A stretch of 62,277 nucleotides of DNA from Bdellovibrionota bacterium (lineage in GTDB: Bacteria; Bdellovibrionota_C; UBA2361; JBGSMV01). Shown here in pieces: positions 1 through 62,277 of this stretch. The stretch is from the NCBI GenBank assembly GCA_044356455.1, contig JBIKWF010000012.1, forward strand, positions 1 through 62,277, in the 5' to 3' direction. The position numbers and the translations under genes are program-made. The notes under the pieces are model-generated. The model was not told the DNA's origin and ran no database searches. It saw nothing but the letters and a program-made list of their open reading frames with translations. The stretch's first letter is position 1. Each line of letters starts with the position of its first letter.

Positions 1-110
1 TAATGAAGGTGCTTGTTGAGTCTGAAAAGCGTAACAAGTTCCCTGAAGTCGTGGCGGTCGAGCTTGCGAAGGAACGTGTGCAAGCTACGCGGGAGAAGCA
101 GGCTCGTTAA
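1..110 (+). CDS. 3' end of a gene running in from the left edge, possibly a Glu/Leu/Phe/Val dehydrogenase
   Basis: Frame ...MKVLVESEKRNKFPEVVAVELAKERVQATREKQAR* ends TAA at 108-110. The 'VAVELAKERV' helix resembles leucine dehydrogenase C-termini. Only ~35 aa are visible. Confidence 0.35.
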   Translation, partial: MKVLVESEKRNKFPEVVAVELAKERVQATREKQAR

Positions 111-134
111 TCCAGGCTTGTGTTCCTCTCTTTT

Positions 135-250
135 GGGCAACCTCTAAAAACGCACCTCTGTGTACCGGCGGCAGTGGCTCCGTGGAGCACCCTCGCATTG
201 CAACACTCCGCCGTGGCGAACGGAGTGGGGCGAGGTTGGAATCTCACGGC
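135..250. repeat. Degenerate remnants of repeat family A (135-166) and family B (~205-250)
   Basis: GGCAACCTCTAAAAACGCACCTCTGTGTACC matches the left end of the A copy at 7919. CGTGGCGAACGGAGTGGGGCGAGGTTGGAATCTCACGG matches the B copy at 33073-33142. Confidence 0.6.
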
Positions 251-402
251 CTCAGACGCCTAATGGATGACCGTTTTCTGCATGGCGCGCACAACATATT
301 GAAACCATTAGGCTTGCATCGCGCTCAGGCTCTAATTGTCAAAATAGGTGGCTTTTTAAGCATAGTTTGTGTCATTATAGCCATCTAGATTGGTTGTTAA
401 AG

Positions 403-431
403 CTGCAATACAGCCAGCTTTCATCTATAAA
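403..431 (+). promoter_or_regulatory. Putative sigma70 promoter giving a leaderless transcript
   Basis: CTGCAA(403-408)-17 nt-TATAAA(426-431), ATG 7 nt downstream at 439, no clear Shine-Dalgarno. Confidence 0.4.
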
Positions 432-438
432 GGCCGCG

Positions 439-1848
439 ATGCTGTTACGGGAAACAACCCAACATCTGCAGGGCTGGTATCAAGCTAAGCCTCGTAAGCC
501 ACTGTTCCTGAGGGGGGCGCGTCAGGTTGGCAAGTCAACGGCCGTGCGCAATTTTGCGGATAGTCAGGGCCTCTCGCTTATGGAGGTAAACCTTGAGCTT
601 GCATCGTCTTTGCGCCCGGCATTCTTGTCGCTAGATCCGGAGAGGATTCTTCAGGAGATTCGGTTCTTCCTTAAGAGAGGAGGCGAGGCGGGGCATGGGA
701 ACAGCGTGCTTTTCCTGGATGAAATTCAGGCCATTCCGTCCGCCATTCAGTCGCTGCGTTACTTCTATGAAAAGTTGCCGAACCTCGCAGTGATTGCTGC
801 GGGCTCCCTAGTTGAGTTCGCGCTTGAGGAGGCGCAGCTCTCAATGCCCGTTGGCCGAGTGGAGTATCTTTATCTTCAGCAACTTTCGTTCAGAGAGTTT
901 GTGGTAGCGATGAATGATCTAGACCTCGTCGCGCTGATGGATAGCTATTCCGTAGGCGATTTGCTCCCGGCTACCGCACATAACAGGTTATGCGCGCTGC
1001 TACGCTCATTCTTGCTTGTCGGCGGAATGCCAGAAGCCGTTGATTCTTTTGTGCGCACCAAGGATCTTCAGGCAACTCGCAAGGTGCAGAGTAATCTCAT
1101 CAATACGTATCGCGAGGATTTTAACAAGTATTGTAAACGGCAAGATCTGGTAGAGCTCCAGAGCATTTTCGACCGTTTACCCGCTGTGGTAGGGGATAAA
1201 GTTAAATTTTCAAAATTACTGCCTGAGGCACGTGCGGCCAAGACGAAATATTTGTTGGACCTGCTGTTCAAATCGCAAATCGCCCTGAAGGTGTCGCATG
1301 CCTCGGGTAACGGTGTGCCGTTTGAGGAAGATCCGGCGGTTTTTAAGTCCTACCTTCTTGATTGCGGATTGTTGGGTAATCTCAACGATATACCAGAGCT
1401 GCCCACCGAAAGGATGCTTGAGCTGATATTCACGAATGAGGGGCGTCTTGCAGAGCAGTTTGTTGCGCAGCATCTGACGGGATTGCGTTCCTCAGAGCAA
1501 CGCCCCGCGCTCCATTACTGGCTTCGTGAAGGGAAAAAAAGCAATGCAGAGGTAGATTTCTTGATGAGTGTCGATGGCCGAGTGGTGCCAATCGAGGTTA
1601 AAGCAGGCGAGGCTGGCAGGATGAAGTCGCTTTTGCAGTTTGTTCAGGAGAAGCAGTCCAGAGTTGCAGTACGGTTTGATTTAAATCCACCGAGTTTGCA
1701 GCAGGTGGAGTTTCGGCCGTCGCCCGCAGGTGACCTAACGGAACGAAAGGTCCAGTTTTCACTGCTTTCGTTGCCACTCTACCTTGTGCAGCAGAGTCAG
1801 CGCTTGGTCCGAGAGGTTGTAGCGAATCAGAGGTTACTTAGGGAATAA
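439..1848 (+). CDS. AAA_14 ATPase with C-terminal DUF4143 / PD-(D/E)xK-like domain
   Basis: Walker A GARQVGKS, Walker B LFLDEIQ, AAGS, PVGRV, GGMPEAV, YLLDCGL, C-terminal AEVDF...PIEVK. ATG 439 preferred over the ORF-track start at 367. Confidence 0.9.
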   Translation: MLLRETTQHLQGWYQAKPRKPLFLRGARQVGKSTAVRNFADSQGLSLMEVNLELASSLRPAFLSLDPERILQEIRFFLKRGGEAGHGNSVLFLDEIQAIPSAIQSLRYFYEKLPNLAVIAAGSLVEFALEEAQLSMPVGRVEYLYLQQLSFREFVVAMNDLDLVALMDSYSVGDLLPATAHNRLCALLRSFLLVGGMPEAVDSFVRTKDLQATRKVQSNLINTYREDFNKYCKRQDLVELQSIFDRLPAVVGDKVKFSKLLPEARAAKTKYLLDLLFKSQIALKVSHASGNGVPFEEDPAVFKSYLLDCGLLGNLNDIPELPTERMLELIFTNEGRLAEQFVAQHLTGLRSSEQRPALHYWLREGKKSNAEVDFLMSVDGRVVPIEVKAGEAGRMKSLLQFVQEKQSRVAVRFDLNPPSLQQVEFRPSPAGDLTERKVQFSLLSLPLYLVQQSQRLVREVVANQRLLRE

Positions 1849-1963
1849 CTCGATGGAAGTAACGGATCGCACTCCAATCCTTCCCAAGAAGCCTTAGGGG
1901 CTCTAGACTGTTGAGGAACTTCCGCTACCGATTAACCGACCGCACTTTCAGGAGCAGCTCAGC

Positions 1964-4015
1964 GTGTCGTCTTCGTCCTCACCAGAACCGCGCTCAGAAC
2001 GTCGGCCGCTTTGCCAGCCGCGTGAGGCTCCCTTTGTGCTGCGCTCCGAGTTCTCCCCTAGAGGAGACCAGCCTGGCGCCATTGCCACGTTAACCAAGAA
2101 CATCAAAGACGGGGTGCGGTATCAAACGCTGCTTGGAGTCACAGGCTCAGGAAAGACGTTCACTATGGCGAACGTCATTCAGCAGCTACAGCGTCCCGTG
2201 CTTGTTATTGCTCCTAACAAAACGTTAGCGGCTCAGCTCTATTCAGAATTTAGGGAGTTCTTTCCCGAAAATCGCGTGCGTTATTTTGTAAGTTACTACG
2301 ACTATTATCAGCCAGAGGCTTACGTCCCCTCAACGAATACCTTCATTGAAAAAGACGCGGCGATAAATGAAGAAATAGACAAGATGCGCCACTCCGCGAC
2401 CAAGGCGCTCTTAGAGTCGCGAGATTCAATTATTGTGGCGAGCGTGAGCTGCATATACGGGCTCGGAGCGCCTGAAGATTATTTCAATATGATGCTCTTT
2501 GCCGAAGTAGGGCAAGTCTTTGCGCGCGAGGAGATAATTCAGAAACTTGTGGCGATGCAGTATCGTCGCTCAGACGCTGAGTTCTCTCGCGGGAATTTTA
2601 GGGTACGAGGGGACGTGATTGATATTTTCCCTTCGGACGATGATGAACATGCCGTGCGGCTTAGTCTCTTCGGCGATGAAATCGAGGAAATTCGGGAAAT
2701 CGATGGGCTTACCGGCCAGACGGTTCGTAAAGTTCCTTCCTGCGCGGTTTATCCCGTGAGCCATTTCGTGACGGCGCGCGAGTCGGTAAAGAAAGCGATC
2801 AAAAGTATTGGTGAGGAGCTAGAGGACCGTCTCAAGGAACTAGAGTGCGATGGAAAAATGCTTGAGGCCCAGCGTCTTGAGCAGCGCACGCGTTATGATC
2901 TTGAGCTTTTAAGCGAGATTGGATTTTGCCCGGGCATCGAGAACTACTCTCGCCATATGGCAGGCCGAAAAGCCGGGGAATCCCCCACGACCTTACTGGA
3001 TTATTTTCCTAAGGATCTGCTTCTTGTTGTCGACGAAAGCCATGTCACGGTTTCTCAGATTGGGGCGATGTATCGGGGGGATAGGTCCCGCAAGACGACC
3101 CTCGTCGATTACGGTTTTCGTCTTCCCTCGGCACTTGATAACCGGCCACTGAATGGAGATGAATTTTGGGGCCGAGTGGGGCAGACCGTGTTTGTGTCAG
3201 CAACTCCGGCCGCCTTCGAAATCGAAGCGAGCAAAGGGCATATCGTTCAGCAAGTGAATCGGCCTACCGGACTTCTTGATCCTCCCGTAACGGTAAAGCC
3301 AGCAACCCATCAAGTTGATGACTTACTTGAAGAAGTGAAGCGCACCATTGCGGACGGCGACCGGGTGCTCGTCACCACACTCACCAAAAAAATGGCTGAA
3401 AATCTTTCCGGCTACTTTAGGGAGATTGGGGTCAAGAGCCGTTATCTACACTCAGACATTAATGCCCTAGAGCGGGTTGAGATTCTGCGCGGACTAAGAA
3501 AAGGTGACTTTGATGTACTGATTGGCATTAACTTGCTGCGGGAAGGTCTCGACCTTGTTGAGGTGGCATTGGTCGCAATCCTTGATGCCGATAAAGAAGG
3601 CTTTCTCCGATCAACTCGTTCTTTGATTCAAACTATGGGACGTGCAGCGCGTAATTTGAGGGGGCGCGTGATCCTATACGCCGACAAGATGACCGATTCT
3701 ATGAAGGGCGCGATTGAGGAGACAGAGAGGCGCCGGACCATTCAGGCGTCTTTTAACAAAAATCACGGCATTGTCCCCACCTCTGCGCGTTCGGCTCCCA
3801 TTCTTCTCTTGCCAGAAACCGAGACGGAGGCCACGAGTTCTCTGTCGGTGCTTGGCGCTTCGATTGAGATTCCGACAGAGCCCGCGGCCCAAAAAGTGCT
3901 TCTTGAGGACTTAAAGAAGCAGATGTTTGCGGCGGCAGAAAAGCGTGAATTCGAGAGGGCCGCAGAGTTACGCGATGCCATTAAGGGCATTCAAGAGCGC
4001 TTATTGGTGGCGTAG
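1964..4015 (+). CDS. uvrB: Excinuclease ABC subunit B
   Basis: [18 protein letters not shown] beta-hairpin, [23 protein letters not shown]-terminal UVR domain FERAAELRD. Confidence 0.98.
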
Positions 4016-4017
4016 TC

Positions 4018-5952
4018 ATGAGCATTGAAGATACTCCGTCACCGCAAACTCTCATTCTGGACCCTAGTTCCATTGTTTCGGCTACCTTCATCGAGCGCGT
4101 CAAGCTCATCCCGAGGCTTCCAGGAGTCTACCTGATGAAGGATGAGGCAGGGGTGGTTATCTACGTCGGAAAAGCCAAAGAACTTAGGGCACGGGTCCGA
4201 ACGTATTTTACGGGCGGAGATGGGAGGGCGCAAATTGAGTACCTCATCCGGAAAGTTCGCACGATCGAGACCATTTGCACGGAGACCGAGAACCAAGCCT
4301 TTGTGCTGGAGCGAGACCTCATAACAAAATTTAAGCCGCGTTATAATATTCGGCTCAAGGACGATAAGTCATATTTGAGTATTCGCATTGATACCAACGC
4401 AGAATGGCCCAAGCTTGAACTTGTAAGGCGCGTGGAAGATGACGGAGCGCGCTACTTTGGTCCCTATAGTTTTAGTTACGAGCTCCGAAACCTGCTTGAA
4501 ATTGTAAAGCGCGTGGTGCCCCTTAGGACGTGCAACAATACCGTTTTCTATAACCGCCAGAGACCCTGCCTCGAATATCAAATAAAGCGCTGCGCAGGAC
4601 CCTGTGTCTTGCCGGTGGACCGAGACCAGTATGGGCAGTGGGTAAAGCAAGCCATGGCCATCCTTGAGGGTAAGACAGAGTGGCTGGTCAAAGATATTAC
4701 GCGGCAGATGGAGCGGGCAGCGGAGGATTTGCGTTTTGAGGAAGCCGCTCTTTTCCGCGATCGCCTCGCCACTCTTGAGAGCGTTCGAGATGCTCAGGCT
4801 GTGGGCTCGCATCATGGGGAAGATCGGGACGTATTTGCACTCTACCGAGAGGAGCGTCTTGCGGTCCTCACCGTGGTTAGAATTCGGCGAGGGCGGATTG
4901 CGGAGACGACTAATTTTACTTTTTCGGATATTGCCATCGAAGATGATGCGCTACTTGAGTCGGCGCTTGAGCAGTTTTATCGCTCAGGACGAGAGATTCC
5001 GGAAGAGGTGGTGCTTCCTCTTGAGCTGCCTAACGCCGCGATGCTTGAAGAAATTCTTTCAGAGCGCCGCGGCCGAGTGGTTCACTTCGAAGTTCCGCAG
5101 CGTGGTATTCGTTTTAGAATGTTAAGCCTTGCCCAGCTTAATGCGCGGCAGCACTACGTGGCGTCGTTCGATGCGGACTCACGAAACGTAGAGCTAGCAA
5201 AAGAGCTCGCGAAGGTGCTGAGTCTTAAGCAAGTTCCAAGACGCATCGAGTGCGTCGACATATCAAATTTCCAAGGGTCAGATATCGTAGGAGCAGTCGT
5301 AGTTTTCTTCGATGGTGTGCCCGATAAGAAATCCTATCGGCGCTATAAGCTCTCTTTCCAATCCAAGCCCGACGACTTTGCGGCAATCTATGAAGTGGTC
5401 CGAAGGCGCCTCGAGCGCGGTCTTGCTGAGGGAGATTTGCCTGATTTGCTTATCATTGACGGCGGCGCAGCTCAGCTAGCGAAAGCGCTTCAGGCGCGAG
5501 ACGAGCTTAAGCTTAGTCTAGAGATAGTCTCACTTGCGAAGATGCGCGCCGAACGTGAAGCACGCTCGGCCTTCAAGGGGACTTCTATTTCTGCCAAGAA
5601 GAAGCCAGAACGGATTTTTCTCGAGGGCAAAGAAGAACCTCTTGTCATGGACGAGTCAAAGCCCGTCACGCATTTTGTGCAGCGCATGCGTGATGAGGTC
5701 CATCGCTATGTCATCACTTTCCATCGCCAGACGAGAGCACGCAGAGTGCTACTTTCAATTTTGGATGGAATTCCAGGAGTGGGACCTGAGCGCAAGCGAC
5801 GGCTGCTTAAGCGCTATGGCTCGGTGCAGAAATTGAAGGGACTTTCAGCTGAAGAGCTGAGCATGGCGGGGAAGATGCCTTTGCCGGTTGCAGAGAGAGT
5901 GCTTGAAACTCTTAATGAGAAGCGCCGCGAGGAATCAGAAGACACGGTGTGA
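4018..5952 (+). CDS. uvrC: Excinuclease ABC subunit C
   Basis: GIY-YIG (PGVYLM..IYVGKAK), Cys cluster, UVR domain, RIECVDISN, IDGG, RDEVHR, HhH (IPGVG). Confidence 0.97.
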   Translation: MSIEDTPSPQTLILDPSSIVSATFIERVKLIPRLPGVYLMKDEAGVVIYVGKAKELRARVRTYFTGGDGRAQIEYLIRKVRTIETICTETENQAFVLERDLITKFKPRYNIRLKDDKSYLSIRIDTNAEWPKLELVRRVEDDGARYFGPYSFSYELRNLLEIVKRVVPLRTCNNTVFYNRQRPCLEYQIKRCAGPCVLPVDRDQYGQWVKQAMAILEGKTEWLVKDITRQMERAAEDLRFEEAALFRDRLATLESVRDAQAVGSHHGEDRDVFALYREERLAVLTVVRIRRGRIAETTNFTFSDIAIEDDALLESALEQFYRSGREIPEEVVLPLELPNAAMLEEILSERRGRVVHFEVPQRGIRFRMLSLAQLNARQHYVASFDADSRNVELAKELAKVLSLKQVPRRIECVDISNFQGSDIVGAVVVFFDGVPDKKSYRRYKLSFQSKPDDFAAIYEVVRRRLERGLAEGDLPDLLIIDGGAAQLAKALQARDELKLSLEIVSLAKMRAEREARSAFKGTSISAKKKPERIFLEGKEEPLVMDESKPVTHFVQRMRDEVHRYVITFHRQTRARRVLLSILDGIPGVGPERKRRLLKRYGSVQKLKGLSAEELSMAGKMPLPVAERVLETLNEKRREESEDTV

Positions 5953-6007
5953 AGGCATCCTAGACAACGCTATCACAGACACGGATAGCCGAGCGGATCC
6001 GCGATAT

Positions 6008-6060
6008 AGTTAATATTGATAATTGCATATTAAGCGCATAAGTTAATATTAAGTATTGCA
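6008..6060 (+). promoter_or_regulatory. Two 20-bp direct repeats upstream of the second ATPase (candidate operator)
   Basis: AGTTAATATTGATAATTGCA (6008-6027) and AGTTAATATTAAGTATTGCA (6041-6060), 33-bp period, very AT-rich. Confidence 0.5.
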
Positions 6061-6092
6061 CCCTGTCTGCTACAAATGGCATCATAATTCGC

Positions 6093-7484
6093 ATGTGGCT
6101 AAACAGAAGTAAGCAAAAACAGGCACTTAAGGCAAAGATCCTTAACTTGTCTCGGCAGGTGCTTATGGTTCAAGGTGCCCGGCAGGTTGGGAAGACTTCT
6201 TTAATTCGGGAAGTTCTCGGCGAGCTCAAGGACCACCCGGTGATTGAGGTTAATCTTCTCTACTCAACGTCGTTTACAGCGTCGGGTAAGACGCTTTTTG
6301 GCCGTGACTTTTTTGGAGCTGCTCCCCAGGGAGAAGAGCTGATTGCTAATATAGAGCGGCAGGTTGGGTCGCTCGCGAAACGCGACCGGCAGGTGCTGTT
6401 GTTCGTTGATGAGGTAGATAGGCATCCGCGAGTGATGGAGGCCGTACAGACGCTGGCACAGTTTTCTGACGGACTTAAATGCATTTTCACGGGGTCCGCC
6501 CTTGAGAATCTCAGCACTGAAAATGCAGCCACTGGAAGAAAGGCCTACTTTGACCTGTATCCACTTTCGTTTCTTGAGTATGTCAGTGCAAAAAACGATC
6601 GAGCCCTAGAAGGATTTTTGCAGGAAGCCGACGTGTCGATCGCGGGAGCAGATAGCTCGCTGCACCAGGCCACTGAGTTCATGCATGTGCAGGCGCTCGC
6701 CGCCTTTGAAGAGTACTTAAGATTGGGTGGTATGCCGCGCTTGGTTGCGTCCTATCTTTCGGGGGAGGGAAATGCCGAGACGTTGCGCTATGAGGTGCGG
6801 GACCTTGTACTTAGCATCGAAGAGAACGTAAAGCTGATACTCGGTGATAAGGCTAAACTTTACGAGTACGAGGATGTGCTTAGGCGCTTAGTAAAGTTGT
6901 CTTTAAATACTCTTAGGTTTACGCATCTGCAGGTTAGTCACGCGGGGAGATCTGATGCGAAGCGGTTAGTTTCCAAAACGGTGGCGGCGCGAGTCGCGCA
7001 CAAAGTCCGGCTTTGGGGTGACGAAGGAGATCTTTCTAAGTATCTTTTGTTTGATTGTGGTGTCGCCAACTACCTGCTCGCGGGTAGCGACCTTATGAAC
7101 GCTAAGATTCAGGAGGGCGATCGTGCAATTCTCTTGGAAACTGTAGTGGGGAACTCTCTGGTGAACCAGCTGGGAGTTCGCGAGGATTTATTGTATTGGA
7201 AGTCTGGCAATAAGGCAGAAATTGAGTTCGCCTTCCGCGCGCCCTTTTTTGGTGGGGTCGATGTAAAGTCCAGCAGCACTACCTCTCGCTCTTTGCAAAG
7301 CATGGCATTGTCCGAGCCTGATCTGGATCTGGCGATAGTGGTGACGAAGGGCAAGTTGGCATTTCATGCAGACTTTGAAGCGCGCCTGCCAAGCGCGCGG
7401 GAAGTGAGAAAGATTAAGTTGCTAAAATTGCCCTATTACCTCGTAGACCGGTGCTTGGATCTTGGCCAGCGGGCGCTAGGCTAG
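6093..7484 (+). CDS. Second, divergent AAA_14/DUF4143 ATPase
   Basis: GARQVGKT, LFVDEV, FTGS, TGRK, LYPLSFLEY, GGMPR, YLLFDCG, YWKS..AEIEF..VDVK. Confidence 0.85.
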   Translation: MWLNRSKQKQALKAKILNLSRQVLMVQGARQVGKTSLIREVLGELKDHPVIEVNLLYSTSFTASGKTLFGRDFFGAAPQGEELIANIERQVGSLAKRDRQVLLFVDEVDRHPRVMEAVQTLAQFSDGLKCIFTGSALENLSTENAATGRKAYFDLYPLSFLEYVSAKNDRALEGFLQEADVSIAGADSSLHQATEFMHVQALAAFEEYLRLGGMPRLVASYLSGEGNAETLRYEVRDLVLSIEENVKLILGDKAKLYEYEDVLRRLVKLSLNTLRFTHLQVSHAGRSDAKRLVSKTVAARVAHKVRLWGDEGDLSKYLLFDCGVANYLLAGSDLMNAKIQEGDRAILLETVVGNSLVNQLGVREDLLYWKSGNKAEIEFAFRAPFFGGVDVKSSSTTSRSLQSMALSEPDLDLAIVVTKGKLAFHADFEARLPSAREVRKIKLLKLPYYLVDRCLDLGQRALG

Positions 7485-7708
7485 CCTTTATATCTCACGG
7501 GATCCCTCCGGGTCCATGAGATTACCGTTGGAAATCGGCCATCCGGGCCAATTTCCAACATCGCCCCCTCTCCGTTCGCCACGACAGAGTGTCGAACTGC
7601 GAGGGGGCTCCAAATCGCTCCCGATGGTAGCGATTTGCTAACGCCATCCGGGCGTTAGTTAGCCGGCACTGCTCACAGCCCGTCGGGGCTGTGAGCAGTG
7701 CCGGCTAG
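7481..7708 (+). repeat. Family B multi-hairpin element, copy 1
   Basis: CTAG-CC...GG-CTAG. Consecutive hairpins TCTCACGG/CCATGAGA, GTTGGAAATCGGCC/GGCCAATTTCCAAC, CAAATCGC/GCGATTTG, CTAACGCC/GGCGTTAG, TAGCCGGCACTGCTCACAGCC/GGCTGTGAGCAGTGCCGGCTA. Confidence 0.9.
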
Positions 7709-7821
7709 GAGTGTGTCCCTTAGAAACATAAATCTTCAATTTGGACACAATCCGTAGGTAGGCTGTCCCGTTGCCACCACCGCATGTAGTGGTGAAAACT
7801 TTCCGCGGGACAGACTCCTAG
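7705..7821. mobile_element. Family C MITE-like element, copy 1
   Basis: CTAG-GAGTGTGTCCC...GGGACAGACTC-CTAG terminal inverted repeats. Shares its left CTAG with the B element. Confidence 0.8.
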
Positions 7822-7918
7822 GTTACACTCTTGCTGCAAACCTTCTTTCGTCAGGTGTGTTTACGAGTCAGATATTCTGAGCAGTAGGTCCCCTCGATCG
7901 AGCTCAAGATGGCCATAA

Positions 7919-8056
7919 CTAGGGAATCTTTGAAAAACTCACCTCTGTGTACCTCTGAGTCCTCTGTGGTGAAATTTTCATGAAGAAATTCACCGCAGTG
8001 GACACGGAGGTACACAGAGGTGTCTGAAGAATGAAGGTTTTTCAGGGGTTCCCTAG
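7919..8056. mobile_element. Family A MITE-like element (core variant A2)
   Basis: CTAG-GGAATCTTTGAAAAA...TTTTTCAGGGGTTCC-CTAG with internal long hairpin CTCTGTGGTGAAATTTTCATGAAGAAATTCACCGCAG. Confidence 0.9.
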
Positions 8057-8135
8057 CTGTAACAAGCGGTACTTCGTATGCCTGAGTGATAAGCCACAGT
8101 TGAATAAATGTGGCCATAACAGTAAGGAAATCCTT

Positions 8136-8705
8136 ATGGATGCAGAATTTATCTCTCAGCGACAGACCGGGCCCGGGCCGAGTTGGGCCATGTGGCATTC
8201 GGTTCGAGATCCGCAAAATAGCCGCGCTGCCGCAGCCATTGCGGAGCATACACGCGTCATGCAGGCTCTTTCCAACACAAATCCAACTGTCATGAGTGCA
8301 TGTAAGAATATTTTCGATGCTGAAGGACCGAGAGCTTTAGCTTTTCGTGCGCAGAGGCCTGCGGACGGTTTCGTGGTACTGGCGTATTCAAATAACGTCG
8401 CTATTCTCTATAATATTGATCGAGTCCCTGGGCAGGCGGGTGGGTTAATTAGCTCCGGGAGAGCGTATGCCTCTGGACCTGGAGTCCCTGAGATGCTGAA
8501 AGTCTTCGAAGACGCGGGACGCACCGTGATTCGAATTCAGGCTGAGCGTGCGATCTTGACGGTTGCTGTCGCAGGGAGCGTAGAGTTTGATGCCAAAGCA
8601 GCGCTTTGCGAGATGAATCTACTAAACGCACTCATCTTGATTGAGTCCGGAGAGGGGAGCTTAGACGATCTTAGTCGCCCTGGTTTTAATCCGCGAAGGA
8701 ATTAA
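8136..8705 (+). CDS. Hypothetical protein (189 aa)
   Basis: AAGGA SD before ATG 8136, and open frame. No motif recognised. The upstream ORF extension starts inside the repeat. Confidence 0.6.
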   Translation: MDAEFISQRQTGPGPSWAMWHSVRDPQNSRAAAAIAEHTRVMQALSNTNPTVMSACKNIFDAEGPRALAFRAQRPADGFVVLAYSNNVAILYNIDRVPGQAGGLISSGRAYASGPGVPEMLKVFEDAGRTVIRIQAERAILTVAVAGSVEFDAKAALCEMNLLNALILIESGEGSLDDLSRPGFNPRRN

Positions 8706-8823
8706 GTTGACACCAGAAAACCTTCCAAGATGCCCCCTTGGTCCACCTTTAAATTCTCGATTCTGAATTCTTGCCTGAAGTCTCGAAGAGTCTTGAAGAG
8801 CTCGATAGTGATACATCGAGTGA

Positions 8824-10893
8824 ATGAGCGATTCTCTTTTTGGTTTGCCGATTGTTTCACAAAGCGAAGTAGCTTCAGCTTCTGGGAATGTGGCTTCTTG
8901 GGATTCTCGAGCAGTCAATCTAATCACTAAGCGATTCCTCTCAGGGCATCACATCAGCCTTGAAGAGTGGCTTCGTCGTCTTTCCCATCGCTATGCGTCT
9001 TGTTACCAAGGTAGCGACGCTCGAAAGTGGCAAGAGATCTACTTTCATCTCCTTGCACACCGAATTTTCTTCCCTACAAGCGCGGCCCTCTACAATGCAA
9101 TCCACGGGCAGGGGAGTCTTTCGGGTTGCATGGTGCTCCCCGTTGGTGAAACTGTGGAGGAGATATGTGAGCGGACAGTTCCCCAAGTTCTTGCGGTCCT
9201 AAGGAACGGCATAGGAGTGGGGCTGGATTTGAGCGTTTTGTGCCCGCGTCTTGGGGAAGATCTCAACCCTAGTAGAGCTTTTCCGGGCCCTTGTGAGGTG
9301 TTCTCAAGTATCGCTCTTGCCGCCGACGGCTTGATTGCCTACTCCGGTTTAAAACGCTCGGCATTCATGGGTAGTCTTACTGCGGCACACCCAGACCTTT
9401 TTGAATTCATAAGCCTAAAGGCGACACGTAAACTTCAGAACGTAAATATTTCGATAGCTCTCGATGATGCGTTCGTGAGAGCCCTTAAGAGCGAAACACT
9501 GCTTCCTGTTTCCTTCGGTTATGATGGGCAGTCCCGGCATCTCACTCAAGGCGATCTTACTCGAATGGAGGAACGTGCAGTTCGCCGGTCGGTTGCCGCT
9601 CCGGATCTCGTGCTCAGAGGCACAGAGCTGCATTCACGAACTGCGAGACGCGTAGTCGGAGCGCTTCGAGGGTCGCAGCTCTACTTTGACCCTCGGGCCA
9701 TTCTAGATTTTGCCTCAGAACATGCGCATGCCTCTGGAGACCCTGGAATTCTCAACTTTGCATCAATCAATGCACATAATCCCACTCATCCGAACCATGC
9801 CCTTGATCCGAAGAGCCTTGGAGTAGGGGTCCTGCGCGCAACTACGCCATGTGGTGAACAACCTCTGTTGCCGTATGAAGTTTGTCATCTTGGAAGCATT
9901 AACCTAAATGCTTTCATCTCTGGCGCTCGATTTGACTATGCCTCCTTCAAGCGCTCCGTTCCGCTCATTGTTCGAATGATGGATGACATCGTCTCTTTGA
10001 GCGATCCTGGTATCAAGGAGGTCCGCCAAATTACCGAGGCGAATCGAAAGATAGGAATCGGGTTCATGGGGCTAGCAGATGTGCTTTCCCAGTTAGGCTT
10101 GCCTTACGATTCGGAGGAAGGGCGGTCTTTTGCAGCTCACATTGCAAAGACTCTTCAAGAAGTGGCGCGAGAAGCGTCAGCCGAGCTTGCCTCCGAGCGC
10201 GGTTCATTTATCTCGTGGGAGTCTTCCTCTTACTCTCGAAACGGAGTTGCACCAAGACGGCATGCCACCCTCACTACGATTGCGCCAACTGGCCATCTAT
10301 CCATGCTTGCAGGTTGCTCACCTGCGATTGAGCCATATTTCAAAATCGTTCATCTTAGGAATGCGGCAGGCAAGAATATAGAAGTAGCTACTCACCTTAA
10401 AACCAAGCTTCGTGCTTTAGGCTATTCATTGGATCGTTGGATACTCGATACCCGTCGAAATGATAGTTCGTATGGGTTTGATGGATCTCTTCAAGGCCTC
10501 ACAACAACCCCCGCTTCGCTTCCGCGTAAGCATTGGGATGCACTTGTGCAGTTAAAGCGCATCTTTCCTACGGCACATGAAATCACTCCTCACGACCATC
10601 TCCTTATGGCCCATGCGATTCAGCCTTTTATAGACAATGGCATAAGTAAAACAATAAACCTCCCACATAGTGCCACTGTCTCTGAAGTGCGCTCATTATT
10701 CCTCCGTTCAATCGAGCTTGGCCTTAAGGGCGTGACCGTATTTAGGGATGGATGCTTATCGACTCAGGCTCTTGAGAAGCTCCCCGAGTGCGCAGCCTGT
10801 GGGCGAATTGAGACTCTGACGAAAGGTGAGTGTTCTGGATTCTATTGTGACGTTGCACTTGGTGGATGCGGATACGACGCCTGTTCAATTTAG
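8824..10893 (+). CDS. nrdJ: Divergent class II (adenosylcobalamin-dependent) ribonucleotide reductase homologue
   Basis: SLSGCMVLPV, HPDLFEFI, NVNISI, GDPG, TPCGEQPLLPYEVCHLGSINL, RKIGIGFMG, TTIAPTG, ISKTIN, KGVTVFRDG (no class I Tyr dyad), C-terminal CxxC...C..CGYxxC. Confidence 0.88.
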   Translation: MSDSLFGLPIVSQSEVASASGNVASWDSRAVNLITKRFLSGHHISLEEWLRRLSHRYASCYQGSDARKWQEIYFHLLAHRIFFPTSAALYNAIHGQGSLSGCMVLPVGETVEEICERTVPQVLAVLRNGIGVGLDLSVLCPRLGEDLNPSRAFPGPCEVFSSIALAADGLIAYSGLKRSAFMGSLTAAHPDLFEFISLKATRKLQNVNISIALDDAFVRALKSETLLPVSFGYDGQSRHLTQGDLTRMEERAVRRSVAAPDLVLRGTELHSRTARRVVGALRGSQLYFDPRAILDFASEHAHASGDPGILNFASINAHNPTHPNHALDPKSLGVGVLRATTPCGEQPLLPYEVCHLGSINLNAFISGARFDYASFKRSVPLIVRMMDDIVSLSDPGIKEVRQITEANRKIGIGFMGLADVLSQLGLPYDSEEGRSFAAHIAKTLQEVAREASAELASERGSFISWESSSYSRNGVAPRRHATLTTIAPTGHLSMLAGCSPAIEPYFKIVHLRNAAGKNIEVATHLKTKLRALGYSLDRWILDTRRNDSSYGFDGSLQGLTTTPASLPRKHWDALVQLKRIFPTAHEITPHDHLLMAHAIQPFIDNGISKTINLPHSATVSEVRSLFLRSIELGLKGVTVFRDGCLSTQALEKLPECAACGRIETLTKGECSGFYCDVALGGCGYDACSI

Positions 10894-10901
10894 GAGGAAA
10901 C

Positions 10902-11735
10902 ATGCACCTTTCACACGATAACAATTCCAAGGAAAGTATGTCGGAGCTCTCTCCAGTTGCACCGGGTAATATCACGCCCAAGGCATGGACCCATCTGAGG
11001 GAGTGCCTCTCTCGAGATGGGTGGCTCTTGGGCACCTGCGCATTTGCCCCGCCTAGTAACGCCGAAAAACGAGCCTTTGGCGGCAAGACGTTTTATCGTT
11101 GCCAGAGTCTTCTCGCCCATATGAGTGGATCTGTCGACGACAACCTTGCGAACGCTGGCCTCATTAGGCTGTCCACCATTGAGGAAGCCATAATCCAAAT
11201 TTCTACCACAGAGGAGTCCGGTATGCAGGTTCTGAGGAACTGCAATGTAGGAGGTAAGCCACGATACAGCCTACCTGCAATCCCTGTAGGTACTAGTAAT
11301 GGCTATCGTCTCTATTATCGCCCCGAGGCTGAAGTAATTCACCATACCAAAGGCAAGAGCTGGAATCTTCCTGCGCCCGAACTCATGCTTGTTCCCCAAA
11401 ATGGTCAACATGTTGTCTCTATGTCTCTCACGCCTGAGCACGTACCACTTGAATGTTATGTTAATATTAACCTTCAGCCCACGCCCTACAGTAAAGGTAT
11501 GGAATGGCAGGACTTGGAGCTCGACCTAAAGCTTACGCGTGCCGACCATGGTTGGTATCTCGCTCTGCTTGATGTCGACGAATACGATCAAGCAAACCTG
11601 AGTGCCTCGCTTCGAGCATCTACTGAGGCAGAAATAGCTCGCATCATCGACGCAATTCAGGAAGGGAGGTTTCCGTTCCGCTGCGTGGGATCCTGGCATC
11701 AGATTCTGAAAGACTTTCCCTCGCGAAGTCTATAA
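10902..11735 (+). CDS. DUF402 (FomD/Ntdp-like) nucleotide hydrolase domain protein with N-terminal extension
   Basis: AGGAGG SD. C-terminal YVNIN..P..WQDLELDL..LLDVDEY is the DUF402 signature. Confidence 0.75.
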   Translation: MHLSHDNNSKESMSELSPVAPGNITPKAWTHLRECLSRDGWLLGTCAFAPPSNAEKRAFGGKTFYRCQSLLAHMSGSVDDNLANAGLIRLSTIEEAIIQISTTEESGMQVLRNCNVGGKPRYSLPAIPVGTSNGYRLYYRPEAEVIHHTKGKSWNLPAPELMLVPQNGQHVVSMSLTPEHVPLECYVNINLQPTPYSKGMEWQDLELDLKLTRADHGWYLALLDVDEYDQANLSASLRASTEAEIARIIDAIQEGRFPFRCVGSWHQILKDFPSRSL

Positions 11736-11803
11736 AGTCGAAGTTTTTTAACCTGTAATGGTGCTCTAATTCGATTGAGTAAGATGTGACGGCGGGAGAG
11801 CCC

Positions 11804-12319
11804 TCAGGAGAGTCGCACGCTCTTTCCTTTTACACGTGAGCACAGTTTGCAAAGATGCTTGGGGAAGAGTCGCTTCACCTGTGCCTCAGCTTTGAGGAGT
11901 CCTCGGCCTGCATCTTCTCCTTTGACTGTGACGCGGAGTATGCGCTGTTGACAACAGCGACAGAACCAAACAAAGGCCTCCCTCTCTCCGGGAGAGCGCG
12001 TCCGTTCTACGACTATCCCGAGTGATCGGTCTGGCCTTTCGGGGTAATGAGGTAGCCCAGCTGGAATGAGGAATGACTCTCCCTCCCGGATTGGAATCCT
12101 CTTTATTCTCCCCTGCTTCCAGACATGCAATACCATTTTACCCTTCACCTGAAAAAGGAACTCATCTGAAGGATTGATATGAAAGTGGCTCTTCTTGTTT
12201 GGGCCACTCACTACCAGAACCAGGAGCGAGTGTTCGCGATAAATGATCCCACACTTCTTCTTTGAGAATATTTTTGAATTCTCTCGCAGCCATGTTTTCA
12301 GAGATCTAGGACCTTGCAT
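11804..12319 (-). CDS. 3-hydroxyanthranilate 3,4-dioxygenase-like cupin (divergent)
   Basis: GPN..FH.NP.DEF, PH.P.RP, VVER.R, WFCxxC...CxxC rubredoxin-like site. GGAG SD 7 nt before ATG 12319, overlapping the upstream HAD gene. Confidence 0.85.
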   Translation of the reverse strand: MQGPRSLKTWLRENSKIFSKKKCGIIYREHSLLVLVVSGPNKKSHFHINPSDEFLFQVKGKMVLHVWKQGRIKRIPIREGESFLIPAGLPHYPERPDRSLGIVVERTRSPGEREAFVWFCRCCQQRILRVTVKGEDAGRGLLKAEAQVKRLFPKHLCKLCSRVKGKSVRLS

Positions 12320-13016
12320 TTGCATGCTCCACAAGTTTTATTGGAATCTCAAAAATGGACTCAATTCTATTCTGGGGGGGGATGTCATATTTTCTCCCGG
12401 GGTCAATCAGAAGACAGCGCATGTTAGCATTTTGCGCACCGCAGTAATCATCAGTGTAGGAGTCCCCGATATACAACCCTTCGTGAGGCTGTACCTGAAG
12501 ACGTCTTAGGGATTCGAGGAAAATTGAACTTTCAGGCTTTCGCCTGCCATATTCGACAGATAGGAGAATATCGGAGAACGACTCATGTATCTTCATGGCT
12601 CTTAGATGCCCTAGTACCAAGGGCGCATAGTGAGTATTTGAAATCAGTCCAAGCCGAAATTGTTTTCCCAGCAGAGCGAGCAGTTCAGCTGTCCCGGTTT
12701 TGTAGGTCACGCCCTTATTCCACTCATCGAGAAAAAGAATCACAATTTCGTTCACAAGCTCTTCATGCACCTCAGGTTGATAGGGTGCAAGAATCAGGCG
12801 CACTACCTCACCCATGTGAAACTCTCTGAGAGTAATGACACTCTGTGTGGTGAGCAGGGAGTAAGCTTGTTCCCACTTCGCGATATACGTCTCATAGTCA
12901 TCGGTAAAACCAGCCCGACATAATGCCCGGTAGGAGCCATCATATCGCATAGAGCCAGTTCGATCTTTGTAATCTACGAGAGTTCCGAAGAAATCGAATA
13001 GAAGTGCCTTTGTCAT
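12306..13016 (-). CDS. HAD-superfamily hydrolase (subfamily IA)
   Basis: LLFDFFGTL, LISN, KP, YIGDSYTDD..GA. Confidence 0.9.
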   Translation of the reverse strand: MTKALLFDFFGTLVDYKDRTGSMRYDGSYRALCRAGFTDDYETYIAKWEQAYSLLTTQSVITLREFHMGEVVRLILAPYQPEVHEELVNEIVILFLDEWNKGVTYKTGTAELLALLGKQFRLGLISNTHYAPLVLGHLRAMKIHESFSDILLSVEYGRRKPESSIFLESLRRLQVQPHEGLYIGDSYTDDYCGAQNANMRCLLIDPGRKYDIPPQNRIESIFEIPIKLVEHANARS

Positions 13017-13028
13017 ACTAATTACCCC

Positions 13029-13177
13029 TTAGGGAAACTCTGAAATACCTAGAAATCAATATTCCTCTGTCCTGTTTTTCCTCCGTGTCCTCTGCGTGCC
13101 CCGCGTTATGCAGTATTTGTTAAGTAACGCAGGGGACGCTGAGTACGCAGAGGGGTAGTTTTTCAGAGGTTCGTTAG
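13029..13177. mobile_element. Family A element (variant A3) inserted in the 3' end of the large fusion gene
   Basis: TTAG-GGAAACTCTGAAATA...TTTTTCAGAGGTTCG-TTAG. Non-palindromic TTAG is duplicated. Confidence 0.9.
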
Positions 13178-16100
13178 TCACTAAATCGGAGGTCGATCTT
13201 ATATCTGAAAACCTATTCTCCCGCTGCCATTGCCCTAGGACGCTCTTCCATTTCCCGCAGCGCACAGGGCATTTTCTAACCAATGCGTGATATTTCCCCT
13301 GTTGGTATTCGAGTGCGGCGAATCCTATTTCATTTGTTTCGACTTCAAGACAATTCTGCATGTCAATACCATGGAGCTTCACTCCTGCCTGTTTGAGAAT
13401 ATCGAGGTGCCGCTTCATCACTTCTGGGGCGGTATCATCTGCAAGCACGATTCGGACCCTGGATTCTTTTAAGATTCGCGATATTGACCGAAGCCGAAAC
13501 AGCGAGGCGCCCTCCGTGAAGGTTCCGTGGCCTGCCAGTATATCGGGCTGATGTTTGGAGAGATCCACCAGAATACAGTCTCTGGTTTCATCGAGGACAT
13601 CCTCTAAAGCGCGAAAATAGTCTTTGAAATCAGTCTGGTTTCCCCCGATGGCAGCCATGATGCTGCTGCCAAGCTCGTTTCTCACTCGTATGAGGTAATT
13701 ACGATCCACCCGATGCTGGAATTGGAGAATGACGTCTTTGGGATCGAGGGAGTATGCCGTAAGGATCTCTCGGAGCGTTTCTATCTCATGGCGCCTCTCG
13801 ACGATCACTACCTTCTTTACCCAATCAGGAGTTGCAGAGAGCATAGCAGCAATGCCTGCCCGCTCATAAACGGGAATAGGGAGCGTGGATATGGTCTCCC
13901 CATTCGCAATAACTGGCGCTCTCGTTCGCGTAGCTTGCAGGTACTTTTTTTGATCGTCGTAGACCGCATGAAGACCGATTGCATTAAAGCCGCACCTGAG
14001 CACTGTCGTTAGGTCAATTAGGTTGTGCACCCGGCAGGCTTTCACTATGCCTAAGGTGCCGAGATCGCCGTCTATGCCTGGCAATAGCTTGTGGTGGTTC
14101 AATGGCTGGATTCGCTTGAAGAATCCCTCCAGCCGTGCGGACTTTTGACTTGTTCCCCAGGTGTTAAAAGCGGTCACATACTCGGAAGCTGGCATATAAG
14201 TGAGAGACGATTCCCAGCCGGATGCGAGTTCCTCGCAGGGCTCAGAGCGAAGCCATGAAACTAGATTCTCATAGTTAACCGCTGCAGCGGCGGTATGAAC
14301 AACAGCTCCTGTACGCTGTGCCAGTTGGCTCGCGATAAGGGTAAGCGTGCGAAAGGTCGTAACATTATTGTCGAACAAGAGAACATTTTTCTCTTTGAGA
14401 GAACCAGCTCTCAACGGTGTCTCGAATGGCTTGGGCAGGAAATAGTCGAGCCAGCTTTCTGGCTCGCTGGCTTGCAGCGAAATAATCGCCTCTTTGTCTC
14501 TATGAATACTTAAGGGAAAAGGGACAACCTCCGGTGGTTTTGCGTGAGAGTATAGCTGCGAAAGTACACTACGAAGTGCGTATCCGAGTTCAACGCTTCC
14601 AAAGAGAGGCGTTGCCACATAGGCGTACCGTACCCCACTTGTGTGCATTGCAGCCGCAACATGCAACACCGATCGGGCAATTTGAAAATTGTCGTCGAGC
14701 TCACGCATGGCTTGATGCGGAAAGGGCTCTTTCAAAACGATTCGGACTACAGCCTCCTCTAGCTCTTTTGGTCTATGAAGCGTTTGAGGAGTAGGTTGCC
14801 CCAATAGTAATTGATAGTAGAAATCGGTAGCGGACTCGCACCAGGCACGCAGGTCCCCACGCAGCGCCTCAGCACTCTCATTCTTGTAATGGACAGCTTG
14901 ACGCGACACGCTATTGAGAGCGCTAAAGAGCGCATGCTTGTAGTGGTCAACAACCATGAGCAAAATGAGTCTGGCCGCCTTCGACAGCTTCGACCAAGAC
15001 GCGGGTAAATCGAGTTTTGAAAGAAGTTCGAAGGCTTCTGTGCTAATTGAGAATAAGAAAGCGAATCGTTCAAGGACTGATTCAGAGGAAAGGGAAAGAT
15101 AAGGAGGGAGGCCATAGTAGAAGAGCTTCCCTCTCAGATACGTCCGCCGAGGGGTTCGCGTGATCATCTCCTCAAGATAGCCACAGAAACGGTCATTCAG
15201 AGAAAAACGGTCTGTGAGCTCTCTAAGAGCGTTCTTGAACGCTTGCGTGGGAAGCGAGCAGATCCCAATTGGATCAGAGACGGCATCAAACATCTCATGA
15301 ACTTCACGCATGCCTTTGCACCATTCGTTTTGAGGAAGTGCGACACCGCTATGGCCAGTTTTAAGCATCGTCATAAGACGCTTGCGGTCCAGCTCACCGA
15401 GTAGGAATTTATACCACCCCTTTTGCCCGTCTTCTCGACGAGGAGCAAAAACGGTTCCCCCATGTAACTTAACTTGATTGAGAAGTGCGTGGTTTGCGGG
15501 GTCATCATCCGCAGCGAAAACAATCATCGCTCCTTTCGCGAGCATCAGTTGTGCAACCTGTCGCTTATGTTCCCCAAAACAGTGCCAGGCCTCCCGACAC
15601 CCGTCACTCGAATAGCCAATTCCTGACCCAAGCACTTCGTACCTTACCTCCGTAAGTCCGCACTTTGCGAGAGCGCTCTGAACAACTCCCGCGATGAAGG
15701 GTTCAGCACCCGCACTTAGAAAAAGTACCCTTAGACCTGAACCATAGAGTCGAGAGAGATATCGCAGATACCGAACTGCTCCCTTATAGGGAGGAATCTC
15801 ATTGGCGATGATTCTCCCCGCCGAGTACAGCACCTGCGGTCCTATAGGCTCATTCTCCCCTAGGACGCTTATGTGATTCGCGTGGGCCTTTGCCATCTCT
15901 GGGGACACTGTGGCTGGTAGGAGTGCAAGACTTGCCTTCCTGAACTCCTGGCTGCTGAGGGTCTTAGTGACATACGTCGCGCGGTGGAGCGATCTATACT
16001 CCGTTGCCCTATGTTCGGGAATGAGAAGGTCTCTCTTCAGACAGGCCCAGTGCCATGAAGTTCTTGAAAGGAATACTCTGTCCACATCGAAAATGGCCCA

Positions 16101-16196
16101 CGTTTCACCGCTTCTCACCCCAGCGAGAAACAATTTCAATCGCTCCTCGAAGGAGTTTGGCATAGAGCTGGTTTCTGTGATTGTGGCGCTGCTCAT
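13056..16196 (-). CDS. Fusion protein: HAD phosphatase-like + type I PRTase-like + TrpF-like TIM barrel
   Basis: HAD motifs IFDVD, FLSAG, K, AADDD. PRTase-like ATPLFGSVELG and VLLFDNNVTTFRTL. TrpF-like VKACRVHN...GFNAIGLH, ILQF, ILVD, GIDMQNCLE. ATGA overlap with the upstream gene at 16193-16196. Confidence 0.65.
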   Translation of the reverse strand: MSSATITETSSMPNSFEERLKLFLAGVRSGETWAIFDVDRVFLSRTSWHWACLKRDLLIPEHRATEYRSLHRATYVTKTLSSQEFRKASLALLPATVSPEMAKAHANHISVLGENEPIGPQVLYSAGRIIANEIPPYKGAVRYLRYLSRLYGSGLRVLFLSAGAEPFIAGVVQSALAKCGLTEVRYEVLGSGIGYSSDGCREAWHCFGEHKRQVAQLMLAKGAMIVFAADDDPANHALLNQVKLHGGTVFAPRREDGQKGWYKFLLGELDRKRLMTMLKTGHSGVALPQNEWCKGMREVHEMFDAVSDPIGICSLPTQAFKNALRELTDRFSLNDRFCGYLEEMITRTPRRTYLRGKLFYYGLPPYLSLSSESVLERFAFLFSISTEAFELLSKLDLPASWSKLSKAARLILLMVVDHYKHALFSALNSVSRQAVHYKNESAEALRGDLRAWCESATDFYYQLLLGQPTPQTLHRPKELEEAVVRIVLKEPFPHQAMRELDDNFQIARSVLHVAAAMHTSGVRYAYVATPLFGSVELGYALRSVLSQLYSHAKPPEVVPFPLSIHRDKEAIISLQASEPESWLDYFLPKPFETPLRAGSLKEKNVLLFDNNVTTFRTLTLIASQLAQRTGAVVHTAAAAVNYENLVSWLRSEPCEELASGWESSLTYMPASEYVTAFNTWGTSQKSARLEGFFKRIQPLNHHKLLPGIDGDLGTLGIVKACRVHNLIDLTTVLRCGFNAIGLHAVYDDQKKYLQATRTRAPVIANGETISTLPIPVYERAGIAAMLSATPDWVKKVVIVERRHEIETLREILTAYSLDPKDVILQFQHRVDRNYLIRVRNELGSSIMAAIGGNQTDFKDYFRALEDVLDETRDCILVDLSKHQPDILAGHGTFTEGASLFRLRSISRILKESRVRIVLADDTAPEVMKRHLDILKQAGVKLHGIDMQNCLEVETNEIGFAALEYQQGKYHALVRKCPVRCGKWKSVLGQWQRENRFSDIRSTSDLVTNEPLKNYPSAYSASPALLNKYCITRGTQRTRRKNRTEEY

Positions 16197-17377
16197 GACC
16201 GCGGACACCTCGAATCGCCTGCATAAAGAATTCGCTCGCTTGCAAGACTATAAATGTTGAACCCTTTGCGCACCGCAGGCTCGACTCGAAGCACTCGGAT
16301 GACGGGTGTAATAATTATCTGGCACCGCTGCCCTCTAGAGAGAAAGATATCGCGGAGATGAAAGAGCCGATGCTGACCGACAGGGCTGGAGGGGCCTAGT
16401 ATAAGTGCATGCGTATGTCCGCGTGCTTCGTAACGTTTACCTCCACTGAACGCCTCCCACTCCGGCTCATTCCTTTCATATTTTGAGCCAAAGGCGATAA
16501 GCTGTTGGCCTTCGCTGAGCGGAAAATGTTCCTCCGCACCGGCCTTCTGAGCGTCTTTGAGTGTTAGCATCGCGCTCTCGGGGATCTTACGCAGAACGCG
16601 TCCAACAACTATTGACGAGTGAGGCGACTCTTTTTGGTGCTCAAGGCTGATTTGTATTGAAAACGCCTCTAGTCCGAGGGTGGCCGCGGCTTGAGAGAGG
16701 ATATCAAGTACACTTGCTCTCTCTTCATGCGCTTCAATTTCGAGGAGAATATTCCTCTGCTCCCCTTGTTTCTGAGGTGAGAGCCAAGCGGTATGCGAAT
16801 AGACACTTCGCTGGTCAATCAGTTCCCGATGGCCCTTCTTGGAAAGTGGTACGCGTTCGCTAAATCTACCTCCCGCGGGAATGAATCCACTTTGACTGCG
16901 CGAAACGCCTTTTCCCCCTTCTGCATCTATCAGCGAGTACTCTAGGACTTCTCCGCCTGGATGACCGTCCCGAGGCTTTGAGCCTGATGCTCCGAAGCGC
17001 AAGTAGCTAAGAGAAGTATCGATACACCGCAGTGCCTTAAGAATGGCGAGCACATCAGAATCGTCAAAGAGTATTGCCTTGGCGAATATCAAACTAGCAA
17101 TTCCTTGCATATCTACGATACAGGAGTCGTGTCCACCGAAATCCAAGTGGGGGCTTAGTACATGCTCTGGCTTCAGGCTTTGCAAACGGCGCACTCCCTC
17201 TGTGGCACTCCACGGCTGGCAGGGCACATCGGCGTAACGTCTCTCGAGCGCGTGAAAAAGTTTACTCCCTGACTCGGCGAGATACGTGCATGGTGCGATT
17301 TCAGTGGTCACCCAGGGATCCTGGAGTTTAAAGCCAGGAATTGTTAGCAGGGGACAGTCAAGGTCGCTTAGAAACAT
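16193..17377 (-). CDS. Hypothetical metalloprotein, acetolactate decarboxylase/PPC-like fold suspected
   Basis: C-terminal GHTHALI...FHLRD (HxH..H) preceded by AFSIQI..VVGRV..LIAFG, and an N-terminal GEV segment, in the same order as in AlsD/BudA. Confidence 0.45.
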   Translation of the reverse strand: MFLSDLDCPLLTIPGFKLQDPWVTTEIAPCTYLAESGSKLFHALERRYADVPCQPWSATEGVRRLQSLKPEHVLSPHLDFGGHDSCIVDMQGIASLIFAKAILFDDSDVLAILKALRCIDTSLSYLRFGASGSKPRDGHPGGEVLEYSLIDAEGGKGVSRSQSGFIPAGGRFSERVPLSKKGHRELIDQRSVYSHTAWLSPQKQGEQRNILLEIEAHEERASVLDILSQAAATLGLEAFSIQISLEHQKESPHSSIVVGRVLRKIPESAMLTLKDAQKAGAEEHFPLSEGQQLIAFGSKYERNEPEWEAFSGGKRYEARGHTHALILGPSSPVGQHRLFHLRDIFLSRGQRCQIIITPVIRVLRVEPAVRKGFNIYSLASERILYAGDSRCPRS

Positions 17378-17467
17378 TTGGGTATTTAAATCAGTTGTAT
17401 AATAGTTGTGGGCTCGGTGATTCAGAGGCTGATTAGAAATATCTGGCGGGCGTCCTTCATTGATTGT

Positions 17468-18103
17468 TCACTTGGGACGCCGCTCTATGCCGAGCGTGCG
17501 TAAAGCCTGCAACATGAATTCGAGACGTTCCTCTATCGAACGCACAGGTACGGGCGTAACCTGATAGCCAAGATCCGAGTACACTTCTCCAAGACGCTGT
17601 GTCATTGCTGCTGTTCTACGTGCTTCGTCGGAAGTCCGAATTCCATCTTCGATGAAAGGTAGGGGTTCAAAGAGGAAGACGTGTCGATATCGTGCATTAA
17701 GCTGTGTGCTACGAAGCGCGGATGGATCTAGCTCCGCGAGCTCGTAATACACGATGCTGTCGGGGAGTGCTCTGTCGAAGATGAAGCTCATGCCTTTAGG
17801 GAGTCTGTTCTCGAGAGCGAGCTTCTTTTCCCATATCAGTTCAGAAACGAAATCACCTTTGCTGAAAAGTTCGTCGGCGGTGCACTTTTTGACTGTAAGT
17901 TCCTTTCGGATGACTAAGCGTGCAATTTCGGGCACTACATTGTACCCCAACTCCTTAAGCAGATTGGCTGTGGTGCTCTTTCCCGAACATGGGCCTCCGG
18001 TAAATACAACCCACGGAGGCTGTTGCAAGGCATCTAGGGCAGAGCCTTCCGCAGATCGAGGGGGGAGGTCTCTTCTCTCATTTATTACTTTGGTAGAATT
18101 CAT
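17468..18103 (-). CDS. AAA_28 (NadR/Ttd14-like) P-loop kinase/ATPase
   Basis: VFTGGPCSGKST, VPEIAR, FDRALPD, VFLFEPLP..DGIR. GGAG SD 8 nt before ATG 18103. Confidence 0.85.
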   Translation of the reverse strand: MNSTKVINERRDLPPRSAEGSALDALQQPPWVVFTGGPCSGKSTTANLLKELGYNVVPEIARLVIRKELTVKKCTADELFSKGDFVSELIWEKKLALENRLPKGMSFIFDRALPDSIVYYELAELDPSALRSTQLNARYRHVFLFEPLPFIEDGIRTSDEARRTAAMTQRLGEVYSDLGYQVTPVPVRSIEERLEFMLQALRTLGIERRPK

Positions 18104-18201
18104 CACCATCACTCCGTACAGTTGTGACCGGACATTAGCTGCATCGTCATCCCCAGCCCTTGTATTTCGCTCACGAGCGTGAATCCCTTGAAATATGAGG
18201 G

Positions 18202-18367
18202 CTAACCGTCATGTCTCACGGGATCCCTACGGGTCCGTGAGACTGCGCGTAAAATCCGCCGTCCTGGCGGGTTTTACGCATCGAGCACCTGCGAGCACCG
18301 CAAACATAGCGTCGCCCTCCGGTCGCGATTTGCTAACGCCGTCCGGGCTGTGAGCAGTCGCGGCTAG
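18202..18367 (+). repeat. Family B element, copy 2 (internally deleted)
   Basis: CTAA-CCGTCATGTCTCACGGGATCC...GGGCTGTGAGCAGTCGCGG-CTAG, same hairpin series as the copy at 7481. Confidence 0.85.
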
Positions 18368-18479
18368 GAGCGTGCACCTCAAAAACATGAATGTTCATGT
18401 GGCACGCAACACGCAGATGTCTGTCCCGTTATCAACGCAAAAGGTAGTGGTAGAACCGTTCTGCGGCACAGACTCCTAG
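18364..18479. mobile_element. Family C element, copy 2
   Basis: CTAG-GAGCGTGCACC...GGCACAGACTC-CTAG, colinear with 7705-7821. Confidence 0.75.
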
Positions 18480-18630
18480 GTCAGTTGATGTGTAGCATCA
18501 GAACTTTGCGGAGGCGCGCGTACGCTTCAGTACAGAATTCAGAGCGGCTCACAGAATGAGCGTCTGTAATCAATTAGCGTAAGAGTAAAGATTGGGGTGT
18601 GTTAGGTAGGTGAAGGGGGCCGAGCGTTAG

Positions 18631-19362
18631 TTAGCGAGCATTTTCTATGCGAAGGCGCCGCTGAATCATGACAAAGTCGCGTCGGTTGATGGTGCCTGGA
18701 GGAAGCCAGCCTGAGTCATTCAAAAACTCAAGGGCGGCGTTCTGCCTTTCATCAAGGCTAGGGTAGTTTGCCTTAGCCGGGGCCTGAGGAAATGAATCTC
18801 GAGCGCGGTTTTGGAAGTCCGTGCGCTGTAATGCACTAAAAGCAGCGCGCGGGTCGTAGCCTGCGGCAGCCATGACTGCAATGGCGCGCTGGTCGGCCGC
18901 GAGTTCAATGTTCTTGCGGGCCGAAGCTGAAAGAGTGTCAACTTTAAGATCGGTGTGCCCAAGCTGCTGGTGGGCTCTCTCGTGCGCAAGCACAAAGGCA
19001 AGCTCTGCTTCGTTCGCTACTGCGAGTATCATGCCTTGAGAAATAAGGATTGAGTCTTGATTCGGTGCTAGGGCAACTGGTTTGGCGGAGGCTAAGAGGG
19101 TGAGAGTGGGAAAAAGTTGTGGTGCTTCGCGGGCCGTGCGGTGATGTCGGGTCAAGGTCGCAGAGCTTAGCCTCACCAGTATTCCTTCAAGATATCTTTG
19201 AGTGAGAGGATCTTCGATTACGCCATATTGTTCTTCGAGAAGACGAGCCGAGATAAGGCTTGGCGAAGGTTTGGCGCTGCATGCGACTAAGAAGGAAGTG
19301 CTGCACAGCAGGAGAAGGAGCCGTTTACAGAGATAAATGGTGCCACGGGTTTGAGCGGTCAT
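18631..19362 (-). CDS. M48-family zinc metallopeptidase lipoprotein
   Basis: Lipobox FLVAC, EAELAFVLAHERAH (HExxH), ELAAD, AGYDP, YPS..ER. Confidence 0.85.
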   Translation of the reverse strand: MTAQTRGTIYLCKRLLLLLCSTSFLVACSAKPSPSLISARLLEEQYGVIEDPLTQRYLEGILVRLSSATLTRHHRTAREAPQLFPTLTLLASAKPVALAPNQDSILISQGMILAVANEAELAFVLAHERAHQQLGHTDLKVDTLSASARKNIELAADQRAIAVMAAAGYDPRAAFSALQRTDFQNRARDSFPQAPAKANYPSLDERQNAALEFLNDSGWLPPGTINRRDFVMIQRRLRIENAR

Positions 19363-19510
19363 GTGCCTGGCCTGATTGCTTGCTCCAGCGAGCCTAGCCC
19401 GCCCTCGCCAGTCGGGGAATCCCTGATGAATTACGAGACATTGTCGGAGTCGCATCGAGTCTCAATTCCCTTTTACTCACAAAGTTCCCTTTCCTAAGCC
19501 TTTCAGCTAC

Positions 19511-19648
19511 CTAGGGAACCTCTGAAAAACCTCGATATTTTATTTTTTTCTCTCCGTGATCTTTGTGTCCTCTGTGGTTTTTCAACAATTTAAATCAACC
19601 ACAGAGGGCACAGAGTTCACAGAGCAGACTTTTTCAGAGCTTCCCTAG
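19511..19648. mobile_element. Family A element (variant A1)
   Basis: CTAG-GGAACCTCTGAAAAA...TTTTTCAGAGCTTCC-CTAG. Confidence 0.92.
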
Positions 19649-19769
19649 AATAACCTTTCGGTAACATTCAATTTGGCCCAATTCGGTCCCCGGCAAGAAG
19701 TCACGAGAGAGCTCGAAGGCGTCATAACTCCTCTGTCTTTCTTGGTTCTATTCTTTTTTGGGGGTTTCT

Positions 19770-20213
19770 ATGGTTTTTGCGAGGGCTATTTTCACCGGAG
19801 TTTTTTCCCTTCTTCTCTGCGCGCCCGCTTTCGCTCAGCAGGTTGCAGCTGCGAAAAAAACCATCGCCGTTTGGAACGTCGGGCTTGAGCTCGACATAGG
19901 AGACTGTGATGAGAATGAGGTCACCTATCTCAGAAACAAAGAAACGCTCTCAGGTAACATAACCTTCTATGTCGCTAAGAACGGTAAGATTGAGGCTTCT
20001 GGACTTCCCGGTCGCTCGAAGTATGTCGGTTCGATCAAGGGCCGAAAATTCGTGGGGACTATTGAGGGCGGAAGTTCCGGCAGAATAAAGTCCAAAGAAA
20101 TTCTCACCATCAGCCGCTTCAAAGCGCGTCAGTCCGATGTAACCATTAAAGGAACAGCGCTCGTGAATGGTGTGCGATGCTCTTATGAGTATTTCGGCCC
20201 TGGCGCTCAGTAA
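19770..20213 (+). CDS. Secreted hypothetical protein
   Basis: Sec signal ending APAFA|QQ, beta-rich mature region with two Cys. Confidence 0.65.
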   Translation: MVFARAIFTGVFSLLLCAPAFAQQVAAAKKTIAVWNVGLELDIGDCDENEVTYLRNKETLSGNITFYVAKNGKIEASGLPGRSKYVGSIKGRKFVGTIEGGSSGRIKSKEILTISRFKARQSDVTIKGTALVNGVRCSYEYFGPGAQ

Positions 20214-20221
20214 CGCGGCTT

Positions 20222-20290
20222 CCCTTTCCCTTGGTGTTCTTTGTGTTAAAAAACAACCACTAAGAACACAAAGAGCACTGAGGAAAGGGG
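20222..20290. repeat. Family E hairpin between convergent genes, may act as terminator
   Basis: CCCTTTCC..TGGTGTTCTTTGTGTT/AACCACTAAGAACACAAAGAGCACTGAGGAAAGGG. Confidence 0.55.
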
Positions 20291-20299
20291 CTCTTTCTG

Positions 20300-21451
20300 T
20301 TAGGCCCGCTCAATGATAGTCGCTATCCCCATGCCAAGCCCAATACACATGGTAATAAGAGCGTAGCGACCTTTGGTTCTTTCAAGCTCATCAAGTGCGG
20401 TGCCAATGAGCATGGCTCCTGTGGCGCCGAGGGGATGCCCTAAGGATACCCCGCCTCCGTTTACATTGACGCGCGCGGGGTCAATCCCGAGCTCCTGGAT
20501 GGTGACCAGCGGGACAGGAGCAAACGCTTCATTTATTTCCCAAAGATCGATGTCATTCTTCGAGAGCCCGGCCCGCTTGAGTGCGAGGGTGCTTGCTGCA
20601 ATTGGTCCCGTGAGCATGATGCGCGGGGCTGAGCCCACTGCGATTGTGCTTACAATGCGGGCGCGCGGTTTTAGGTTAAGGGCCTTAGCTTTGTCTGCAC
20701 TCGCGAGCAAGAGAGCCGCTGCGCCGTCGACAATTGCGGAGGCATTCCCGGCGCTAATTACTCCTGTATCACTAAAGGCGGCCTTTAACTTTGCGAGGCC
20801 TTCAATGGTGGTGTCTCCACGCACTGTGTCGTCTTCGCTGAGGGACAGCGTTTCCCCGGTTTCTGTTCGATAGGGCACCGGTATCAGACTTCGCTTAAAG
20901 CGGCCTTCAGCGAGCGCCTTCTTTGCTTTCATCTGAGAGTGGTAAGCGAACTCGTCGGCTTGGCTGCGGGTGATCGAGTACGTTTGGCAGAGGATCTCCG
21001 CGGCCATGCCTTGCTGCACTAAATCAGGGTAGTGCGAGAGTAACAGCGGGCTGGTTTCGCCGCTGATGTCGCTAAACATCTGACAGCGTGTCATGTGTTC
21101 TAATCCACCGCTCACCACGAGGTCGTATGCTCCGCTTTGTACGCCTTGTGCGGCAAAGTTGGTGGCTTGTTGTCCGCTTCCGCAAAGACGGTTGATAGTC
21201 GTTGCGGGGACGGTAATTGGCCAGCCTGCTGCGAGAACGCTTGCACGTGCTACGCACCAGCCTTGCTCTCCGGTTTGCGTGACGCAGCCCATGGCCACAT
21301 CCTCAACTTGGTCGAGGGGAATTTTGTTCCGCTCCTTGAGCGCATTAAGGGGGTAGGTGAGAAGGTCTACGGGATGAACTGAGGTGTATTTCCCCTTCCT
21401 GCGTGCACGAGGGGTTCTCACCGCGTCAATGATGAATGCTTCGCGTGACAT
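20300..21451 (-). CDS. Thiolase (acetyl-CoA C-acyltransferase)
   Basis: NRLCGSG, NEAFA, GHPLGATG, MCIGLGMG. Confidence 0.95.
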   Translation of the reverse strand: MSREAFIIDAVRTPRARRKGKYTSVHPVDLLTYPLNALKERNKIPLDQVEDVAMGCVTQTGEQGWCVARASVLAAGWPITVPATTINRLCGSGQQATNFAAQGVQSGAYDLVVSGGLEHMTRCQMFSDISGETSPLLLSHYPDLVQQGMAAEILCQTYSITRSQADEFAYHSQMKAKKALAEGRFKRSLIPVPYRTETGETLSLSEDDTVRGDTTIEGLAKLKAAFSDTGVISAGNASAIVDGAAALLLASADKAKALNLKPRARIVSTIAVGSAPRIMLTGPIAASTLALKRAGLSKNDIDLWEINEAFAPVPLVTIQELGIDPARVNVNGGGVSLGHPLGATGAMLIGTALDELERTKGRYALITMCIGLGMGIATIIERA

Positions 21452-21495
21452 ATAGTGCGCTCCTTTATTTCCCCGTTCTCGATTGTGATGAGTAG

Positions 21496-21558
21496 GTAGG
21501 GCGCCCTGTCCCTAGGGCGCCGAAGATCTTTCGGCGCGCTGAGGACAGCGCGCCCTAC
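21496..21558. repeat. GTAG-type REP doublet (REPIN-like)
   Basis: GTAGGGCGCCCTGTCCCTAGGGCGCCG...CGGCGCGCTGAGGACAGCGCGCCCTAC. Single units also at 26929-26955 and 58657-58681. Confidence 0.8.
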
Positions 21559-21563
21559 CTGAC

Positions 21564-22286
21564 TTATCGGGAGACAAAAATATCTACTCTGCGATTCATT
21601 TGCCGCCCTTCAGCCGTGGTGTTGCTCAGTAGCGGCTGCGTGCTTCCGCGAGATTCGACGCTAATCTGATCCATGCTGATGCCGCGTGCGGCAAGGTAGG
21701 AGGCCACGGTGCGCGCACGGGCCTCTGAGAGTCTTAGATTATAGTCAGGAGTTCCTGCATCATCTGAGTGGCCTACGACTTTAATCTTGAAGGCCTTTAA
21801 ACTCGTGCGCAGTGAGTCAGCAATCGTTTCTAAATTTGCAATAGAACCGGATCGCAAACTAGATGCGTCGTCGTCAAAGAAGACTTGGCTTAGGCCTGAG
21901 GCAGATGCGCCGGCTTGGCCATTGTCGATGCTGACTTGCATGTCCTGAAGCTGGCGCTGGTTGGTGAGGCTTTGGATCTTAAGGGAAGCGAGTTGTTTCT
22001 CGAGCTTGGCTTGGGAGTCCTCGGTGCGGTCATTTGAATATCCCACCATGGCTCCAGAAACCAAACCAAAGCCGGCTCCTACGGCGGCGCCTTGGCCAGG
22101 TGAGGAGACCTGATTGCCAATCACTGCGCCTGCACCCGCTCCCCATCCCGCACCAAGCACGGCGCCCGCTACGGTTTGGTCAGAATTCGAGTTTGGTCTG
22201 CTACAGCCAATCGCTCCTGCCGCGAGAACGCAGGCAAGAGCGGACCGTGAGAGAAGCTTGGCAAGAGGAAGCGTTGAACCCGTCAT
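21564..22286 (-). CDS. OmpA-family lipoprotein with glycine zipper (YiaD-like)
   Basis: Lipobox AIGC, GAxxGA repeats, GHSD..YNLRLSEARA, NRRVDI. Confidence 0.92.
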   Translation of the reverse strand: MTGSTLPLAKLLSRSALACVLAAGAIGCSRPNSNSDQTVAGAVLGAGWGAGAGAVIGNQVSSPGQGAAVGAGFGLVSGAMVGYSNDRTEDSQAKLEKQLASLKIQSLTNQRQLQDMQVSIDNGQAGASASGLSQVFFDDDASSLRSGSIANLETIADSLRTSLKAFKIKVVGHSDDAGTPDYNLRLSEARARTVASYLAARGISMDQISVESRGSTQPLLSNTTAEGRQMNRRVDIFVSR

Positions 22287-22370
22287 AGTGACATCCCTTT
22301 CTTGAGAACTGTCCCCCATATACACCATAGAAGTGCCCCAGGGCGCCAGGTGCGACTTGCGGAGGGAAGT

Positions 22371-23945
22371 CTATTTCTTCTCGTGATTCCGGACGGTTAG
22401 CGGTTTCTTTCGCAAGCAAGAGAGCAGGCATAGGAGCGTAAGCGTCCACCAGGGGATATCCCCCACGCCTTCTGTGTAGGGAGTTTTCTCTCTTAGCAGC
22501 CTTATTTCCGACTGAAGCAGGCCCTCAGAGTACGTGGGAATTGAAGCCATGGTTTCTCCCCTAGGGGAGACGATGCCGGTAAGACCTGAGTTAGTTGAGC
22601 GAAGAAGGAAGCGCCTTGTCTCTATGGCACGAAAAGCGGCGATTAAGTGATGCTGGTAGGGGGCGATGGTATCTCCAAACCAGGCATCGTTGGTGAGGTT
22701 AATGAGGAGCTCCGCGCCCTTTTCAACCGCGCGCCGTGAAAGGCTAGGAACGACGTCTTCATAGCAGATAAGAGGAGCGGCTAAGATCTGGGGAATTCCT
22801 GAGATTCCAGAACCTGGATCGGGAACAATTTTCGGAAACTCCATCACCATTACATCTTTACCCGCGCTAAACTGTCCGCCTGCGGGGTTAAGATTGTTAA
22901 GCGCAGGGAAAATGCTTCCTCCTGGCATGTACTCCCCAAAAGGCATGAGAATCTGCTTGTGATACGGAACGGGCACAGAACCGTCTGACAGTACTTGCAT
23001 CGCACTATTAAAAAATTCTTTCTCGGACTCGTAAGTAAGGGCGCCTGTCAGGAGGTGTTTACCGGGGAAGTGGGGGATTCTTCTGTCGCGGGAGGCAAGG
23101 CCAACTCGTGCAGGAATAAAGTCCTGCACGACACTTTCGGGCCAGACTACAAGACCCGCATCAGGCGGGAGATCAGAAGTGAGACGAACATAGCGCGCTT
23201 TGTTTTCGCCGAAGAAGCGCATGTTGTGCTTCTCTTCGATGCTGATATTTGCCTGAACAAGGGCGACTTTTAGTGATTGCCCTTGGGGCGCTGCAAAATA
23301 ATTCCAGCGGGCATTTCCATAAAAGAGAAGAGCGCTGACAACAACACAGACTGCGGCGGTTCGCAAAAGACTTGTCCCTGTGTTCTCCCCTGGCGCCGGC
23401 CTTCTCCCGATAAGCCGAAAGAAACACTCAGAGACCCAGAGCAGAACGAAAGAGAGAAGCGGTACTCCCGCGAGGTCGGCAACTTGCGAGAGCGCAGGAG
23501 AACCTAGCTGTGTGTGTCCAAAGTACCAAGGGAAAATGCGGATAGAAATCCATTCTGAGCATACCCAGGCAATAGCAACTGCGAGACCTGCGCGGCTCAG
23601 CATGTCAGGGAGCCGGCGGTAGACAAAAAGAAAGACAACATTTTGCAGTGCGCTCACTGCGACAAAAAGAGCGAATACTGCGCCCGCCGCGTACCAGGGG
23701 AAGCCTCCGAAAAGTCGAATCGTGTCAAACAGCCAGTAAAACCCAAGGAGCGTTTGCACTACTCCCGCTGCATAAATTGTTTTGTAGCTGCATTGAGGGT
23801 GCAGTACGGCGCCCACAAGCGCGAGCGAACTTGCCCAGCCCAGAAGAGCGCCAAAGCTTGACCCGGGCTGCCACCAGGCAAGAGCCATGAGCAGGCCGCT
23901 GGTGAGGGCCCAAAGATATGCTTTGAGCTGGCTATTTTCTCCCAA
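22371..23945 (-). CDS. lnt: Apolipoprotein N-acyltransferase
   Basis: TM region, VQANI, VVWPES, YHK..PFGEY, ICYE, TNDAWF, RSTNSG. Confidence 0.95.
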   Translation of the reverse strand: MGENSQLKAYLWALTSGLLMALAWWQPGSSFGALLGWASSLALVGAVLHPQCSYKTIYAAGVVQTLLGFYWLFDTIRLFGGFPWYAAGAVFALFVAVSALQNVVFLFVYRRLPDMLSRAGLAVAIAWVCSEWISIRIFPWYFGHTQLGSPALSQVADLAGVPLLSFVLLWVSECFFRLIGRRPAPGENTGTSLLRTAAVCVVVSALLFYGNARWNYFAAPQGQSLKVALVQANISIEEKHNMRFFGENKARYVRLTSDLPPDAGLVVWPESVVQDFIPARVGLASRDRRIPHFPGKHLLTGALTYESEKEFFNSAMQVLSDGSVPVPYHKQILMPFGEYMPGGSIFPALNNLNPAGGQFSAGKDVMVMEFPKIVPDPGSGISGIPQILAAPLICYEDVVPSLSRRAVEKGAELLINLTNDAWFGDTIAPYQHHLIAAFRAIETRRFLLRSTNSGLTGIVSPRGETMASIPTYSEGLLQSEIRLLREKTPYTEGVGDIPWWTLTLLCLLSCLRKKPLTVRNHEKK

Positions 23946-23978
23946 AGGATCCTCTGAAAATGTTCGACTCTAACTTTC

Positions 23979-24113
23979 CTAAGGAACCTCTGAAAAACAT
24001 CGCTATTCTATTTTTTCTCAGTGAACTCTGTGTCCTCTGTGGTTTTTCAACAATTTAAATCAACCACAGAGGGCACAGAGTTCACAGAGCGGGCTTTTTC
24101 AGAGATTCCCTAA
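23979..24113. mobile_element. Family A element (A1)
   Basis: CTAA-GGAACCTCTGAAAAA...TTTTTCAGAGATTCC-CTAA. Non-palindromic CTAA is duplicated. Confidence 0.92.
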
Positions 24114-24228
24114 ATATTCACTGACTTTCGTGAACACTCGGCCTTAGCTGGACCGCTCCCTTGGTCATTCGTGTTTGTCTTTTTGGACCACAAAGGACAC
24201 GAAGGACGCAAAGGAGCAAGGTTCCAAG

Positions 24229-25542
<1,314 letters not shown>

Positions 25543-25724
25543 TCACTGTCCCGTGACTGGCTAAGATCGTCAAGCTTTTGAGTGAGTTCGGTGGATTTGC
25601 GCGGAGAGGACGAGAGGGGGAGGGGACAACCACTAAGAACACGGAGACCACAAAGGAAGCCCCAACCGAAGGCGTGTTTTTGAGGCTCCCTAAGGCACGT
25701 AAGCCAGTGTATTCTTTGCGCTGT

Positions 25725-26027
25725 ATGAAGCACTATGCCGCCATTCTCCTTATACTGAGCGCCCTTTCCGCCGCGCTGATATCGCTGGTTGGAGATGATA
25801 GCTATTCAAAGATGCGTTCGCTTGAAAAGAGCGTGGAACTTCAGCGTGAGAAAAATCTAGAACTTACGGAGACAGTTCAGGATATGCGCGGGGTGGTGCG
25901 TGGCCTGCGGTCTGATCCAAGAGCCATTGAGAAAGCTGCCCGTAATGAGCTTGGCCTCGCCAGACCGGATGAGCAGATTTTTGTTTTCGAGAAACGCTCG
26001 ACGGCGCGCGGCGCGGATGATAGGTGA
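25725..26027 (+). CDS. ftsB: Septum formation initiator (FtsB/DivIC family)
   Basis: One TM helix, coiled coil, IEKAARNELGLARPDE. Confidence 0.85.
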   Translation: MKHYAAILLILSALSAALISLVGDDSYSKMRSLEKSVELQREKNLELTETVQDMRGVVRGLRSDPRAIEKAARNELGLARPDEQIFVFEKRSTARGADDR

Positions 26028-26030
26028 GAA

Positions 26031-26168
26031 CTAGGGAACCTTTGAAAAACTCCTCCTCCGCGTACTCTGCGTCCTCTGTGGTGAAATTTTCATCAAGGAA
26101 TTCACCACGGAGGACACGGAGGTACACAGAGGTGTATTAAGAATGGAGGTTTTTCAGAGGTTCCCTAG
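26031..26168. mobile_element. Family A element (A2)
   Basis: CTAG-GGAACCTTTGAAAAA...TTTTTCAGAGGTTCC-CTAG. Confidence 0.92.
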
Positions 26169-26200
26169 GATTCATTTCTTCAAACGAGGGTGTTCGGTAC

Positions 26201-26623
26201 ATGAGCTACCCGAAAAACAATCAGGGCCGATCGGGGAGTGGGACTCGGCGTCCCTATAAGGCTCGTACTCGCGTCATGACGGGGTCTGCCAATTACTTGG
26301 TCGGCGGCGCGGCGTTACATCGCGACCCTATCCCCGTGGAACAAGTACTGAGGCGCGCACTTTCTCAGTTTGGACTTGATAAGGAGATCGCGCGTTATCG
26401 CTTCGTTCTGCATTGGAAAGAGATTGTCGGCGAAGAGATCTCAAAAATCGCCAAGCCCGAGTGCATAAAGAACCGCGCCCTTGTCGTGCGCGTTACTGAT
26501 TCCGCGTGGGCTCAGGAGCTTAGCTTTCAAAAAAGAATCATCCTCGCGCGCTTAAAAAAATTCTTGGGTAAGGATGATATTGTGGATGAGGTCCTCTTCT
26601 ATGTGGTGGGGGCGAGGGGTTGA
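26201..26623 (+). CDS. DUF721 / DciA-like protein
   Basis: WKEIVG..I...P...LVV.V.DSAWAQEL pattern. Confidence 0.8.
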   Translation: MSYPKNNQGRSGSGTRRPYKARTRVMTGSANYLVGGAALHRDPIPVEQVLRRALSQFGLDKEIARYRFVLHWKEIVGEEISKIAKPECIKNRALVVRVTDSAWAQELSFQKRIILARLKKFLGKDDIVDEVLFYVVGARG

Positions 26624-26680
26624 TTGGGGAGCCTCTGAAAGCTCGTTTGCCAATCTTCCGGGTTTTCCAGGGTAGGTTAC

Positions 26681-26831
26681 CTAAGGAACCTCTAAAAAAG
26701 TCCACTCGGTGATCCCACTCGGTGATCTCTGTGCCCTCTGTGGTTGATTTAAATTGTTGAAAAACCACAGAGGACACAGAGATCACAGAGAGAAAGAAAC
26801 AAGATATCGAGGTTTTTCAGAGGCTCCCTAC
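26681..26831. mobile_element. Family A element (A1) with internal 13-bp tandem duplication
   Basis: CTAA-GGAACCTCTAAAAAA...TTTTTCAGAGGCTCC-CTAC. CCACTCGGTGATC occurs twice at 26702-26727. Confidence 0.88.
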
Positions 26832-27174
26832 TACCCTTTGACAGTTGATCCGGCACCGCGAGGGCTCTCTCGCCGCCGCCTCCTGGCAGAGGCGGAACGC
26901 GGCAGCCTTCCTAGTGGTGTAGCGTTAGGTAGGGCGCCATGTCCTCATGGCGCCGCAAGATCTCACGCTCCGGCACGTGGTGGGTATTTGTCCAGCTCGT
27001 AGTTGTGCATTTGCTTCGCCGCCTCTGCAACCAATGTGATTTCATGAACTTAAGACTAAACGCTTCCGATTTTACTTTATTGTGCGCCTAGCAGATCTGG
27101 GAGCAATTTTCTGTTAGGTTCTTTCTCCCTGGGGGGCGGAATTGTATGTGGGACAGACTCCTAGTAGGAAAAAC

Positions 27175-28440
27175 ATGACCAATCATCAACTAGCAATTAC
27201 GGTTTTCTTGCAACTGGCAGTTCTTCTCGCCTTCGTTAAATTGGTAGCGCGTACCGTAGTTGTTTTCGGTCAGCCACCGGTGGTGGGCGAAATGATTGCG
27301 GGCTTCCTGGTTGGCCCTACGTTATTCGGGCACTTTTTCCCCGATCTTTACGCCACCCTTTTCCCCAAGCAGGCGGTATCAGTTCTTTACGTCCTCAGCC
27401 AAATAGGGCTCGTCCTTTATATGTTCCTCGTAGGAGCCGAGTTCGACCTGCGGACTTTAGGCGAGCGTAAGCGCGCCGCACTCTATATCTCAGTCGCGGG
27501 GATACTCACGCCATTTGCTCTTGGCGCGGGGTTAGCCTGGTTTATCCACGATAATCAGGCGCTTTTTGCGCCAAGCGCAGGGATGTTTGAAGTCATGTTT
27601 TTTTCGGGGGCTGCCATGTCAATTACGGCATTCCCGATGCTCGCGCGCATCATTCGCGAAAGGGGGCTCACCAATTCTTCCATGGGAACTCTTGCACTTG
27701 CGGCAGGTTCTCTCGATGACGCGGCGGCCTGGTGTATTCTTGCGCTCGTAGTTGGCACGTTTTCTGGTTCGGCTTCTGTCGGCATGTTGGCGATTGGAGG
27801 AGGAATCGCGTATTTCGTTTTTTGCGCCTTCATCCTTCGACCCCTCTTTAGACGTTCGCAGCGCCTTTTTGTGCATAGAGGCCGACTGCATGACCTTGGG
27901 CTCGGGGCGATTCTCGTGATGCTTAGTTTGGGCGCCTGGTTCACCGACATGGTGGGTATCTACGCTGTGTTTGGGGCCTTTATGTTTGGCGCCTGCCTGC
28001 CGCGAGGCGTTCTTGTTCACCAAATTTCTGAGAAAGTGGAGCCTCTGGCCAAGAACTTGTTTTTACCACTTTTCTTTGTCTATGCCGGGCTCAACATGCG
28101 CCTCGACATTTTGGTGAATCCTGAGTTGCTTGGGGTAACCGCCGCAGTGCTTGTCTGCTCGTGCGTCGGCAAGTTCGTTGCCTGTTTCGGGGCGGCACGT
28201 CTTGCGGGTGAGTCAGCGAAGAGCGCCTTAGGAATTGGCGCCTTAATGAATGCGCGTGGGCTCATGGAGCTAATTCTCCTTAATATTGCCCTGGAGCATG
28301 GGATTATCACCAACCAAATGTTCACAGTCATGGCGATAATGGCGGTCGTTACTACGCTGATGGCAACGCCACTCTTTAACTATGTGACAGCTGAAAAGCG
28401 CGCTTCTGAGCCTTCCGAAGGTGTAGCTGCAGTCCCGTAG
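27175..28440 (+). CDS. Cation:proton antiporter (CPA2 family)
   Basis: QPPVVGEMIAG, SITAFPMLARI, DD, MNARGLMELI, many TM helices. A family C right end (27150-27164) lies just upstream. Confidence 0.92.
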   Translation: MTNHQLAITVFLQLAVLLAFVKLVARTVVVFGQPPVVGEMIAGFLVGPTLFGHFFPDLYATLFPKQAVSVLYVLSQIGLVLYMFLVGAEFDLRTLGERKRAALYISVAGILTPFALGAGLAWFIHDNQALFAPSAGMFEVMFFSGAAMSITAFPMLARIIRERGLTNSSMGTLALAAGSLDDAAAWCILALVVGTFSGSASVGMLAIGGGIAYFVFCAFILRPLFRRSQRLFVHRGRLHDLGLGAILVMLSLGAWFTDMVGIYAVFGAFMFGACLPRGVLVHQISEKVEPLAKNLFLPLFFVYAGLNMRLDILVNPELLGVTAAVLVCSCVGKFVACFGAARLAGESAKSALGIGALMNARGLMELILLNIALEHGIITNQMFTVMAIMAVVTTLMATPLFNYVTAEKRASEPSEGVAAVP

Positions 28441-28446
28441 GGCGCA

Positions 28447-28869
28447 CTACTTAAGGGCCTCTCTGAATGCTTCCGGGAGGGCAACAACTTTTCGGGTCGT
28501 GTAATCAAAAGCAACAAGGCCCGTTTTTGCGTGGGCAACTTCCTTACCGGTAGTTTTGCTGGTGAGCTTAAATAACAACTCAAATCCGTGAGAAGTAAAT
28601 TCCCCAGGTGCGACTTGTATGAGAAGGGTGTCGCCATAGAACGCTTCGGAGAGATACCGTATTCCAACGTCTGCCATAATCAGCGAAGCACCGCCCACAT
28701 CTAATTCGCTATAGCCGAGGTGTTTTAGAAACTGCAGACGCGCTTCATGTACAAGCCCTAAGACGGCATCGTTGCCAAGGTGACCACCGTAATTAATGTC
28801 CGTGATGCGAAGTGGAACTTCAGTTTCAAATTTGAAGGAAGCGGGAAGCTCTATGCGAATTCTTGCCAT
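28447..28869 (-). CDS. Acyl-CoA/ACP thioesterase (4HBT hotdog family)
   Basis: RITDINYGGHLGND..HEAR. Confidence 0.9.
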   Translation of the reverse strand: MARIRIELPASFKFETEVPLRITDINYGGHLGNDAVLGLVHEARLQFLKHLGYSELDVGGASLIMADVGIRYLSEAFYGDTLLIQVAPGEFTSHGFELLFKLTSKTTGKEVAHAKTGLVAFDYTTRKVVALPEAFREALK

Positions 28870-28911
28870 GACACTTTTTGGTGTATACGCTGCCTGAAAG
28901 GCCTAAGTTCT

Positions 28912-30375
28912 TTAAGACTGCTGCCCAAGGATTCTTGAGCTTTCGGTCTTGGGAACTTCAAATGTTGGCGAGTGTATCACAAGAACAAGCCTACTTGGCG
29001 ATAGAACTTCACGCGCAAACTTGCGGAGCTCCTCTCTAGACATCTGTTTTACGTATTCGGCGAGGGCGCTGAAGTCATGTAGCCCGATTCTCCCTAGAGC
29101 TCTTTCCTCCGCAAAGTGGGCTGCCCCAGAGGCTGAAAGACTTGGGTCTTGAACGTTTCTCTTAAGAAAGGTTAAGCGAAGCCCGCTAAAATAATTTTCG
29201 GGAACCAATGTAGTGCCAAGGAGCTTTGCTACCTCTCTTACCGTGGTCAAAATCTGTGGCACTACTTCCGGCAGGCAGGAGATTCTTCCTCCTTGGAAAC
29301 CTCCGCACGAGGAGTGGGAAAGAAGGGGCGCAATCGGCTCATACGTGAGCGGAGTGAGCGGTAATTCAAGAAAGGAAATCAGGGCCTGTCTCAGGAATAT
29401 CGCGTAGTGCCCACGAGGATCGGCCGGGCTAAGATCTGGAAACGCTAATCCAACTGATGCCATGGGGCCTGTTGTTTGCCGGTAAAATACCGGCAATGGC
29501 TCGGAATGGGCTGCGAGGGTGGATGACGCGACTGTGTTCTGCGGAACGAGGGCGCTGCTCGCAGCTATTTGCAATGCCGGGCCCATGCTGGCCAACAAGT
29601 CTTTTGAACCACCAACCATTGATATGCAAACGCCTGAGGGGAGGAGTCGGTCTCGAAGCATCGCCTGGATGGTGTCAACAGTGACAATATTCGCTAAGTC
29701 CTTTGCTCTGCCCGCTATGTTAGTAAATTCGGTGCTTCCCGGGGCAAAAACGTCTTGGAGATCTCGGGCAACGAGAACGTGCGCGTTGCAAGTCCGTATG
29801 GTCGCCTCAGTACGAATTTTTATCGACTCGAGTTCTAATGCGCGTTGGCTTGGAGCTCCACCCTTGAGAAGCGTTTTGGAAAAAGCCTCTACTGCAGCGG
29901 GAAGGAAATTTTCAGGTCCCCACCATGAAAAGGTAACTCGGTCGGAAGTGGTTTCTCCGGAGAGATTCTCTGATTGGAGACTGTATCGCCCAATATTGCC
30001 TGGTCTAAGAATTTCCCTCAAAGGTCCATCAAGAATCTCTTGCAAATAGACATGCTCAAGCGCATGACAAAGGCCTCTTTCGGCCGATGTTTCTATGCGA
30101 GTGCCCGCAAGGAACGTAATGCGTAGGGCGGAGACGCCCGGCTCAGGAGATGCTTGATGAAGCAGAAGGGAGTTCCCAATCTTTGTACAGGTAAGCTCTC
30201 GTCCGTCAAAAGAAGAAACTGAAACGTCGCCGGCAGGCACTCCTTGCTGCAGCGAAGTAGTAGGGCTGAGCGCGGCGAGATGCGGGAACGGGTCCGCTGG
30301 TGCAGTTGCGGGAGCAGCCGCGGGCGCAGTTCCCGAAGGAGGGCTCACCTTAGTTGTATGGTCCTGCTTTGGCAA
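28912..30375 (-). CDS. M16 (insulinase) family peptidase, divergent
   Basis: AGTRIE..GLCHALEH inverted zincin HxxEH, and Pro/Ala-rich N-terminus. Confidence 0.7.
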   Translation of the reverse strand: MPKQDHTTKVSPPSGTAPAAAPATAPADPFPHLAALSPTTSLQQGVPAGDVSVSSFDGRELTCTKIGNSLLLHQASPEPGVSALRITFLAGTRIETSAERGLCHALEHVYLQEILDGPLREILRPGNIGRYSLQSENLSGETTSDRVTFSWWGPENFLPAAVEAFSKTLLKGGAPSQRALELESIKIRTEATIRTCNAHVLVARDLQDVFAPGSTEFTNIAGRAKDLANIVTVDTIQAMLRDRLLPSGVCISMVGGSKDLLASMGPALQIAASSALVPQNTVASSTLAAHSEPLPVFYRQTTGPMASVGLAFPDLSPADPRGHYAIFLRQALISFLELPLTPLTYEPIAPLLSHSSCGGFQGGRISCLPEVVPQILTTVREVAKLLGTTLVPENYFSGLRLTFLKRNVQDPSLSASGAAHFAEERALGRIGLHDFSALAEYVKQMSREELRKFAREVLSPSRLVLVIHSPTFEVPKTESSRILGQQS

Positions 30376-30727
30376 AGTGCGCTCCGAGATTGCCTGGCTA
30401 AAAATTCTTGCGATGAATATCAGTTATGGGCCATTTACGGCTTATTACGACCTAAGAAAACGCTAAAAAACTCGAATGAGGTGTCACTGTTATTTTGCGC
30501 CCTTTGCATAGCGGGCACTGAAATACACTATCACGATTGAGCTGCCTAAGCTGCGGCGAGAGCGGAGCCGGCCACGAAGGATGGGGCCAATGTCTTGTCC
30601 TGACATTCCTCAGGTAAAACGCGCTAATAGCTCGAAACCATTAGATGGGCTCACCACGAAATTCTCTTATGCACAATAAGCGCAGGATACTTAATAACCT
30701 CTTCTGATACTTTTGGTTGAGGGTGGT

Positions 30728-30997
30728 ATGGCACTTGAGTTTAAAGGCGGATCCCGAAATACAGGTCATAACGTTAACTTAGGTATCGCCCATGGCACGA
30801 AGCAGATAGCAGGTCAGCAGTATGATGGTGCGGCTGCTGAGGCCCTCCTGGCAAATTTTGCAAGAAAAGAAGGATTTGGGGATCTGAGGAACGTTTCGGT
30901 TGCGGATCGTGAGCTTTTGCTTGAAGTTATCAATGATGATCGTAGAAAGTTGGAGGAGGCAGGACTTCCTGCACTTCCAAAATTGATTGACAAATAA
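30728..30997 (+). CDS. Hypothetical protein (89 aa)
   Basis: GAGGG SD and open frame. No motif recognised. Confidence 0.5.
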   Translation: MALEFKGGSRNTGHNVNLGIAHGTKQIAGQQYDGAAAEALLANFARKEGFGDLRNVSVADRELLLEVINDDRRKLEEAGLPALPKLIDK

Positions 30998-31071
30998 GAC
31001 GCGCTATACGAACAGCCGCGACGATTGTCCGGCTTCTACGTCCGCGCTCTCATCGCGTGGCAACCTGCGTG

Positions 31072-31374
31072 CTAACCGCGAAGCGACTTGACGACTCCAT
31101 TCTCATCTATTGTAGCCCCATCTAGAAATGCCGCCCTAAGGTAGGCCTCCGCCAAGGTGTTTGGTGAGCGCGAGGCTTCCTGGGTAAGCGCGCTCAAGGG
31201 AAAGGGCACCTTAAAAGTGCGTTCAAGAAAAAGAGTCAGCTCAAGCAGCCCAAAGGAGTCGAGGCCAAGATCTTTAAGGTGAGACTCTTCATTGAAATCC
31301 GCCCCCGGCTCCAGGAATGTTTCCTTAAGATACAGTACAAGAGCGGCGGAGATGGTTTGAAGAGAGGGTTGCAT
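31072..31374 (-). CDS. Acyl/peptidyl carrier protein
   Basis: DLGLDSFGLLEL phosphopantetheine motif. Confidence 0.85.
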   Translation of the reverse strand: MQPSLQTISAALVLYLKETFLEPGADFNEESHLKDLGLDSFGLLELTLFLERTFKVPFPLSALTQEASRSPNTLAEAYLRAAFLDGATIDENGVVKSLRG

Positions 31375-31728
31375 GAGAGAATGTTGTTAGAGTTTATGAA
31401 TGAGGTAGCCTCTTACCTGCTGAGAATCTGAAAGGCAGATATGTTGACCACCTTCTCTGCGCGGCTTTGTCGCCTATATGCAGAGGCAAGCGTAGTGGGT
31501 CGGAAGGCGTAATGTCAACGGCTGAGGCAAGGGGTGGGAGCGGCGTGCCGAGTGATTGCTCCCCCTGATGTTCCCGCTTTTTTCGTGGTAAAAACCCCCC
31601 AAGAACCCTTGATTCCCCCCATTCTAGCAGCTGCCTGACGCTATTTCTGAGATTGATTTGAACCTGGATGCAGGTCCCTATAGAATCCAAGTGCGATAGG
31701 GGGCTAAGGCCTTAGGGGAAGGTTTCAC

Positions 31729-32973
31729 GTGTCACACTGCCGAATCTCAGCAATAGGATTGGTAAACGCGCTTGGGACATCGTGCGCAGAGATTTTGCCC
31801 AAGTTACTTGCCGGTGATCGGTCAGGCGTTGCTCTTGTGCCTGGTTTTCTTGCCGAGGGGGAGGCGCGGCTTGGAATGGTGAATTGCCATCTTCCATTAG
31901 TCCCAGAAAATCTCGCAAGCCTGCGATCGCGAAACACCCAGCTTCTTATTGCGAGCTTTGAGCAAATTGCCTCTCCTGTTGCTCAGGCGATTGCCCAATT
32001 TGGCGCCCATCGAGTAGGAGTCGTAGTGGGTTCAAGCACCTCGGGAATTCCGGAAGGGGAGCGTGCGATCTTTTCACAGGAAGGGGGGAGAGGGCTTCCC
32101 GAGGGGTATAATTATTTCCAACAAGAAATGGGTGCCGTAGCTGAAATAGTGAGCACTCTTAGCGGAGCACAAGGGCCTTCCTATTGCATCTCCACGGCAT
32201 GTTCATCCAGTGCAAAGGTGTTTAGAGCGGGAAAGGGACTGCTCGATTCGGGAGTGTGTGATGCAGTAATTGTTGGCGGGGCTGATTGTCTTTGCCGCAT
32301 GACCGTGCGGGGTTTCGCGGCGCTTGAACTTCTTAGCGCCCAGCCAACAAATCCCTTAAGTCGAAACCGCTTGGGCATTAATATTGGAGAGGGCGCAGCG
32401 CTGCTGCTTCTTATGAGAGAACCTGGGGGGGTGCAGGTTTGCGGCGTGGGAGAAGCATCTGACGCTTACCATATTTCCTCTCCCCACCCCGAGGGGCGCG
32501 GCGCTTGCAGCGCCATGCAGGCCTCGCTTAAAGATGCAGGAGTAGCGCCTGAACAGATTGCGTATCTCAATCTCCATGGGACTGGCACGTCGCACAACGA
32601 TGCCATGGAAGCACGGGCCGTGGCCGCAGTTTTTAGCGAACATCTTCCCGCTCTTGCCTGTAGCTCTACCAAACCAATGGTCGGTCACATGCTGGGGGCC
32701 AGCGGTGCAACAGAGGTGGCATTTTGTGCCATGGTGCTTGCCTCCGCCCAAGAGACAGGAACGGTCTTCCTGCCTCCTCACGTATACGACGGCGATTATG
32801 ACGCAAGTTTGCCCCCTCTCTCTCTTGTGAGGCCGGGCGATACTCTTTCTCTCGGTCAGAGTTGCTTCATGATGTCGAATTCGTTTGGTTTTGGGGGCAG
32901 CAATTGTGCGGTGGTGCTAGGGGTTAGCCTGGTCTGCTCACGGCCCCTCCGGGCCGAGAGCGGACCAGGCTAG
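31729..32973 (+). CDS. Beta-ketoacyl-ACP synthase (aryl polyene ApeO-like)
   Basis: STACSSS, HGTGT, STKPMVGH, SNSFGFGG. The last ~15 codons derive from an inserted B element. Confidence 0.93.
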   Translation: MSHCRISAIGLVNALGTSCAEILPKLLAGDRSGVALVPGFLAEGEARLGMVNCHLPLVPENLASLRSRNTQLLIASFEQIASPVAQAIAQFGAHRVGVVVGSSTSGIPEGERAIFSQEGGRGLPEGYNYFQQEMGAVAEIVSTLSGAQGPSYCISTACSSSAKVFRAGKGLLDSGVCDAVIVGGADCLCRMTVRGFAALELLSAQPTNPLSRNRLGINIGEGAALLLLMREPGGVQVCGVGEASDAYHISSPHPEGRGACSAMQASLKDAGVAPEQIAYLNLHGTGTSHNDAMEARAVAAVFSEHLPALACSSTKPMVGHMLGASGATEVAFCAMVLASAQETGTVFLPPHVYDGDYDASLPPLSLVRPGDTLSLGQSCFMMSNSFGFGGSNCAVVLGVSLVCSRPLRAESGPG

Positions 32974-33185
32974 CGAACGCCCGGACGGCGTTCGCAAATC
33001 GCGACCATCGGGAGCATCGCGCTGTTGGCGCGTAGGGACGCGACGGAGCCCCCTCTCCGTTCGACACTCTGTCGTGGCGAACGGAGAGGGGGCGATGTTG
33101 AAAATCGGCCCGGATGGCCGATTTTCAACGGTAATCTCACGGACCCGAAGCGGAGCGCAGGGATCCCGTGAGATATAACGGTTAG
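32924..33185 (-). repeat. Family B element, copy 3 (reverse), inserted at the KAS gene end
   Basis: TTAG at 32924-32927 and 33182-33185. Interior is the reverse complement of 7481-7708. Confidence 0.9.
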
Positions 33186-33194
33186 GGCAGAGGC

Positions 33195-33668
33195 ATGAGC
33201 GAGGAAATAGGCGATTGGGAAGCGATAGATCCTCGAGATCTTTTGCCGCAAAAGGGGGCTATGGCCCTTATTCGCCGGATCCTGGCAGCAGACCTCTCAG
33301 ACCCAGAGCCATGGGTGCGCGTAGAAGTTGTGGTTGGGTTTGAAGCCCTTCGCTCCGAATTTAGCCCGGACCACGTTCTTGCGCCGGTAGGAATTGAATA
33401 TGTGGCCCAGGCGGGAGCCGTGCTGGGCGGCCTTCTCTCGAGAAAACAAGGTAGCGGCGGACCTGTACGTGGCGGAATGATAGGAGCTGTGCGAGAGGTA
33501 AAACTTTATGGGAGAGCGCCCAAGAGAGGGCAAGTGCTGCACGTAGTGGCTCGCCTGCTTGCTGGGGATGAGCAGATGAGCTCAATTCAAGGCGAGATCT
33601 ACCTAGCGGAAGAGCCCCAGGAAAGCGGACTTTTGATGACGGTAAGGTGTAGTGTCGTGCACCAATAG
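33195..33668 (+). CDS. Hotdog-fold 3-hydroxyacyl-ACP dehydratase subunit (ApeP-like)
   Basis: LLPQKGAM, GIEYVAQA. Lies between the KAS and FabG genes. Confidence 0.8.
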   Translation: MSEEIGDWEAIDPRDLLPQKGAMALIRRILAADLSDPEPWVRVEVVVGFEALRSEFSPDHVLAPVGIEYVAQAGAVLGGLLSRKQGSGGPVRGGMIGAVREVKLYGRAPKRGQVLHVVARLLAGDEQMSSIQGEIYLAEEPQESGLLMTVRCSVVHQ

Positions 33669-33700
33669 ATGATGCCCCAAGGGAGAGGAGGAAAAAGTAC

Positions 33701-34438
33701 GTGACAAAAGTGGCGATGCAGCGAGTTCTTGTTACAGGTTCCAGTCGTGGGCTTGGCAAAGCCGTGGCTCAAAGCCTTTGGAAAGCTGGCTTTTCGGTGA
33801 CACTCCACGGGCGTGCGCCTAGTGATAATCTCTCAAAGCTGCGGGAAGAACTCTCCTTCGCAGGAGAGCCTGCTGAAGTTCTCTGCTTTGACGTCGCGGA
33901 TAGAGAGGCAAGCAAAGCAGCCCTCGCGAAGAGCATAGAAGAACGCGGCGCTTTTTATGGTGTGGTTTGTAACGCAGGAGTTACTGCGGATGGGCCATTT
34001 CCTGGCCTTTCGGGGAATGACTGGGACAGTGTTCTTAGGACTAACCTTGATGGATTCTATAATATTCTCCACCCCCTCGTAATGCCAATGATTCAGCTTC
34101 GAACGGGTGGGCGAATAGTGGTGATGTCCTCTGTTGCGGGTGTGATTGGAAATCGGGGGCAGGTTAATTACAGCGCCTCAAAAGCGGGTCTTATAGGAGC
34201 AGCAAAGGCACTTTCGAAAGAACTGGCTAAGCGGAGAATTTCGGTAAATTGCGTGGCGCCCGGCTTTATTGAGAGTGAGATGACTGAGGCATTGCCGCGC
34301 GAGGAGATTACCAAAATGATTCCGATGCAACGCCTGGGGAGGCCCGAAGAGGTTGGCGCACTGGTAAGCTTTCTCTTCTCTGAACAAGCGGAGTATCTCA
34401 CGGGTCAGGTGCTGACCATCAGTGGAGGCCTGGCGTGA
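33701..34438 (+). CDS. fabG: 3-oxoacyl-ACP reductase (ApeQ-like)
   Basis: TGSSRGLG, NAG, YSASK. Confidence 0.93.
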   Translation: MTKVAMQRVLVTGSSRGLGKAVAQSLWKAGFSVTLHGRAPSDNLSKLREELSFAGEPAEVLCFDVADREASKAALAKSIEERGAFYGVVCNAGVTADGPFPGLSGNDWDSVLRTNLDGFYNILHPLVMPMIQLRTGGRIVVMSSVAGVIGNRGQVNYSASKAGLIGAAKALSKELAKRRISVNCVAPGFIESEMTEALPREEITKMIPMQRLGRPEEVGALVSFLFSEQAEYLTGQVLTISGGLA

Positions 34439-35694
34439 GAAGGGTAGTGGTCACCGGTGCGGGCGGAGTTACCGCACTTGGGTCAAGTTCTGCCGAGATT
34501 CTTGCTCGCCTTGAGGCTGGCGATTCCGGGATACGCTCCTTCGATGAATGGTCTCAGGTTAAAGGAATCCGTGCGCGTGTGGCGGGGGTGGTCGAGGATC
34601 CTACGCTTGAGCAACGTTATGACCGCAAGCAAACTAGAACGATGAGCCGGGCGGCTCTTCTCGCAGTCCGATCGGTGGAAAGTGCGCTCACGGAGGCGGG
34701 GCTGCTCGAATCAAGTCAGAAACGCTTTCTTACCGGGGGCGAGGTCGGTGTGGCATTTGGTTCCTGCCTCGGGGGCCCTGACGCGTTGATGCAGGTCGCC
34801 TTAGCCAATGCGCGCGCGGACTTTGGGGGTATTGGTGCGACGACCTATACCAAAGTGATGAGCCATGCGTGCGCAGCAAATATCTCCTTGTTCTTTGGAC
34901 TTACGGGAAGGCTCATTCCCACGTGCTCGGCCTGCACTTCTGGCAGTCAGGCCATCGGTTACTCTTACGAGACCATAAGATCGGGTGCTCAAACGGTGAT
35001 GATTGCCGGTGGGGCGGAGGAACTTTGTATTGGACTTGTGGGCCTCTTTGATTCGATGAATGCAACTACCGTGGGCAGTCTAGATCCTGCCTCGGCAAGT
35101 AAGCCATTCTCGCGGGCGCGAGACGGGCTTGTGGTCGCAGAAGGTGCGGCGGCTTTGGTGCTTGAGGAGTACGAACATGCCAGGGCGCGTGGCGCCACTA
35201 TTCTTGCCGAAGTAGTTGGTTTTGGTACGAATACCAATGGCACACATATTACGAACCCTGATGCAGAGCGAATGTCCGATACCCTGCGTCTCGCGCTGAG
35301 CTCGGCAGGTATTCCCGCGGATGCCGTAAGTTACGTGCATGCGCATGCAACCGCGACAGAGCTTGGCGATATTGCTGAAGCAGCAGCTACCCACGCAGTG
35401 TTTGGAAGCGCGGTGCAAGTGGGGGCGCTTAAGAGCTATTTTGGACACACGCTCGGCGCGGCTGGGGCGCTCGAAGCCTGGCTTACGATTCTTATGATGC
35501 GCAAAGGACGCTTTGCGCCGATTCGCAACCTCTCTGTGAGTCCAGAGTCCCAGGTTGATGAGCGCTGCGCTCCTTTGGAGTACCTCTCAGGCTCATGGCA
35601 GAATCTTGAGGTTGAATATGCGATGACTAATAATTTTGCTTTCGGGGGCGTGAATACTTCGCTTATTTTTAAGCGAGTTTCAGGCGTTTCGTAA
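34435..35694 (+). CDS. Beta-ketoacyl-ACP synthase (ApeR/FabF-like)
   Basis: SACTSGSQAIG, HAHAT, KSYFGH, NNFAFGG. Confidence 0.93.
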   Translation: MRRVVVTGAGGVTALGSSSAEILARLEAGDSGIRSFDEWSQVKGIRARVAGVVEDPTLEQRYDRKQTRTMSRAALLAVRSVESALTEAGLLESSQKRFLTGGEVGVAFGSCLGGPDALMQVALANARADFGGIGATTYTKVMSHACAANISLFFGLTGRLIPTCSACTSGSQAIGYSYETIRSGAQTVMIAGGAEELCIGLVGLFDSMNATTVGSLDPASASKPFSRARDGLVVAEGAAALVLEEYEHARARGATILAEVVGFGTNTNGTHITNPDAERMSDTLRLALSSAGIPADAVSYVHAHATATELGDIAEAAATHAVFGSAVQVGALKSYFGHTLGAAGALEAWLTILMMRKGRFAPIRNLSVSPESQVDERCAPLEYLSGSWQNLEVEYAMTNNFAFGGVNTSLIFKRVSGVS

Positions 35695-35720
35695 AATGAG
35701 TGTGCCCAAGGCGGAGCTCG

Positions 35721-35891
35721 TTACCCACGACTAAAGATATTATTCCCAAGGATTAGCCAGACAATCACAAGAAGTCCCACCGGCGCGCCCATGAGCCATA
35801 GGACGACGTAGCCGATTTTCCCGGTCTCTGTGTCTCGTGTGGCAGGTCCCGCTCGATCTGTTCGCTTTGTAAGCGCTCTGATTTTTAACAT
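35721..35891 (-). CDS. Small membrane protein (56 aa), absent from the ORF track
   Basis: MLKIRALTKRTDRAGPATRDTETGKIGYVVLWLMGAPVGLLVIVWLILGNNIFSRG*. GGGGAAG SD, with the GxIxxxxLWLxGxP pattern of small TM proteins. Confidence 0.65.
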   Translation of the reverse strand: MLKIRALTKRTDRAGPATRDTETGKIGYVVLWLMGAPVGLLVIVWLILGNNIFSRG

Positions 35892-35986
35892 GCATCTTCC
35901 CCAAAATGGGTAAGGGTGATCCCTCTCCCAATATCATGTGGGTCAGAATACACGGGATTATTGAGGTCGCTATGACGGAGAACAGC

Positions 35987-37741
35987 CTACCGGAATCGTT
36001 CGCTGGCCTGCGTGGCCCCGCGATTTTCGGAGAGTGGCGCTGGGCTTAGCTGAGTTTGTCGAGGTTCGTCAAAAACTAAAGACCAAAGAGGGTCAAGCAG
36101 ATCTGTCTTTGGTTCCATCTCGCCCTCGGAAGTCTCTGTTTCCTCATAACTTCCAGGGAACTGTGGTCGGGTGAGCTCTGGGCAACGTTCGCAGATCTTG
36201 TCGCAGATTTCATACCCCACCGCACTTAGCCAGCGTAAGTTGGTCGCCATGCATTCTTCAAATTCTTTATCGGTCAGCGGCGAAGTGAGCAGACGATTCT
36301 GTTCAAAAAGATTACCGACGGCACCTATGTCGATGAAGCGCCTCGAAAGGTCGGAATTGTCTACGAGGTGCCATTCTCTAAAGAGCGACTGCATCTCTCT
36401 GTTCATCGTAGAGAGCCATTTCAGATCGTTGCTGACACGCATAAAGAGTGTGAGGTCGGTGAGTTTGTTTTGGGCAAAGAGAAAGGCAAAGAAGCTCCAG
36501 TAAACCGCAAAGTCCCATATCACCTTCACCGGCATAACGCGCGGGTTGCCAAAAACTTGGTAGAGATCTTGGTACACAAGAAAAGTGTTGTCAGCGAATG
36601 AAATCAAAAGCTCATTATAAATTTTCGTGAGCTCAGAAACCTTTTTCCCGGCACGTTCGCGCGCAATGAGGTCGCAGATAAGGGTATTGCTAAAAGCAAT
36701 ATAGTCACTGCCGGGTGAATAGAGGGGATCGATGAAGATGCCGCAGTCCCCTGTGAGAGCCCAGCGGTTGGTCGAGAAGAGCTGAGAGCTCCGACGTGAA
36801 AAGTTTTTGAGTGCAAGAAAGTCTTGAAGTTTGTGTTTTTCTTGCTCAACTGCCGCGGCACAGACGGGTTCAAATTGGCTGAGCCAGCCAAGTGCTTTTT
36901 CGAAAGAGTTTTGGTTTTCAAGTGGATGAATGCGCGGGTCAGATACTATTCCAAGGCTCGTGGAACCTGAGGCGAGGGGAATAATCCAGACCCAGTAGCC
37001 TTCGCCCATGAGGTGATTGGTGCTAAACCAGCGCGAGGTTCTGCCATGATTGTGCTCGGTCCAGGAAGGCTCTTTGCACCATGTGTCGATACTTATTTTG
37101 CTCCCGATTCGGAACCATACCGCGTTGATATGGTGCGAACATTCTTCTTTAAGGCCAAGTTTTTGTTTCAGAATAGCCGCACGTCCCGAAGCATCAATCA
37201 CCCAGTCGGCTTCAAGGCTAAGAGTCTGACCCTGCCTCGTGGCCGTCACGTGGTGCGGCCCCCCGGTTTCTGAGATGGTTACCTCTTGCACGTGCGCTTC
37301 TTCACAGAAGGAAACACCAAGGTCTCTTAGAAGTTCCCCGAGGTGATTCTCGAGCCGACCTCTGTCAACTTGAAAGGTATTGCGGGGGAAAAAACGGTTG
37401 GACCCCATCTCAACCCGGTCTTCAAGCTTTGAACTCTTAGAATTATGAAAGAAGCAACGCAGTCCCAGTTTAGGAAGCTGATCTTGTTTAAGGTGGTCGG
37501 TGAGTCCAAGCACGGATGAAAAATAGGTAGCGGCCACTTCGACAGTCGATTCTCCGACCTTGAAGGCAGCTTCTGGTGCGGGGTGCGAGTAGCGCTCAAG
37601 GACCGTAATCTTTAGATCTGGCGACTGACGCTTGAGCTGAAGCGCCGCCGTGAGGCCAGCAAGGCCCCCGCCAAGAACGAGGATATCACTTGCGGCGGCG
37701 GGCGACTCCGAGTCGCGAGGGAGAGACTGATCAGATTTCAT
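35987..37741 (-). CDS. Flavin-dependent halogenase
   Basis: GGGLAG, KVGES, conserved K in PKLG, WVWIIP (WxWxIP), FIDPLYSPG. Confidence 0.88.
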   Translation of the reverse strand: MKSDQSLPRDSESPAAASDILVLGGGLAGLTAALQLKRQSPDLKITVLERYSHPAPEAAFKVGESTVEVAATYFSSVLGLTDHLKQDQLPKLGLRCFFHNSKSSKLEDRVEMGSNRFFPRNTFQVDRGRLENHLGELLRDLGVSFCEEAHVQEVTISETGGPHHVTATRQGQTLSLEADWVIDASGRAAILKQKLGLKEECSHHINAVWFRIGSKISIDTWCKEPSWTEHNHGRTSRWFSTNHLMGEGYWVWIIPLASGSTSLGIVSDPRIHPLENQNSFEKALGWLSQFEPVCAAAVEQEKHKLQDFLALKNFSRRSSQLFSTNRWALTGDCGIFIDPLYSPGSDYIAFSNTLICDLIARERAGKKVSELTKIYNELLISFADNTFLVYQDLYQVFGNPRVMPVKVIWDFAVYWSFFAFLFAQNKLTDLTLFMRVSNDLKWLSTMNREMQSLFREWHLVDNSDLSRRFIDIGAVGNLFEQNRLLTSPLTDKEFEECMATNLRWLSAVGYEICDKICERCPELTRPQFPGSYEETETSEGEMEPKTDLLDPLWSLVFDEPRQTQLSPAPLSENRGATQASERFR

Positions 37742-38514
37742 ATCGTCAAATCCTTAGGGACTGCTATCCAGACGAGCGCGAGGCGATCAAGCTTAGCTGA
37801 GCCTATCGAAAACTGGCTCCCTTTAACAGCCGCTGGGGAGAGTGTTTTGCAGAGGCGAATGTGTTTTGGGAATTCTTCTCCACCTAGTACTAGCTCGGCG
37901 TCGAGGAAGCCAAAGTACTGATGGCAGAGGGGGAATATCGCTTTGTACAATGCCTCCTTGGCGCTAAGAAGAAAGAGGAGGCGAGAACGTGCGGGCAAGT
38001 CGGCGGTGTTCGGGGGTGGTGAGACTTGTTCTGCAAGGACCCATTCCGCTTCAGATGGAGAAGCAACCTTTTTCACTATCTCGGGAGAGAGAAGTCTGTC
38101 GCTGTCTTCTAGGTCAATTCCCACGCTATGGTAGTGAGAGGAGGCTCCTACTACTGCCACCGCTGAAAAAATGCCCCTCCTTTGCCCACCCTCAAAGCGG
38201 CGTGTGTGTGACAGGGAGCCCGTCGTCCTCTCTGGCCAGATGGGGGCGCCGAAGGAGTCGATGAGTAAAGGCGCCTCGCCTAGCGACATCAAGGGGGAGC
38301 TACTACTGGCTGCGGAGGCAGAGAAGCTCGATTCTCTCTCAAGACGGCGCAATGCATGCCGAGCTGCTGCTCGTCCTAGACCGAACTGAACGAGTCTCGA
38401 GGGCGAGGCGCCAGGAGCAAGAGCAGCTCGTTCAAGAGGGTGAAGTTCTTCCGTGCGAAAATCGGCCTGATCGATGAGGCAAAACACAAGACCATCGATG
38501 GAAAATTCATTCAT
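37738..38514 (-). CDS. 4'-phosphopantetheinyl transferase (EntD/Sfp type)
   Basis: GRAAAR, P.WP..GSLSH, GIDLE, SAKEALYKA. Confidence 0.92.
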   Translation of the reverse strand: MNEFSIDGLVFCLIDQADFRTEELHPLERAALAPGASPSRLVQFGLGRAAARHALRRLERESSFSASAASSSSPLMSLGEAPLLIDSFGAPIWPERTTGSLSHTRRFEGGQRRGIFSAVAVVGASSHYHSVGIDLEDSDRLLSPEIVKKVASPSEAEWVLAEQVSPPPNTADLPARSRLLFLLSAKEALYKAIFPLCHQYFGFLDAELVLGGEEFPKHIRLCKTLSPAAVKGSQFSIGSAKLDRLALVWIAVPKDLTI

Positions 38515-38521
38515 GCTGGGG

Positions 38522-39043
38522 CTATTTTACTTCGACGGACTCGCTTTCTTCTTCGTCAAAATCAGAAGTGCATGAGAAGTCCTGGTCCTCTGCCGCCGCG
38601 GCCGAAATTACTGCAGCGGGGGTTTTAACCCGTCCCGAGACCTCGAATTTTAGTCCAAAATTAGAAATCCCGGATAGAGAGCGGTCCTCGAGTTCGGAAT
38701 CGAGAAAGTTGTAGAAAAGAAAAGCGCTGCCATCTCCGCAGGTGACGACGTCGTCTGGTGAGCGCAGGTCAGACTCGTCGGTTGAGTCATCATAGATGCG
38801 AGAGGTCCCAGGAAGATACTGCAAAGCAGAGGACACCTTCACGACAACTTGCACTCCATCGGGAGTTCCGTCCGCTTCCGTTTTCGTTTCAAAAAATACT
38901 TCAGTTCTTACCGATTCACCGACGCTAATGTCATCCGCAAGGATATTTACATTCTGGACTTCGTATCTGCCGTTAAAGTCGAGAGAGGTTCCACAGCCGA
39001 TTATGCCAAGGACTGCGGTGATAAGAGTCAATTTCTTTAGCAT
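38522..39043 (-). CDS. Hypothetical lipoprotein
   Basis: Lipobox IIGC, acidic beta-rich domain. Confidence 0.7.
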   Translation of the reverse strand: MLKKLTLITAVLGIIGCGTSLDFNGRYEVQNVNILADDISVGESVRTEVFFETKTEADGTPDGVQVVVKVSSALQYLPGTSRIYDDSTDESDLRSPDDVVTCGDGSAFLFYNFLDSELEDRSLSGISNFGLKFEVSGRVKTPAAVISAAAAEDQDFSCTSDFDEEESESVEVK

Positions 39044-39052
39044 AGAACTCTC

Positions 39053-39592
39053 CTAATATTGAACTAAGGCCGCAATGCGGCGCTCTAAGTTTGTTATCCA
39101 CGTATTGTAGCGCGTATGAATGCGATCCGTGCCTTCAGAGTCTGTACGAAACAAAAGATTCTCACTGTCTACATACGCAATTCTGACCTGAACATTATCG
39201 TAGCTAATTTTAATAGTGGCCGCGTGTCCGCCGCGTGACTGCCGCGCAATGATTACTCCAGGAGCTTCCTTCTGGATGATCCACTCGTAGTCGCGGAGCG
39301 CCTCCGTAATGAGGGCTCTGACAGAAGTCTTCCGGCTAGAAATCGTAGCCTCAGCAACTGTTATCGGCCGCGGCTTGTACATCTCCCTGTTGCGGTGAAC
39401 GCATCCTGCGGAGGTAAAAACAAGGGCGAGGGCCAGAGCGGTAGAAAGTATGCGGAAGTGGCTGCGCAATAAAAGGTGACCAAGGGAGCTGGGAGTTGGG
39501 CGGTAGTTCTTGCTTGGGGATAGAATCTTCATAGAGGGTGGTCCTAATGAAACTGCTCTTCGCCGCAGAAATATCTCGCAGAAATATCTCAC
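39053..39592 (-). CDS. Conserved hypothetical lipoprotein (true start probably downstream)
   Basis: Lipobox SAGC, W....PG.I.A....H.A...I.Y....I.Y.DSENL...IH..YN.WI.NL pattern. Confidence 0.7.
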   Translation of the reverse strand: MRYFCEIFLRRRAVSLGPPSMKILSPSKNYRPTPSSLGHLLLRSHFRILSTALALALVFTSAGCVHRNREMYKPRPITVAEATISSRKTSVRALITEALRDYEWIIQKEAPGVIIARQSRGGHAATIKISYDNVQVRIAYVDSENLLFRTDSEGTDRIHTRYNTWITNLERRIAALVQY

Positions 39593-39830
39593 TGAGTCCT
39601 TCTCCGGCCTGAAAGATATCCGCTCGCAGATTAGCTGCTTCGCTTTCGCGCCAAAAGTACTACCGGGTTGACTCCAGCGAGGCGAACTTGCCGCCGCGGG
39701 TTAGGGCGGCTAAGCCACTAGATTCTTGCGTAAATTTTGCTCAAGGTAAAGTTCCTATAGGGCCAGAAGACTGCGGCTAGAGCGACTTCGGAATTACGCG
39801 AGATTGGTGTTAGTATTCCGCCGGTTATGG

Positions 39831-39866
39831 CTCACGGGCCCGGTGGGATCCCGTGATATATAAAGA
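39831..39866 (-). repeat. Family B terminal remnant upstream of the chain-length-factor operon
   Basis: CTCACGGGCCCGGTGGGATCCCGTGATATATAAAG matches the B end. Confidence 0.55.
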
Positions 39867-39900
39867 TTTACGGTTCTTGCGTGTAAGGTAAAAGTCTCTC

Positions 39901-40716
39901 ATGAGCGTGCTCGCAGAAATCTCTATCGAAGCCTGGTCTGCATGGGCGCCGGGCCTAAGTTCAAGAGAGGCATGGCTGAATTGGGCCCGCATCGGGTCAT
40001 GTCGCCTGCCGGAGGAAAGTCTCGAGCGCCCACCCGTGCAATTTATGCCTCCCATGTTGAGGCGTCGATGCGGTGATGGAGCGCGAGCGGCGCTTGCGGT
40101 GGCATACGCATGTTTAAAGCCCGATGATCGCATGTCGCTCCCCGTGGTCTTTGCTTCGCGGCACGGGGAAGCTCAGACTACGTTGTCGATTTTACAGTCT
40201 CTTGCAAAGGCCGAGCCCCTGTCGCCCATGGATTTTAGTCTTTCTGTCCATAATGCATCTTCTGGCATCTTCTCTATTGCGACGGGCAACACCGCACCGG
40301 CGAGTGCTATTGCCGCGCGCCGGGGAATTGTAGCTGCGGGATTTCTAGAAGGGCTGAGTCAAACGCGAAGCAGGGGAGGCAGTCGGTTCCTTTGTGTTTT
40401 TCAGGAAGAACCTGTGCCATCGCAGTTTCTTAGTCCCTCCCAGTACTATCCAGAGCTCTTTGGCCTTGCTCTCTTGTGCCGGGAGACTGATGCGAATAGC
40501 GATCGGTTCGCGCTTGTCGAACAAGTGAGTTCATGGGCGATGGAGTCAGTCCCAGAAGAGGTGGAGGCACTATCCTTCCTTAAGTGGTGGCTTGCGGGGG
40601 AAGCCGCTCGTTTTGAGTTAACTCACTCGCTTGGACTTCTCCGCGTCGCATCGCGAGCCAAGGCCGCCGCCCCAACGCATAGCGAGTTTGTTGAGCCTGG
40701 TACTGCGAGGACCTGA
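39901..40716 (+). CDS. Beta-ketoacyl synthase chain length factor (ApeC-like)
   Basis: PPMLRRR, FASRHGE, SP.DFSLSVHN, no catalytic Cys. Confidence 0.9.
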   Translation: MSVLAEISIEAWSAWAPGLSSREAWLNWARIGSCRLPEESLERPPVQFMPPMLRRRCGDGARAALAVAYACLKPDDRMSLPVVFASRHGEAQTTLSILQSLAKAEPLSPMDFSLSVHNASSGIFSIATGNTAPASAIAARRGIVAAGFLEGLSQTRSRGGSRFLCVFQEEPVPSQFLSPSQYYPELFGLALLCRETDANSDRFALVEQVSSWAMESVPEEVEALSFLKWWLAGEAARFELTHSLGLLRVASRAKAAAPTHSEFVEPGTART

Positions 40717-41615
40717 TGCGCAGGCAATCTGCTATGAGCTCGACTACTTCTGCTTCGACTTCTGGGGAGGCTCATTCTGGCGCAGGTGGGGAAGTATTCT
40801 CGAACCGCCTGAGAGGCTTCTGCCGCATGGGCCTTATGGGTCTTATGTACGCCCTTTTCTGGGGAGGGACCATTGTCGTTTTTCTTGTAATGCTTTGCTT
40901 GCGGCTGCTGCTGCCGAGGTCCCGGCGCCGTGAGCTGCTTCAGGGAATACTAGGAGCAGGACTTCGGCTTTTTTTTCGAATTACGAGGTGGTGTGGGTTA
41001 GTCAGGGCAAGAATAGAATTCGAGCGCCCAGCACCAGAGATGCCGGATGTTACTGCTCTTCTGAGCCAGCGCAGGCCTTTGACGAACGGACTGGTTCTTG
41101 CAGGCAACCACCCCTCGCTACTCGATGCGCTTCTCATTCTTTCGCGCTTCCCGCACACGGCATGCATTTTTAAGAGTGATCTAAGACGGTCAGCCCTCCT
41201 GCGCTTTTTTGTTCATGAACTTGGCTTTGTGGCGCATGCTGATTCAATCTCTGTAATTTCAGACTGCGTTAGAATCGTGAAAGATGAGGGCCGCCCTCTT
41301 TTGTTCTTCCCTGAGGGGTCGCGGTCTCCTCCCGGACGGCTCCATCCCCTAAGTCGCGGAGCAGCGACGGTGGCGCTGCGCGCGGGGGTCCCCCTTGTCC
41401 CAGTGCAATTTTCTTGCTCTCCGGTGATCCTCTCAAAGGAACAAAGATGGTTTGAGATTCCAGGGGGTTGTGTTGATCTTGCCGCATGTGTTTGCTACCC
41501 TCTTAAGGCCGGAACGCCGGTTGAATCTTCTCCTGTGCCAACCGAACGTGATCTCGCGCAGGAGCTTACGATCGTGCTTGAGCAGAAGCTTCTAAAAGCT
41601 GTGGATACTCAGTGA
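40716..41615 (+). CDS. Lysophospholipid acyltransferase (ApeD-like)
   Basis: NHPSLLD, FPEGSRS. Confidence 0.9.
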   Translation: MRRQSAMSSTTSASTSGEAHSGAGGEVFSNRLRGFCRMGLMGLMYALFWGGTIVVFLVMLCLRLLLPRSRRRELLQGILGAGLRLFFRITRWCGLVRARIEFERPAPEMPDVTALLSQRRPLTNGLVLAGNHPSLLDALLILSRFPHTACIFKSDLRRSALLRFFVHELGFVAHADSISVISDCVRIVKDEGRPLLFFPEGSRSPPGRLHPLSRGAATVALRAGVPLVPVQFSCSPVILSKEQRWFEIPGGCVDLAACVCYPLKAGTPVESSPVPTERDLAQELTIVLEQKLLKAVDTQ

Positions 41616-41777
41616 GTATCGCTTAAAAAGGCAGTTGAAAGAGTTTAGCCGCCTCAGACTGTTATCATGCAAGCAGCTTCATGCGAGTGGCTCATACGAT
41701 TTGGGCGTTTGGCAGTTGGGGTCACGGGAGTAGTTTTTTAGGCGCGGAGTGCTTGCGCCGTTGAGAGCGGGGTTAGG

Positions 41778-42071
41778 ATGTCTACTGAATTGGGAGCGCT
41801 GGAGAAAGAACTTAAGGACTTCATCATCGCTACTCTTGCGCTCGAGGATATCACTGCTGAAGAAATACAAAGCGACGCGCCCCTTTTCGGTTCGGGCTTG
41901 GGACTTGATTCGGTTGACGCGCTAGAGCTTGGTGTCGGACTTCAGAAGAAATTTGGCGTGAAGCTCGACCCTAAAGATGATTCTACTCGTCAGCACTTTC
42001 GTTCGGTGCATGCCCTTGCGCTGCTTGTTTCTGAGCGGCGGGCAGGGGCGGGCTTGCTAACACCTGGATAG
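41778..42071 (+). CDS. Acyl carrier protein (ApeE-like)
   Basis: PLFGSGLGLDSVDALELG. Confidence 0.93.
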   Translation: MSTELGALEKELKDFIIATLALEDITAEEIQSDAPLFGSGLGLDSVDALELGVGLQKKFGVKLDPKDDSTRQHFRSVHALALLVSERRAGAGLLTPG

Positions 42072-42135
42072 CGGCCCCGGATAGCGGATTGTAATCGACT
42101 CTACAGGGACCCCGTGGGGAATCACGGTTAGGTGA

Positions 42136-42444
42136 GTGACTGATTCTTTGATGCGCGGTGATTTGAAGGAGTGTGAGGTGGTTACACGAGAGGAGCTTAT
42201 TGCAACCCTTCAGGAAGTGGGCGCGCAGGTTCTCGGCATTCCGATTGAAAAAGTGACGCCGTCCGCTTCGCTACGGGACGATCTTGGGATGGACAGCATT
42301 GATATGTTCGACGTGCTGGCGCTTGTTGAGCAGCGTTTCTCCGTTAACATTGAGCGCGAGCATTTTAGCGACGTGCGCTGCATAGCGGATGTAGTGGAAG
42401 TTCTGCTCAGTAAATACGCAGCCGAGATGCGGGGACAAGCATAG
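42136..42444 (+). CDS. Acyl carrier protein (ApeF-like)
   Basis: DLGMDSID. Confidence 0.9.
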   Translation: MTDSLMRGDLKECEVVTREELIATLQEVGAQVLGIPIEKVTPSASLRDDLGMDSIDMFDVLALVEQRFSVNIEREHFSDVRCIADVVEVLLSKYAAEMRGQA

Positions 42445-42882
42445 ATGTCGAAGCAGGGCGCCCTTGTGCCGGCCGCGTCTTTTGAGGCAGGTCATTGGCC
42501 CGAACACGTGAGGTGGGAAATTACGGGCTCACGAGTCTCGATGTATGGCCGAGTGCCCCGCGACCTTTTTCATTTGATTGGACATTTTCCGGAAAACCCC
42601 TTGGTGCCAGGGTTCGTAGTAGTGAGTTGGGCCCTTGGTGCTCTGGAGCGATCACTGCAGCGCCCCATTAACGTAAGGGCGATGCGTCGACTGAAATTCT
42701 TACGCGCACTTCGACCTGGAGATGCCTTTTTGCTCAGCATGGAACTTGGAGCTTGCTCATCAGGACGACGGCAGGCTGCATTCTCATTCTTGGAAGATGG
42801 AGAGGCTCCTGGTTCGTTCCAGGAAGTTCCGTTCTGTTCAGGCGTGCTTGACTATGACGAGGGAAGTTACGGTGTTAACTGA
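42445..42882 (+). CDS. FabA/Z-like dehydratase (ApeI-like)
   Basis: GHFPENPLVPG, LKF..LRPG. Confidence 0.85.
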   Translation: MSKQGALVPAASFEAGHWPEHVRWEITGSRVSMYGRVPRDLFHLIGHFPENPLVPGFVVVSWALGALERSLQRPINVRAMRRLKFLRALRPGDAFLLSMELGACSSGRRQAAFSFLEDGEAPGSFQEVPFCSGVLDYDEGSYGVN

Positions 42883-43648
42883 GGTTCCGGCTCAAGCGCG
42901 GGGTTGTTCAGAGTCATTTCGTCCTTGCCTTGGGATTCCCGTCTATAACCACAAGGCCGCAATTGCAGATACGTGGAGGGAGCTTATCGTGCACGGGCTT
43001 CCATGTGTTGCGGTGGATGACGGAAGCTCTGATGGCAGCGCTGAAGTGCTTGATGGCCTTGCGCGAGCATCGTCTTTGTTGACCGTGCTTCATCGGCCCT
43101 ACAATGGTGGAAAGGGCGCCGCAGTATTGGATGCACTGCGCTGGGCATGGGAGCGTGGTTTTACGCATTTGTTGCTGGTGGACGCTGATGGTCAGCATGA
43201 ATCAGGAGATATTCCGCTTTTTCTTCAGCGTGCGAGAGACTGCCCGGAATCGTTAATTCTTGGTTGCCCGCAGTTCGATGCGACCGCTCCGCGTGCCCGG
43301 GTTTATGGCCGAGAGCTTTCGAATGTTCTGGTCTGTATTCAGACTCTGTCTTTGCAGGCTCGAGATGTGCTTTGTGGGTTTCGTGTGTATCCACTCCTCA
43401 GGGCAGCTCCCCTGTTACTTGCTGCAGTGAAAAGTCGGCGAATGGAGTTCGATGTCGAGGCGGTAGTGAGGTTGCGATGGTCCAAGGTTAGGGTAGAGAA
43501 TGTGCCGACTCGTGTAAGGTATCCTCGGGACGGATTATCGCACTTTAGATATTCGGCCGATAACGTGCTCATTGCCTTGACCCATGTGCGGCTCCTGGCG
43601 GGGATGATGATGAGATTTCCGGTGCTTTTGTGGCAGAACCTAAAATAG
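42872..43648 (+). CDS. Glycosyltransferase family 2 (ApeJ N-half-like)
   Basis: IPVYNH, VDDGS, GKG.A, DADGQH, CGFRVYP. GTG start after GAGGGA. Confidence 0.9.
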   Translation: MLTEVPAQARGCSESFRPCLGIPVYNHKAAIADTWRELIVHGLPCVAVDDGSSDGSAEVLDGLARASSLLTVLHRPYNGGKGAAVLDALRWAWERGFTHLLLVDADGQHESGDIPLFLQRARDCPESLILGCPQFDATAPRARVYGRELSNVLVCIQTLSLQARDVLCGFRVYPLLRAAPLLLAAVKSRRMEFDVEAVVRLRWSKVRVENVPTRVRYPRDGLSHFRYSADNVLIALTHVRLLAGMMMRFPVLLWQNLK

Positions 43649-44598
43649 ACAGCACGCGCGCTGCGCCTTCCTCTCCGGCAGAGGGCTGGGCTGCGTATCG
43701 TGAGCGCAGCGGGAGATTCTGGCTCAAGCTTGTGGTAGTTGTTTATCGCTTCGTCGGTAAGAGGTTTTGCAGTTTGCTGCTGTACCCCGTTTCCCTTTAT
43801 TTCTTCCTCTTTGCTGGAACGGTGAGGCGCTCATCTCTTGAATTTCAAGCGCGTGTCCATGCGGGTTTAGGGCTCGCTCCACGGGGCCGAATTGCGTCTG
43901 GAATGCAGTGTTACCGCCATATTCTCGAATTTGCATGGTGTCTTCTTGATAAGTTTTCTGCTTGGCAAGGAGATATTGAGCGGAGCCATGTTGAGTTCCA
44001 TGGGAGGGATCAAGTCCGTGCCTATCTCGATGCAGGCAAAGGGGTGGTCTTGCTTGGTGCGCACTTAGGCAATTCGGAAGTGCTCCGCGCGGTCTCGGGC
44101 AATCAACCTGGTTCGATGGTTAATGCCGTGATGTATACGTCGCATAACCCTGCGTTTAATGAAGTCTTGGATGACGCGGCCAAAGATCCCACTTTGCGCA
44201 TGATTCCCTCAGAGAATTTCGGCCCGGAGATGCTCGAAAGGCTTCGTGAATGTATCTCGCGCGGCGAGGTAGTGGCGATGTTGGGCGATCGGATTATGCC
44301 GGGATCGCCGGACAAAGCGATAGGTATTCCCTTTCTTGGATCCGAAGCCCAATTCCCTGTCGGGCCCATTGTGGTCTCCTCATTGCTTGAGTGCCCAGTG
44401 TTTTTAACTTTTTGCTTTCGCATGAGCGACGGGTCGTACCAAGCATTCTTCGAGCCCTTTGCCTCTCGTATTGAACTTCCACGTGCACGTCGTGCCGCGG
44501 CTTTGGAAGAAACTCTTCGCCGTTATGTCACTCGCGTCGAGTTTTATTGTAAGCGTTATCCGCTGCATTGGTTTAACTTCTACCCCTTCTGGAAATAG
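43630..44598 (+). CDS. LpxL-like acyltransferase (ApeJ C-half-like)
   Basis: AHLGNSE, LGDR, FLG..A.FP.GP, YP.HWFNFY.FW. Confidence 0.88.
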   Translation: MAEPKIDSTRAAPSSPAEGWAAYRERSGRFWLKLVVVVYRFVGKRFCSLLLYPVSLYFFLFAGTVRRSSLEFQARVHAGLGLAPRGRIASGMQCYRHILEFAWCLLDKFSAWQGDIERSHVEFHGRDQVRAYLDAGKGVVLLGAHLGNSEVLRAVSGNQPGSMVNAVMYTSHNPAFNEVLDDAAKDPTLRMIPSENFGPEMLERLRECISRGEVVAMLGDRIMPGSPDKAIGIPFLGSEAQFPVGPIVVSSLLECPVFLTFCFRMSDGSYQAFFEPFASRIELPRARRAAALEETLRRYVTRVEFYCKRYPLHWFNFYPFWK

Positions 44599-44653
44599 GA
44601 GTGGCAGAACAGGATAATCCAGGGGTTGTTCGCCTTTCTCTCTCTGGGGATCC

Positions 44654-45319
44654 TTAGGTCCCGCGAGATTCGACGGCTAGGGTGATTCCGTGAGGCGCAT
44701 CTATAACCAAAAAGGATCCTGGCGGTGATGGGAGATTATAGCGGGCAAGCCCCTGGCAGGGATCGGACCGATAATCTGGTCTATCAATAAGGTATGAGGA
44801 AGCCTGATTCGCAGTGTCGAGGGGGAGGAGCGCAAACTCTATGAGAGCCAGGAGTCTCTCGGCTGGGAGCCACTCCGGCCAGAGAGGGTGTGTCTCGGCC
44901 TGATAGTTTGGGTCCTCGCTTGAAAGAGAATTCCGAACCAAAATGCCGCGATTCCCAAAAGGCGTCATTCCAACAAGGATATTGCCCTCAGAAGAAAATT
45001 CAACATGGGCCTCGAATTCGTAGGATTCCTCTTGCGAGCGAGCGGTTACGCGATACGAACGAAACTCTACTTTGTGTGGAAAGGTCATCTCTGGGATTGC
45101 TGCGTGCGGTCCCGAAGAGGAGAGCGCCCCAGTGAGTGTGCCAGTGAGTGTGCCAGTGAGTGTGCCAGTGAGTGTGCCAGTGAGTTTCGCAGAGTGGCTT
45201 ACGCAACTCTGAGCGAAAGGAGTGCCAAAGGAAGGCGGGCGAAGGGTGCAGCTCGCTAAGCCTAGTACGGCAAGCAAGAGTGTGGCTACGGTGTGCTGGG
45301 AAACTATTCTCGCTCTCAT
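44654..45319 (-). CDS. DUF3261-like lipoprotein (ApeN-like)
   Basis: Lipobox LASC, ATGA overlap with the MMPL stop, LVGMTPFG.R and LP.ERLLA.I motifs. Confidence 0.65.
   Translation of the reverse strand: MRARIVSQHTVATLLLAVLGLASCTLRPPSFGTPFAQSCVSHSAKLTGTLTGTLTGTLTGTLTGALSSSGPHAAIPEMTFPHKVEFRSYRVTARSQEESYEFEAHVEFSSEGNILVGMTPFGNRGILVRNSLSSEDPNYQAETHPLWPEWLPAERLLALIEFALLPLDTANQASSYLIDRPDYRSDPCQGLARYNLPSPPGSFLVIDAPHGITLAVESRGT
45129..45185. repeat. 12-bp coding VNTR (CCAGTGAGTGTG x4.75) encoding LTGT repeats
   Basis: Perfect tandem copies at 45129, 45141, 45153 and 45165, partial copy at 45177. Confidence 0.95.
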
Positions 45320-47754
45320 GCCACTCCTTGCGGTTCTTGAGGGGGCCGCCAGCTTCCAATAATGAAAGGAGCGGTGCACATTGAAATGGCAACACCCACA
45401 AAGAGGGTCGTTCCAAAGGAGGCAAGCACGGCGGTTGAACTTAGTGCCAAGCAGCCAAAGGACATGATGGTCGTCACCGTGGAAAGTGCAATTGCAAGCA
45501 TCGATGGTCCCTTTGACTCCATGCCTTCCAAAAGGAAGACACTATAATCAATCGCAAGCCCCAGCACGATGATATTGGCCAATACTGAGAAGAGGGTAAT
45601 AGGTTGATCGAGCAGTCCGAGCGCTGCGGTGGTCGCTACCACAGAAGCAAGTGCAGGAAGCATCCCACGAGATCCGCGCCGTGGACCATATCGAGCGACA
45701 AGAATCCCAAACACCAAACAATAACAGAGGAAACTAACTGCGGCGGCAACTCTTCTATAACGCGCCATGAGGTCCGTGGTGTCTGAGAGTTGGTCATAGA
45801 AGAAAACGCCTTGGTTAGGGCGAGCCGCATCTCGAAGGAGGGAGTCATCTCGAATGCCCTGAAGAGGAACAATCGCAGCTGGGGGTGCGTTATTGCCAAC
45901 GACCCAGAGCTGTTTAAGCCCATGGGAGGCTGGGCTATTTCTCCATTCTGCGAGGGAAAGAGGGGGAGGGTTCTGCTCCGTGGCGAATTCAAAAAATTGG
46001 GTGATGCTGTGTTCTGGAATACCTAGGTCTTCAAGTCCTTTCTGCAGAGCGCCGCGTTGCTCAAGAATAAACTCTCGCAGAAGAGTTGCTCGTCTGCGCT
46101 GGGTCGCCTCGGAGGAGACAAAGCTCCCCATACTCTGAAAACCCTCAAGGGCGCCCTGTTGGATGAGTCTTTTCAGACGCGCGAGCAATTCATCCTGGCG
46201 TTTGAGGACCTCCTCGCTGCTTGAGCCTGTCACTACAAAAAAGCGTCGACCGTCGCTTCCTCCTAAGAGAGACCTAAACTGCTCTTCCTCTTTTACTAGC
46301 TCAGCCGGAGGTCGCTGCAGCGATCTGATGTCATCCCCGGGGGAGGCTTTGAGGAGTCCCATGAGAGCAAGCGGGGCAGCTGCAATGGCGAGTAGTAGCG
46401 CAACTCTTTTTACCGAGGGAGATTGGGTTAGTCCAAGAATGTGGGCGCACCAGGCGAGGGCGGCGGGGGGGCGGGCTCCACGACTTACGGGTCGAAGGAG
46501 CGGAAGCCATGCGAGCACAGAAAAGAAGGAGCCAAGCATGCCGGCGATTGAGAAGACAGCAATCTCTCTAAGGCCAGGAAAGGAGACAAACAAAAGACCA
46601 GAAAATCCGATGATACTCGTGAATACGCCGACGGAAATTGCAGGCAGGACCATGCGTAGCACGCGAAGAGAAGGCGCGCCCGGTGCGGCAAGACGATGGC
46701 AAAAGAAATGGAATGAATAGTCAGCGCACACGCCGATGAGACTAGCGCCAAGCCCTAAGGTGATAAGATGAAGCTTGCCAAAGAGAAGTAAACAGCTTGA
46801 TAGGGCGCATAATACTCCTACCCCAACGCTCAGAAGGGAAAAGAAGAGGGGGGTAAGGCTAGAAAAGACAAAGAGGATGAGCGCGATGGTTCCGATGAGG
46901 GAACCTATACTAATGAGAAACAGATCACTTTCCGCGCTTCCGGCCATAGCCTCTGCAAAACGCAAAGCCCCCAGCTCATGAACGGTCACCTCGGGAAAGG
47001 AGCGCGAAATAGTTGCCTTGGCTTCGTCTAGGCGAAGTGACGCGGCTTGTTGTGAGGCGCGGTCAAAGACCGTGGATTTCAGCGTAGCAGAGAGCAGTAT
47101 CGCAAGATGAGAGGTTGCCTCGGGCGCTTCACTCGCCTCTAGAGAGGTCACAAGATAGCCATCTTGTAGATTCAGCTTCCCGGGGGGGCGAGGAAGATTG
47201 CTTAGTGAGTCGGCGAAGAGAAGCAGGGGATCCTCTTGAACGTCGGAGGAGACGGTTCCAGATACTGGAGAATAAAGAATGCGTGCAACCCGTTCACAAA
47301 TCGCCGCCACAGGCGCGGGCCCTTTGAGGATCTCTTCGATACGTTCGGAGTAAAGCTGGGTGCGGTGAGGAAACAGTAATTCCCGGTAGGAGGTGAGAGA
47401 GTCTTGCGCAAGCCGGCCCTGAACATCACCAAATTCTGGGGCATTCTCTAGGATCTTGACGAGGGCATCGGTGGCTTTTGCCGCAGATTCAAAAGTCGGG
47501 GCGGCGACAAGGAGCGCAACCTTTTGGCTCACTTGTCTCATGAAGGCAGTCGTGGCCTCAACTCGCGCGGGGTTCTGTGTGTCTTGCGGGAGGAGCGCTA
47601 AGAGATCGGCGTCAAAGCGAATTCCCCTGGCTGAGGCAAAAAGCATCCATGCGCCGATAGCGACTACCGCAAGTGTCCAGACGATTGAGAAACCCTTCCA
47701 AAGCGCATGCGCGCGTTTCTCATGGCCTTGCTGAGCAAGAGGGAATCGCTTCAC
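45316..47754 (-). CDS. MMPL/RND-type exporter (ApeM-like)
   Basis: Two 1+5 TM repeats, DLLALLP, GVCADYSFH, GLAIDYSVF. Confidence 0.9.
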   Translation of the reverse strand: MKRFPLAQQGHEKRAHALWKGFSIVWTLAVVAIGAWMLFASARGIRFDADLLALLPQDTQNPARVEATTAFMRQVSQKVALLVAAPTFESAAKATDALVKILENAPEFGDVQGRLAQDSLTSYRELLFPHRTQLYSERIEEILKGPAPVAAICERVARILYSPVSGTVSSDVQEDPLLLFADSLSNLPRPPGKLNLQDGYLVTSLEASEAPEATSHLAILLSATLKSTVFDRASQQAASLRLDEAKATISRSFPEVTVHELGALRFAEAMAGSAESDLFLISIGSLIGTIALILFVFSSLTPLFFSLLSVGVGVLCALSSCLLLFGKLHLITLGLGASLIGVCADYSFHFFCHRLAAPGAPSLRVLRMVLPAISVGVFTSIIGFSGLLFVSFPGLREIAVFSIAGMLGSFFSVLAWLPLLRPVSRGARPPAALAWCAHILGLTQSPSVKRVALLLAIAAAPLALMGLLKASPGDDIRSLQRPPAELVKEEEQFRSLLGGSDGRRFFVVTGSSSEEVLKRQDELLARLKRLIQQGALEGFQSMGSFVSSEATQRRRATLLREFILEQRGALQKGLEDLGIPEHSITQFFEFATEQNPPPLSLAEWRNSPASHGLKQLWVVGNNAPPAAIVPLQGIRDDSLLRDAARPNQGVFFYDQLSDTTDLMARYRRVAAAVSFLCYCLVFGILVARYGPRRGSRGMLPALASVVATTAALGLLDQPITLFSVLANIIVLGLAIDYSVFLLEGMESKGPSMLAIALSTVTTIMSFGCLALSSTAVLASFGTTLFVGVAISMCTAPFIIGSWRPPQEPQGVA

Positions 47755-48491
47755 CGGACACCGCTCGCCAAAAGTTGTTGTTCCTCGGTTTCGGTCAGTA
47801 CGACCTCGCTGCGCTGAGGTCCATTAGCCTTTGACTGCAAAAACACGATGGTAGTTTGGTCTCCGCTTGGCTCAAAAATTTCAAGCCGCTCAATTAAGTC
47901 GTTTCCGTAGAGCGTGATCTTAGAGATGAAGCGAGCGAGAGAAGGGCGGGCGGTTAAGGATAAGGACCAGCCCTTTCCTTGAAAAGCTTCTTGTACCTCA
48001 AAGTTCTGGGAGAGTTCCGACGTGTCTCCCCCAAAAAGAGAGAGGAAGGCTTTGCTGAACCCATGCGCAACGGCATTATCAGAGGCAGCAATTCTGGTCG
48101 ACGCGCCATCGTCGCTAAGCCGCAAAATCCCAGCACCAGAAATTACCAAAATATTGGGAAAGGGCTGGGTGGTGTTCCAAATAATCCCCTTGTGCTTCAC
48201 ATACAAAAAGGAGCCGGAACTTACGAGCGGACGGTTCAAGTGGGGGATAACCTTTGTCTGAGTGAAATGAGCTCTCAAGGCGGTTACCAATTCAAGCTTC
48301 CTGGTGAGCGAAGAGACTGAAGGGGATTCGCTACTCGTAAGCTGAGGCGGGGGAGCTGAGGGTGTTGCTTCCTCAGCAAACGCGGAAGATTGCAGTGGGG
48401 ACGGTAGCAAAAAGAGTGTCGCCAAACAGGCGCAGGTTACGAGCGGTGTTCTCCAACAGAGGGTTAGAGATCGTGGGGTAGGGAGTTTCAT
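47751..48491 (-). CDS. LolA-like carrier protein (ApeL-like)
   Basis: Signal peptide, FTQTK..L.RPL.SSG.F..G..W....PF, E.SGD.T.I.F. Confidence 0.88.
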   Translation of the reverse strand: MKLPTPRSLTLCWRTPLVTCACLATLFLLPSPLQSSAFAEEATPSAPPPQLTSSESPSVSSLTRKLELVTALRAHFTQTKVIPHLNRPLVSSGSFLYVKHKGIIWNTTQPFPNILVISGAGILRLSDDGASTRIAASDNAVAHGFSKAFLSLFGGDTSELSQNFEVQEAFQGKGWSLSLTARPSLARFISKITLYGNDLIERLEIFEPSGDQTTIVFLQSKANGPQRSEVVLTETEEQQLLASGVR

Positions 48492-48527
48492 GAGCAGTCA
48501 CTTTCTTGTCAGCAGAATAATAGCCAT

Positions 48528-48746
48528 TTAGGGAACCTCTGAAAAACCTCGAAAAGGAACTTTTTTTGTCCTGTTTTCCCTCCGCGTACTCAGCGTCCTC
48601 CGCGTTATTCAATAGTTTTCAAATAACGCGGAGCCGTCTACGCCTTACGGCTGCGCCGAGCCAGACTTCAGTGCGGCCGCGGCGCAGCTTTGGCGGAGCC
48701 GGGGACGCTGAGTACGCAGAGGGGGAGTTTTTCAGAGGCTCCCTAG
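48528..48746. mobile_element. Family A element (A3) carrying a ~70-bp nested insert
   Basis: TTAG-GGAACCTCTGAAAAA...TTTTTCAGAGGCTCC-CTAG. Extra segment ~48632-48702 is absent from the near-identical copy at 58496. Confidence 0.9.
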
Positions 48747-48859
48747 GAACCTGTCCCGAAGAAACATAAATCTTCGATTTGAACACAGTCCCTAGATAGG
48801 CTCTCCGGTTGCCACCGCCACGTGTAGCGGTAGGAACTTTCTACGGGACAGACTCCCAG
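48743..48859. mobile_element. Family C element, copy 3
   Basis: CTAG-GAACCTGTCCC...GGGACAGACTC-CCAG. Shares its CTAG with the adjacent A element. Confidence 0.8.
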
Positions 48860-49165
48860 AAGACTACACAAGAGAAGGTCGAGAGGCGAGGGCCCCCAGG
48901 GCTCCGCCAACTGGGTATACTGGTCTTGTCGGAAGGTCCACTCTTTGCTCTGCAACATTGACAAGACGCCAGACGTAAACGCCAGAAGGACCTGAGCCCT
49001 GGGGATACAGCGTTACTATTTAGGCCGATGCGAGGCCTTGGAAGGATATACAGCTTCCCCCACAAAATCCCCACTGCTCCAGGCAAGGGGAGTAGACCGC
49101 CCTCTGGAGTAGTAAGAGAGGTACTAGCAGCAGCGACTCGCAATGTCGGAAATATGGTCGAAGCT

Positions 49166-49392
49166 CTAGCCGTCATGTCTCACGGGATCCCTAACGGGTC
49201 CGTGAGACTGCGTTGGAAATCCGCCATCCAGGCGGATTTCCAACATCGCGCACCTGCGAGCGCCGCGAACACGGCGTCGCCCTCCGGTGCGCTCCAAATC
49301 ACTCCCTCCGGTCGCGATTTGCTAACGCCGTCCGGGCGTTAGCTAGCCTGATCATCTCGCAGCCCTCGGGGGCTGTGAGATGATCAGGCTAG
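49166..49392 (+). repeat. Family B element, copy 4
   Basis: CTAG-CCGTCATGTCTCACGGG...GATGATCAGG-CTAG. Confidence 0.9.
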
Positions 49393-49405
49393 GGTATCGG
49401 AATGT

Positions 49406-49641
49406 TTTCACCACAAAGGACGCAAGGGACACAAAGGAACGCGTGTTCAAATTGCTAGGGAGGCTCTGAAAAAGTCCCCTCCGTGAACTCTGTGCCCTCT
49501 GTGGTTGATTTAAATTGTTGAAAAACCACAGAGGACACAGAGTTCACAGAGAGAAAAAAGGAATATTGAGGTTTTTCAGAGACTCCCTAGTTTCTATCGA
49601 GCTTTCTTTGCGTCCTTAGCGTCCTTTGTGGTCCAATAAAA
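49406..49641. repeat. Family E hairpin interrupted by a family A element
   Basis: Arms CCACAAAGGACGCAAGGGACACAAAG and CTTTGCGTCCTTAGCGTCCTTTGTGG flank the A copy. Confidence 0.8.
49455..49590. mobile_element. Family A element (A1)
   Basis: CTAG-GGAGGCTCTGAAAAA...TTTTTCAGAGACTCC-CTAG. Confidence 0.92.
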
Positions 49642-49754
49642 TGTTAACTAACTTTTGGTAAGTTGGGCATTGTAACCTATTGAAATTAGAGTTGTTTCGC
49701 CTGCTCCGAAGAGGGATGTAGGACTATCCGCGGCCAGCCGATACTCCTCTCTGT

Positions 49755-50726
49755 ATGCCCATAGCCATTAAGGCAGTTCGCGAGAAGTTTGGGTTCATTG
49801 AAGGGATTGCACCGTCTCTTCGCCAAGCGCTCGCTAAAGGCGCACTCGCAAGTCCACCCACACAAAGAAAAGAAGAAACCGATAGCATTGAAATTACCCT
49901 TGGAGGGCGGCGTAAATCAGCTGCGGCTGCCGCCGAGGGCGCTGAAGGTCAGGTAAAGCCTTCGTCCGCGGGAGGGCTACGTAGTCTCTTGGGTGAGCTG
50001 CAGCAATTTGCGGCAGGGCTGGAGGATCTTGAGGCGCGAGCGGCAGATGCAGCCTTGGGCTCGGAACAAAGTGTGGCAATTGCGAAAGAGCTTGAAGAGC
50101 AGAAGACGGCCTACGAAAAAATTCTCCAGAGCCCAGTGTTCAGCCGTATCGAGGACATCATGAAACATGTCGACCGCATGTTTTCTCAAGGGGTCTCCCC
50201 CGAGGCGGTCGCTCGCGCACTGCAGCGAGAGCGGGGGCTCTTGGGTGATGACCTTCTAGGAGCGATTCAGGGCGGTGACCTCAATAGCCTGTCGAGTATC
50301 CGCGATGTTCTGAATGGCTTTAAGGGAGTCGACGTTCTGAGCGGCTCCGCAAGCCCGCAGCTGAGAAAATTGACCGATGCTCTTTTCCAAGCGTTGGAAG
50401 GGAAAGCCTATCAAGAGAAGCCCTACGAAAAGCCGACACTCGAAAAGAAGGAAGACATCATAGCGGCGCCGGCACTGCAGAGGCTTGATATGGATCTTCC
50501 CGGAGACCTCTCCTTTCGATTGCTTTCAGTGACAGGCAAGGATGTGGCGAAGGCTATCGAGTCGCATTCGCTGCCTGATCCTAAGCATGCGCTGGTGTTA
50601 GTGTTGGATACGGAGAGAAGACCAGAGAGCACTCTCGAAAAGAAAAAGCGTGAGCAAGAGGAGGAGGAGGAGAGGCAGCGCGAGAAGGAGAGTCGAGAGC
50701 CTACCCTGGAACAGGGGAAAATTTAG
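49755..50726 (+). CDS. Hypothetical helical protein with weak flagellin-like segments
   Basis: 323-aa ORF. Segment ...LEARAADAALGSEQSVAIAKELEEQKTAYEKILQSPVF resembles the flagellin N-terminal helices. Charged C-terminal tail. Confidence 0.6.
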   Translation: MPIAIKAVREKFGFIEGIAPSLRQALAKGALASPPTQRKEETDSIEITLGGRRKSAAAAAEGAEGQVKPSSAGGLRSLLGELQQFAAGLEDLEARAADAALGSEQSVAIAKELEEQKTAYEKILQSPVFSRIEDIMKHVDRMFSQGVSPEAVARALQRERGLLGDDLLGAIQGGDLNSLSSIRDVLNGFKGVDVLSGSASPQLRKLTDALFQALEGKAYQEKPYEKPTLEKKEDIIAAPALQRLDMDLPGDLSFRLLSVTGKDVAKAIESHSLPDPKHALVLVLDTERRPESTLEKKKREQEEEEERQREKESREPTLEQGKI

Positions 50727-50837
50727 AAACCTCGATATTCTATTTTTCTCTCTGTGATCTCTGTGCCCTCTGTGGTTTTTCAAGATTTTAAATCAACCAC
50801 AGGATTCGCAGAGCGGACTTTTTCAGAGCTTCCCGAG
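50712..50837. mobile_element. Degenerate family A element (A1) between convergent genes
   Basis: Core CTCTGTGGTTTTTCAAGATTTTAAATCAACCACAG and right TIR TTTTTCAGAGCTTCC. The TIR supplies the stop (GKL*) of the minus-strand gene. Confidence 0.8.
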
Positions 50838-51425
50838 GCGTCTTTTAACCCGTTGCCTTACCGCATACTCCCCCGCAAAGAGTAACCCCATAAGGACATA
50901 ACTGATCGCTCCGTTGTAGAGGGTCCAAACGGCAAGGTCTCCGTGTAGGACGGTCCAAAGAGCGACGCATCCATTGCAACAAAAGAATGCCGCCCACACG
51001 AGCGTCACTCGATCACAATACGACTTTGCTTCGGGGGGAGCGGAGCGAAACGAAGAGGCCATGCGCCATATAACAGAGGGGCCCTTTACAAGGGAGGCTA
51101 CGAATATAACTCCTAAGACCGCATTTACTATAACCGGGTAGTAGAGCGCGGCCGAAGCCGCAAGTTCCGCAGTCACGAGTGCGCCCAGAGCCAATACCCC
51201 GCCGCATAGTAGGTAGAGAGCTCGTAAACCGGGTCGATGGGCGCTAAGCCCCTTGAGAATAAGAAGCGTAGCCAAGAGTAGGCCAGCCGCTCCCGCTCCC
51301 CAGTGCTGAAGTGCGACATAGATAAGCGGAGGGTAAAGGAGAGTTCCCCCTATGAGGATGATGGATTTCCATGAGCGAAGCACCGAAGAGGGGGCCACAA
51401 AGAGAGATTTTCGAAGCTCGTTCAT
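50823..51425 (-). CDS. COG4648-type membrane protein (ApeG-like)
   Basis: LLYP, YYPV.VN, Y..RVT.VW..FF..NG, WTLYNG.ISY.LMG.LFAGEY.VR. Confidence 0.85.
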   Translation of the reverse strand: MNELRKSLFVAPSSVLRSWKSIILIGGTLLYPPLIYVALQHWGAGAAGLLLATLLILKGLSAHRPGLRALYLLCGGVLALGALVTAELAASAALYYPVIVNAVLGVIFVASLVKGPSVIWRMASSFRSAPPEAKSYCDRVTLVWAAFFCCNGCVALWTVLHGDLAVWTLYNGAISYVLMGLLFAGEYAVRQRVKRRLGKL

Positions 51426-51436
51426 CAGAGTGTTAT

Positions 51437-51557
51437 CACCACAAAGGACGCAAGGGCCACAAGGGAACACGTTGAAATTGCGAGGAGTCTGTCCCCTAGA
51501 AAATTCTCGCCCCTACAGCTTGTGGTGGCAGAAACTTTCTACGGGACAGACTCCTAG
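51437..51557. repeat. Family E half-arm followed by a shortened family C element (51481-51557)
   Basis: CACCACAAAGGACGCAAGGGCCACAAGGG...AAATTG, then GAGTCTGTCCC...GGGACAGACTC-CTAG. Confidence 0.75.
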
Positions 51558-51853
51558 CCCCTATTTCTCGTACACCCTACAAGTTCCCGAACTCCCTAGA
51601 GTGCCGCAAGTAGCCCTTTCCGCGGAAATAGGGGCTCAGCTCGCCATTTCAGGTCGCAATTTTCGGCGCGACCGAACTGCACTGTGAAAAGGCGGCGGGG
51701 CCCGCCCCAATTATTGCCACCAGTGGTTGTGTCACAGGAGTTGCTCCTCAAGTTTAAGAGGTAAACACCGTAGCATACTCAGGGACAGCCTGAAAAACGG
51801 GAGAGATGGGTTTAAAAGTTCCGTGTACGCCCCCTCGGCGAATTCTAAGACAA

Positions 51854-53335
51854 TCACCAGCGGCGGACTTTTCCCGAATGGGTAAGTGGTATTGCTGTTG
51901 TCACTCTGAATTGTTGAGGGATCTTCTGAGTGCTCAGAAGCTTTCGGCAGTGGCGCCGTAGCTCTGGCTCAACGAGCGAGGCGCCCGCAAGGAGCTCAAT
52001 GTCACACACGACAATTTCCCCCAATTGCGCGTGTGGCTCACCGTACACGCGGCATTGTTTTATTCCTGCGAACTGTTTGACGACTTCCTCAACTTCTTCT
52101 GGGAAAACTTTAACACCCGCGTAGTTAATTGAGGCTTTCTTTCGTCCGGCTATTTCGTAACTGCCGTCAGAATGTTTGATGGCAAGATCTCCAGTAGAAA
52201 AGAAGCCGTCTCGCGTCACCTCGTCGCGCCTCTGTGCGGGAAAAAGGTAAGCATCGAACATCCCAGGTCCCTTAACCCAGAGATTTCCGGGGGTGCCAGG
52301 AGGACAGGCCTGCCCCAGGTCATCGGTAATTTCAATCTCATATGGGGGGAGCGCATAACCAAGCGCGCCGGCTGGTGCTGCCAGCTCGGCGAGATGCCCG
52401 AGTGGAAGTCCTACCTCGATTATGCCGAACACCTGACGTGGGGAAAACCCATGCCGCGCGCGAAAGCGCGCAGATATCTGTGATGAAAGAGCGCCCGAAG
52501 TTGAGATGGGATGGCGAAAGTGCGGAAGCGTAAGTTGTGGTGGTAGCTCGGCAAGAGAGGCGTAAATAGAGGGCGATCCGAAGAGTACCGTTCCGCCATG
52601 TCTATGCGCAGCCTCTGAGATCGAGGTCGCCAAGTGATCTCGGGCAATGACGATCCCTGCGCCCACCTTTAGATACAAGAGAAGCGAAGAGATGAAGTGG
52701 TAAGCCATCGGCAGCACCCAGATGATGCGATCTCCTGGCGTGAGTGCTAGATTTTGCTGGGTGGCATCAAGTCTCTCAAGAACTGAGCGATGCGAGAGCA
52801 CGACGCCCTTAGATTTTCCGGTCGTTCCAGAAGTAGGGCGGATAAGCGCGGCGTCTGGTACGTGCGAGACGAATGGCCTGCGCGCTAAGCCGAGCTCGGT
52901 GAAGCGAAGCAGAGAAAAATCAAAGCTGAGAGGGTAATGCGAAAGGGCTGGGGGCATGGCTCCTGAGCCTATTCGAAGAAGCGCCTCTACCGGTATATCA
53001 GAGCGGAGCTCCTCTAACTCTTGCTCGGTCAGGCCCGCTGGGATTGGCATCACCACTGCTTCGCAGCGGGCGAGGGACATAAGTCCCACGATAAAGGCCA
53101 ATCCGTTTGGCGCTTGCAGGGCAACTCCAGCTCCGGGTCCAATTCCTTGCTGCTGGAGTTCTTTTGAAAGCGCAGTGACAAGTCGGAAAAGCTCCGCGAA
53201 GGTTACAATTTCTGACTCGGTCAGCACAGCCGGGAGGTCGGGGAATTGCTCGGCTGACCGTTCCAGGATTGAGCCAATAGAGGGCGAAAGGTGGGGCGCT
53301 GTTGTGTGTAAAGAAGTAGTACTACGCCGTTCCAT
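51854..53335 (-). CDS. AMP-binding acyl-CoA/ACP ligase
   Basis: TSGTTGKSKG, FGIIE, TGDL, GRK, HSGKVRR. Start uncertain. Confidence 0.9.
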   Translation of the reverse strand: MERRSTTSLHTTAPHLSPSIGSILERSAEQFPDLPAVLTESEIVTFAELFRLVTALSKELQQQGIGPGAGVALQAPNGLAFIVGLMSLARCEAVVMPIPAGLTEQELEELRSDIPVEALLRIGSGAMPPALSHYPLSFDFSLLRFTELGLARRPFVSHVPDAALIRPTSGTTGKSKGVVLSHRSVLERLDATQQNLALTPGDRIIWVLPMAYHFISSLLLYLKVGAGIVIARDHLATSISEAAHRHGGTVLFGSPSIYASLAELPPQLTLPHFRHPISTSGALSSQISARFRARHGFSPRQVFGIIEVGLPLGHLAELAAPAGALGYALPPYEIEITDDLGQACPPGTPGNLWVKGPGMFDAYLFPAQRRDEVTRDGFFSTGDLAIKHSDGSYEIAGRKKASINYAGVKVFPEEVEEVVKQFAGIKQCRVYGEPHAQLGEIVVCDIELLAGASLVEPELRRHCRKLLSTQKIPQQFRVTTAIPLTHSGKVRRW

Positions 53336-53363
53336 GGATGGCCTCACCGCATAAAAAAACTGG

Positions 53364-53840
53364 CTAATCGTGGAGTGAGGGTGATGAAAGCGTCGTAGCT
53401 TTGAGGAAGTGCAAGAATTTCTGTTTTGTAGTGCACCACTTGGTGTGAAATGCGCAGGGGTCGTTCGGGTCACAAGGCTTTTTGAAAAGCATGCATTCTT
53501 CCCTCACGAGGGGGTCTTGCATAGCTTGGCACACTTCAAAAAAACTAGTCGAAAGTTGCGAGCTATTGAGCCTGACTCCGCCATTCTTGCCGCGCCGACT
53601 TTCGATGATGCCACGCTCCGCCAGGCCCTTAAGGACTTTCGAGAGATAGGGGGCGGGAAGCTTTGTTTCTGCCGCAATCTCATCGACGCGCAGAAAGGGG
53701 AGCTCGGATACTTGTTCAGTCGCGCTGGCGCCTTGGTTCGATCTTTTGCGGGCTCCGCCTAAGAGCTGTACCTGCTGCTCAGAGTGGCGTTGGAGATAGA
53801 GCAGGGCTCTTAGCGCATACTTCGATTGTGCGGATAACAT
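53364..53840 (-). CDS. Rrf2-family transcriptional regulator (Fe-S type)
   Basis: KYALRAL, YLSKVL..L...G...SRRG.NGG, C.LFKKPC....PC.FH. Confidence 0.9.
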   Translation of the reverse strand: MLSAQSKYALRALLYLQRHSEQQVQLLGGARKRSNQGASATEQVSELPFLRVDEIAAETKLPAPYLSKVLKGLAERGIIESRRGKNGGVRLNSSQLSTSFFEVCQAMQDPLVREECMLFKKPCDPNDPCAFHTKWCTTKQKFLHFLKATTLSSPSLHD

Positions 53841-53876
53841 GACGAATCCTTATCGCATTTTCTATGGAAAGTCTTG

Positions 53877-54012
53877 TTAGGGAACTTTTGAAAAAACAGC
53901 GCTCTTTTATTTTTTCTCTCAGTGAGCTCTGTGTCCTGTGGTTTTTTAACAACTTAAATCAACCACAGAGGGCACAGAGTTCACAGAGAGGACTTTTTCA
54001 GAGGCTCCCTAG
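53877..54012. mobile_element. Family A element (A1)
   Basis: TTAG-GGAACTTTTGAAAAA...TTTTTCAGAGGCTCC-CTAG. Confidence 0.9.
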
Positions 54013-54126
54013 AATCCTTCAGCGTCGCTCCATTCTCACTCGCGATAGTAAGCAAAACCCCCTCTTAGTGGTTGTTTTTATAAATCACTTATCACAAACA
54101 ACTACCTCAAAAGACCGCCTGTGCCC

Positions 54127-54174
54127 TTGCCCAAGAAAGCCACCCAGCATATAAGAGATAAACTAGTCTTCTAT
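54127..54174 (+). promoter_or_regulatory. Putative promoter overlapped by an Rrf2-type inverted repeat
   Basis: TTGCCC(54127)-17-TATAAG(54150), and ATAAGAGAT-N6-GTCTTCTAT (54151-54174). Confidence 0.5.
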
Positions 54175-54183
54175 AGAGTTTAT

Positions 54184-55110
54184 ATGAATACCGCGATTAA
54201 ATCAGAGAGCCAAGAGAGTTCTCCTTCTACTATGCAGCCTGAGCCTCGCCGAGGGATTCTGCTTCGAAACCAGGTCGCCTTTGCTTTGGTTCATATCGTT
54301 CCGTTTGCTGCGTTTTTTACCAACGTGACAGGGTTCGATTGGATTCTTTGCGTGGCTCTCTACGTCGCAAGAATGTTCTTTGTGACGGCAGGTTATCATC
54401 GTTATTTTTCTCACCGTGCATTCAAGACCTCACGGGCGTTTCAGTTTATTTTAGCCTTCTTGGCGCAAACGAGCGCTCAGAAAGGGGTCCTTTGGTGGGC
54501 AGCTCATCACCGCTCACACCACAAATACAGCGATACGCCTCACGATCCGCATTCAATGAAGATTTACGGCTTCTGGTACTCTCATTTAGGTTGGATTCTT
54601 GGGCCTGATTACGACGAAACTGATTATTCAAAGATAGGAGATCTCGCGAAATTCCCAGAACTCCAGTGGCTTAATCGCAACTATCTGGTTCCTCCTTTTC
54701 TTCTCGCGCTTTGCACCATGGCGGCGGGGGGCTACTACGTAACAGGAGAGCTAAGCGTTACCGCTGCTCTTACGCACGGCTGGTCGACACTCTTTGTCGG
54801 GTTCTTCCTTAGTACGGTAGTGCTCTATCACGGGACCTTCTCTATCAACTCAATCATGCATAAATTCGGTAAGCCGCGGTACAAGACCGGAGATGAATCA
54901 AAAAACAGCCTTTGGCTTGCACTTATTACCTTAGGCGAGGGTTGGCATAATAATCATCACTACTACCAGAGTGCCGCGCGCCAGGGGTTCTTCTGGTGGG
55001 AGATTGATATTAGCTACTACCTCATTCGGGCGTTAGCCTTCTTGGGATTGGTGTGGGACGTGCGAGAGGTGCCGGAGCATATTCAGTTTCCGGAGACTGT
55101 TTCTTCCTAG
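54184..55110 (+). CDS. Delta-9-type membrane fatty acid desaturase
   Basis: His boxes HRYFSH, HRSHH, WHNNHH. Confidence 0.95.
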   Translation: MNTAIKSESQESSPSTMQPEPRRGILLRNQVAFALVHIVPFAAFFTNVTGFDWILCVALYVARMFFVTAGYHRYFSHRAFKTSRAFQFILAFLAQTSAQKGVLWWAAHHRSHHKYSDTPHDPHSMKIYGFWYSHLGWILGPDYDETDYSKIGDLAKFPELQWLNRNYLVPPFLLALCTMAAGGYYVTGELSVTAALTHGWSTLFVGFFLSTVVLYHGTFSINSIMHKFGKPRYKTGDESKNSLWLALITLGEGWHNNHHYYQSAARQGFFWWEIDISYYLIRALAFLGLVWDVREVPEHIQFPETVSS

Positions 55111-55238
55111 GGAAACTCTGAAAAAGTCCACTCTGTGAACTCTGTGCCCTCTGTGGTTGATTTAAATTGTTGAAAAACCACAGAGGACACAGAGCTCACA
55201 GAGAGAAGAAATAGCGATGTTTTTCAGAGGCTCCCTCT
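55107..55238. mobile_element. Family A element (A1)
   Basis: CTAG-GGAAACTCTGAAAAA...TTTTTCAGAGGCTCC. The left CTAG contains the desaturase stop. Confidence 0.9.
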
Positions 55239-55243
55239 CGTCT

Positions 55244-56467
55244 TCATAGAGACCTTGCCGCCATTTCACCTGCGGCATGGCCAGTAGCAAGGCATGTTCC
55301 CATCACTCTCGCCGAGGCAATCGCTCCATCGTCGGCCGAGATCCCTCTGCCTGCGGTCCACAAGTTTTGGATGCCTCGCACTTTGAGGCATGCCGCAGGA
55401 ATTCCATAACATTCGCCTTCAGGCAGATACGACAGCTGTGGGCCGCGACTAGATCCCCACACTTCGATCGGCCAGGCGCCCCACGCAATTGAAGACTCAG
55501 GTTTCTGCGCGCTGCGTACGGCAGATTCTGAAAGGATTGCTTCTCCTTGTGCCCGCGGGCCCGTGCGAATTCCTACTTGAGAGGCAACTGAGGAGAGCGT
55601 CGCATTTTGAAAGTCAGTGTAACGGGAAGAGAGGTAGGCAAGCGCCGCTGCAGCGCGCTCCTTAGCAATGAGGTGTAAGCCTTCCGCCTCTTCTCCCTTT
55701 AAATTCATCACTTCTGGTAAGGCAAGCTTGAAGAGAGCCCTGAATGAAGTGACTGGTCCGTCAGATCTTTCGGCTCGCCGCAAAGTTCCTGGAACCATAG
55801 AAACTCGCGACACTTCTTCAGGAATAGCTTTCTCCATAGCTCCACGCATGAGTTCCTTTGCAACCATCTGAGGAACGAGGAGCGCATCGCGTGGAATAAT
55901 TCCGGAGATTTCAAACGAAAGTGCTCCGGCCTGACGAGCGGTACCCTCAAGGAACGGAGCGCCGCAAAGTTTGGCGAGGGCGCCCGAGCCCGATGCATCA
56001 ATGAAAGCTTTGGCGAAAAAACGTAGAAGTGAGCCTTGATAGTGGCAAGTTGTCTCTTGCAGCATACCACCAGAGGTGTGAGCGCTGGTAACACTCGTTC
56101 CATAGAGAACAGAAACTGACGCTGAACTTAGCAGGGTCGCGGAAGTGTTGACGAAGCTTTGCATTTCGTAGGGCACAAACCAAAGACCCTCCGCGTAGCA
56201 CGTAGGGACAGAGTTGTCGGCTTGCATGAGACGCTCGGCAAACTCTTGAGCAAAAGGGTTGGGTAGAAAGCTCGGAGCACTCATTGAGCGGTGATAGAGG
56301 CCACAGACGGTGCCGACGTAGGCCGCGGTTCCCATGCCCCCTAGGAAGGTGTTCTTCTCAAGTAGGGCGACCTTGGCGCCCTGCCTTGCCGCGCCGAGAG
56401 CCGCGGCGATCCCCGCAGATCCGCCGCCTACCACGACGACATCAAAATGCTGAGAGCGGTGAGACAT
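55244..56467 (-). CDS. FAD-dependent oxidoreductase (FAD_oxidored-type)
   Basis: VVGGGSAG, LGGMGT, IDASG, YGIP..CL, AGR.IS, RVMGTC.ATG.AAG. Confidence 0.9.
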   Translation of the reverse strand: MSHRSQHFDVVVVGGGSAGIAAALGAARQGAKVALLEKNTFLGGMGTAAYVGTVCGLYHRSMSAPSFLPNPFAQEFAERLMQADNSVPTCYAEGLWFVPYEMQSFVNTSATLLSSASVSVLYGTSVTSAHTSGGMLQETTCHYQGSLLRFFAKAFIDASGSGALAKLCGAPFLEGTARQAGALSFEISGIIPRDALLVPQMVAKELMRGAMEKAIPEEVSRVSMVPGTLRRAERSDGPVTSFRALFKLALPEVMNLKGEEAEGLHLIAKERAAAALAYLSSRYTDFQNATLSSVASQVGIRTGPRAQGEAILSESAVRSAQKPESSIAWGAWPIEVWGSSRGPQLSYLPEGECYGIPAACLKVRGIQNLWTAGRGISADDGAIASARVMGTCLATGHAAGEMAARSL

Positions 56468-56532
56468 GAAGAGCCTACTTGTGTACGTGGGAAAACACTC
56501 GCGAACAGCTTGTCAAAAAACGCCCTTGAATA

Positions 56533-57888
56533 TCAAGGGTATTCCTGTGTGACGGGGGAGCTTAGCTCCCGGCGAATCTCTCCCACTAGCCCGCCTAGGT
56601 CACTTTCCGAGACTACGTCTGGTGAAGAAACAATCGTCAGCATGAAACAGCCATTTCTACGTGAAGCCACAAAACAGATTCCAGGCGGGTAAAACAAGGG
56701 AGGGAAGTGAACGGCATCAAGAATCTTCCCTGAAGCCCCGACTTCTAGAGTCTTTTCGGAAATAGACTGAAATTTAGAAAGAGAGTCTCCGATATCCGAG
56801 AAATAGAAACTAGCGAACGCCCCACCACTGGCGGAGCCAAGAAGCTTCAAATAGGGCCAAGGTGGCAAGATGCGATTAAAGCCTAGAAAGAGGGGCACGC
56901 CCCGGTGGAGATCCTCTTTGACGAAGTATTCCGCTTGTTGCAGGAGGCTCGCAGCCGCCGTCCCGAGACTGGAGAGCGCGGCGTGCTCAATTCTAAAAAA
57001 GAAGATGCTCAGTTCATTCGAAGCCTGACGTTCGACGGAATGCCCTCGCCGCGAATCATGCGGAACGGGAACTAGTAAAGCGGCGGGGGCTTGGCCTTTC
57101 TGTATCGCTACCTGCTGAAAGGCGCGGGCAATGGCAGCGATAAGAAAGCAACTTGGGAAAAGTTCAAGGCCATGATCGCGAATGCTCTGGCTGACCTGGA
57201 GGGTTTCGTCTTCCGTGAACCGAATAAAAGTATACTGCGGCGCCGCGCGCGTGCCTCTGAGCGGTAGCGGTATGGTGCTGAGCGGTAGCGGTAAGGTGCA
57301 GAGCGGCGGCTTAGAGGTCTTTAGGATAAATTTTCTCGCCTTCTCTGCGCTTCGCAGTGAATTCCCAAATGATAACGGTGCGGGAGGCCTTCTTCCCAAT
57401 TTTTTCGGGGACAGCTCGGGCTCACAAAGAAGTGCGCAAAGGAGTGCTTCCGCTCGGTGCGCATCAAGGAGGGCATGATGCCAGCCGAACAAGATGGTAG
57501 AGCGTGTTCCGTGCTGAAGGAGGCATAATTGAAGTGGTGGTTCGAGCTCAGGATTTATGTCCCGGCGTGCTACAAATTCGAAAACAGCGTCCAAGGGCAA
57601 GGCATGCTCTTCAATTACGTGGGATGGAAGCGCTTGCGAGTCAGAGACAACCCAGCGCGGGTAGCCTAAGAGGCGGTAGCTGAGGCGTAGTCTACGAAGC
57701 GAGCGCCACGCGTCTTGGCCTTCAACAAGCTTCGTTAGCGCAGCAGCGCTTAGGCTGGACTCTAACGTAAGGCTGAGAAAGCAGGCGTTGCCTCGTCCCG
57801 CTTCTCTTCTAAAGGAGCGGTCCTTTACGACCATTAAATAATCGATTTCGTTGAGGCGGGGAGGGGGTGAGGGCGTAATCTGCCGCAT
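56533..57888 (-). CDS. Stand-alone condensation-domain/PapA5-like acyltransferase
   Basis: WHHALLD (HHxxxD), VPVP.D.R, FSDIG. Confidence 0.7.
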   Translation of the reverse strand: MRQITPSPPPRLNEIDYLMVVKDRSFRREAGRGNACFLSLTLESSLSAAALTKLVEGQDAWRSLRRLRLSYRLLGYPRWVVSDSQALPSHVIEEHALPLDAVFEFVARRDINPELEPPLQLCLLQHGTRSTILFGWHHALLDAHRAEALLCALLCEPELSPKKLGRRPPAPLSFGNSLRSAEKARKFILKTSKPPLCTLPLPLSTIPLPLRGTRAAPQYTFIRFTEDETLQVSQSIRDHGLELFPSCFLIAAIARAFQQVAIQKGQAPAALLVPVPHDSRRGHSVERQASNELSIFFFRIEHAALSSLGTAAASLLQQAEYFVKEDLHRGVPLFLGFNRILPPWPYLKLLGSASGGAFASFYFSDIGDSLSKFQSISEKTLEVGASGKILDAVHFPPLFYPPGICFVASRRNGCFMLTIVSSPDVVSESDLGGLVGEIRRELSSPVTQEYP

Positions 57889-57902
57889 AAGAGCCTTGGG
57901 GG

Positions 57903-58451
57903 TTATTGGCCCTTCTCGAAAAACAGCAGCAGCGTATTCCCATATTTTCTCTGCGCAGCTTCTTTAAAGCTGGACAGATTCAGCGCTTCATATTCTTTCG
58001 GGTCGATCTGAACGACCACAAGTCCACCCTCATTCACGAGCTCAGGGCGCTCTGCAATTATGTGCATCGCCTGAACCCAGAGGGATTCAAATTGAGGCGG
58101 AGCTACGTAGATAAAATCAAAAGTCTTCGAGGCATGCCTCAAATAGCCAAAAGCATCAGTGTGACGCACTTCGGCTTGTTCGGTAAGGCGGGTAGCGACG
58201 AGGTTTTCTTTTATGGTCTTTACGGCAGCAGCGCTCAGATCCAAAAAGATGCAGTGTTCTGCGCCTTGGCTTAAGGCTTCTATCCCCACCGAGCCTGCGC
58301 CGCCAAAGAGATCGAGCGCGCGCCAGCCTGTTATGCGCGGTCTTAAGATATCAAAGAGCGCAGTCTTTACGCGGTCAAGGATAGGCCGCGTGCCATCACC
58401 GGGGACCGCTTTTAGGGTAATACCTCGAGCTTTTCCGGAAACTACTCGCAT
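57903..58451 (-). CDS. rsmD: 16S rRNA m2G966 methyltransferase
   Basis: MRVVSG..RG, TRP..DRVK..LF, LDLFGGAGSVGIEALSQGA, YG.T. Confidence 0.9.
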   Translation of the reverse strand: MRVVSGKARGITLKAVPGDGTRPILDRVKTALFDILRPRITGWRALDLFGGAGSVGIEALSQGAEHCIFLDLSAAAVKTIKENLVATRLTEQAEVRHTDAFGYLRHASKTFDFIYVAPPQFESLWVQAMHIIAERPELVNEGGLVVVQIDPKEYEALNLSSFKEAAQRKYGNTLLLFFEKGQ

Positions 58452-58495
58452 AGGGGGCGTGCTTCATTCTTTCAGTCGTGGTGGGGCAAGCTAAG

Positions 58496-58645
58496 CTAGG
58501 GGAGCCTCTGAAAAACCTCGAAAAGTAACTTTTTTTGTCCTGTTTTCCCTCCGCGCACTCTGCGTCCTCCGCGTTATTCAATAGTTTTCAAATAACGCGG
58601 AGGACGCAGAGTACGCGGAGGGGAAGTTTTTCAGAGGCTACCTAG
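58496..58645. mobile_element. Family A element (A3)
   Basis: CTAG-(G)GGAGCCTCTGAAAAA...TTTTTCAGAGGCTAC-CTAG. Confidence 0.9.
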
Positions 58646-58719
58646 GGCAAGCTGTGGTAGGGCGCGCTGTCCCCGCCGCGCTCACCCCGTCACCACACCT
58701 CTTCGCTCTTGCTGTCCCG

Positions 58720-60105
58720 TTAGTACAAAGGCCGATTACTATCCCAACCTTCAAGATAATCACGAATGTAAGCAAGGAAGCTGCCACCAAGCGCTCCATC
58801 TACGAGCCTGTGGTCGTAAGAGAGGGTCAGGTAGCACATCTCGCGAATTGCAATCATGTCATCGATAACGACAGGGCGCTTCACGATTGCTCCAAGGCAA
58901 AGAATCGCTACCTGAGGTTGGTTGATGATCGGAGTTCCAATCACCGTGCCAAAAACACCAGGATTCGTGATGGTGAAAGTTCCTCCCGCTACATCATCGG
59001 GGAGAAGTTTCTTGGAGCGCGCCTTTTGAGCGAGCTCATTAAGCGAGCGCGCGATACCAACCAAGTTCTTTTCCTCAGAGCGCTTGATTACGGGAACGAT
59101 AAGTCCAAACCCTTTTTCGGCGTCCCCAATTGCCACTGCGCATCCGAGATTGATGTTCTTTTTGAGAATGATCTTTTTCCCATCCAAGGAAGCGTTGATG
59201 TACGGGAACTTAAGAAGTCCCTTCATCGCAGCTTCCAAGAAAAACGGCGTAAAGCTCAATTTGAAGCCTTCTGCCTTGAGGAACTCGTCTTGCTTCGCCT
59301 TTCTCCACTTCGAGACTGCGGTCATATCAATTTCTTGAATTGAATAGACGTGCGGGCTGGTGTGCTTAGAGCGAACCATGTGGTCGGCGATGGCCTGGCG
59401 CATGGTATCCATGGGAACAACTTTCGTCCCGTCACTCCCCCAATCAAGGGAGGGGATTCCGCCCGAAGCCGGCTTGCTGGAGGCGCTAGAGCTCGAGGCT
59501 TGAGGAGCGCTGCTCGGAGCAGCTGCAGGGCGCGCAGCTTGCGGCGCAGGCGATCCTGCAGACGATCCGATTGTACGGTTCTCTGCATACGCCAGTAAAT
59601 CTTGCTTATTGACGCGTCCGCCTTCGCCAGAGCCGGGAAGGCTCTCGAGCTCAGACATGGAAATGCCATGTTTTTGAGCAAGGCTCATGACGAGTGGAGA
59701 GTAGAAGCGGCCACCTTGGGAGGCTGATCCATAACCCGAGGCGGGGCCCGAAGCAGGCGCTGCATGCCCATTTGCAGGAGCCGATACCTGAGGCGCGGTC
59801 TGTACGGGTGCTGCCTTAGGAGCCTCAGCTTTTGGAGCAGGGCTAGAAGCAGCGGCAGCAGCGCCGCCTGCCGTGTCGATAACCGCAATCTTGGTCTTAA
59901 CTGGTACCACATCTCCTTGCTTAAAAAGGAGCTCGGAAATGGTTCCCGAAGCAGGGGCAGGGATCTCTGAGTCAACCTTGTCAGTTGAGATCTCAAGGAT
60001 AATCTGATCTTTCTCTACGGTGTCGCCTACCTGCTTAAGCCATTTAGAAATCGTGGCTTCTGCAATCGACTCGCCCATCTGTGGCATTACCATGTCAACT
60101 TTCAT
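58720..60105 (-). CDS. 2-oxoacid dehydrogenase E2 (dihydrolipoamide acyltransferase)
   Basis: Lipoyl domain STDKV, E3-binding SPLV..GSGEGGRV, YDHRLVDG. Confidence 0.96.
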   Translation of the reverse strand: MKVDMVMPQMGESIAEATISKWLKQVGDTVEKDQIILEISTDKVDSEIPAPASGTISELLFKQGDVVPVKTKIAVIDTAGGAAAAASSPAPKAEAPKAAPVQTAPQVSAPANGHAAPASGPASGYGSASQGGRFYSPLVMSLAQKHGISMSELESLPGSGEGGRVNKQDLLAYAENRTIGSSAGSPAPQAARPAAAPSSAPQASSSSASSKPASGGIPSLDWGSDGTKVVPMDTMRQAIADHMVRSKHTSPHVYSIQEIDMTAVSKWRKAKQDEFLKAEGFKLSFTPFFLEAAMKGLLKFPYINASLDGKKIILKKNINLGCAVAIGDAEKGFGLIVPVIKRSEEKNLVGIARSLNELAQKARSKKLLPDDVAGGTFTITNPGVFGTVIGTPIINQPQVAILCLGAIVKRPVVIDDMIAIREMCYLTLSYDHRLVDGALGGSFLAYIRDYLEGWDSNRPLY

Positions 60106-60176
60106 GTTCTTTCCCTTCGAAACGTAACTTATTCGTCTGCGCGATGTGCGCCATACCCTGCGGCTGAGTTCAATCT

Positions 60177-62276
60177 TTAGAACGCAAGCAACGCCCGTGT
60201 TGCATCAATTACGTCCTGATTCTGTGGCAAGACAAAGTTCTCAATCGGTCCGGAATGGGCAACTGCGGCCGCATACTTCATCCCAAGGCGCTTAACCGGC
60301 GCGTCTAAGTTCGTGAAGCAGTGGTCGCTGATTTGGGCAGCGATCTCAGCTCCAAATCCCATGAACTCAACGTCTTCGTGAGCAACAAGGACGCGTCCCG
60401 TTTTGCGCACGCTTTCAAAGATACAATCCTTATCGAGCGGTGCGATAGAGCGCAGATCGATGACTTCCACCGAGATGCCTTCCTTCTCAAGCTCTTTGGC
60501 GGCTAGAAGGCTCTTATTAACCAAGGCGCCCCAGGTGACGATGGTGACGTCGGTCCCTTCGCGCGCAACCTTTGCTTTGCCAAGCGGCACGAGGCACTCA
60601 GAATCTCCCTCGGGGCCCTTGGCGTATACTTGGCGGTACAGCCCCTTGTGTTCAAGGAACAGTACTGGGTCCTTGCCCCTTATGGCTGCCTTGAGCATGC
60701 CCTTTGCGTCGCTCGCATTCGAGGGGTACGCAATATAGAGGCCCGGGAAGTGCGCAAAGGTGGCTTCAATATTCTGGGAATGGTAGCAGCCGCCGTGGAT
60801 GTAACCTCCCACCGCAATGCGGATAACGGCGGGGCAGGTGAAGTCACCGCCTGAGCGGTAATTCATCATCGCAAGCTCGTTGCGAATCTGCATCATGCCG
60901 GTCCACACGTAGTCGCCGAACTGGATCTCGGCTACGGGTTTAAGACCCATTGAGGCTAGTCCAACCGAAACTCCGATAATTGAGCTCTCCGCGAGGGGGC
61001 TATTAAAGACGCGGTCTTTGCCATGTTTTGCCGTGAGGCCTGAGGTAACGGTGAAGACGCCGCCCTTGCCGTGGGCTACGTCCTGACCAAAGATCATGAT
61101 GTCTTTGTTCCGAGTCAACTCTTCATCGAGCGCATGGTTAAGCGCGTCTACCATGTACACTTCTTCCCCGGTTGGTATTCCCTCGGAAACAGCCTCCCAA
61201 GGCTTTGTGTCGACATAGTTGTTGTTCAATGCGGTCTCTACGGCAGGATCCGGCTGGGCCTCGGCCCATTCCGCAGCCACGTCAATCGCTTTCTTAAGCT
61301 CGCTATCAATCGCCGCAAGCTCTTCCTTGGTCGCTAGTTTTCTTGAGGTGAGGAGCTCCCGCATCTTGGCGATGGGGCAGCGGAGCTTCATCTTATCGAT
61401 ATCCGCTTGAGAGCGGTACTTTAAGTGATTGTCAGAAATAGAATGGCTTTGAAGCCGCGGAACGCGCGCCTCAATGACCGAGGGGCCTTCTCCTGCGCGG
61501 GCTCGGCCATGGGCATGCTGAAAGGTAGCGAGAGACGCCGGATAGTCCGTGCCGTCAACCTCGTGTCCTTCCATGTTCTCGTAGCTCTGCGCCATTTTAG
61601 TGATGCCGCCGCCTGCAAGCTGCTCCGATACGTGCACGGAAATGGCGTAGTCATTGTGCTGAATGAGAAACACCACAGGCAGCTTTTCGCGCGCAGCCCA
61701 GTTGAGAGCTTCATGGAAATCACCTTGAGAGCATGTTCCTTCGCCTGCGCTCACGTAGACAACTTCATCAGCGCCTGTGCGCTTGATACCAAGGGCAATG
61801 CCCACGGCTTGAAGAAACTGCGTCCCCGTAGGTGAGCTCTGATTCACAATGCGCAAATCTTTGTGGCCATAGTGCATGGGCATTTGCATGCCGTGAGAGT
61901 TGGGATCCGCTGCTTTGTTCATGGCATTGAGCATGAACTCCTGATCGGTCATGCCGAGAGCTGCGCAGAGAGCCATGTCACGGTAGTAGGGGAAGAACCA
62001 ATCCTTGCCAGGACGAAATACGTGACCTGCAGCAACTTGTACTGCCTCATGTCCCGCGACGCCGATTTGGAAGTGGCATTTATTCTGCTTATAAAGAACG
62101 ATTGCTTTTTCATCGTTCAGGCGAGCGCGCACCATGTCGCGGTAGGCATTTAATAACTCGAGTTTGGTGACCTTATTGCTATCTTTGCCTGCGCCTTTGG
62201 CTTTTGAAGCGGCAGTCTTCTTTGCGCTCGTGCGCGCGCCGGATTGAAGTTTGACCTTGAGTGTTTTTGAGGAGCC
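60177..62276 (-). CDS. Fused E1 alpha/beta 2-oxoacid (likely branched-chain) dehydrogenase, 5' end beyond window
   Basis: YYRD, GEG...N TPP motif, HSISD, GQDV..GGVF, EIQFGDY, FLEHK. Frame stays open to the window edge. Confidence 0.95.
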   Translation of the reverse strand, partial: GSSKTLKVKLQSGARTSAKKTAASKAKGAGKDSNKVTKLELLNAYRDMVRARLNDEKAIVLYKQNKCHFQIGVAGHEAVQVAAGHVFRPGKDWFFPYYRDMALCAALGMTDQEFMLNAMNKAADPNSHGMQMPMHYGHKDLRIVNQSSPTGTQFLQAVGIALGIKRTGADEVVYVSAGEGTCSQGDFHEALNWAAREKLPVVFLIQHNDYAISVHVSEQLAGGGITKMAQSYENMEGHEVDGTDYPASLATFQHAHGRARAGEGPSVIEARVPRLQSHSISDNHLKYRSQADIDKMKLRCPIAKMRELLTSRKLATKEELAAIDSELKKAIDVAAEWAEAQPDPAVETALNNNYVDTKPWEAVSEGIPTGEEVYMVDALNHALDEELTRNKDIMIFGQDVAHGKGGVFTVTSGLTAKHGKDRVFNSPLAESSIIGVSVGLASMGLKPVAEIQFGDYVWTGMMQIRNELAMMNYRSGGDFTCPAVIRIAVGGYIHGGCYHSQNIEATFAHFPGLYIAYPSNASDAKGMLKAAIRGKDPVLFLEHKGLYRQVYAKGPEGDSECLVPLGKAKVAREGTDVTIVTWGALVNKSLLAAKELEKEGISVEVIDLRSIAPLDKDCIFESVRKTGRVLVAHEDVEFMGFGAEIAAQISDHCFTNLDAPVKRLGMKYAAAVAHSGPIENFVLPQNQDVIDATRALLAF

Positions 62277-62277
62277 A

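Follow-up and report, generated by a model that had tools for sequence, protein, structure and literature searches.

The 62,277-nucleotide stretch of Bdellovibrionota DNA analysed here (the window) holds a run of seven genes in which a homologue of class II ribonucleotide reductase (RNR) lies among kinase, phosphatase and 3-hydroxyanthranilate dioxygenase homologues. This raises the question of whether these genes act in one pathway and, if so, what stands at its centre. An earlier note on this DNA proposed a pathway for a non-canonical deoxynucleoside or deoxynucleotide, built around the repurposed RNR. All seven ORFs lie where that note placed them, which confirms its description of the gene set (Table 1). 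Its pathway logic is plausible, and its interpretation overall is partly supported.

Table 1. Features of the seven-gene cluster and of the surrounding insert (window coordinates)
Feature	Position	Strand	Basis or remark	Cassette
AAA_14/DUF4143 ATPase	6093..7484	+	Pfam; inside insert, outside cluster	
Dispersed repeat, left copy	7479..7823	+	brackets cluster	
Doubtful ORF, 224 aa	8031..8705	+	upstream of NrdJ-like gene, within the range given in the earlier note	
NrdJ-like, class II RNR-like without active-site Asn, 689 aa	8824..10893	+	PF02867, E 7.5e-79	A
DUF402 (Ntdp/FomD family), 289 aa	10866..11735	+	Pfam 30.5 bits, cut-off 23.9	A
3-Hydroxyanthranilate 3,4-dioxygenase (3-HAO)-like, 176 aa	11804..12334	-	E 1e-33	
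HAD-IA hydrolase, 236 aa	12306..13016	-	weakly similar to YjjG-type nucleotidases	
Tri-domain fusion, 1050 aa	13056..16208	-	no family match	B
394-aa protein (p394)	16193..17377	-	no family match; HxH...H motif	B
AAA_28 P-loop kinase-like, 214 aa	17468..18112	-	Pfam E 2.6e-31; leads minus-strand unit	
Dispersed repeat, right copy	18200..18481	+	direct-repeat match to left copy	

Two rare cassettes with separate distributions

The cluster combines two rare, undescribed enzyme sets. Cassette B, the tri-domain fusion (1035-1050 aa) together with p394, is a conserved core that is independent of the RNR. The two genes are adjacent in 12 of 14 loci spread over four phyla (Streptomyces, Clostridia, Bacillus, Micavibrio), and p394 also occurs naturally fused to the HAD-PRT part (P0164) or to HD_3 (P0172). 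Neighbours of cassette B include genes for Cof-HAD, PfkB, MFS efflux pump, NRPS, NUDIX, Ham1 and YfbR-like HD proteins; phosphatases, kinases, efflux pumps or NRPS genes are frequent companions. An RNR of the window protein's clade (described below) is absent nearby in 13 of the 14 other cassette-B loci, and five of five cassette-B genomes gave no clade RNR match at E 1e-40 or better, an empty search answer of a kind that shows little. Thus, the claim that the pathway is built around the RNR does not hold: the fusion and p394 form the core, and the RNR is an add-on.

Cassette A, consisting of the NrdJ-like protein, DUF402, a P-loop kinase and a nucleotidase, is in turn conserved independently of cassette B, which is missing from five of five clade-RNR contigs from metagenomes (short contigs of 4-10 kb). 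The clade RNR adjoins a PRTase and two dTMP-kinase-like genes in metagenome locus L019 and a dNK-like kinase in metagenome locus L020; DUF402 is adjacent or fused to it in L020, L021 and L023, and a fragment 38% identical to the window HAD-IA protein lies upstream of it in L021. These unrelated contigs therefore supply the PRTase, kinase and DUF402 neighbours that the earlier scheme required. Four clade clusters are themselves fusions to DUF402, and one clade member has a precomputed AAA_28 match; the AAA_28 part of P0063 showed no BLASTP similarity to the window AAA_28 protein.

The two cassettes occur together only in the window genome and in one MAG of the same order. The clade RNR and the p394 family are each present in 2 of 124 genomes of the phylum, the identical two. 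A search for co-occurrence, as the earlier note advised, thus finds the seven-gene set in one other genome, in rearranged order and at 33-47% identity (38.6% for AAA_28); the MAG set comprises AAA_28, DUF402, NrdJ-like, p394, fusion and 3-HAO, with HAD-IA replaced by HD_3. Housekeeping uvrC and thiolase are 59% and 69% identical. In the window, the DUF402 and NrdJ-like genes overlap by 28 nt, and the A-type genes for AAA_28 and HAD-IA are interleaved with the cassette B genes in a tightly packed minus-strand unit.

A clade of NrdJ-like proteins lacking the active-site Asn

The NrdJ-like protein scores 418 bits against TIGR02504, just over the cut-off of 399.95, and its best PDB match is NrdJ of Thermotoga maritima (1xje, E 1.5e-63). 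Like class II NrdJ, it is a member of the ten-stranded barrel family PF02867 and has a C-terminal tail rich in Cys; the P-C-G-E loop and the two redox cysteines are conserved, and none of the three Cys is lost, nor is the Glu. It belongs to a clade of about 45 clusters with scores of 380-703 bits, against 341 for the top canonical NrdJ, and the split between the clade and canonical NrdJ has an SH-aLRT of 100. The window protein has no PF00317 or TSCPD match; TSCPD is matched in none of the 45 clade clusters, and PF00317 is absent from 43.

Unlike NrdJ, in which Asn precedes the catalytic Pro-Cys (5 of 5 canonical sequences), the clade has Thr (19 of 23 aligned members) or Ala (4 of 23) at this position, and the canonical TNPCGE motif reads TTPCGE in the window protein. 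Further differences in the window protein or its clade include GIGVG for GGGTG, APTGH for APTGT, CH for CN, an insertion of about 55 aa, and fusion or adjacency to DUF402 and kinases. According to one preprint, the active-site Asn is regarded as essential in the RNR field (bioRxiv 10.1101/2021.01.20.427478); the NrdJ-like protein could therefore be inactive or carry out other chemistry.

The window DUF402 protein shares its Pfam domain with Ntdp of S. aureus and FomD of the fosfomycin pathway, but differs from both in having about 120 additional aa at its N terminus and in its coupling or fusion to an RNR-like enzyme. We know of no described cluster in which an RNR homologue serves as a dedicated tailoring enzyme, and our literature search found no paper linking DUF402 with ribonucleotide reductase. 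DUF402 enzymes hydrolyse NDP or NTP to NMP, and also CMP conjugates to the monophosphate (PMC11602121).

Folds of the cassette B enzymes

The fusion may start at 16208 (GTG) or 16163 (ATG); the database cluster begins at 16163, which gives 1035 aa. It has no Pfam or NCBIfam match even with E up to 10, and its AlphaFold model (pLDDT 85) shows a HAD domain connected by a helical linker to a PRT-like domain, which is followed by a PRAI/TrpF-like TIM barrel. Residues 19-258 adopt a HAD fold (VIA, Z 14.8) with an invariant DxDxT, and for residues 704-980 the best VIA match is PRAI/TrpF (Z 18.8). In hhalign, TrpF aligns with Prob 85.8 and E 5.4e-6, including the positions of the Cys and Asp that have catalytic roles in TrpF. 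For the PRT-like domain, hhalign aligns 42 columns with the PRPP loop of HPRT, a weak match (Prob 58.7; Atlas 0.89) in which DNNVTT replaces DDxxxSG. Model, VIA and hhalign thus agree with the HAD-PRTase-TrpF-like fusion first suggested from sequence, weakly so for the PRT part. PF00697 (TrpF) was not found anywhere in the genome.

The earlier note described p394 as an HxH..H protein and left it uninterpreted. The motif is real: all 12 sequences aligned carry H321, H323, H336 and H340 without variation. p394 has no Pfam match and no PDB match by profile. In structure it is homologous to two zinc decarboxylases, C11orf54 (Z 23.7, 289 of 313 residues, 9% sequence identity) and alpha-acetolactate decarboxylase (ALDC, Z about 15-16). 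C11orf54 (PTD012) is a zinc beta-keto-acid decarboxylase with zinc histidines H266, H268 and H278 (PMC12337341). The p394 motif resembles this triad of the beta-keto-L-gulonate decarboxylase, a putative correspondence at the level of the motif. Unlike C11orf54 and ALDC, p394 begins with an additional beta domain of about 40-80 residues and is always paired with the tri-domain enzyme.

Taken together, these folds recall the TrpD-TrpF-TrpC segment of tryptophan synthesis, which performs phosphoribosyl transfer, Amadori rearrangement and decarboxylative ring closure; in the cluster, a decarboxylase-type enzyme likewise lies, as a separate protein, with domains of PRT-like and PRAI fold, the latter with the Cys and Asp positions aligned. 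It departs from that segment in that the fusion lacks a Pfam PRAI or Pribosyltran match and carries a HAD phosphatase domain, the PRT-like domain resembles a type I PRPP loop rather than TrpD, and the decarboxylase homologue has the C11orf54/ALDC fold rather than the TrpC barrel.

Genomic setting and paralogues

Relative to the same-genus genome G067, the window carries a 12.7-kb insert (5953..18630) between uvrC and an M48-like gene; G067 lacks it and has uvrC, the M48-like gene and a thiolase gene in an uninterrupted row. By blastn, similarity to G067 covers window 2103-5543 and resumes from 20305, and 18631-19455 is 38% identical to a 256-aa ORF of G067. GC is slightly reduced within the insert (0.48-0.515), which has no exporter gene. 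The cluster is absent from the same-genus genome and three same-family genomes. As part of the explanation we tentatively favour below, we regard the region as a foreign, horizontally acquired accessory cluster.

Direct repeats D1-D3 and D10 of the left repeat copy match 18200-18481 at 77-93%; this bracketing repeat is no specific att site, because its family has 51 matches across the genome. The ORF at 8031-8705 has no match in Pfam, NCBIfam or PADLOC and no homologue at other loci, and its Atlas model has a pLDDT of 0.38.

A separate canonical RNR and a separate kynurenine pathway, two checks proposed in the earlier note, are both present. The genome's own RNR is a class I NrdA (1562 bits), making the NrdJ-like protein a divergent second copy, and a canonical kynureninase/3-HAO/TDO cluster lies elsewhere, as do nadC and NadA. 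The note had seen no kynU, kmo, nadC or trp genes in the window, and own-genome searches matched kynureninase, TDO and nadC on other contigs only. The window 3-HAO is likewise a divergent second copy, scoring 116.5 bits against 208 for the copy on contig C207 and falling under both NCBIfam equivalog cut-offs. It retains the His/Glu/His metal ligands, Arg99 and Glu110. The claim that the RNR, PRT and 3-HAO proteins all deviate at substrate motifs stands for the RNR and the PRT loop and only partly for 3-HAO, in which Arg47 alone is changed (to Lys), a change not seen in the MAG copy. AdoCbl is a plausible cofactor of the NrdJ-like protein, because the genome encodes a PduO-type adenosyltransferase and B12-binding proteins.

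A possible joint pathway and its alternatives

Since class I NrdA, the kynurenine cluster and nadC are present elsewhere, the cluster is no duplicate of housekeeping functions. Our preferred reading, held with somewhat less than even confidence, is that the joined cassettes form a single pathway whose product is a non-canonical, nucleoside-like small molecule derived from PRPP, probably an unusual deoxy-nucleoside-like compound. We infer the individual chemical steps, their order, the cofactor and a substrate common to both cassettes. Cassette B would make the scaffold through the tri-domain enzyme and the putative zinc decarboxylase. The PRT-like domain would join to PRPP an amine or heterocycle, which in this genome may be produced or modified by the 3-HAO paralogue; the TrpF-like domain would isomerise the PRT product, p394 would remove a carboxylate via an enediolate, and the HAD domain of the fusion would remove a phosphate. 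Cassette A would then tailor the sugar: AAA_28 would phosphorylate the compound, the Asn-less NrdJ-like protein, as a B12-type radical enzyme, would act on the di- or triphosphate to deoxygenate or dehydrate its sugar, DUF402 would cut the product directly back to the monophosphate, thereby keeping it out of the dNTP pool, and HAD-IA would release the nucleoside. If Amadori-type, however, the TrpF-like domain would open the ribose ring and leave an open-chain 1-deoxyribulose, no obvious RNR substrate; a simple order of base, PRPP, kinase and RNR therefore does not fit.

That Amadori chemistry is unsuited to an RNR substrate would be no difficulty if two unrelated accessory cassettes had simply come to lie next to each other at a site prone to recombination, with no common intermediate, B making a secreted sugar- or nucleoside-like product of its own and A serving as a nucleotide-modifying or salvage unit. 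Each cassette is conserved alone, the insert also holds an unrelated ATPase (6093-7484) with a match (E 1.2e-41) to PDC-S01, a candidate defence gene in PADLOC, and copies of the dispersed repeat bracket the cluster. Nevertheless, wherever one cassette occurs in the phylum (two genomes), the other adjoins it, and in the window A-type and B-type genes are mixed within a single, tightly packed minus-strand unit. Between the two genomes gene order differs and protein identity is no more than 33-47%, so the pairing has persisted through long divergence, and we consider mere juxtaposition rather unlikely.

The same PDC-S01-like gene, adjoining the cluster, could instead point to an anti-phage or conflict system, in which the cluster, or at least cassette A, would yield a modified or chain-terminating deoxynucleotide or deplete nucleotides on infection. 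The distribution is patchy and island-like, several loci are flanked by transposases or integrases, and in L023 a STAND NTPase lies directly upstream of NrdJ-like and DUF402. Yet PADLOC matched none of the eight cluster proteins (the seven genes and ORF 8031-8705), 50,697 phage records held no clade member (the best match was a canonical NrdJ at 30% identity), and the genes beside cassette B (NRPS, MFS efflux pump, sugar kinase) suggest biosynthesis or export; a defence role thus seems improbable. Least credible, and in our judgement highly improbable, is ordinary housekeeping, that is, a back-up B12-dependent ribonucleotide reductase with genes for de novo NAD synthesis. The TIGR02504 score and the intact 3-HAO metal ligands would suit it, but the active-site Asn is lost throughout the clade, the 3-HAO copy is below both equivalog cut-offs, related genomes lack the cluster, and canonical NrdA, 3-HAO, TDO, kynureninase, nadC and NadA are encoded elsewhere.

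The proposed joint pathway has no homologous enzymes in common, as far as tested, with the pentostatin/coformycin and oxetanocin clusters. Pentostatin and coformycin synthesis uses PRPP and a HisA-type Amadori step, and oxetanocin synthesis an HD phosphohydrolase and a B12 radical enzyme. The logic common to these nucleoside-analogue clusters and to our proposal is that of a PRPP-derived scaffold, an isomerase, a radical B12 enzyme, phosphohydrolases and efflux.

The cluster lies in an insertion and adds to the housekeeping enzymes of its genome

The earlier note described two convergent, tightly packed units in this region, and the ORF list and family scans agree: both are present. In a same-genus genome (G067), uvrC, a gene for a 256-aa M48-like protein and a thiolase gene are contiguous, unlike in the window, where 12.7 kb part these genes. 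The stretch that carries the cluster is an insertion relative to G067, and its content is an AAA_14/DUF4143 ATPase gene plus the cluster; the M48-like proteins of the two genomes share 38% identity. We refer to the NrdJ-like, DUF402, AAA_28 kinase and HAD-IA hydrolase genes as cassette A, and to the genes for a large HAD/PRT-like/TrpF-like fusion (1035-1050 aa) and a 394-aa protein (p394) as cassette B.

Features of the cluster and of its surroundings in the window
Feature	Position	Strand	Source
Insertion relative to G067	5953-18630		
AAA_14/DUF4143 ATPase gene	6093-7484		PADLOC
Direct repeat copy, one side of cluster	7479-7823		
Perfect hairpin within this copy	7660-7707		
Imperfect palindrome	7940-8022		
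ORF, doubtful as a real gene	8031-8705		
NrdJ-like gene, 689 aa	8824-10893	+	ORF list, family scans
DUF402 gene, 28-nt overlap with NrdJ-like gene	10866-11735	+	ORF list, family scans
3-HAO-like gene	12334-11804	-	family scan
HAD-IA hydrolase gene	13016-12306	-	family scan
Fusion ORF, 1050 aa (database cluster start 16163 = 1035 aa)	16208-13056	-	
p394 ORF, 394 aa	17377-16193	-	ORF list
AAA_28 gene, first of minus-strand unit	18112-17468	-	family scan
Direct repeat copy, other side of cluster	18200-18481		
Imperfect palindrome	19552-19624		
Imperfect palindrome	20222-20290		
Further repeat copy	32925-33185		
Further repeat copy	49166-49393		

Elsewhere, the same genome (G000) encodes a class I NrdA (1562 bits; cut-off, 1350) and, on contig 207, a canonical kynureninase/3-HAO (208 bits)/TDO cluster. 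The separate canonical RNR and kynurenine pathway that the earlier note had proposed to look for are therefore both there, and the RNR-like and 3-HAO-like enzymes of the cluster are extra copies. An adenosyltransferase and B12-binding proteins are also encoded, as are nadC and NadA. The genome thus holds two routes to quinolinate, NadA and the full kynurenine route; the idea that the extra 3-HAO stands in for a missing aspartate route was dropped, since NadA is present. PF00697 (TrpF) was not found in this 93%-complete genome, and it is present in 15 of the 26 genomes searched, G000 being among the 26.

The 3-HAO-like protein scores about 116.5 bits with the Pfam 3-HAO model and lies under both NCBIfam equivalog cut-offs (139.3 against 220, and 131.6 against 145.95). 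It had been said to deviate at its substrate motif, and this holds in part. Of the residues that we take to be the substrate residues Arg47, Arg99 and Glu110, the first position is Lys in the window, but the other two are kept along with the His/Glu/His iron ligands, and a second copy, in a Bdellovibrionales metagenome-assembled genome (MAG), has Arg at position 47.

An NrdJ-like clade has lost the active-site asparagine

The NrdJ-like protein contains the RNR barrel domain (PF02867, E 7.5e-79) and passes the NrdJ equivalog TIGR02504 by a narrow margin (418 bits against a cut-off of 399.95). No match to PF00317, the N-terminal all-alpha domain, was found in the window protein, and this domain is missing from the precomputed domains of 43 of 45 clusters of its clade. 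According to one preprint (bioRxiv 10.1101/2021.01.20.427478), the signature N-P-C-E...C (E. coli N437, P438, C439, E441 and C462) is treated as essential; Asn counts among four indispensable residues, and sequences that lack it are discarded. The window protein reads T-P-C-E...C instead, as the suspected deviation at the substrate motif implied.

This change is a property of a clade. In a homologue search, about 45 clusters scored 380-703 bits (40-49% identity) and the best canonical NrdJ 341 bits, and a quick IQ-TREE search separates clade from canonical NrdJ with an SH-aLRT of 100. In an alignment of 28 sequences (23 clade members and five canonical NrdJ), the position preceding the catalytic Pro-Cys-Gly-Glu is occupied by Thr in 19 clade members, by Ala in the other four, and by Asn in all five canonical proteins. 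None of the 28 departs from the three cysteines or the Glu; one cysteine, C102, the second redox Cys and equivalent of E. coli C225, is conserved in 28 of 28 and aligns with the lsaCfv motif of 1xje. The clade further differs in GGGTG to GIGVG, APTGT to APTGH, CN to CH and an insertion of about 55 residues. The Asn-less site may carry out a chemistry other than 2'-reduction. Members of the clade were not found in phage records.

The clade is tied to nucleotide enzymes through gene fusions and neighbours. The window's DUF402 protein matches the Pfam domain over residues 171-240 (30.5 bits, cut-off 23.9), and in four clade clusters, one of which takes its name from a Chlamydiae MAG, DUF402 is naturally fused to the NrdJ-like protein. 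Enzymes of the DUF402 family cleave nucleoside di- and triphosphates to the monophosphate level (PMC11602121). One partial clade cluster (P0063) has a precomputed AAA_28 hit, but this part has no BLASTP similarity to the window AAA_28 protein, so this fusion is a link at the family level only. In phmmer searches of the PDB, the AAA_28 and DUF402 proteins had only chance-level matches.

Five contigs recovered from metagenomes provide a survey of clade neighbours. On L019, a purine-type PRTase gene and a pair of dTMP-kinase-like genes accompany the clade gene; here the RNR clade sits in another kind of 'base to deoxynucleotide' set. The others have a dNK-like kinase and a fused DUF402 (L020), a HAD-IA fragment and DUF402 (L021), GalU and transposases (L022), and a STAND NTPase and DUF402 (L023). 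The L019 stretch (1314-8106) also contains a class II aldolase-like gene, an NTP_transf_5 nucleotidyltransferase and a carrier protein, and adjoins a transposase. Our literature searches found no work joining DUF402 with ribonucleotide reductase, and returned nothing relevant on class II ribonucleotide reductases in nucleoside biosynthetic gene clusters, on class II ribonucleotide reductase-like proteins, or on a tie between oxetanocin and ribonucleotide reductase.

Cassette B pairs a three-domain fusion with a relative of human C11orf54

Neither cassette-B protein matches Pfam or NCBIfam, even at E up to 10, and profile comparison of their alignments with the PDB gave nothing useful. Predicted structures were more informative. 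In the model of the fusion (pLDDT 85), residues 19-258 have a HAD phosphatase fold (3m1y_B, Z 14.8 over 20-257), with D41 and D43 (DxDxT), K215, and D234 and D235 (DD motif) invariant. Residues 704-980 match best to PRAI/TrpF (1nsj, Z 18.8, rmsd 2.4, 200 of 205 residues), the next non-Trp barrels reaching Z of about 14. PF00697 does not match this domain at E up to 10, and hhalign against 14 TrpF sequences of relatives gave Prob 85.8, pairing KxC with KVC and LlD with LFD. The TrpF-like domain is thus predicted to retain the catalytic Cys and Asp positions of TrpF, the equivalences coming from motifs and profile alignments.

The part between these domains resembles phosphoribosyltransferases weakly. 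It aligns with the HPRT PRPP loop over 42 columns (hhalign Prob 58.7, E 9.5e-5), its best Atlas cluster is 'Phosphoribosyltransferase' (0.89), and JGI names a related cluster (P0018) HPRT/PRAI; no Pfam match to a type I PRT domain was found in the fusion. The loop reads DNNVTT where HPRT has DDxxxSG. Thus, of the proposed HAD-PRTase-TrpF-like architecture, the HAD and TrpF folds are well matched and the PRT part weakly, and the suspected deviation at its substrate motif is real.

The p394 model (pLDDT 88) resembles human C11orf54/PTD012 (1xcr_A, Z 23.7, 289 of 313 residues) and acetolactate decarboxylases (ALDC; Z 15-16). Its residues H321, H323, H336 and H340 are invariant, and this HxH...H motif resembles the C11orf54 zinc ligands, as judged from the motif rather than from superposition. 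C11orf54 was recently reported to be a beta-keto-L-gulonate decarboxylase (PMC12337341). The likeness thus lies in the fold and a three-His zinc-type motif, whereas no Pfam, NCBIfam or PDB-profile match places p394 in C11orf54 (DUF1907) or ALDC. An exhaustive profile search recovered 75 representatives among 1.84 billion proteins, 49 at E 1e-30 or better, compared with one relative in a word-based search using p394 alone. Two relatives are fusions: P0164 joins p394 to the HAD-PRT part of the large protein, and P0172 joins it to an HD_3 phosphohydrolase.

The fusion is rare: it has no more than 15 related clusters among 5.8 billion, and a profile scan of 185,579 species genomes gave 15 loci; a scan of genome contigs with the single sequence found nothing. 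Hosts are the Bdellovibrionales MAG, Micavibrio, Streptomyces (chromosome and mobilizable plasmid), Bacillus pfraonensis and several Clostridia. By tblastn, p394 adjoins the large protein in 12 of 14 evaluable loci and was not found in L005 and the short L014; L018 is cut by its contig edge. Cassette B is the conserved core of these loci. Its neighbours include a Cof-type HAD (Firmicutes and the Streptomyces plasmid), a PfkB kinase and a Cmx/CmrA-type MFS efflux pump (Streptomyces), NRPS modules (three of 11 annotated loci), NUDIX, Ham1, His_Phos_1 and YfbR-like HD hydrolases, and integrases or transposases. 'House-cleaning' nucleotide hydrolases and efflux pumps in this setting fit a toxic nucleotide analogue.

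Several loci vary in form. The p394 gene of a Clostridia MAG is in two ORFs (L015:13758-14976), and the fusion gene of a Clostridiaceae MAG is broken between its PRT-like and TrpF-like parts (L008:10016-12922); both are either natural split forms or frameshifts. In a Micavibrio MAG (L016, 4154-20555), an island carries cassette B in the order NUDIX, p394, fusion, together with a tyrosine integrase, a DUF927/Toprim primase, two HTH regulators and an EgtD-like methyltransferase.

Do the two cassettes act together?

Profiles for the clade and for p394 match the same two of 124 genomes of the phylum: G000 and G035, which belongs to another family of the same order. The G035 contig is the Bdellovibrionales MAG locus (L004). 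It contains AAA_28, DUF402, NrdJ-like, p394, fusion and 3-HAO genes, together with a YfbR-like HD gene, in a changed gene order and at 33-47% identity to the window (uvrC, 59%; thiolase, 69%). The minus-strand unit of the window also mixes A-type genes (AAA_28, HAD-IA) among those of cassette B. The earlier note suggested checking for co-occurrence in unrelated genomes: the combination recurs in this same-order MAG, but 13 of the 14 other cassette-B loci lack a clade RNR by tblastn. This counts against a shared pathway, as does the lack of a clade match in five cassette-B genomes searched, although such an empty answer carries little weight. Juxtaposition of the two cassettes by coincidence is, in our estimate, somewhat unlikely.

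We tentatively favor a single pathway encoded by the insert, at a little under an even chance. Cassette B would make a PRPP-derived, nucleotide-like scaffold; cassette A would phosphorylate it, deoxygenate or dehydrate it through B12 radical chemistry, and bring the product, probably a secondary metabolite, back to a monophosphate or nucleoside. The main weakness of this scheme is that a true Amadori step would open the ribose ring ahead of any RNR-type step. The Asn-less site may also carry out a reaction other than 2'-reduction. A role in conflict or defence appears improbable. The L023 arrangement may place cassette A in the setting of a conflict system; PADLOC matches none of the eight cluster proteins, only the neighbouring ATPase (PDC-S01). 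A housekeeping role, for which the genome has its canonical NrdA and kynurenine genes, is very improbable.

Ribonucleotide reductases are seen as single-purpose enzymes for DNA precursors, and sequences that lack the catalytic Asn are routinely set aside as non-functional. Combining both cassettes, a bolder and more doubtful proposal is that the clade is an active B12 radical tailoring family, recruited from DNA-precursor supply, which would deoxygenate or otherwise dehydrate non-canonical nucleotides, while a built-in DUF402 would take phosphate off the product. In this cluster the enzyme would use the cassette-B product as its substrate, with the scaffold coming from a previously unseen PRPP-based pathway (the HAD-PRT-TrpF enzyme and a C11orf54-type decarboxylase), and would yield a new deoxy-nucleoside-like natural product. 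A conserved clade that keeps the other catalytic residues, is fused to a nucleotide phosphatase and is linked to kinases would make 'an RNR with another job' directly testable. In cassette B, for its part, a three-domain enzyme is partnered by a bacterial protein related to human C11orf54, neither recognised by family libraries; given the efflux pump beside it on the Streptomyces plasmid and the NRPS beside it in Firmicutes, the cassette may specify a new family of secreted metabolites. The small size of both cassettes lends itself to expression and assay.

Repeats and other elements around the insertion

In L023 (3883-9556), the clade NrdJ-like gene begins inside a gene for a 1072-aa STAND/NACHT-TPR NTPase and is followed by DUF402; in the window, the ATPase inside the insert matches the candidate single-gene defence system PDC-S01 of PADLOC (E 1.2e-41). 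An Rfam scan of 5800-20400 found no B12 riboswitch, only sub-threshold miRNA-like hairpin matches, and a promoter and terminator scan gave no excess over shuffled expectation.

Direct repeats of about 300 nt flank the cluster on both sides. They resembled att sites, a reading that we rejected: with 51 matches genome-wide, the repeat cannot mark one specific site of attachment. The family is intergenic and dispersed, with members of about 230-350 nt at 75-96% identity (263 first-look candidates) and two further copies in the window, and looks like a MITE or REP-type element. The copy nearest the ATPase gene contains a perfect hairpin with 22-nt arms. Three long, related, imperfect palindromes, for which Rfam gave miRNA-like matches that were all sub-threshold, lie in intergenic sequence at both edges of the insertion region, with arms of 26-37 nt and a common CTCTGTGG-like core.

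Follow-up and report, generated by a model that had tools for sequence, protein, structure and literature searches.

The question that this locus raises is what could be made by a single protein that joins a HAD phosphatase, a lid, a type I PRTase-fold domain and a TrpF-like barrel. The fusion gene lies at 13056..16196 on the minus strand of a 62,277-nt stretch of Bdellovibrionota DNA, referred to here as the window. Together with a gene for a zinc-enzyme partner, it is probably the core of a rare mobile cassette whose product is nucleoside-like and not tryptophan. The minus-strand reading frame runs without interruption from 16208 to 13056, giving 1050 aa from a GTG. An ATG at 16196 (1046 aa) shares an ATGA with the stop codon of the gene upstream, and we favored this ATG as the start because of that overlap. 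The database form of the protein, P0002, starts at 16163 and has 1035 aa; residue numbers are those of P0002, to which 11 is added to obtain numbering from ATG 16196. The AlphaFold2 model, for which a 64-row alignment served as input, had a mean pLDDT of 89.5 and a pTM of 0.86.

Judging from the sequences compared, the fusion is not an assembly accident, because 38 of 96 matches (50% clustering, self included) span it in one piece, starting no later than residue 121 and reaching at least residue 983, and all of its domains lie in one frame in 27 of 41 loci. The family is rare and scattered, with hosts among Bdellovibrionota, Clostridia, Streptomyces and Bacteroides; within the host's order the fusion occurs in 2/61 genomes (self included), and within the genus Streptomyces in 1/401, that one being the search center itself. 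Four proteins considered as extra fusions (P0054, P0063, P0069 and P0085) were rejected, as they resemble an L015-type locus altered by deletion or chimera formation, and P0018, with a PfkB tail, and P0055, with a LOG insert, are single records. The C-terminal tail (13056..13205, minus strand) is disordered and non-conserved, with a pLDDT under 50 at residues 987–1035, and is mostly read through a dispersed genome-wide repeat that gave 22–59 genomic blast matches per 20-base bin at about 13010–13170. A contig joint skipping 7611–18321 was rejected as an excision, since one side measures 28 bases and the sequences brought together are two copies of the dispersed repeat. Rfam gave no match, and scans for promoters and terminators returned chance-level results only.

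Neither the fusion nor the partner was matched by any Pfam or NCBIfam model, by a PDB sequence search or by PHROGs. ESM Atlas gave only HAD-type leads below 0.8 for the fusion and no usable match for the partner. Relatives of the two proteins were not found in IMG/VR; one unannotated 19-kb "Bacteriophage sp." record gave a match. RefSeq labels the core proteins "HAD family hydrolase" and "hypothetical protein," and, as these proteins also lack a Pfam or NCBIfam model, annotation-based cluster mining would probably miss the cassette. The original prediction had described a triple fusion of an architecture that it did not recognize, and our literature searches likewise found no description of it.

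By predicted fold and motifs, the N-terminal domain (15384..16112, minus strand; residues 18–260) is a HAD phosphatase of the SerB/MtnX type with a helical cap. In a fold search with the model, residues 20–257 matched the SerB-type HAD 3m1y (Z 15.0, rmsd 3.6, 189 aligned), and HAD motifs I–IV (DxD, S/T, K and DD) are all kept, with six of six positions conserved: D26 and D28 (56/57 each), S/T150 (60/60), K200 (59/59), and D219 and D220 (60/60 each). A helical linker had been predicted between the HAD and PRTase domains; it is present, but residues 285–480 (14724..15311, minus strand) form a conserved beta-hairpin/helical domain in their own right, with invariant R344 (61/61) and D/E406 (63/63). 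We refer to this domain as the lid, which a sister family also has (hhalign probability 90.6), and regard it as a candidate acceptor-binding part.

The type I PRTase-fold domain (14124..14714, minus strand; residues 484–680) was reached by transitive profile links. The structural search suggested in the original prediction returned the HAD domain and the TrpF barrel, but no PRTase was among the matches listed in three whole-model fold searches. Assignment to the type I PRTases is instead supported, at the level of profiles, through the sister family: family region 480–680 aligned to it with an hhalign probability of 98.2 (E 5e-14), the sister profile matches solved type I PRTases (1vdm at E 8e-6, HGPRTs and PurF), and PF00156 gave a below-cut-off match with E under 1e-3 in four of the first six sister proteins. 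An E488-x-D490 hood motif is invariant. The PRPP loop (D-N/H-N-V-T-T-F; 14352–14384, minus strand) reads VLLFDNNVTT in the window, with DN and not DD, as had been predicted; its columns are D598 (63/63), N/H599 (64/64; N in 57, H in 7) and N600 (64/64), and the position of the loop glycine is F604 in 52/64 sequences and Gly in none. Against the type I PRPP-loop motif as tested (four hydrophobics, two acids, then xxTG), the loop fails in its strict form, lacking the glycine as well as the second of the two acids. The copy in the window also has PLFGS in the PPi loop where the family has PYGG, and His at K554, which is Lys in 58/64 family members. The domain can be taken as PRTase-like in a working sense, yet it is no strict PRPP-motif member.

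The TrpF-like barrel follows (13224..14057, minus strand; residues 703–980). Residues 703–979 matched Thermotoga maritima TrpF 1nsj (Z 19.2, rmsd 2.4, 199 aligned) and ranks 1–11 of the fold search were all TrpF entries, while the barrel scored no match to PF00697 or to an NCBIfam TrpF model. Catalysis by TrpF relies on a Cys in strand 1 and an Asp in strand 6, and its phosphate is bound by the loops after strands 7 and 8, GG and SSG. Both catalytic columns are kept in the fusion family (C710 and D867, 61/61 each) and, via the profile of the sister family, correspond to Cys7 and Asp126 in 1nsj; the predicted KACR start and GIDMQ ending are also present. The phosphate loops are replaced, AGG by ADD, VSSG by MQN and the GGTG loop by SKHQP, with D909 in 52/59, D910 in 57/59, and Q936 and N937 each in 59/60 sequences. 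In the sister proteins, the barrel loops GG, GGT and DxES are invariant in 7/7. P0055, which was excluded from alignment A4 as partial, retains GGG at strand 7 alongside the KHQP loop of the family. From these loops, the barrel seems to be a TrpF that works without a phosphate handle. The ADD motif could, however, coordinate a metal bridging to a phosphate, in which case the order of steps that we propose below would be void.

These fold matches, conserved columns and profile links support the predicted TrpD-TrpF-like logic built on a type I PRTase, with the HAD domain and barrel recognized by fold and the PRTase through the sister family. That family (P0087, P0089, P0091, P0092, P0098 and P0099) has the architecture lid-PRTase-TrpF(-permuted HAD), with lid, PRTase and barrel homologous to those of the fusion over 627 columns (E 1e-39); it differs in retaining the TrpF phosphate loops and the PRPP-loop glycine, in having no N-terminal HAD, and in being 18–21% identical.

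The partner gene (16193..17377, minus strand; 394 aa; H321, H323, H340, E143) lies upstream of the fusion gene and encodes an acetolactate decarboxylase (ALDC)/C11orf54 zinc fold. Its model matched 1xcr (Z 23.5, rmsd 3.4, 283 aligned; next unrelated Z 3.6) and 4bt2 (Z 15.4), and Foldseek matched it to the ALDC/PTD012 two-domain fold at E 2e-10. The HxH...H zinc triad is conserved at H321 and H323 (28/28 each), and either H336 (27/28) or H340 (28/29) is a candidate third ligand. C11orf54 beta-keto-L-gulonate decarboxylase (1xcr) and acetolactate decarboxylase (4bt2) share both the fold and the three-histidine zinc motif with the partner, which differs in its 10–13% identity to them, in its absence from Pfam, and in belonging to a bacterial cassette with a predicted reaction; its modeled fold places it in a bacterial branch of ALDC/C11orf54 proteins that is new. 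C11orf54 acts via zinc on a non-phosphorylated keto acid (PMC12337341). The partner is present in 34/41 loci, and in 34 of the 38 that bear the barrel. Of the four barrel loci that lack it, two are cut contigs; in L004 and L007 the fusion is intact, and no partner was found anywhere in their small MAGs. No protein with the partner fused into a longer chain was found, which is weak evidence. Both this near-obligate zinc enzyme and the loss of the phosphate site in the barrel had been overlooked in the original prediction.

We propose, with belief and doubt about evenly balanced, that these two genes are the core of a mobile cassette that makes a rearranged, nucleoside-like small molecule from a common amine and PRPP. 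The lid-closed type I PRTase would first place ribose-5-phosphate on an N-H nitrogen, most likely that of a base or nucleotide amine, after which the fused HAD, whose catalytic motifs are in place, would strip the 5-phosphate. The TrpF barrel would then open the ribose of this phosphate-free substrate and carry out an Amadori rearrangement to a 1-amino-1-deoxyribulose, and the partner would hold the resulting alpha-hydroxyketone on zinc and cleave, decarboxylate or cyclize it. Finally, release of the product would fall to a second phosphatase, together with an exporter in loci that have one; the product may be tailored, or the producer protected, by kinases, nucleotide hydrolases and an additional IMPDH.

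Amadori steps of the TrpF type (PMC4161248) and of the HisA type (PMC13055916) are used outside Trp and His synthesis. In the chlamydial route through RibA and TrpF to dihydroneopterin monophosphate (PMC4161248), TrpF likewise rearranges a non-anthranilate ribosylamine ahead of a cyclization. In that route, however, GTP is the source of the ribosylamine, and the TrpF is an ordinary PRAI that binds phosphate. The adechlorin, pentostatin and coformycin clusters combine a HisG-like protein, the PriA/HisA-like AdeK and SAICAR synthetase (PMC13055916), and so resemble our proposal in that a nucleotide is phosphoribosylated and an Amadori isomerase then acts, on the way to a nucleoside antibiotic. 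The cassette has a type I PRTase and TrpF barrel in place of HisG and HisA/PriA, and a zinc ALDC-fold enzyme in place of the SAICAR synthetase homologue; no HisG-like, HisA/PriA-like or SAICAR-synthetase genes were found in a Streptomyces plasmid cassette or among the neighbors scanned.

In the window, an AAA_28 P-loop nucleoside/nucleotide kinase-like gene (17468..18112, minus strand; PF13521, E 2.6e-31), also found in locus L001, and a second phosphatase of the HAD-IA group (YjjG/CTE7-like; 12306..13016, minus strand) accompany the core. On the plus strand lie an extra class II (B12) ribonucleotide reductase (RNR; 8824..10893; TIGR02504, 418 bits against a cut-off of 400), which L001 also has and which is additional to another host RNR on C204, and a candidate DUF402 (FomD-like) nucleoside-diphosphate hydrolase (10866..11735; PF04167), likewise common to L001. 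The DUF402 family has an NDP-hydrolase function. Across loci, a second HAD or HD phosphatase occurs in 24/29 locus clusters and a kinase in 14/29, with PfkB in 4/29 and APH/fructosamine-kinase-like genes in 3/29; MFS (3 + 3) and IMPDH (5/29 clusters) are minority neighbors. The IMPDH within L016 is an extra copy besides the housekeeping one, while a clostridial IMPDH adjoining GMP synthase, the sole full-length copy in G064, may mark a housekeeping site. By analogy, these second phosphatases, nucleotide kinases, exporters and extra IMPDH or RNR genes resemble those of nucleoside-antibiotic clusters, and the kinase, RNR, DUF402 and HAD genes of the window might yield a 2'-deoxy version of the product (two loci only).

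A more specific form of the proposal, which we put forward tentatively, is a new class of pathway to nucleoside-like natural products, in which the carbons of ribose end up in a newly formed base such as an imidazo-fused purine or pyrimidine. Here a base or nucleotide amine would be phosphoribosylated, dephosphorylated, rearranged by a phosphate-independent TrpF and cut or cyclized by the zinc ALDC-fold enzyme, with the kinase and a dedicated class II RNR giving the 2'-deoxy form and the extra IMPDH marking purine synthesis as the target.

The same neighbors bear on an alternative in which the product is a nucleoside analogue with intact ribose, made by the logic of tubercidin or UMP synthase: the barrel and zinc enzyme would build or decarboxylate a base, the PRTase would ribosylate a ring nitrogen and the HADs would dephosphorylate, with no Amadori step on ribose. 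The kinase, RNR, DUF402, HD and IMPDH neighbors would need a normal ribose-5'-phosphate product, the phosphate loops of the barrel are gone, and in tubercidin synthesis the order is PRTase, decarboxylase, phosphatase (PMC6112128). The tubercidin cluster, with TubE PRTase, TubF decarboxylase, TubG Nudix, TubH kinase, TubI MFS and TubD GMP reductase (PMC6112128), is also like the Streptomyces copies in make-up, which have a PRTase, decarboxylase-type enzyme, phosphatase, carbohydrate kinase, MFS and IMPDH-family gene. The cassettes differ from it in having a TrpF barrel and, in place of UbiD, an ALDC-fold enzyme; genes for GCH I, for CPH4 synthase and for CDG synthase were not found in the annotated plasmid cassette or the window cassette. 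We consider the intact-ribose product unlikely, as the barrel is nearest to TrpF and keeps exactly its Cys/Asp pair, and minimal cassettes carry no base-building genes.

The patchy distribution, the two- to three-gene cores of small clostridial genomes, and the kinase and RNR of the window, which could give a deoxy-triphosphate analogue, would suit a system that protects against phage from inside the cell by making a nucleotide analogue or depleting the nucleotide pool, like prokaryotic viperins. We think this improbable: at E 0.01, no PADLOC 2.0 family (2023 library) matched P0002 or P0109, the fusion and the partner, no defense genes were seen among the neighbors scanned (chosen ORFs), and the exporters and NRPS-type genes that occur at other loci suggest a secreted product.

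PfkB and fructosamine-kinase-like kinases serve deglycation, and their presence in some clusters, as counted above, would fit catabolic salvage of ribulosamine glycation products, in which a kinase phosphorylates the Amadori compound and the barrel and PRTase, run in reverse, free the amine and regenerate PRPP. Such salvage has only a slim chance of being correct, since the fused and second phosphatases would reverse the kinase, the barrel has no phosphate site and the transporter belongs to an efflux family.

Returning to the rearranged nucleoside-like product, its steps partly mirror tryptophan synthesis by TrpD, TrpF (1nsj, 1lbm) and TrpC, which likewise transfers from PRPP and then employs a TrpF barrel with a Cys/Asp pair, and a decarboxylating third enzyme may be common to both. 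The cassette differs in its type I PRTase, which is not TrpD, in its extra lid and HAD, in the replaced phosphate loops, in an ALDC-fold third enzyme, and in having no trp context and hosts mostly without TrpA. The cassette might stand in non-orthologously for TrpD/TrpF/TrpC, or might act on anthranilate, 3-hydroxyanthranilate or pyridine carboxylates; either would agree with this mirroring, with a host that lacks TrpD, TrpF and TrpC, and with the kynurenine pathway of that host. The cassette in the window includes a 3-hydroxyanthranilate dioxygenase (3-HAO)-like cupin (11804..12334, minus strand; PF06052 above cut-off, NCBIfam below cut-offs), a paralog of the host's kynurenine-operon copy, which adjoins kynureninase on contig C207. 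We regard this as the least probable of the readings. The host (93% complete) also lacks TrpA, as do 10/14 hosts (MAGs, completeness not given), and 3-HAO adjoins the fusion in 2/41 loci only. A chorismate-binding enzyme is absent from 8/13 other host genomes (also MAGs of completeness not given), which argues against anthranilate-type substrates. Tryptophan synthesis was rejected on these grounds, and the substrates first suggested (anthranilate, 3-HAA, quinolinate, picolinate and nicotinate) are poorly supported. The pyridine acceptors among them have no N-H for an Amadori step, which would count against them too.

The cassette occurs in genomes of gut Clostridia and Bacteroides, a setting in which a nucleoside-like compound, if exported, could be of ecological importance. 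On the Streptomyces plasmid it comprises five genes, OG520_RS00905-RS00925 of NZ_CP108736.1, which lie amid plasmid genes and encode a Cof HAD, the partner, the fusion, a PfkB kinase and a Cmx-type MFS, and this version sits in sequenced isolates and is directly expressible.

The fusion gene is a single open frame on the minus strand of the window (13056-16208), with no interruption in the window sequence, and from the ATG at 16196 it encodes 1046 aa, this start overlapping the stop of the upstream gene as ATGA; residues are numbered here as in the database form, P0002, whose start lies at 16163. The protein had zero matches in Pfam and NCBIfam. A word-index search returned six proteins including the query itself, the others at 28-35% identity and 96-97% query coverage, while an exhaustive search (E up to 0.001) gave 96 representatives, 38 of which, again including the query, matched in a single stretch from residue 121 or earlier to residue 983 or later. 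Independent lake-water assemblies covered the whole region (30/30 bins), and no indel was listed within the fusion ORF. The last 40-odd codons come from in-frame reading of a repeat that is dispersed through the genome (window 13030-13170), and homologues stop about 50 residues before the end of the window's protein.

Homologues were aligned in A4, a set of 64 rows drawn from the database (50) and from the loci (14); short fragments were left out, as were P0018, P0055 and the sister family, which shares the lid, PRTase and TrpF domains. AlphaFold and structural searching had been proposed with the original prediction, and the model built from A4 (pLDDT 89.5, pTM 0.86), searched whole, returned HAD and TrpF folds: residues 20-257 of this predicted model resembled SerB-type HADs (3m1y, Z 15.0) and residues 703-979 resembled TrpF (1nsj, Z 19.2, rmsd 2.4, 199 aligned), in keeping with the proposal that HAD and TIM-barrel folds share one chain. 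The PRTase-like fold proposed for the middle domain fared less directly: no PRTase was among the matches listed in the whole-model structure searches, but the middle domain aligned with the sister family at the profile level (probability 98.2, E 5e-14), as did the fusion family over whole profiles (E 1e-39). The sister family scored above the PRAI (TrpF) cut-off in 7/7 members scanned, with PF00156 matches below cut-off, and its profile matched solved purine PRTases, HGPRTs and PurF. These profile links support a putative PRTase fold indirectly. In eight loci (three clusters) a gene of its own, immediately after HAD+PRTase, encodes the barrel, which confirms the PRTase/barrel border.

We then counted conserved residues over the A4 rows having a residue at each position. 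The HAD motifs were kept (D26 and D28, 56/57 each; S/T150, 60/60; K200, 59/59; D219 and D220, 60/60 each), as were lid residues R344 (61/61) and D/E406 (63/63) and PRTase residues E488 and D490 (64/64 each). The DN that had been read in place of DD in the PRPP loop proved to be a family trait with a His option, with D598 in 63/63 rows, N or H at 599 in 64/64 and N600 in 64/64; position 604 was F in 52/64 and Gly in none. Against this pattern, the PPi loop and residue K554 of the window's own copy diverge from the family. In the barrel, the predicted TrpF KxC start was invariant (K708 and C710, with R711 and D867, 61/61 each), and the sister profile placed these positions on Lys5, Cys7 and Asp126 of 1nsj, the latter two of which are catalytic in TrpF. 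In TrpF, phosphate is bound by the loops that follow strands 7 and 8. In the fusion, ADD replaces AGG in the strand-7 loop (D909, 52/59; D910, 57/59), MQN replaces VSSG (59/60 for each) and SKHQP replaces the GGTG loop; the sister proteins retain the TrpF phosphate loops (7/7), and, counter to the change, the partial P0055 retains GGG.

The partner gene directly upstream (16193..17377, minus strand, 394 aa) had no match in family-model scans. Its structure model (pLDDT 88.9) resembled human C11orf54/PTD012 (Z 23.5, 283 aligned) and acetolactate decarboxylases (Z 14.6-15.4), with unrelated rows far lower, and H321 (28/28 rows), H323 (28/28), H340 (28/29) and E143 (30/30) were conserved. According to PMC12337341, C11orf54 decarboxylates beta-keto-L-gulonate, a substrate that is not phosphorylated, by means of a zinc held by three His ligands. 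The partner occurred in 34/41 loci and in 34/38 barrel-carrying loci, the exceptions being L026 and L031 (cut contigs) and L004 and L007 (absent from entire MAGs).

The 41 loci (16 genome, 24 metagenome and the window) formed 29 clusters at 90% identity, and every domain was in one frame in 27/41. Records of the fusion locus came from Bdellovibrionales, Micavibrio, Clostridia, Lachnobacterium, Bacteroides and Streptomyces; the fusion was present in just 2/61 genomes of the host's order, self included, and the partner in 1/401 genomes of the Streptomyces centre's genus, namely the centre itself. In a quick unrooted tree of 55 rows, which names no donor, the window's protein grouped with that of locus L001 (support 99). 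Neighbour names came from chosen ORFs (69, 26 and 37 in three scans). A second phosphatase (Cof HAD, HAD-IA or HD) was found in 24/29 clusters and a kinase (dNK/TMK-like, AAA_28, PfkB or APH) in 14/29, followed by AMP-binding or CYTH genes (9/29), FMN reductase (6/29), IMPDH (5/29), NTP_transf_5 (5/29), a PurH cyclohydrolase domain (4/29) and MFS exporters (3+3); RNR, DUF402 and 3-HAO accompanied 2/29, the window and L001. Plasmid NZ_CP108736.1 carries a five-gene cassette of Cof HAD, partner (annotated 'hypothetical'), fusion ('HAD family hydrolase'), carbohydrate kinase and Cmx-type MFS. The IMPDH after the MFS in L016 is a second full-length copy in that genome; the IMPDH adjoining the cassette in another host, G064, is the sole full copy, and so may be a mere insertion site. 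Intracellular defence, as a rival account of the cassette, we consider unlikely.

The cassette is a real, conserved and undescribed set of enzymes, a putative cluster of the nucleoside-like biosynthetic type. A full-text literature search for the domain combination, judged by title and abstract start and with subscription papers outside its scope, returned no account. The cassette would work like TrpD-TrpF-TrpC, the His-type start of adechlorin synthesis (PMC13055916) resembles its proposed logic, and the tubercidin cluster has a similar gene set (PMC6112128); the cassette belongs to none of the three, because defining genes or motifs are missing.

With folds (that of the PRTase indirectly), catalytic residues, altered phosphate loops and gene company in hand as observations, we propose a route that, taken whole, stands an even chance of being correct. 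The PRTase would transfer PRPP onto an N-H nitrogen, the fused HAD would strip the phosphate of the transferred ribose, the barrel would carry out an Amadori rearrangement of the phosphate-free riboside, the partner would perform a zinc-enediolate cleavage, decarboxylation or cyclisation, and the second phosphatase would release the product. Chlamydial TrpF shows that this barrel can rearrange other ribosylamines (PMC4161248). An analogue that keeps its ribose intact is the most plausible rival product, though a rather improbable one. Should the acceptor itself be a nucleotide, the presence of two phosphatases would be explained; such an acceptor is also consistent with the kinases, RNR and nucleotide hydrolases. 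Salvage, as a rival account, seems very improbable.

The window's genome (93% complete) is without TrpF, TrpA, TrpC and TrpD, and has one chorismate-binding gene and a QPRTase; Trp-like or aromatic substrates are, of the rivals, the least probable by a little. Since a kynurenine operon on contig C207 of this genome includes a 3-HAO, and C204 holds another RNR, the 3-HAO and RNR of the cassette are additional copies. Among MAGs of unstated completeness, several of them related, a chorismate-binding enzyme was absent from 8/13 other hosts, TrpA from 10/14 hosts and PurE from 6/14, which argues that the acceptor is probably something streamlined auxotrophs retain, e.g. a base, nucleotide, amino acid or ammonia.

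Architectural variants were also seen. L023:8859-12503 and L025:8773-12544 hold a shorter variant, lid+PRTase only. Its neighbours encode a MoaA-like radical SAM protein, a HAD, a free-standing PRAI-like protein and an APH kinase; the zinc partner is absent. On the flanks of the split-barrel variant (L024, L033, L034, L036-L040) lie genes for a PurH cyclohydrolase domain, an A-PCP-C NRPS, an HD hydrolase and an MFS protein. A gut variant (L013, L015, L020, L029, L030) has one or two dNK/TMK-like kinases with CYTH, NTP_transf_5 and AMP-binding/PCP genes, and L015 additionally an amino-acid:carrier-protein ligase-like gene. Two single records extend the fusion, P0018 (1290 aa) by a PfkB kinase at its C-terminus and P0055 by a LOG domain that separates PRTase from barrel. 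In the sister family (P0087, P0089, P0091, P0092, P0098, P0099), three proteins end in what resembles a circularly permuted HAD, with its DxD motif C-terminal. A full-length homologue at MT835751.1:2622-5405 lies in a 19-kb record that has no annotation and is entered as 'Bacteriophage sp.'; this may be host or mobile-element DNA. The divergent arm of the Streptomyces cluster (L016:3243-8358) holds a second MFS, an unassigned 250-aa gene and a Cof-like/DUF6024 gene, with an NCS1 nucleobase transporter farther out. In the window, a 224-aa ORF before RNR (8031-8705, plus strand), starting inside a repeat, was unmatched in Pfam, NCBIfam, PADLOC and PHROG, and the other loci have no equivalent of it. 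The cassette is flanked at 7480-7823 and 18200-18481 by two directly oriented copies, about 75% alike, of a palindromic composite repeat that the genome contains dozens to hundreds of times, and other repeat families lie at 7920-8040 and 19510-19650.
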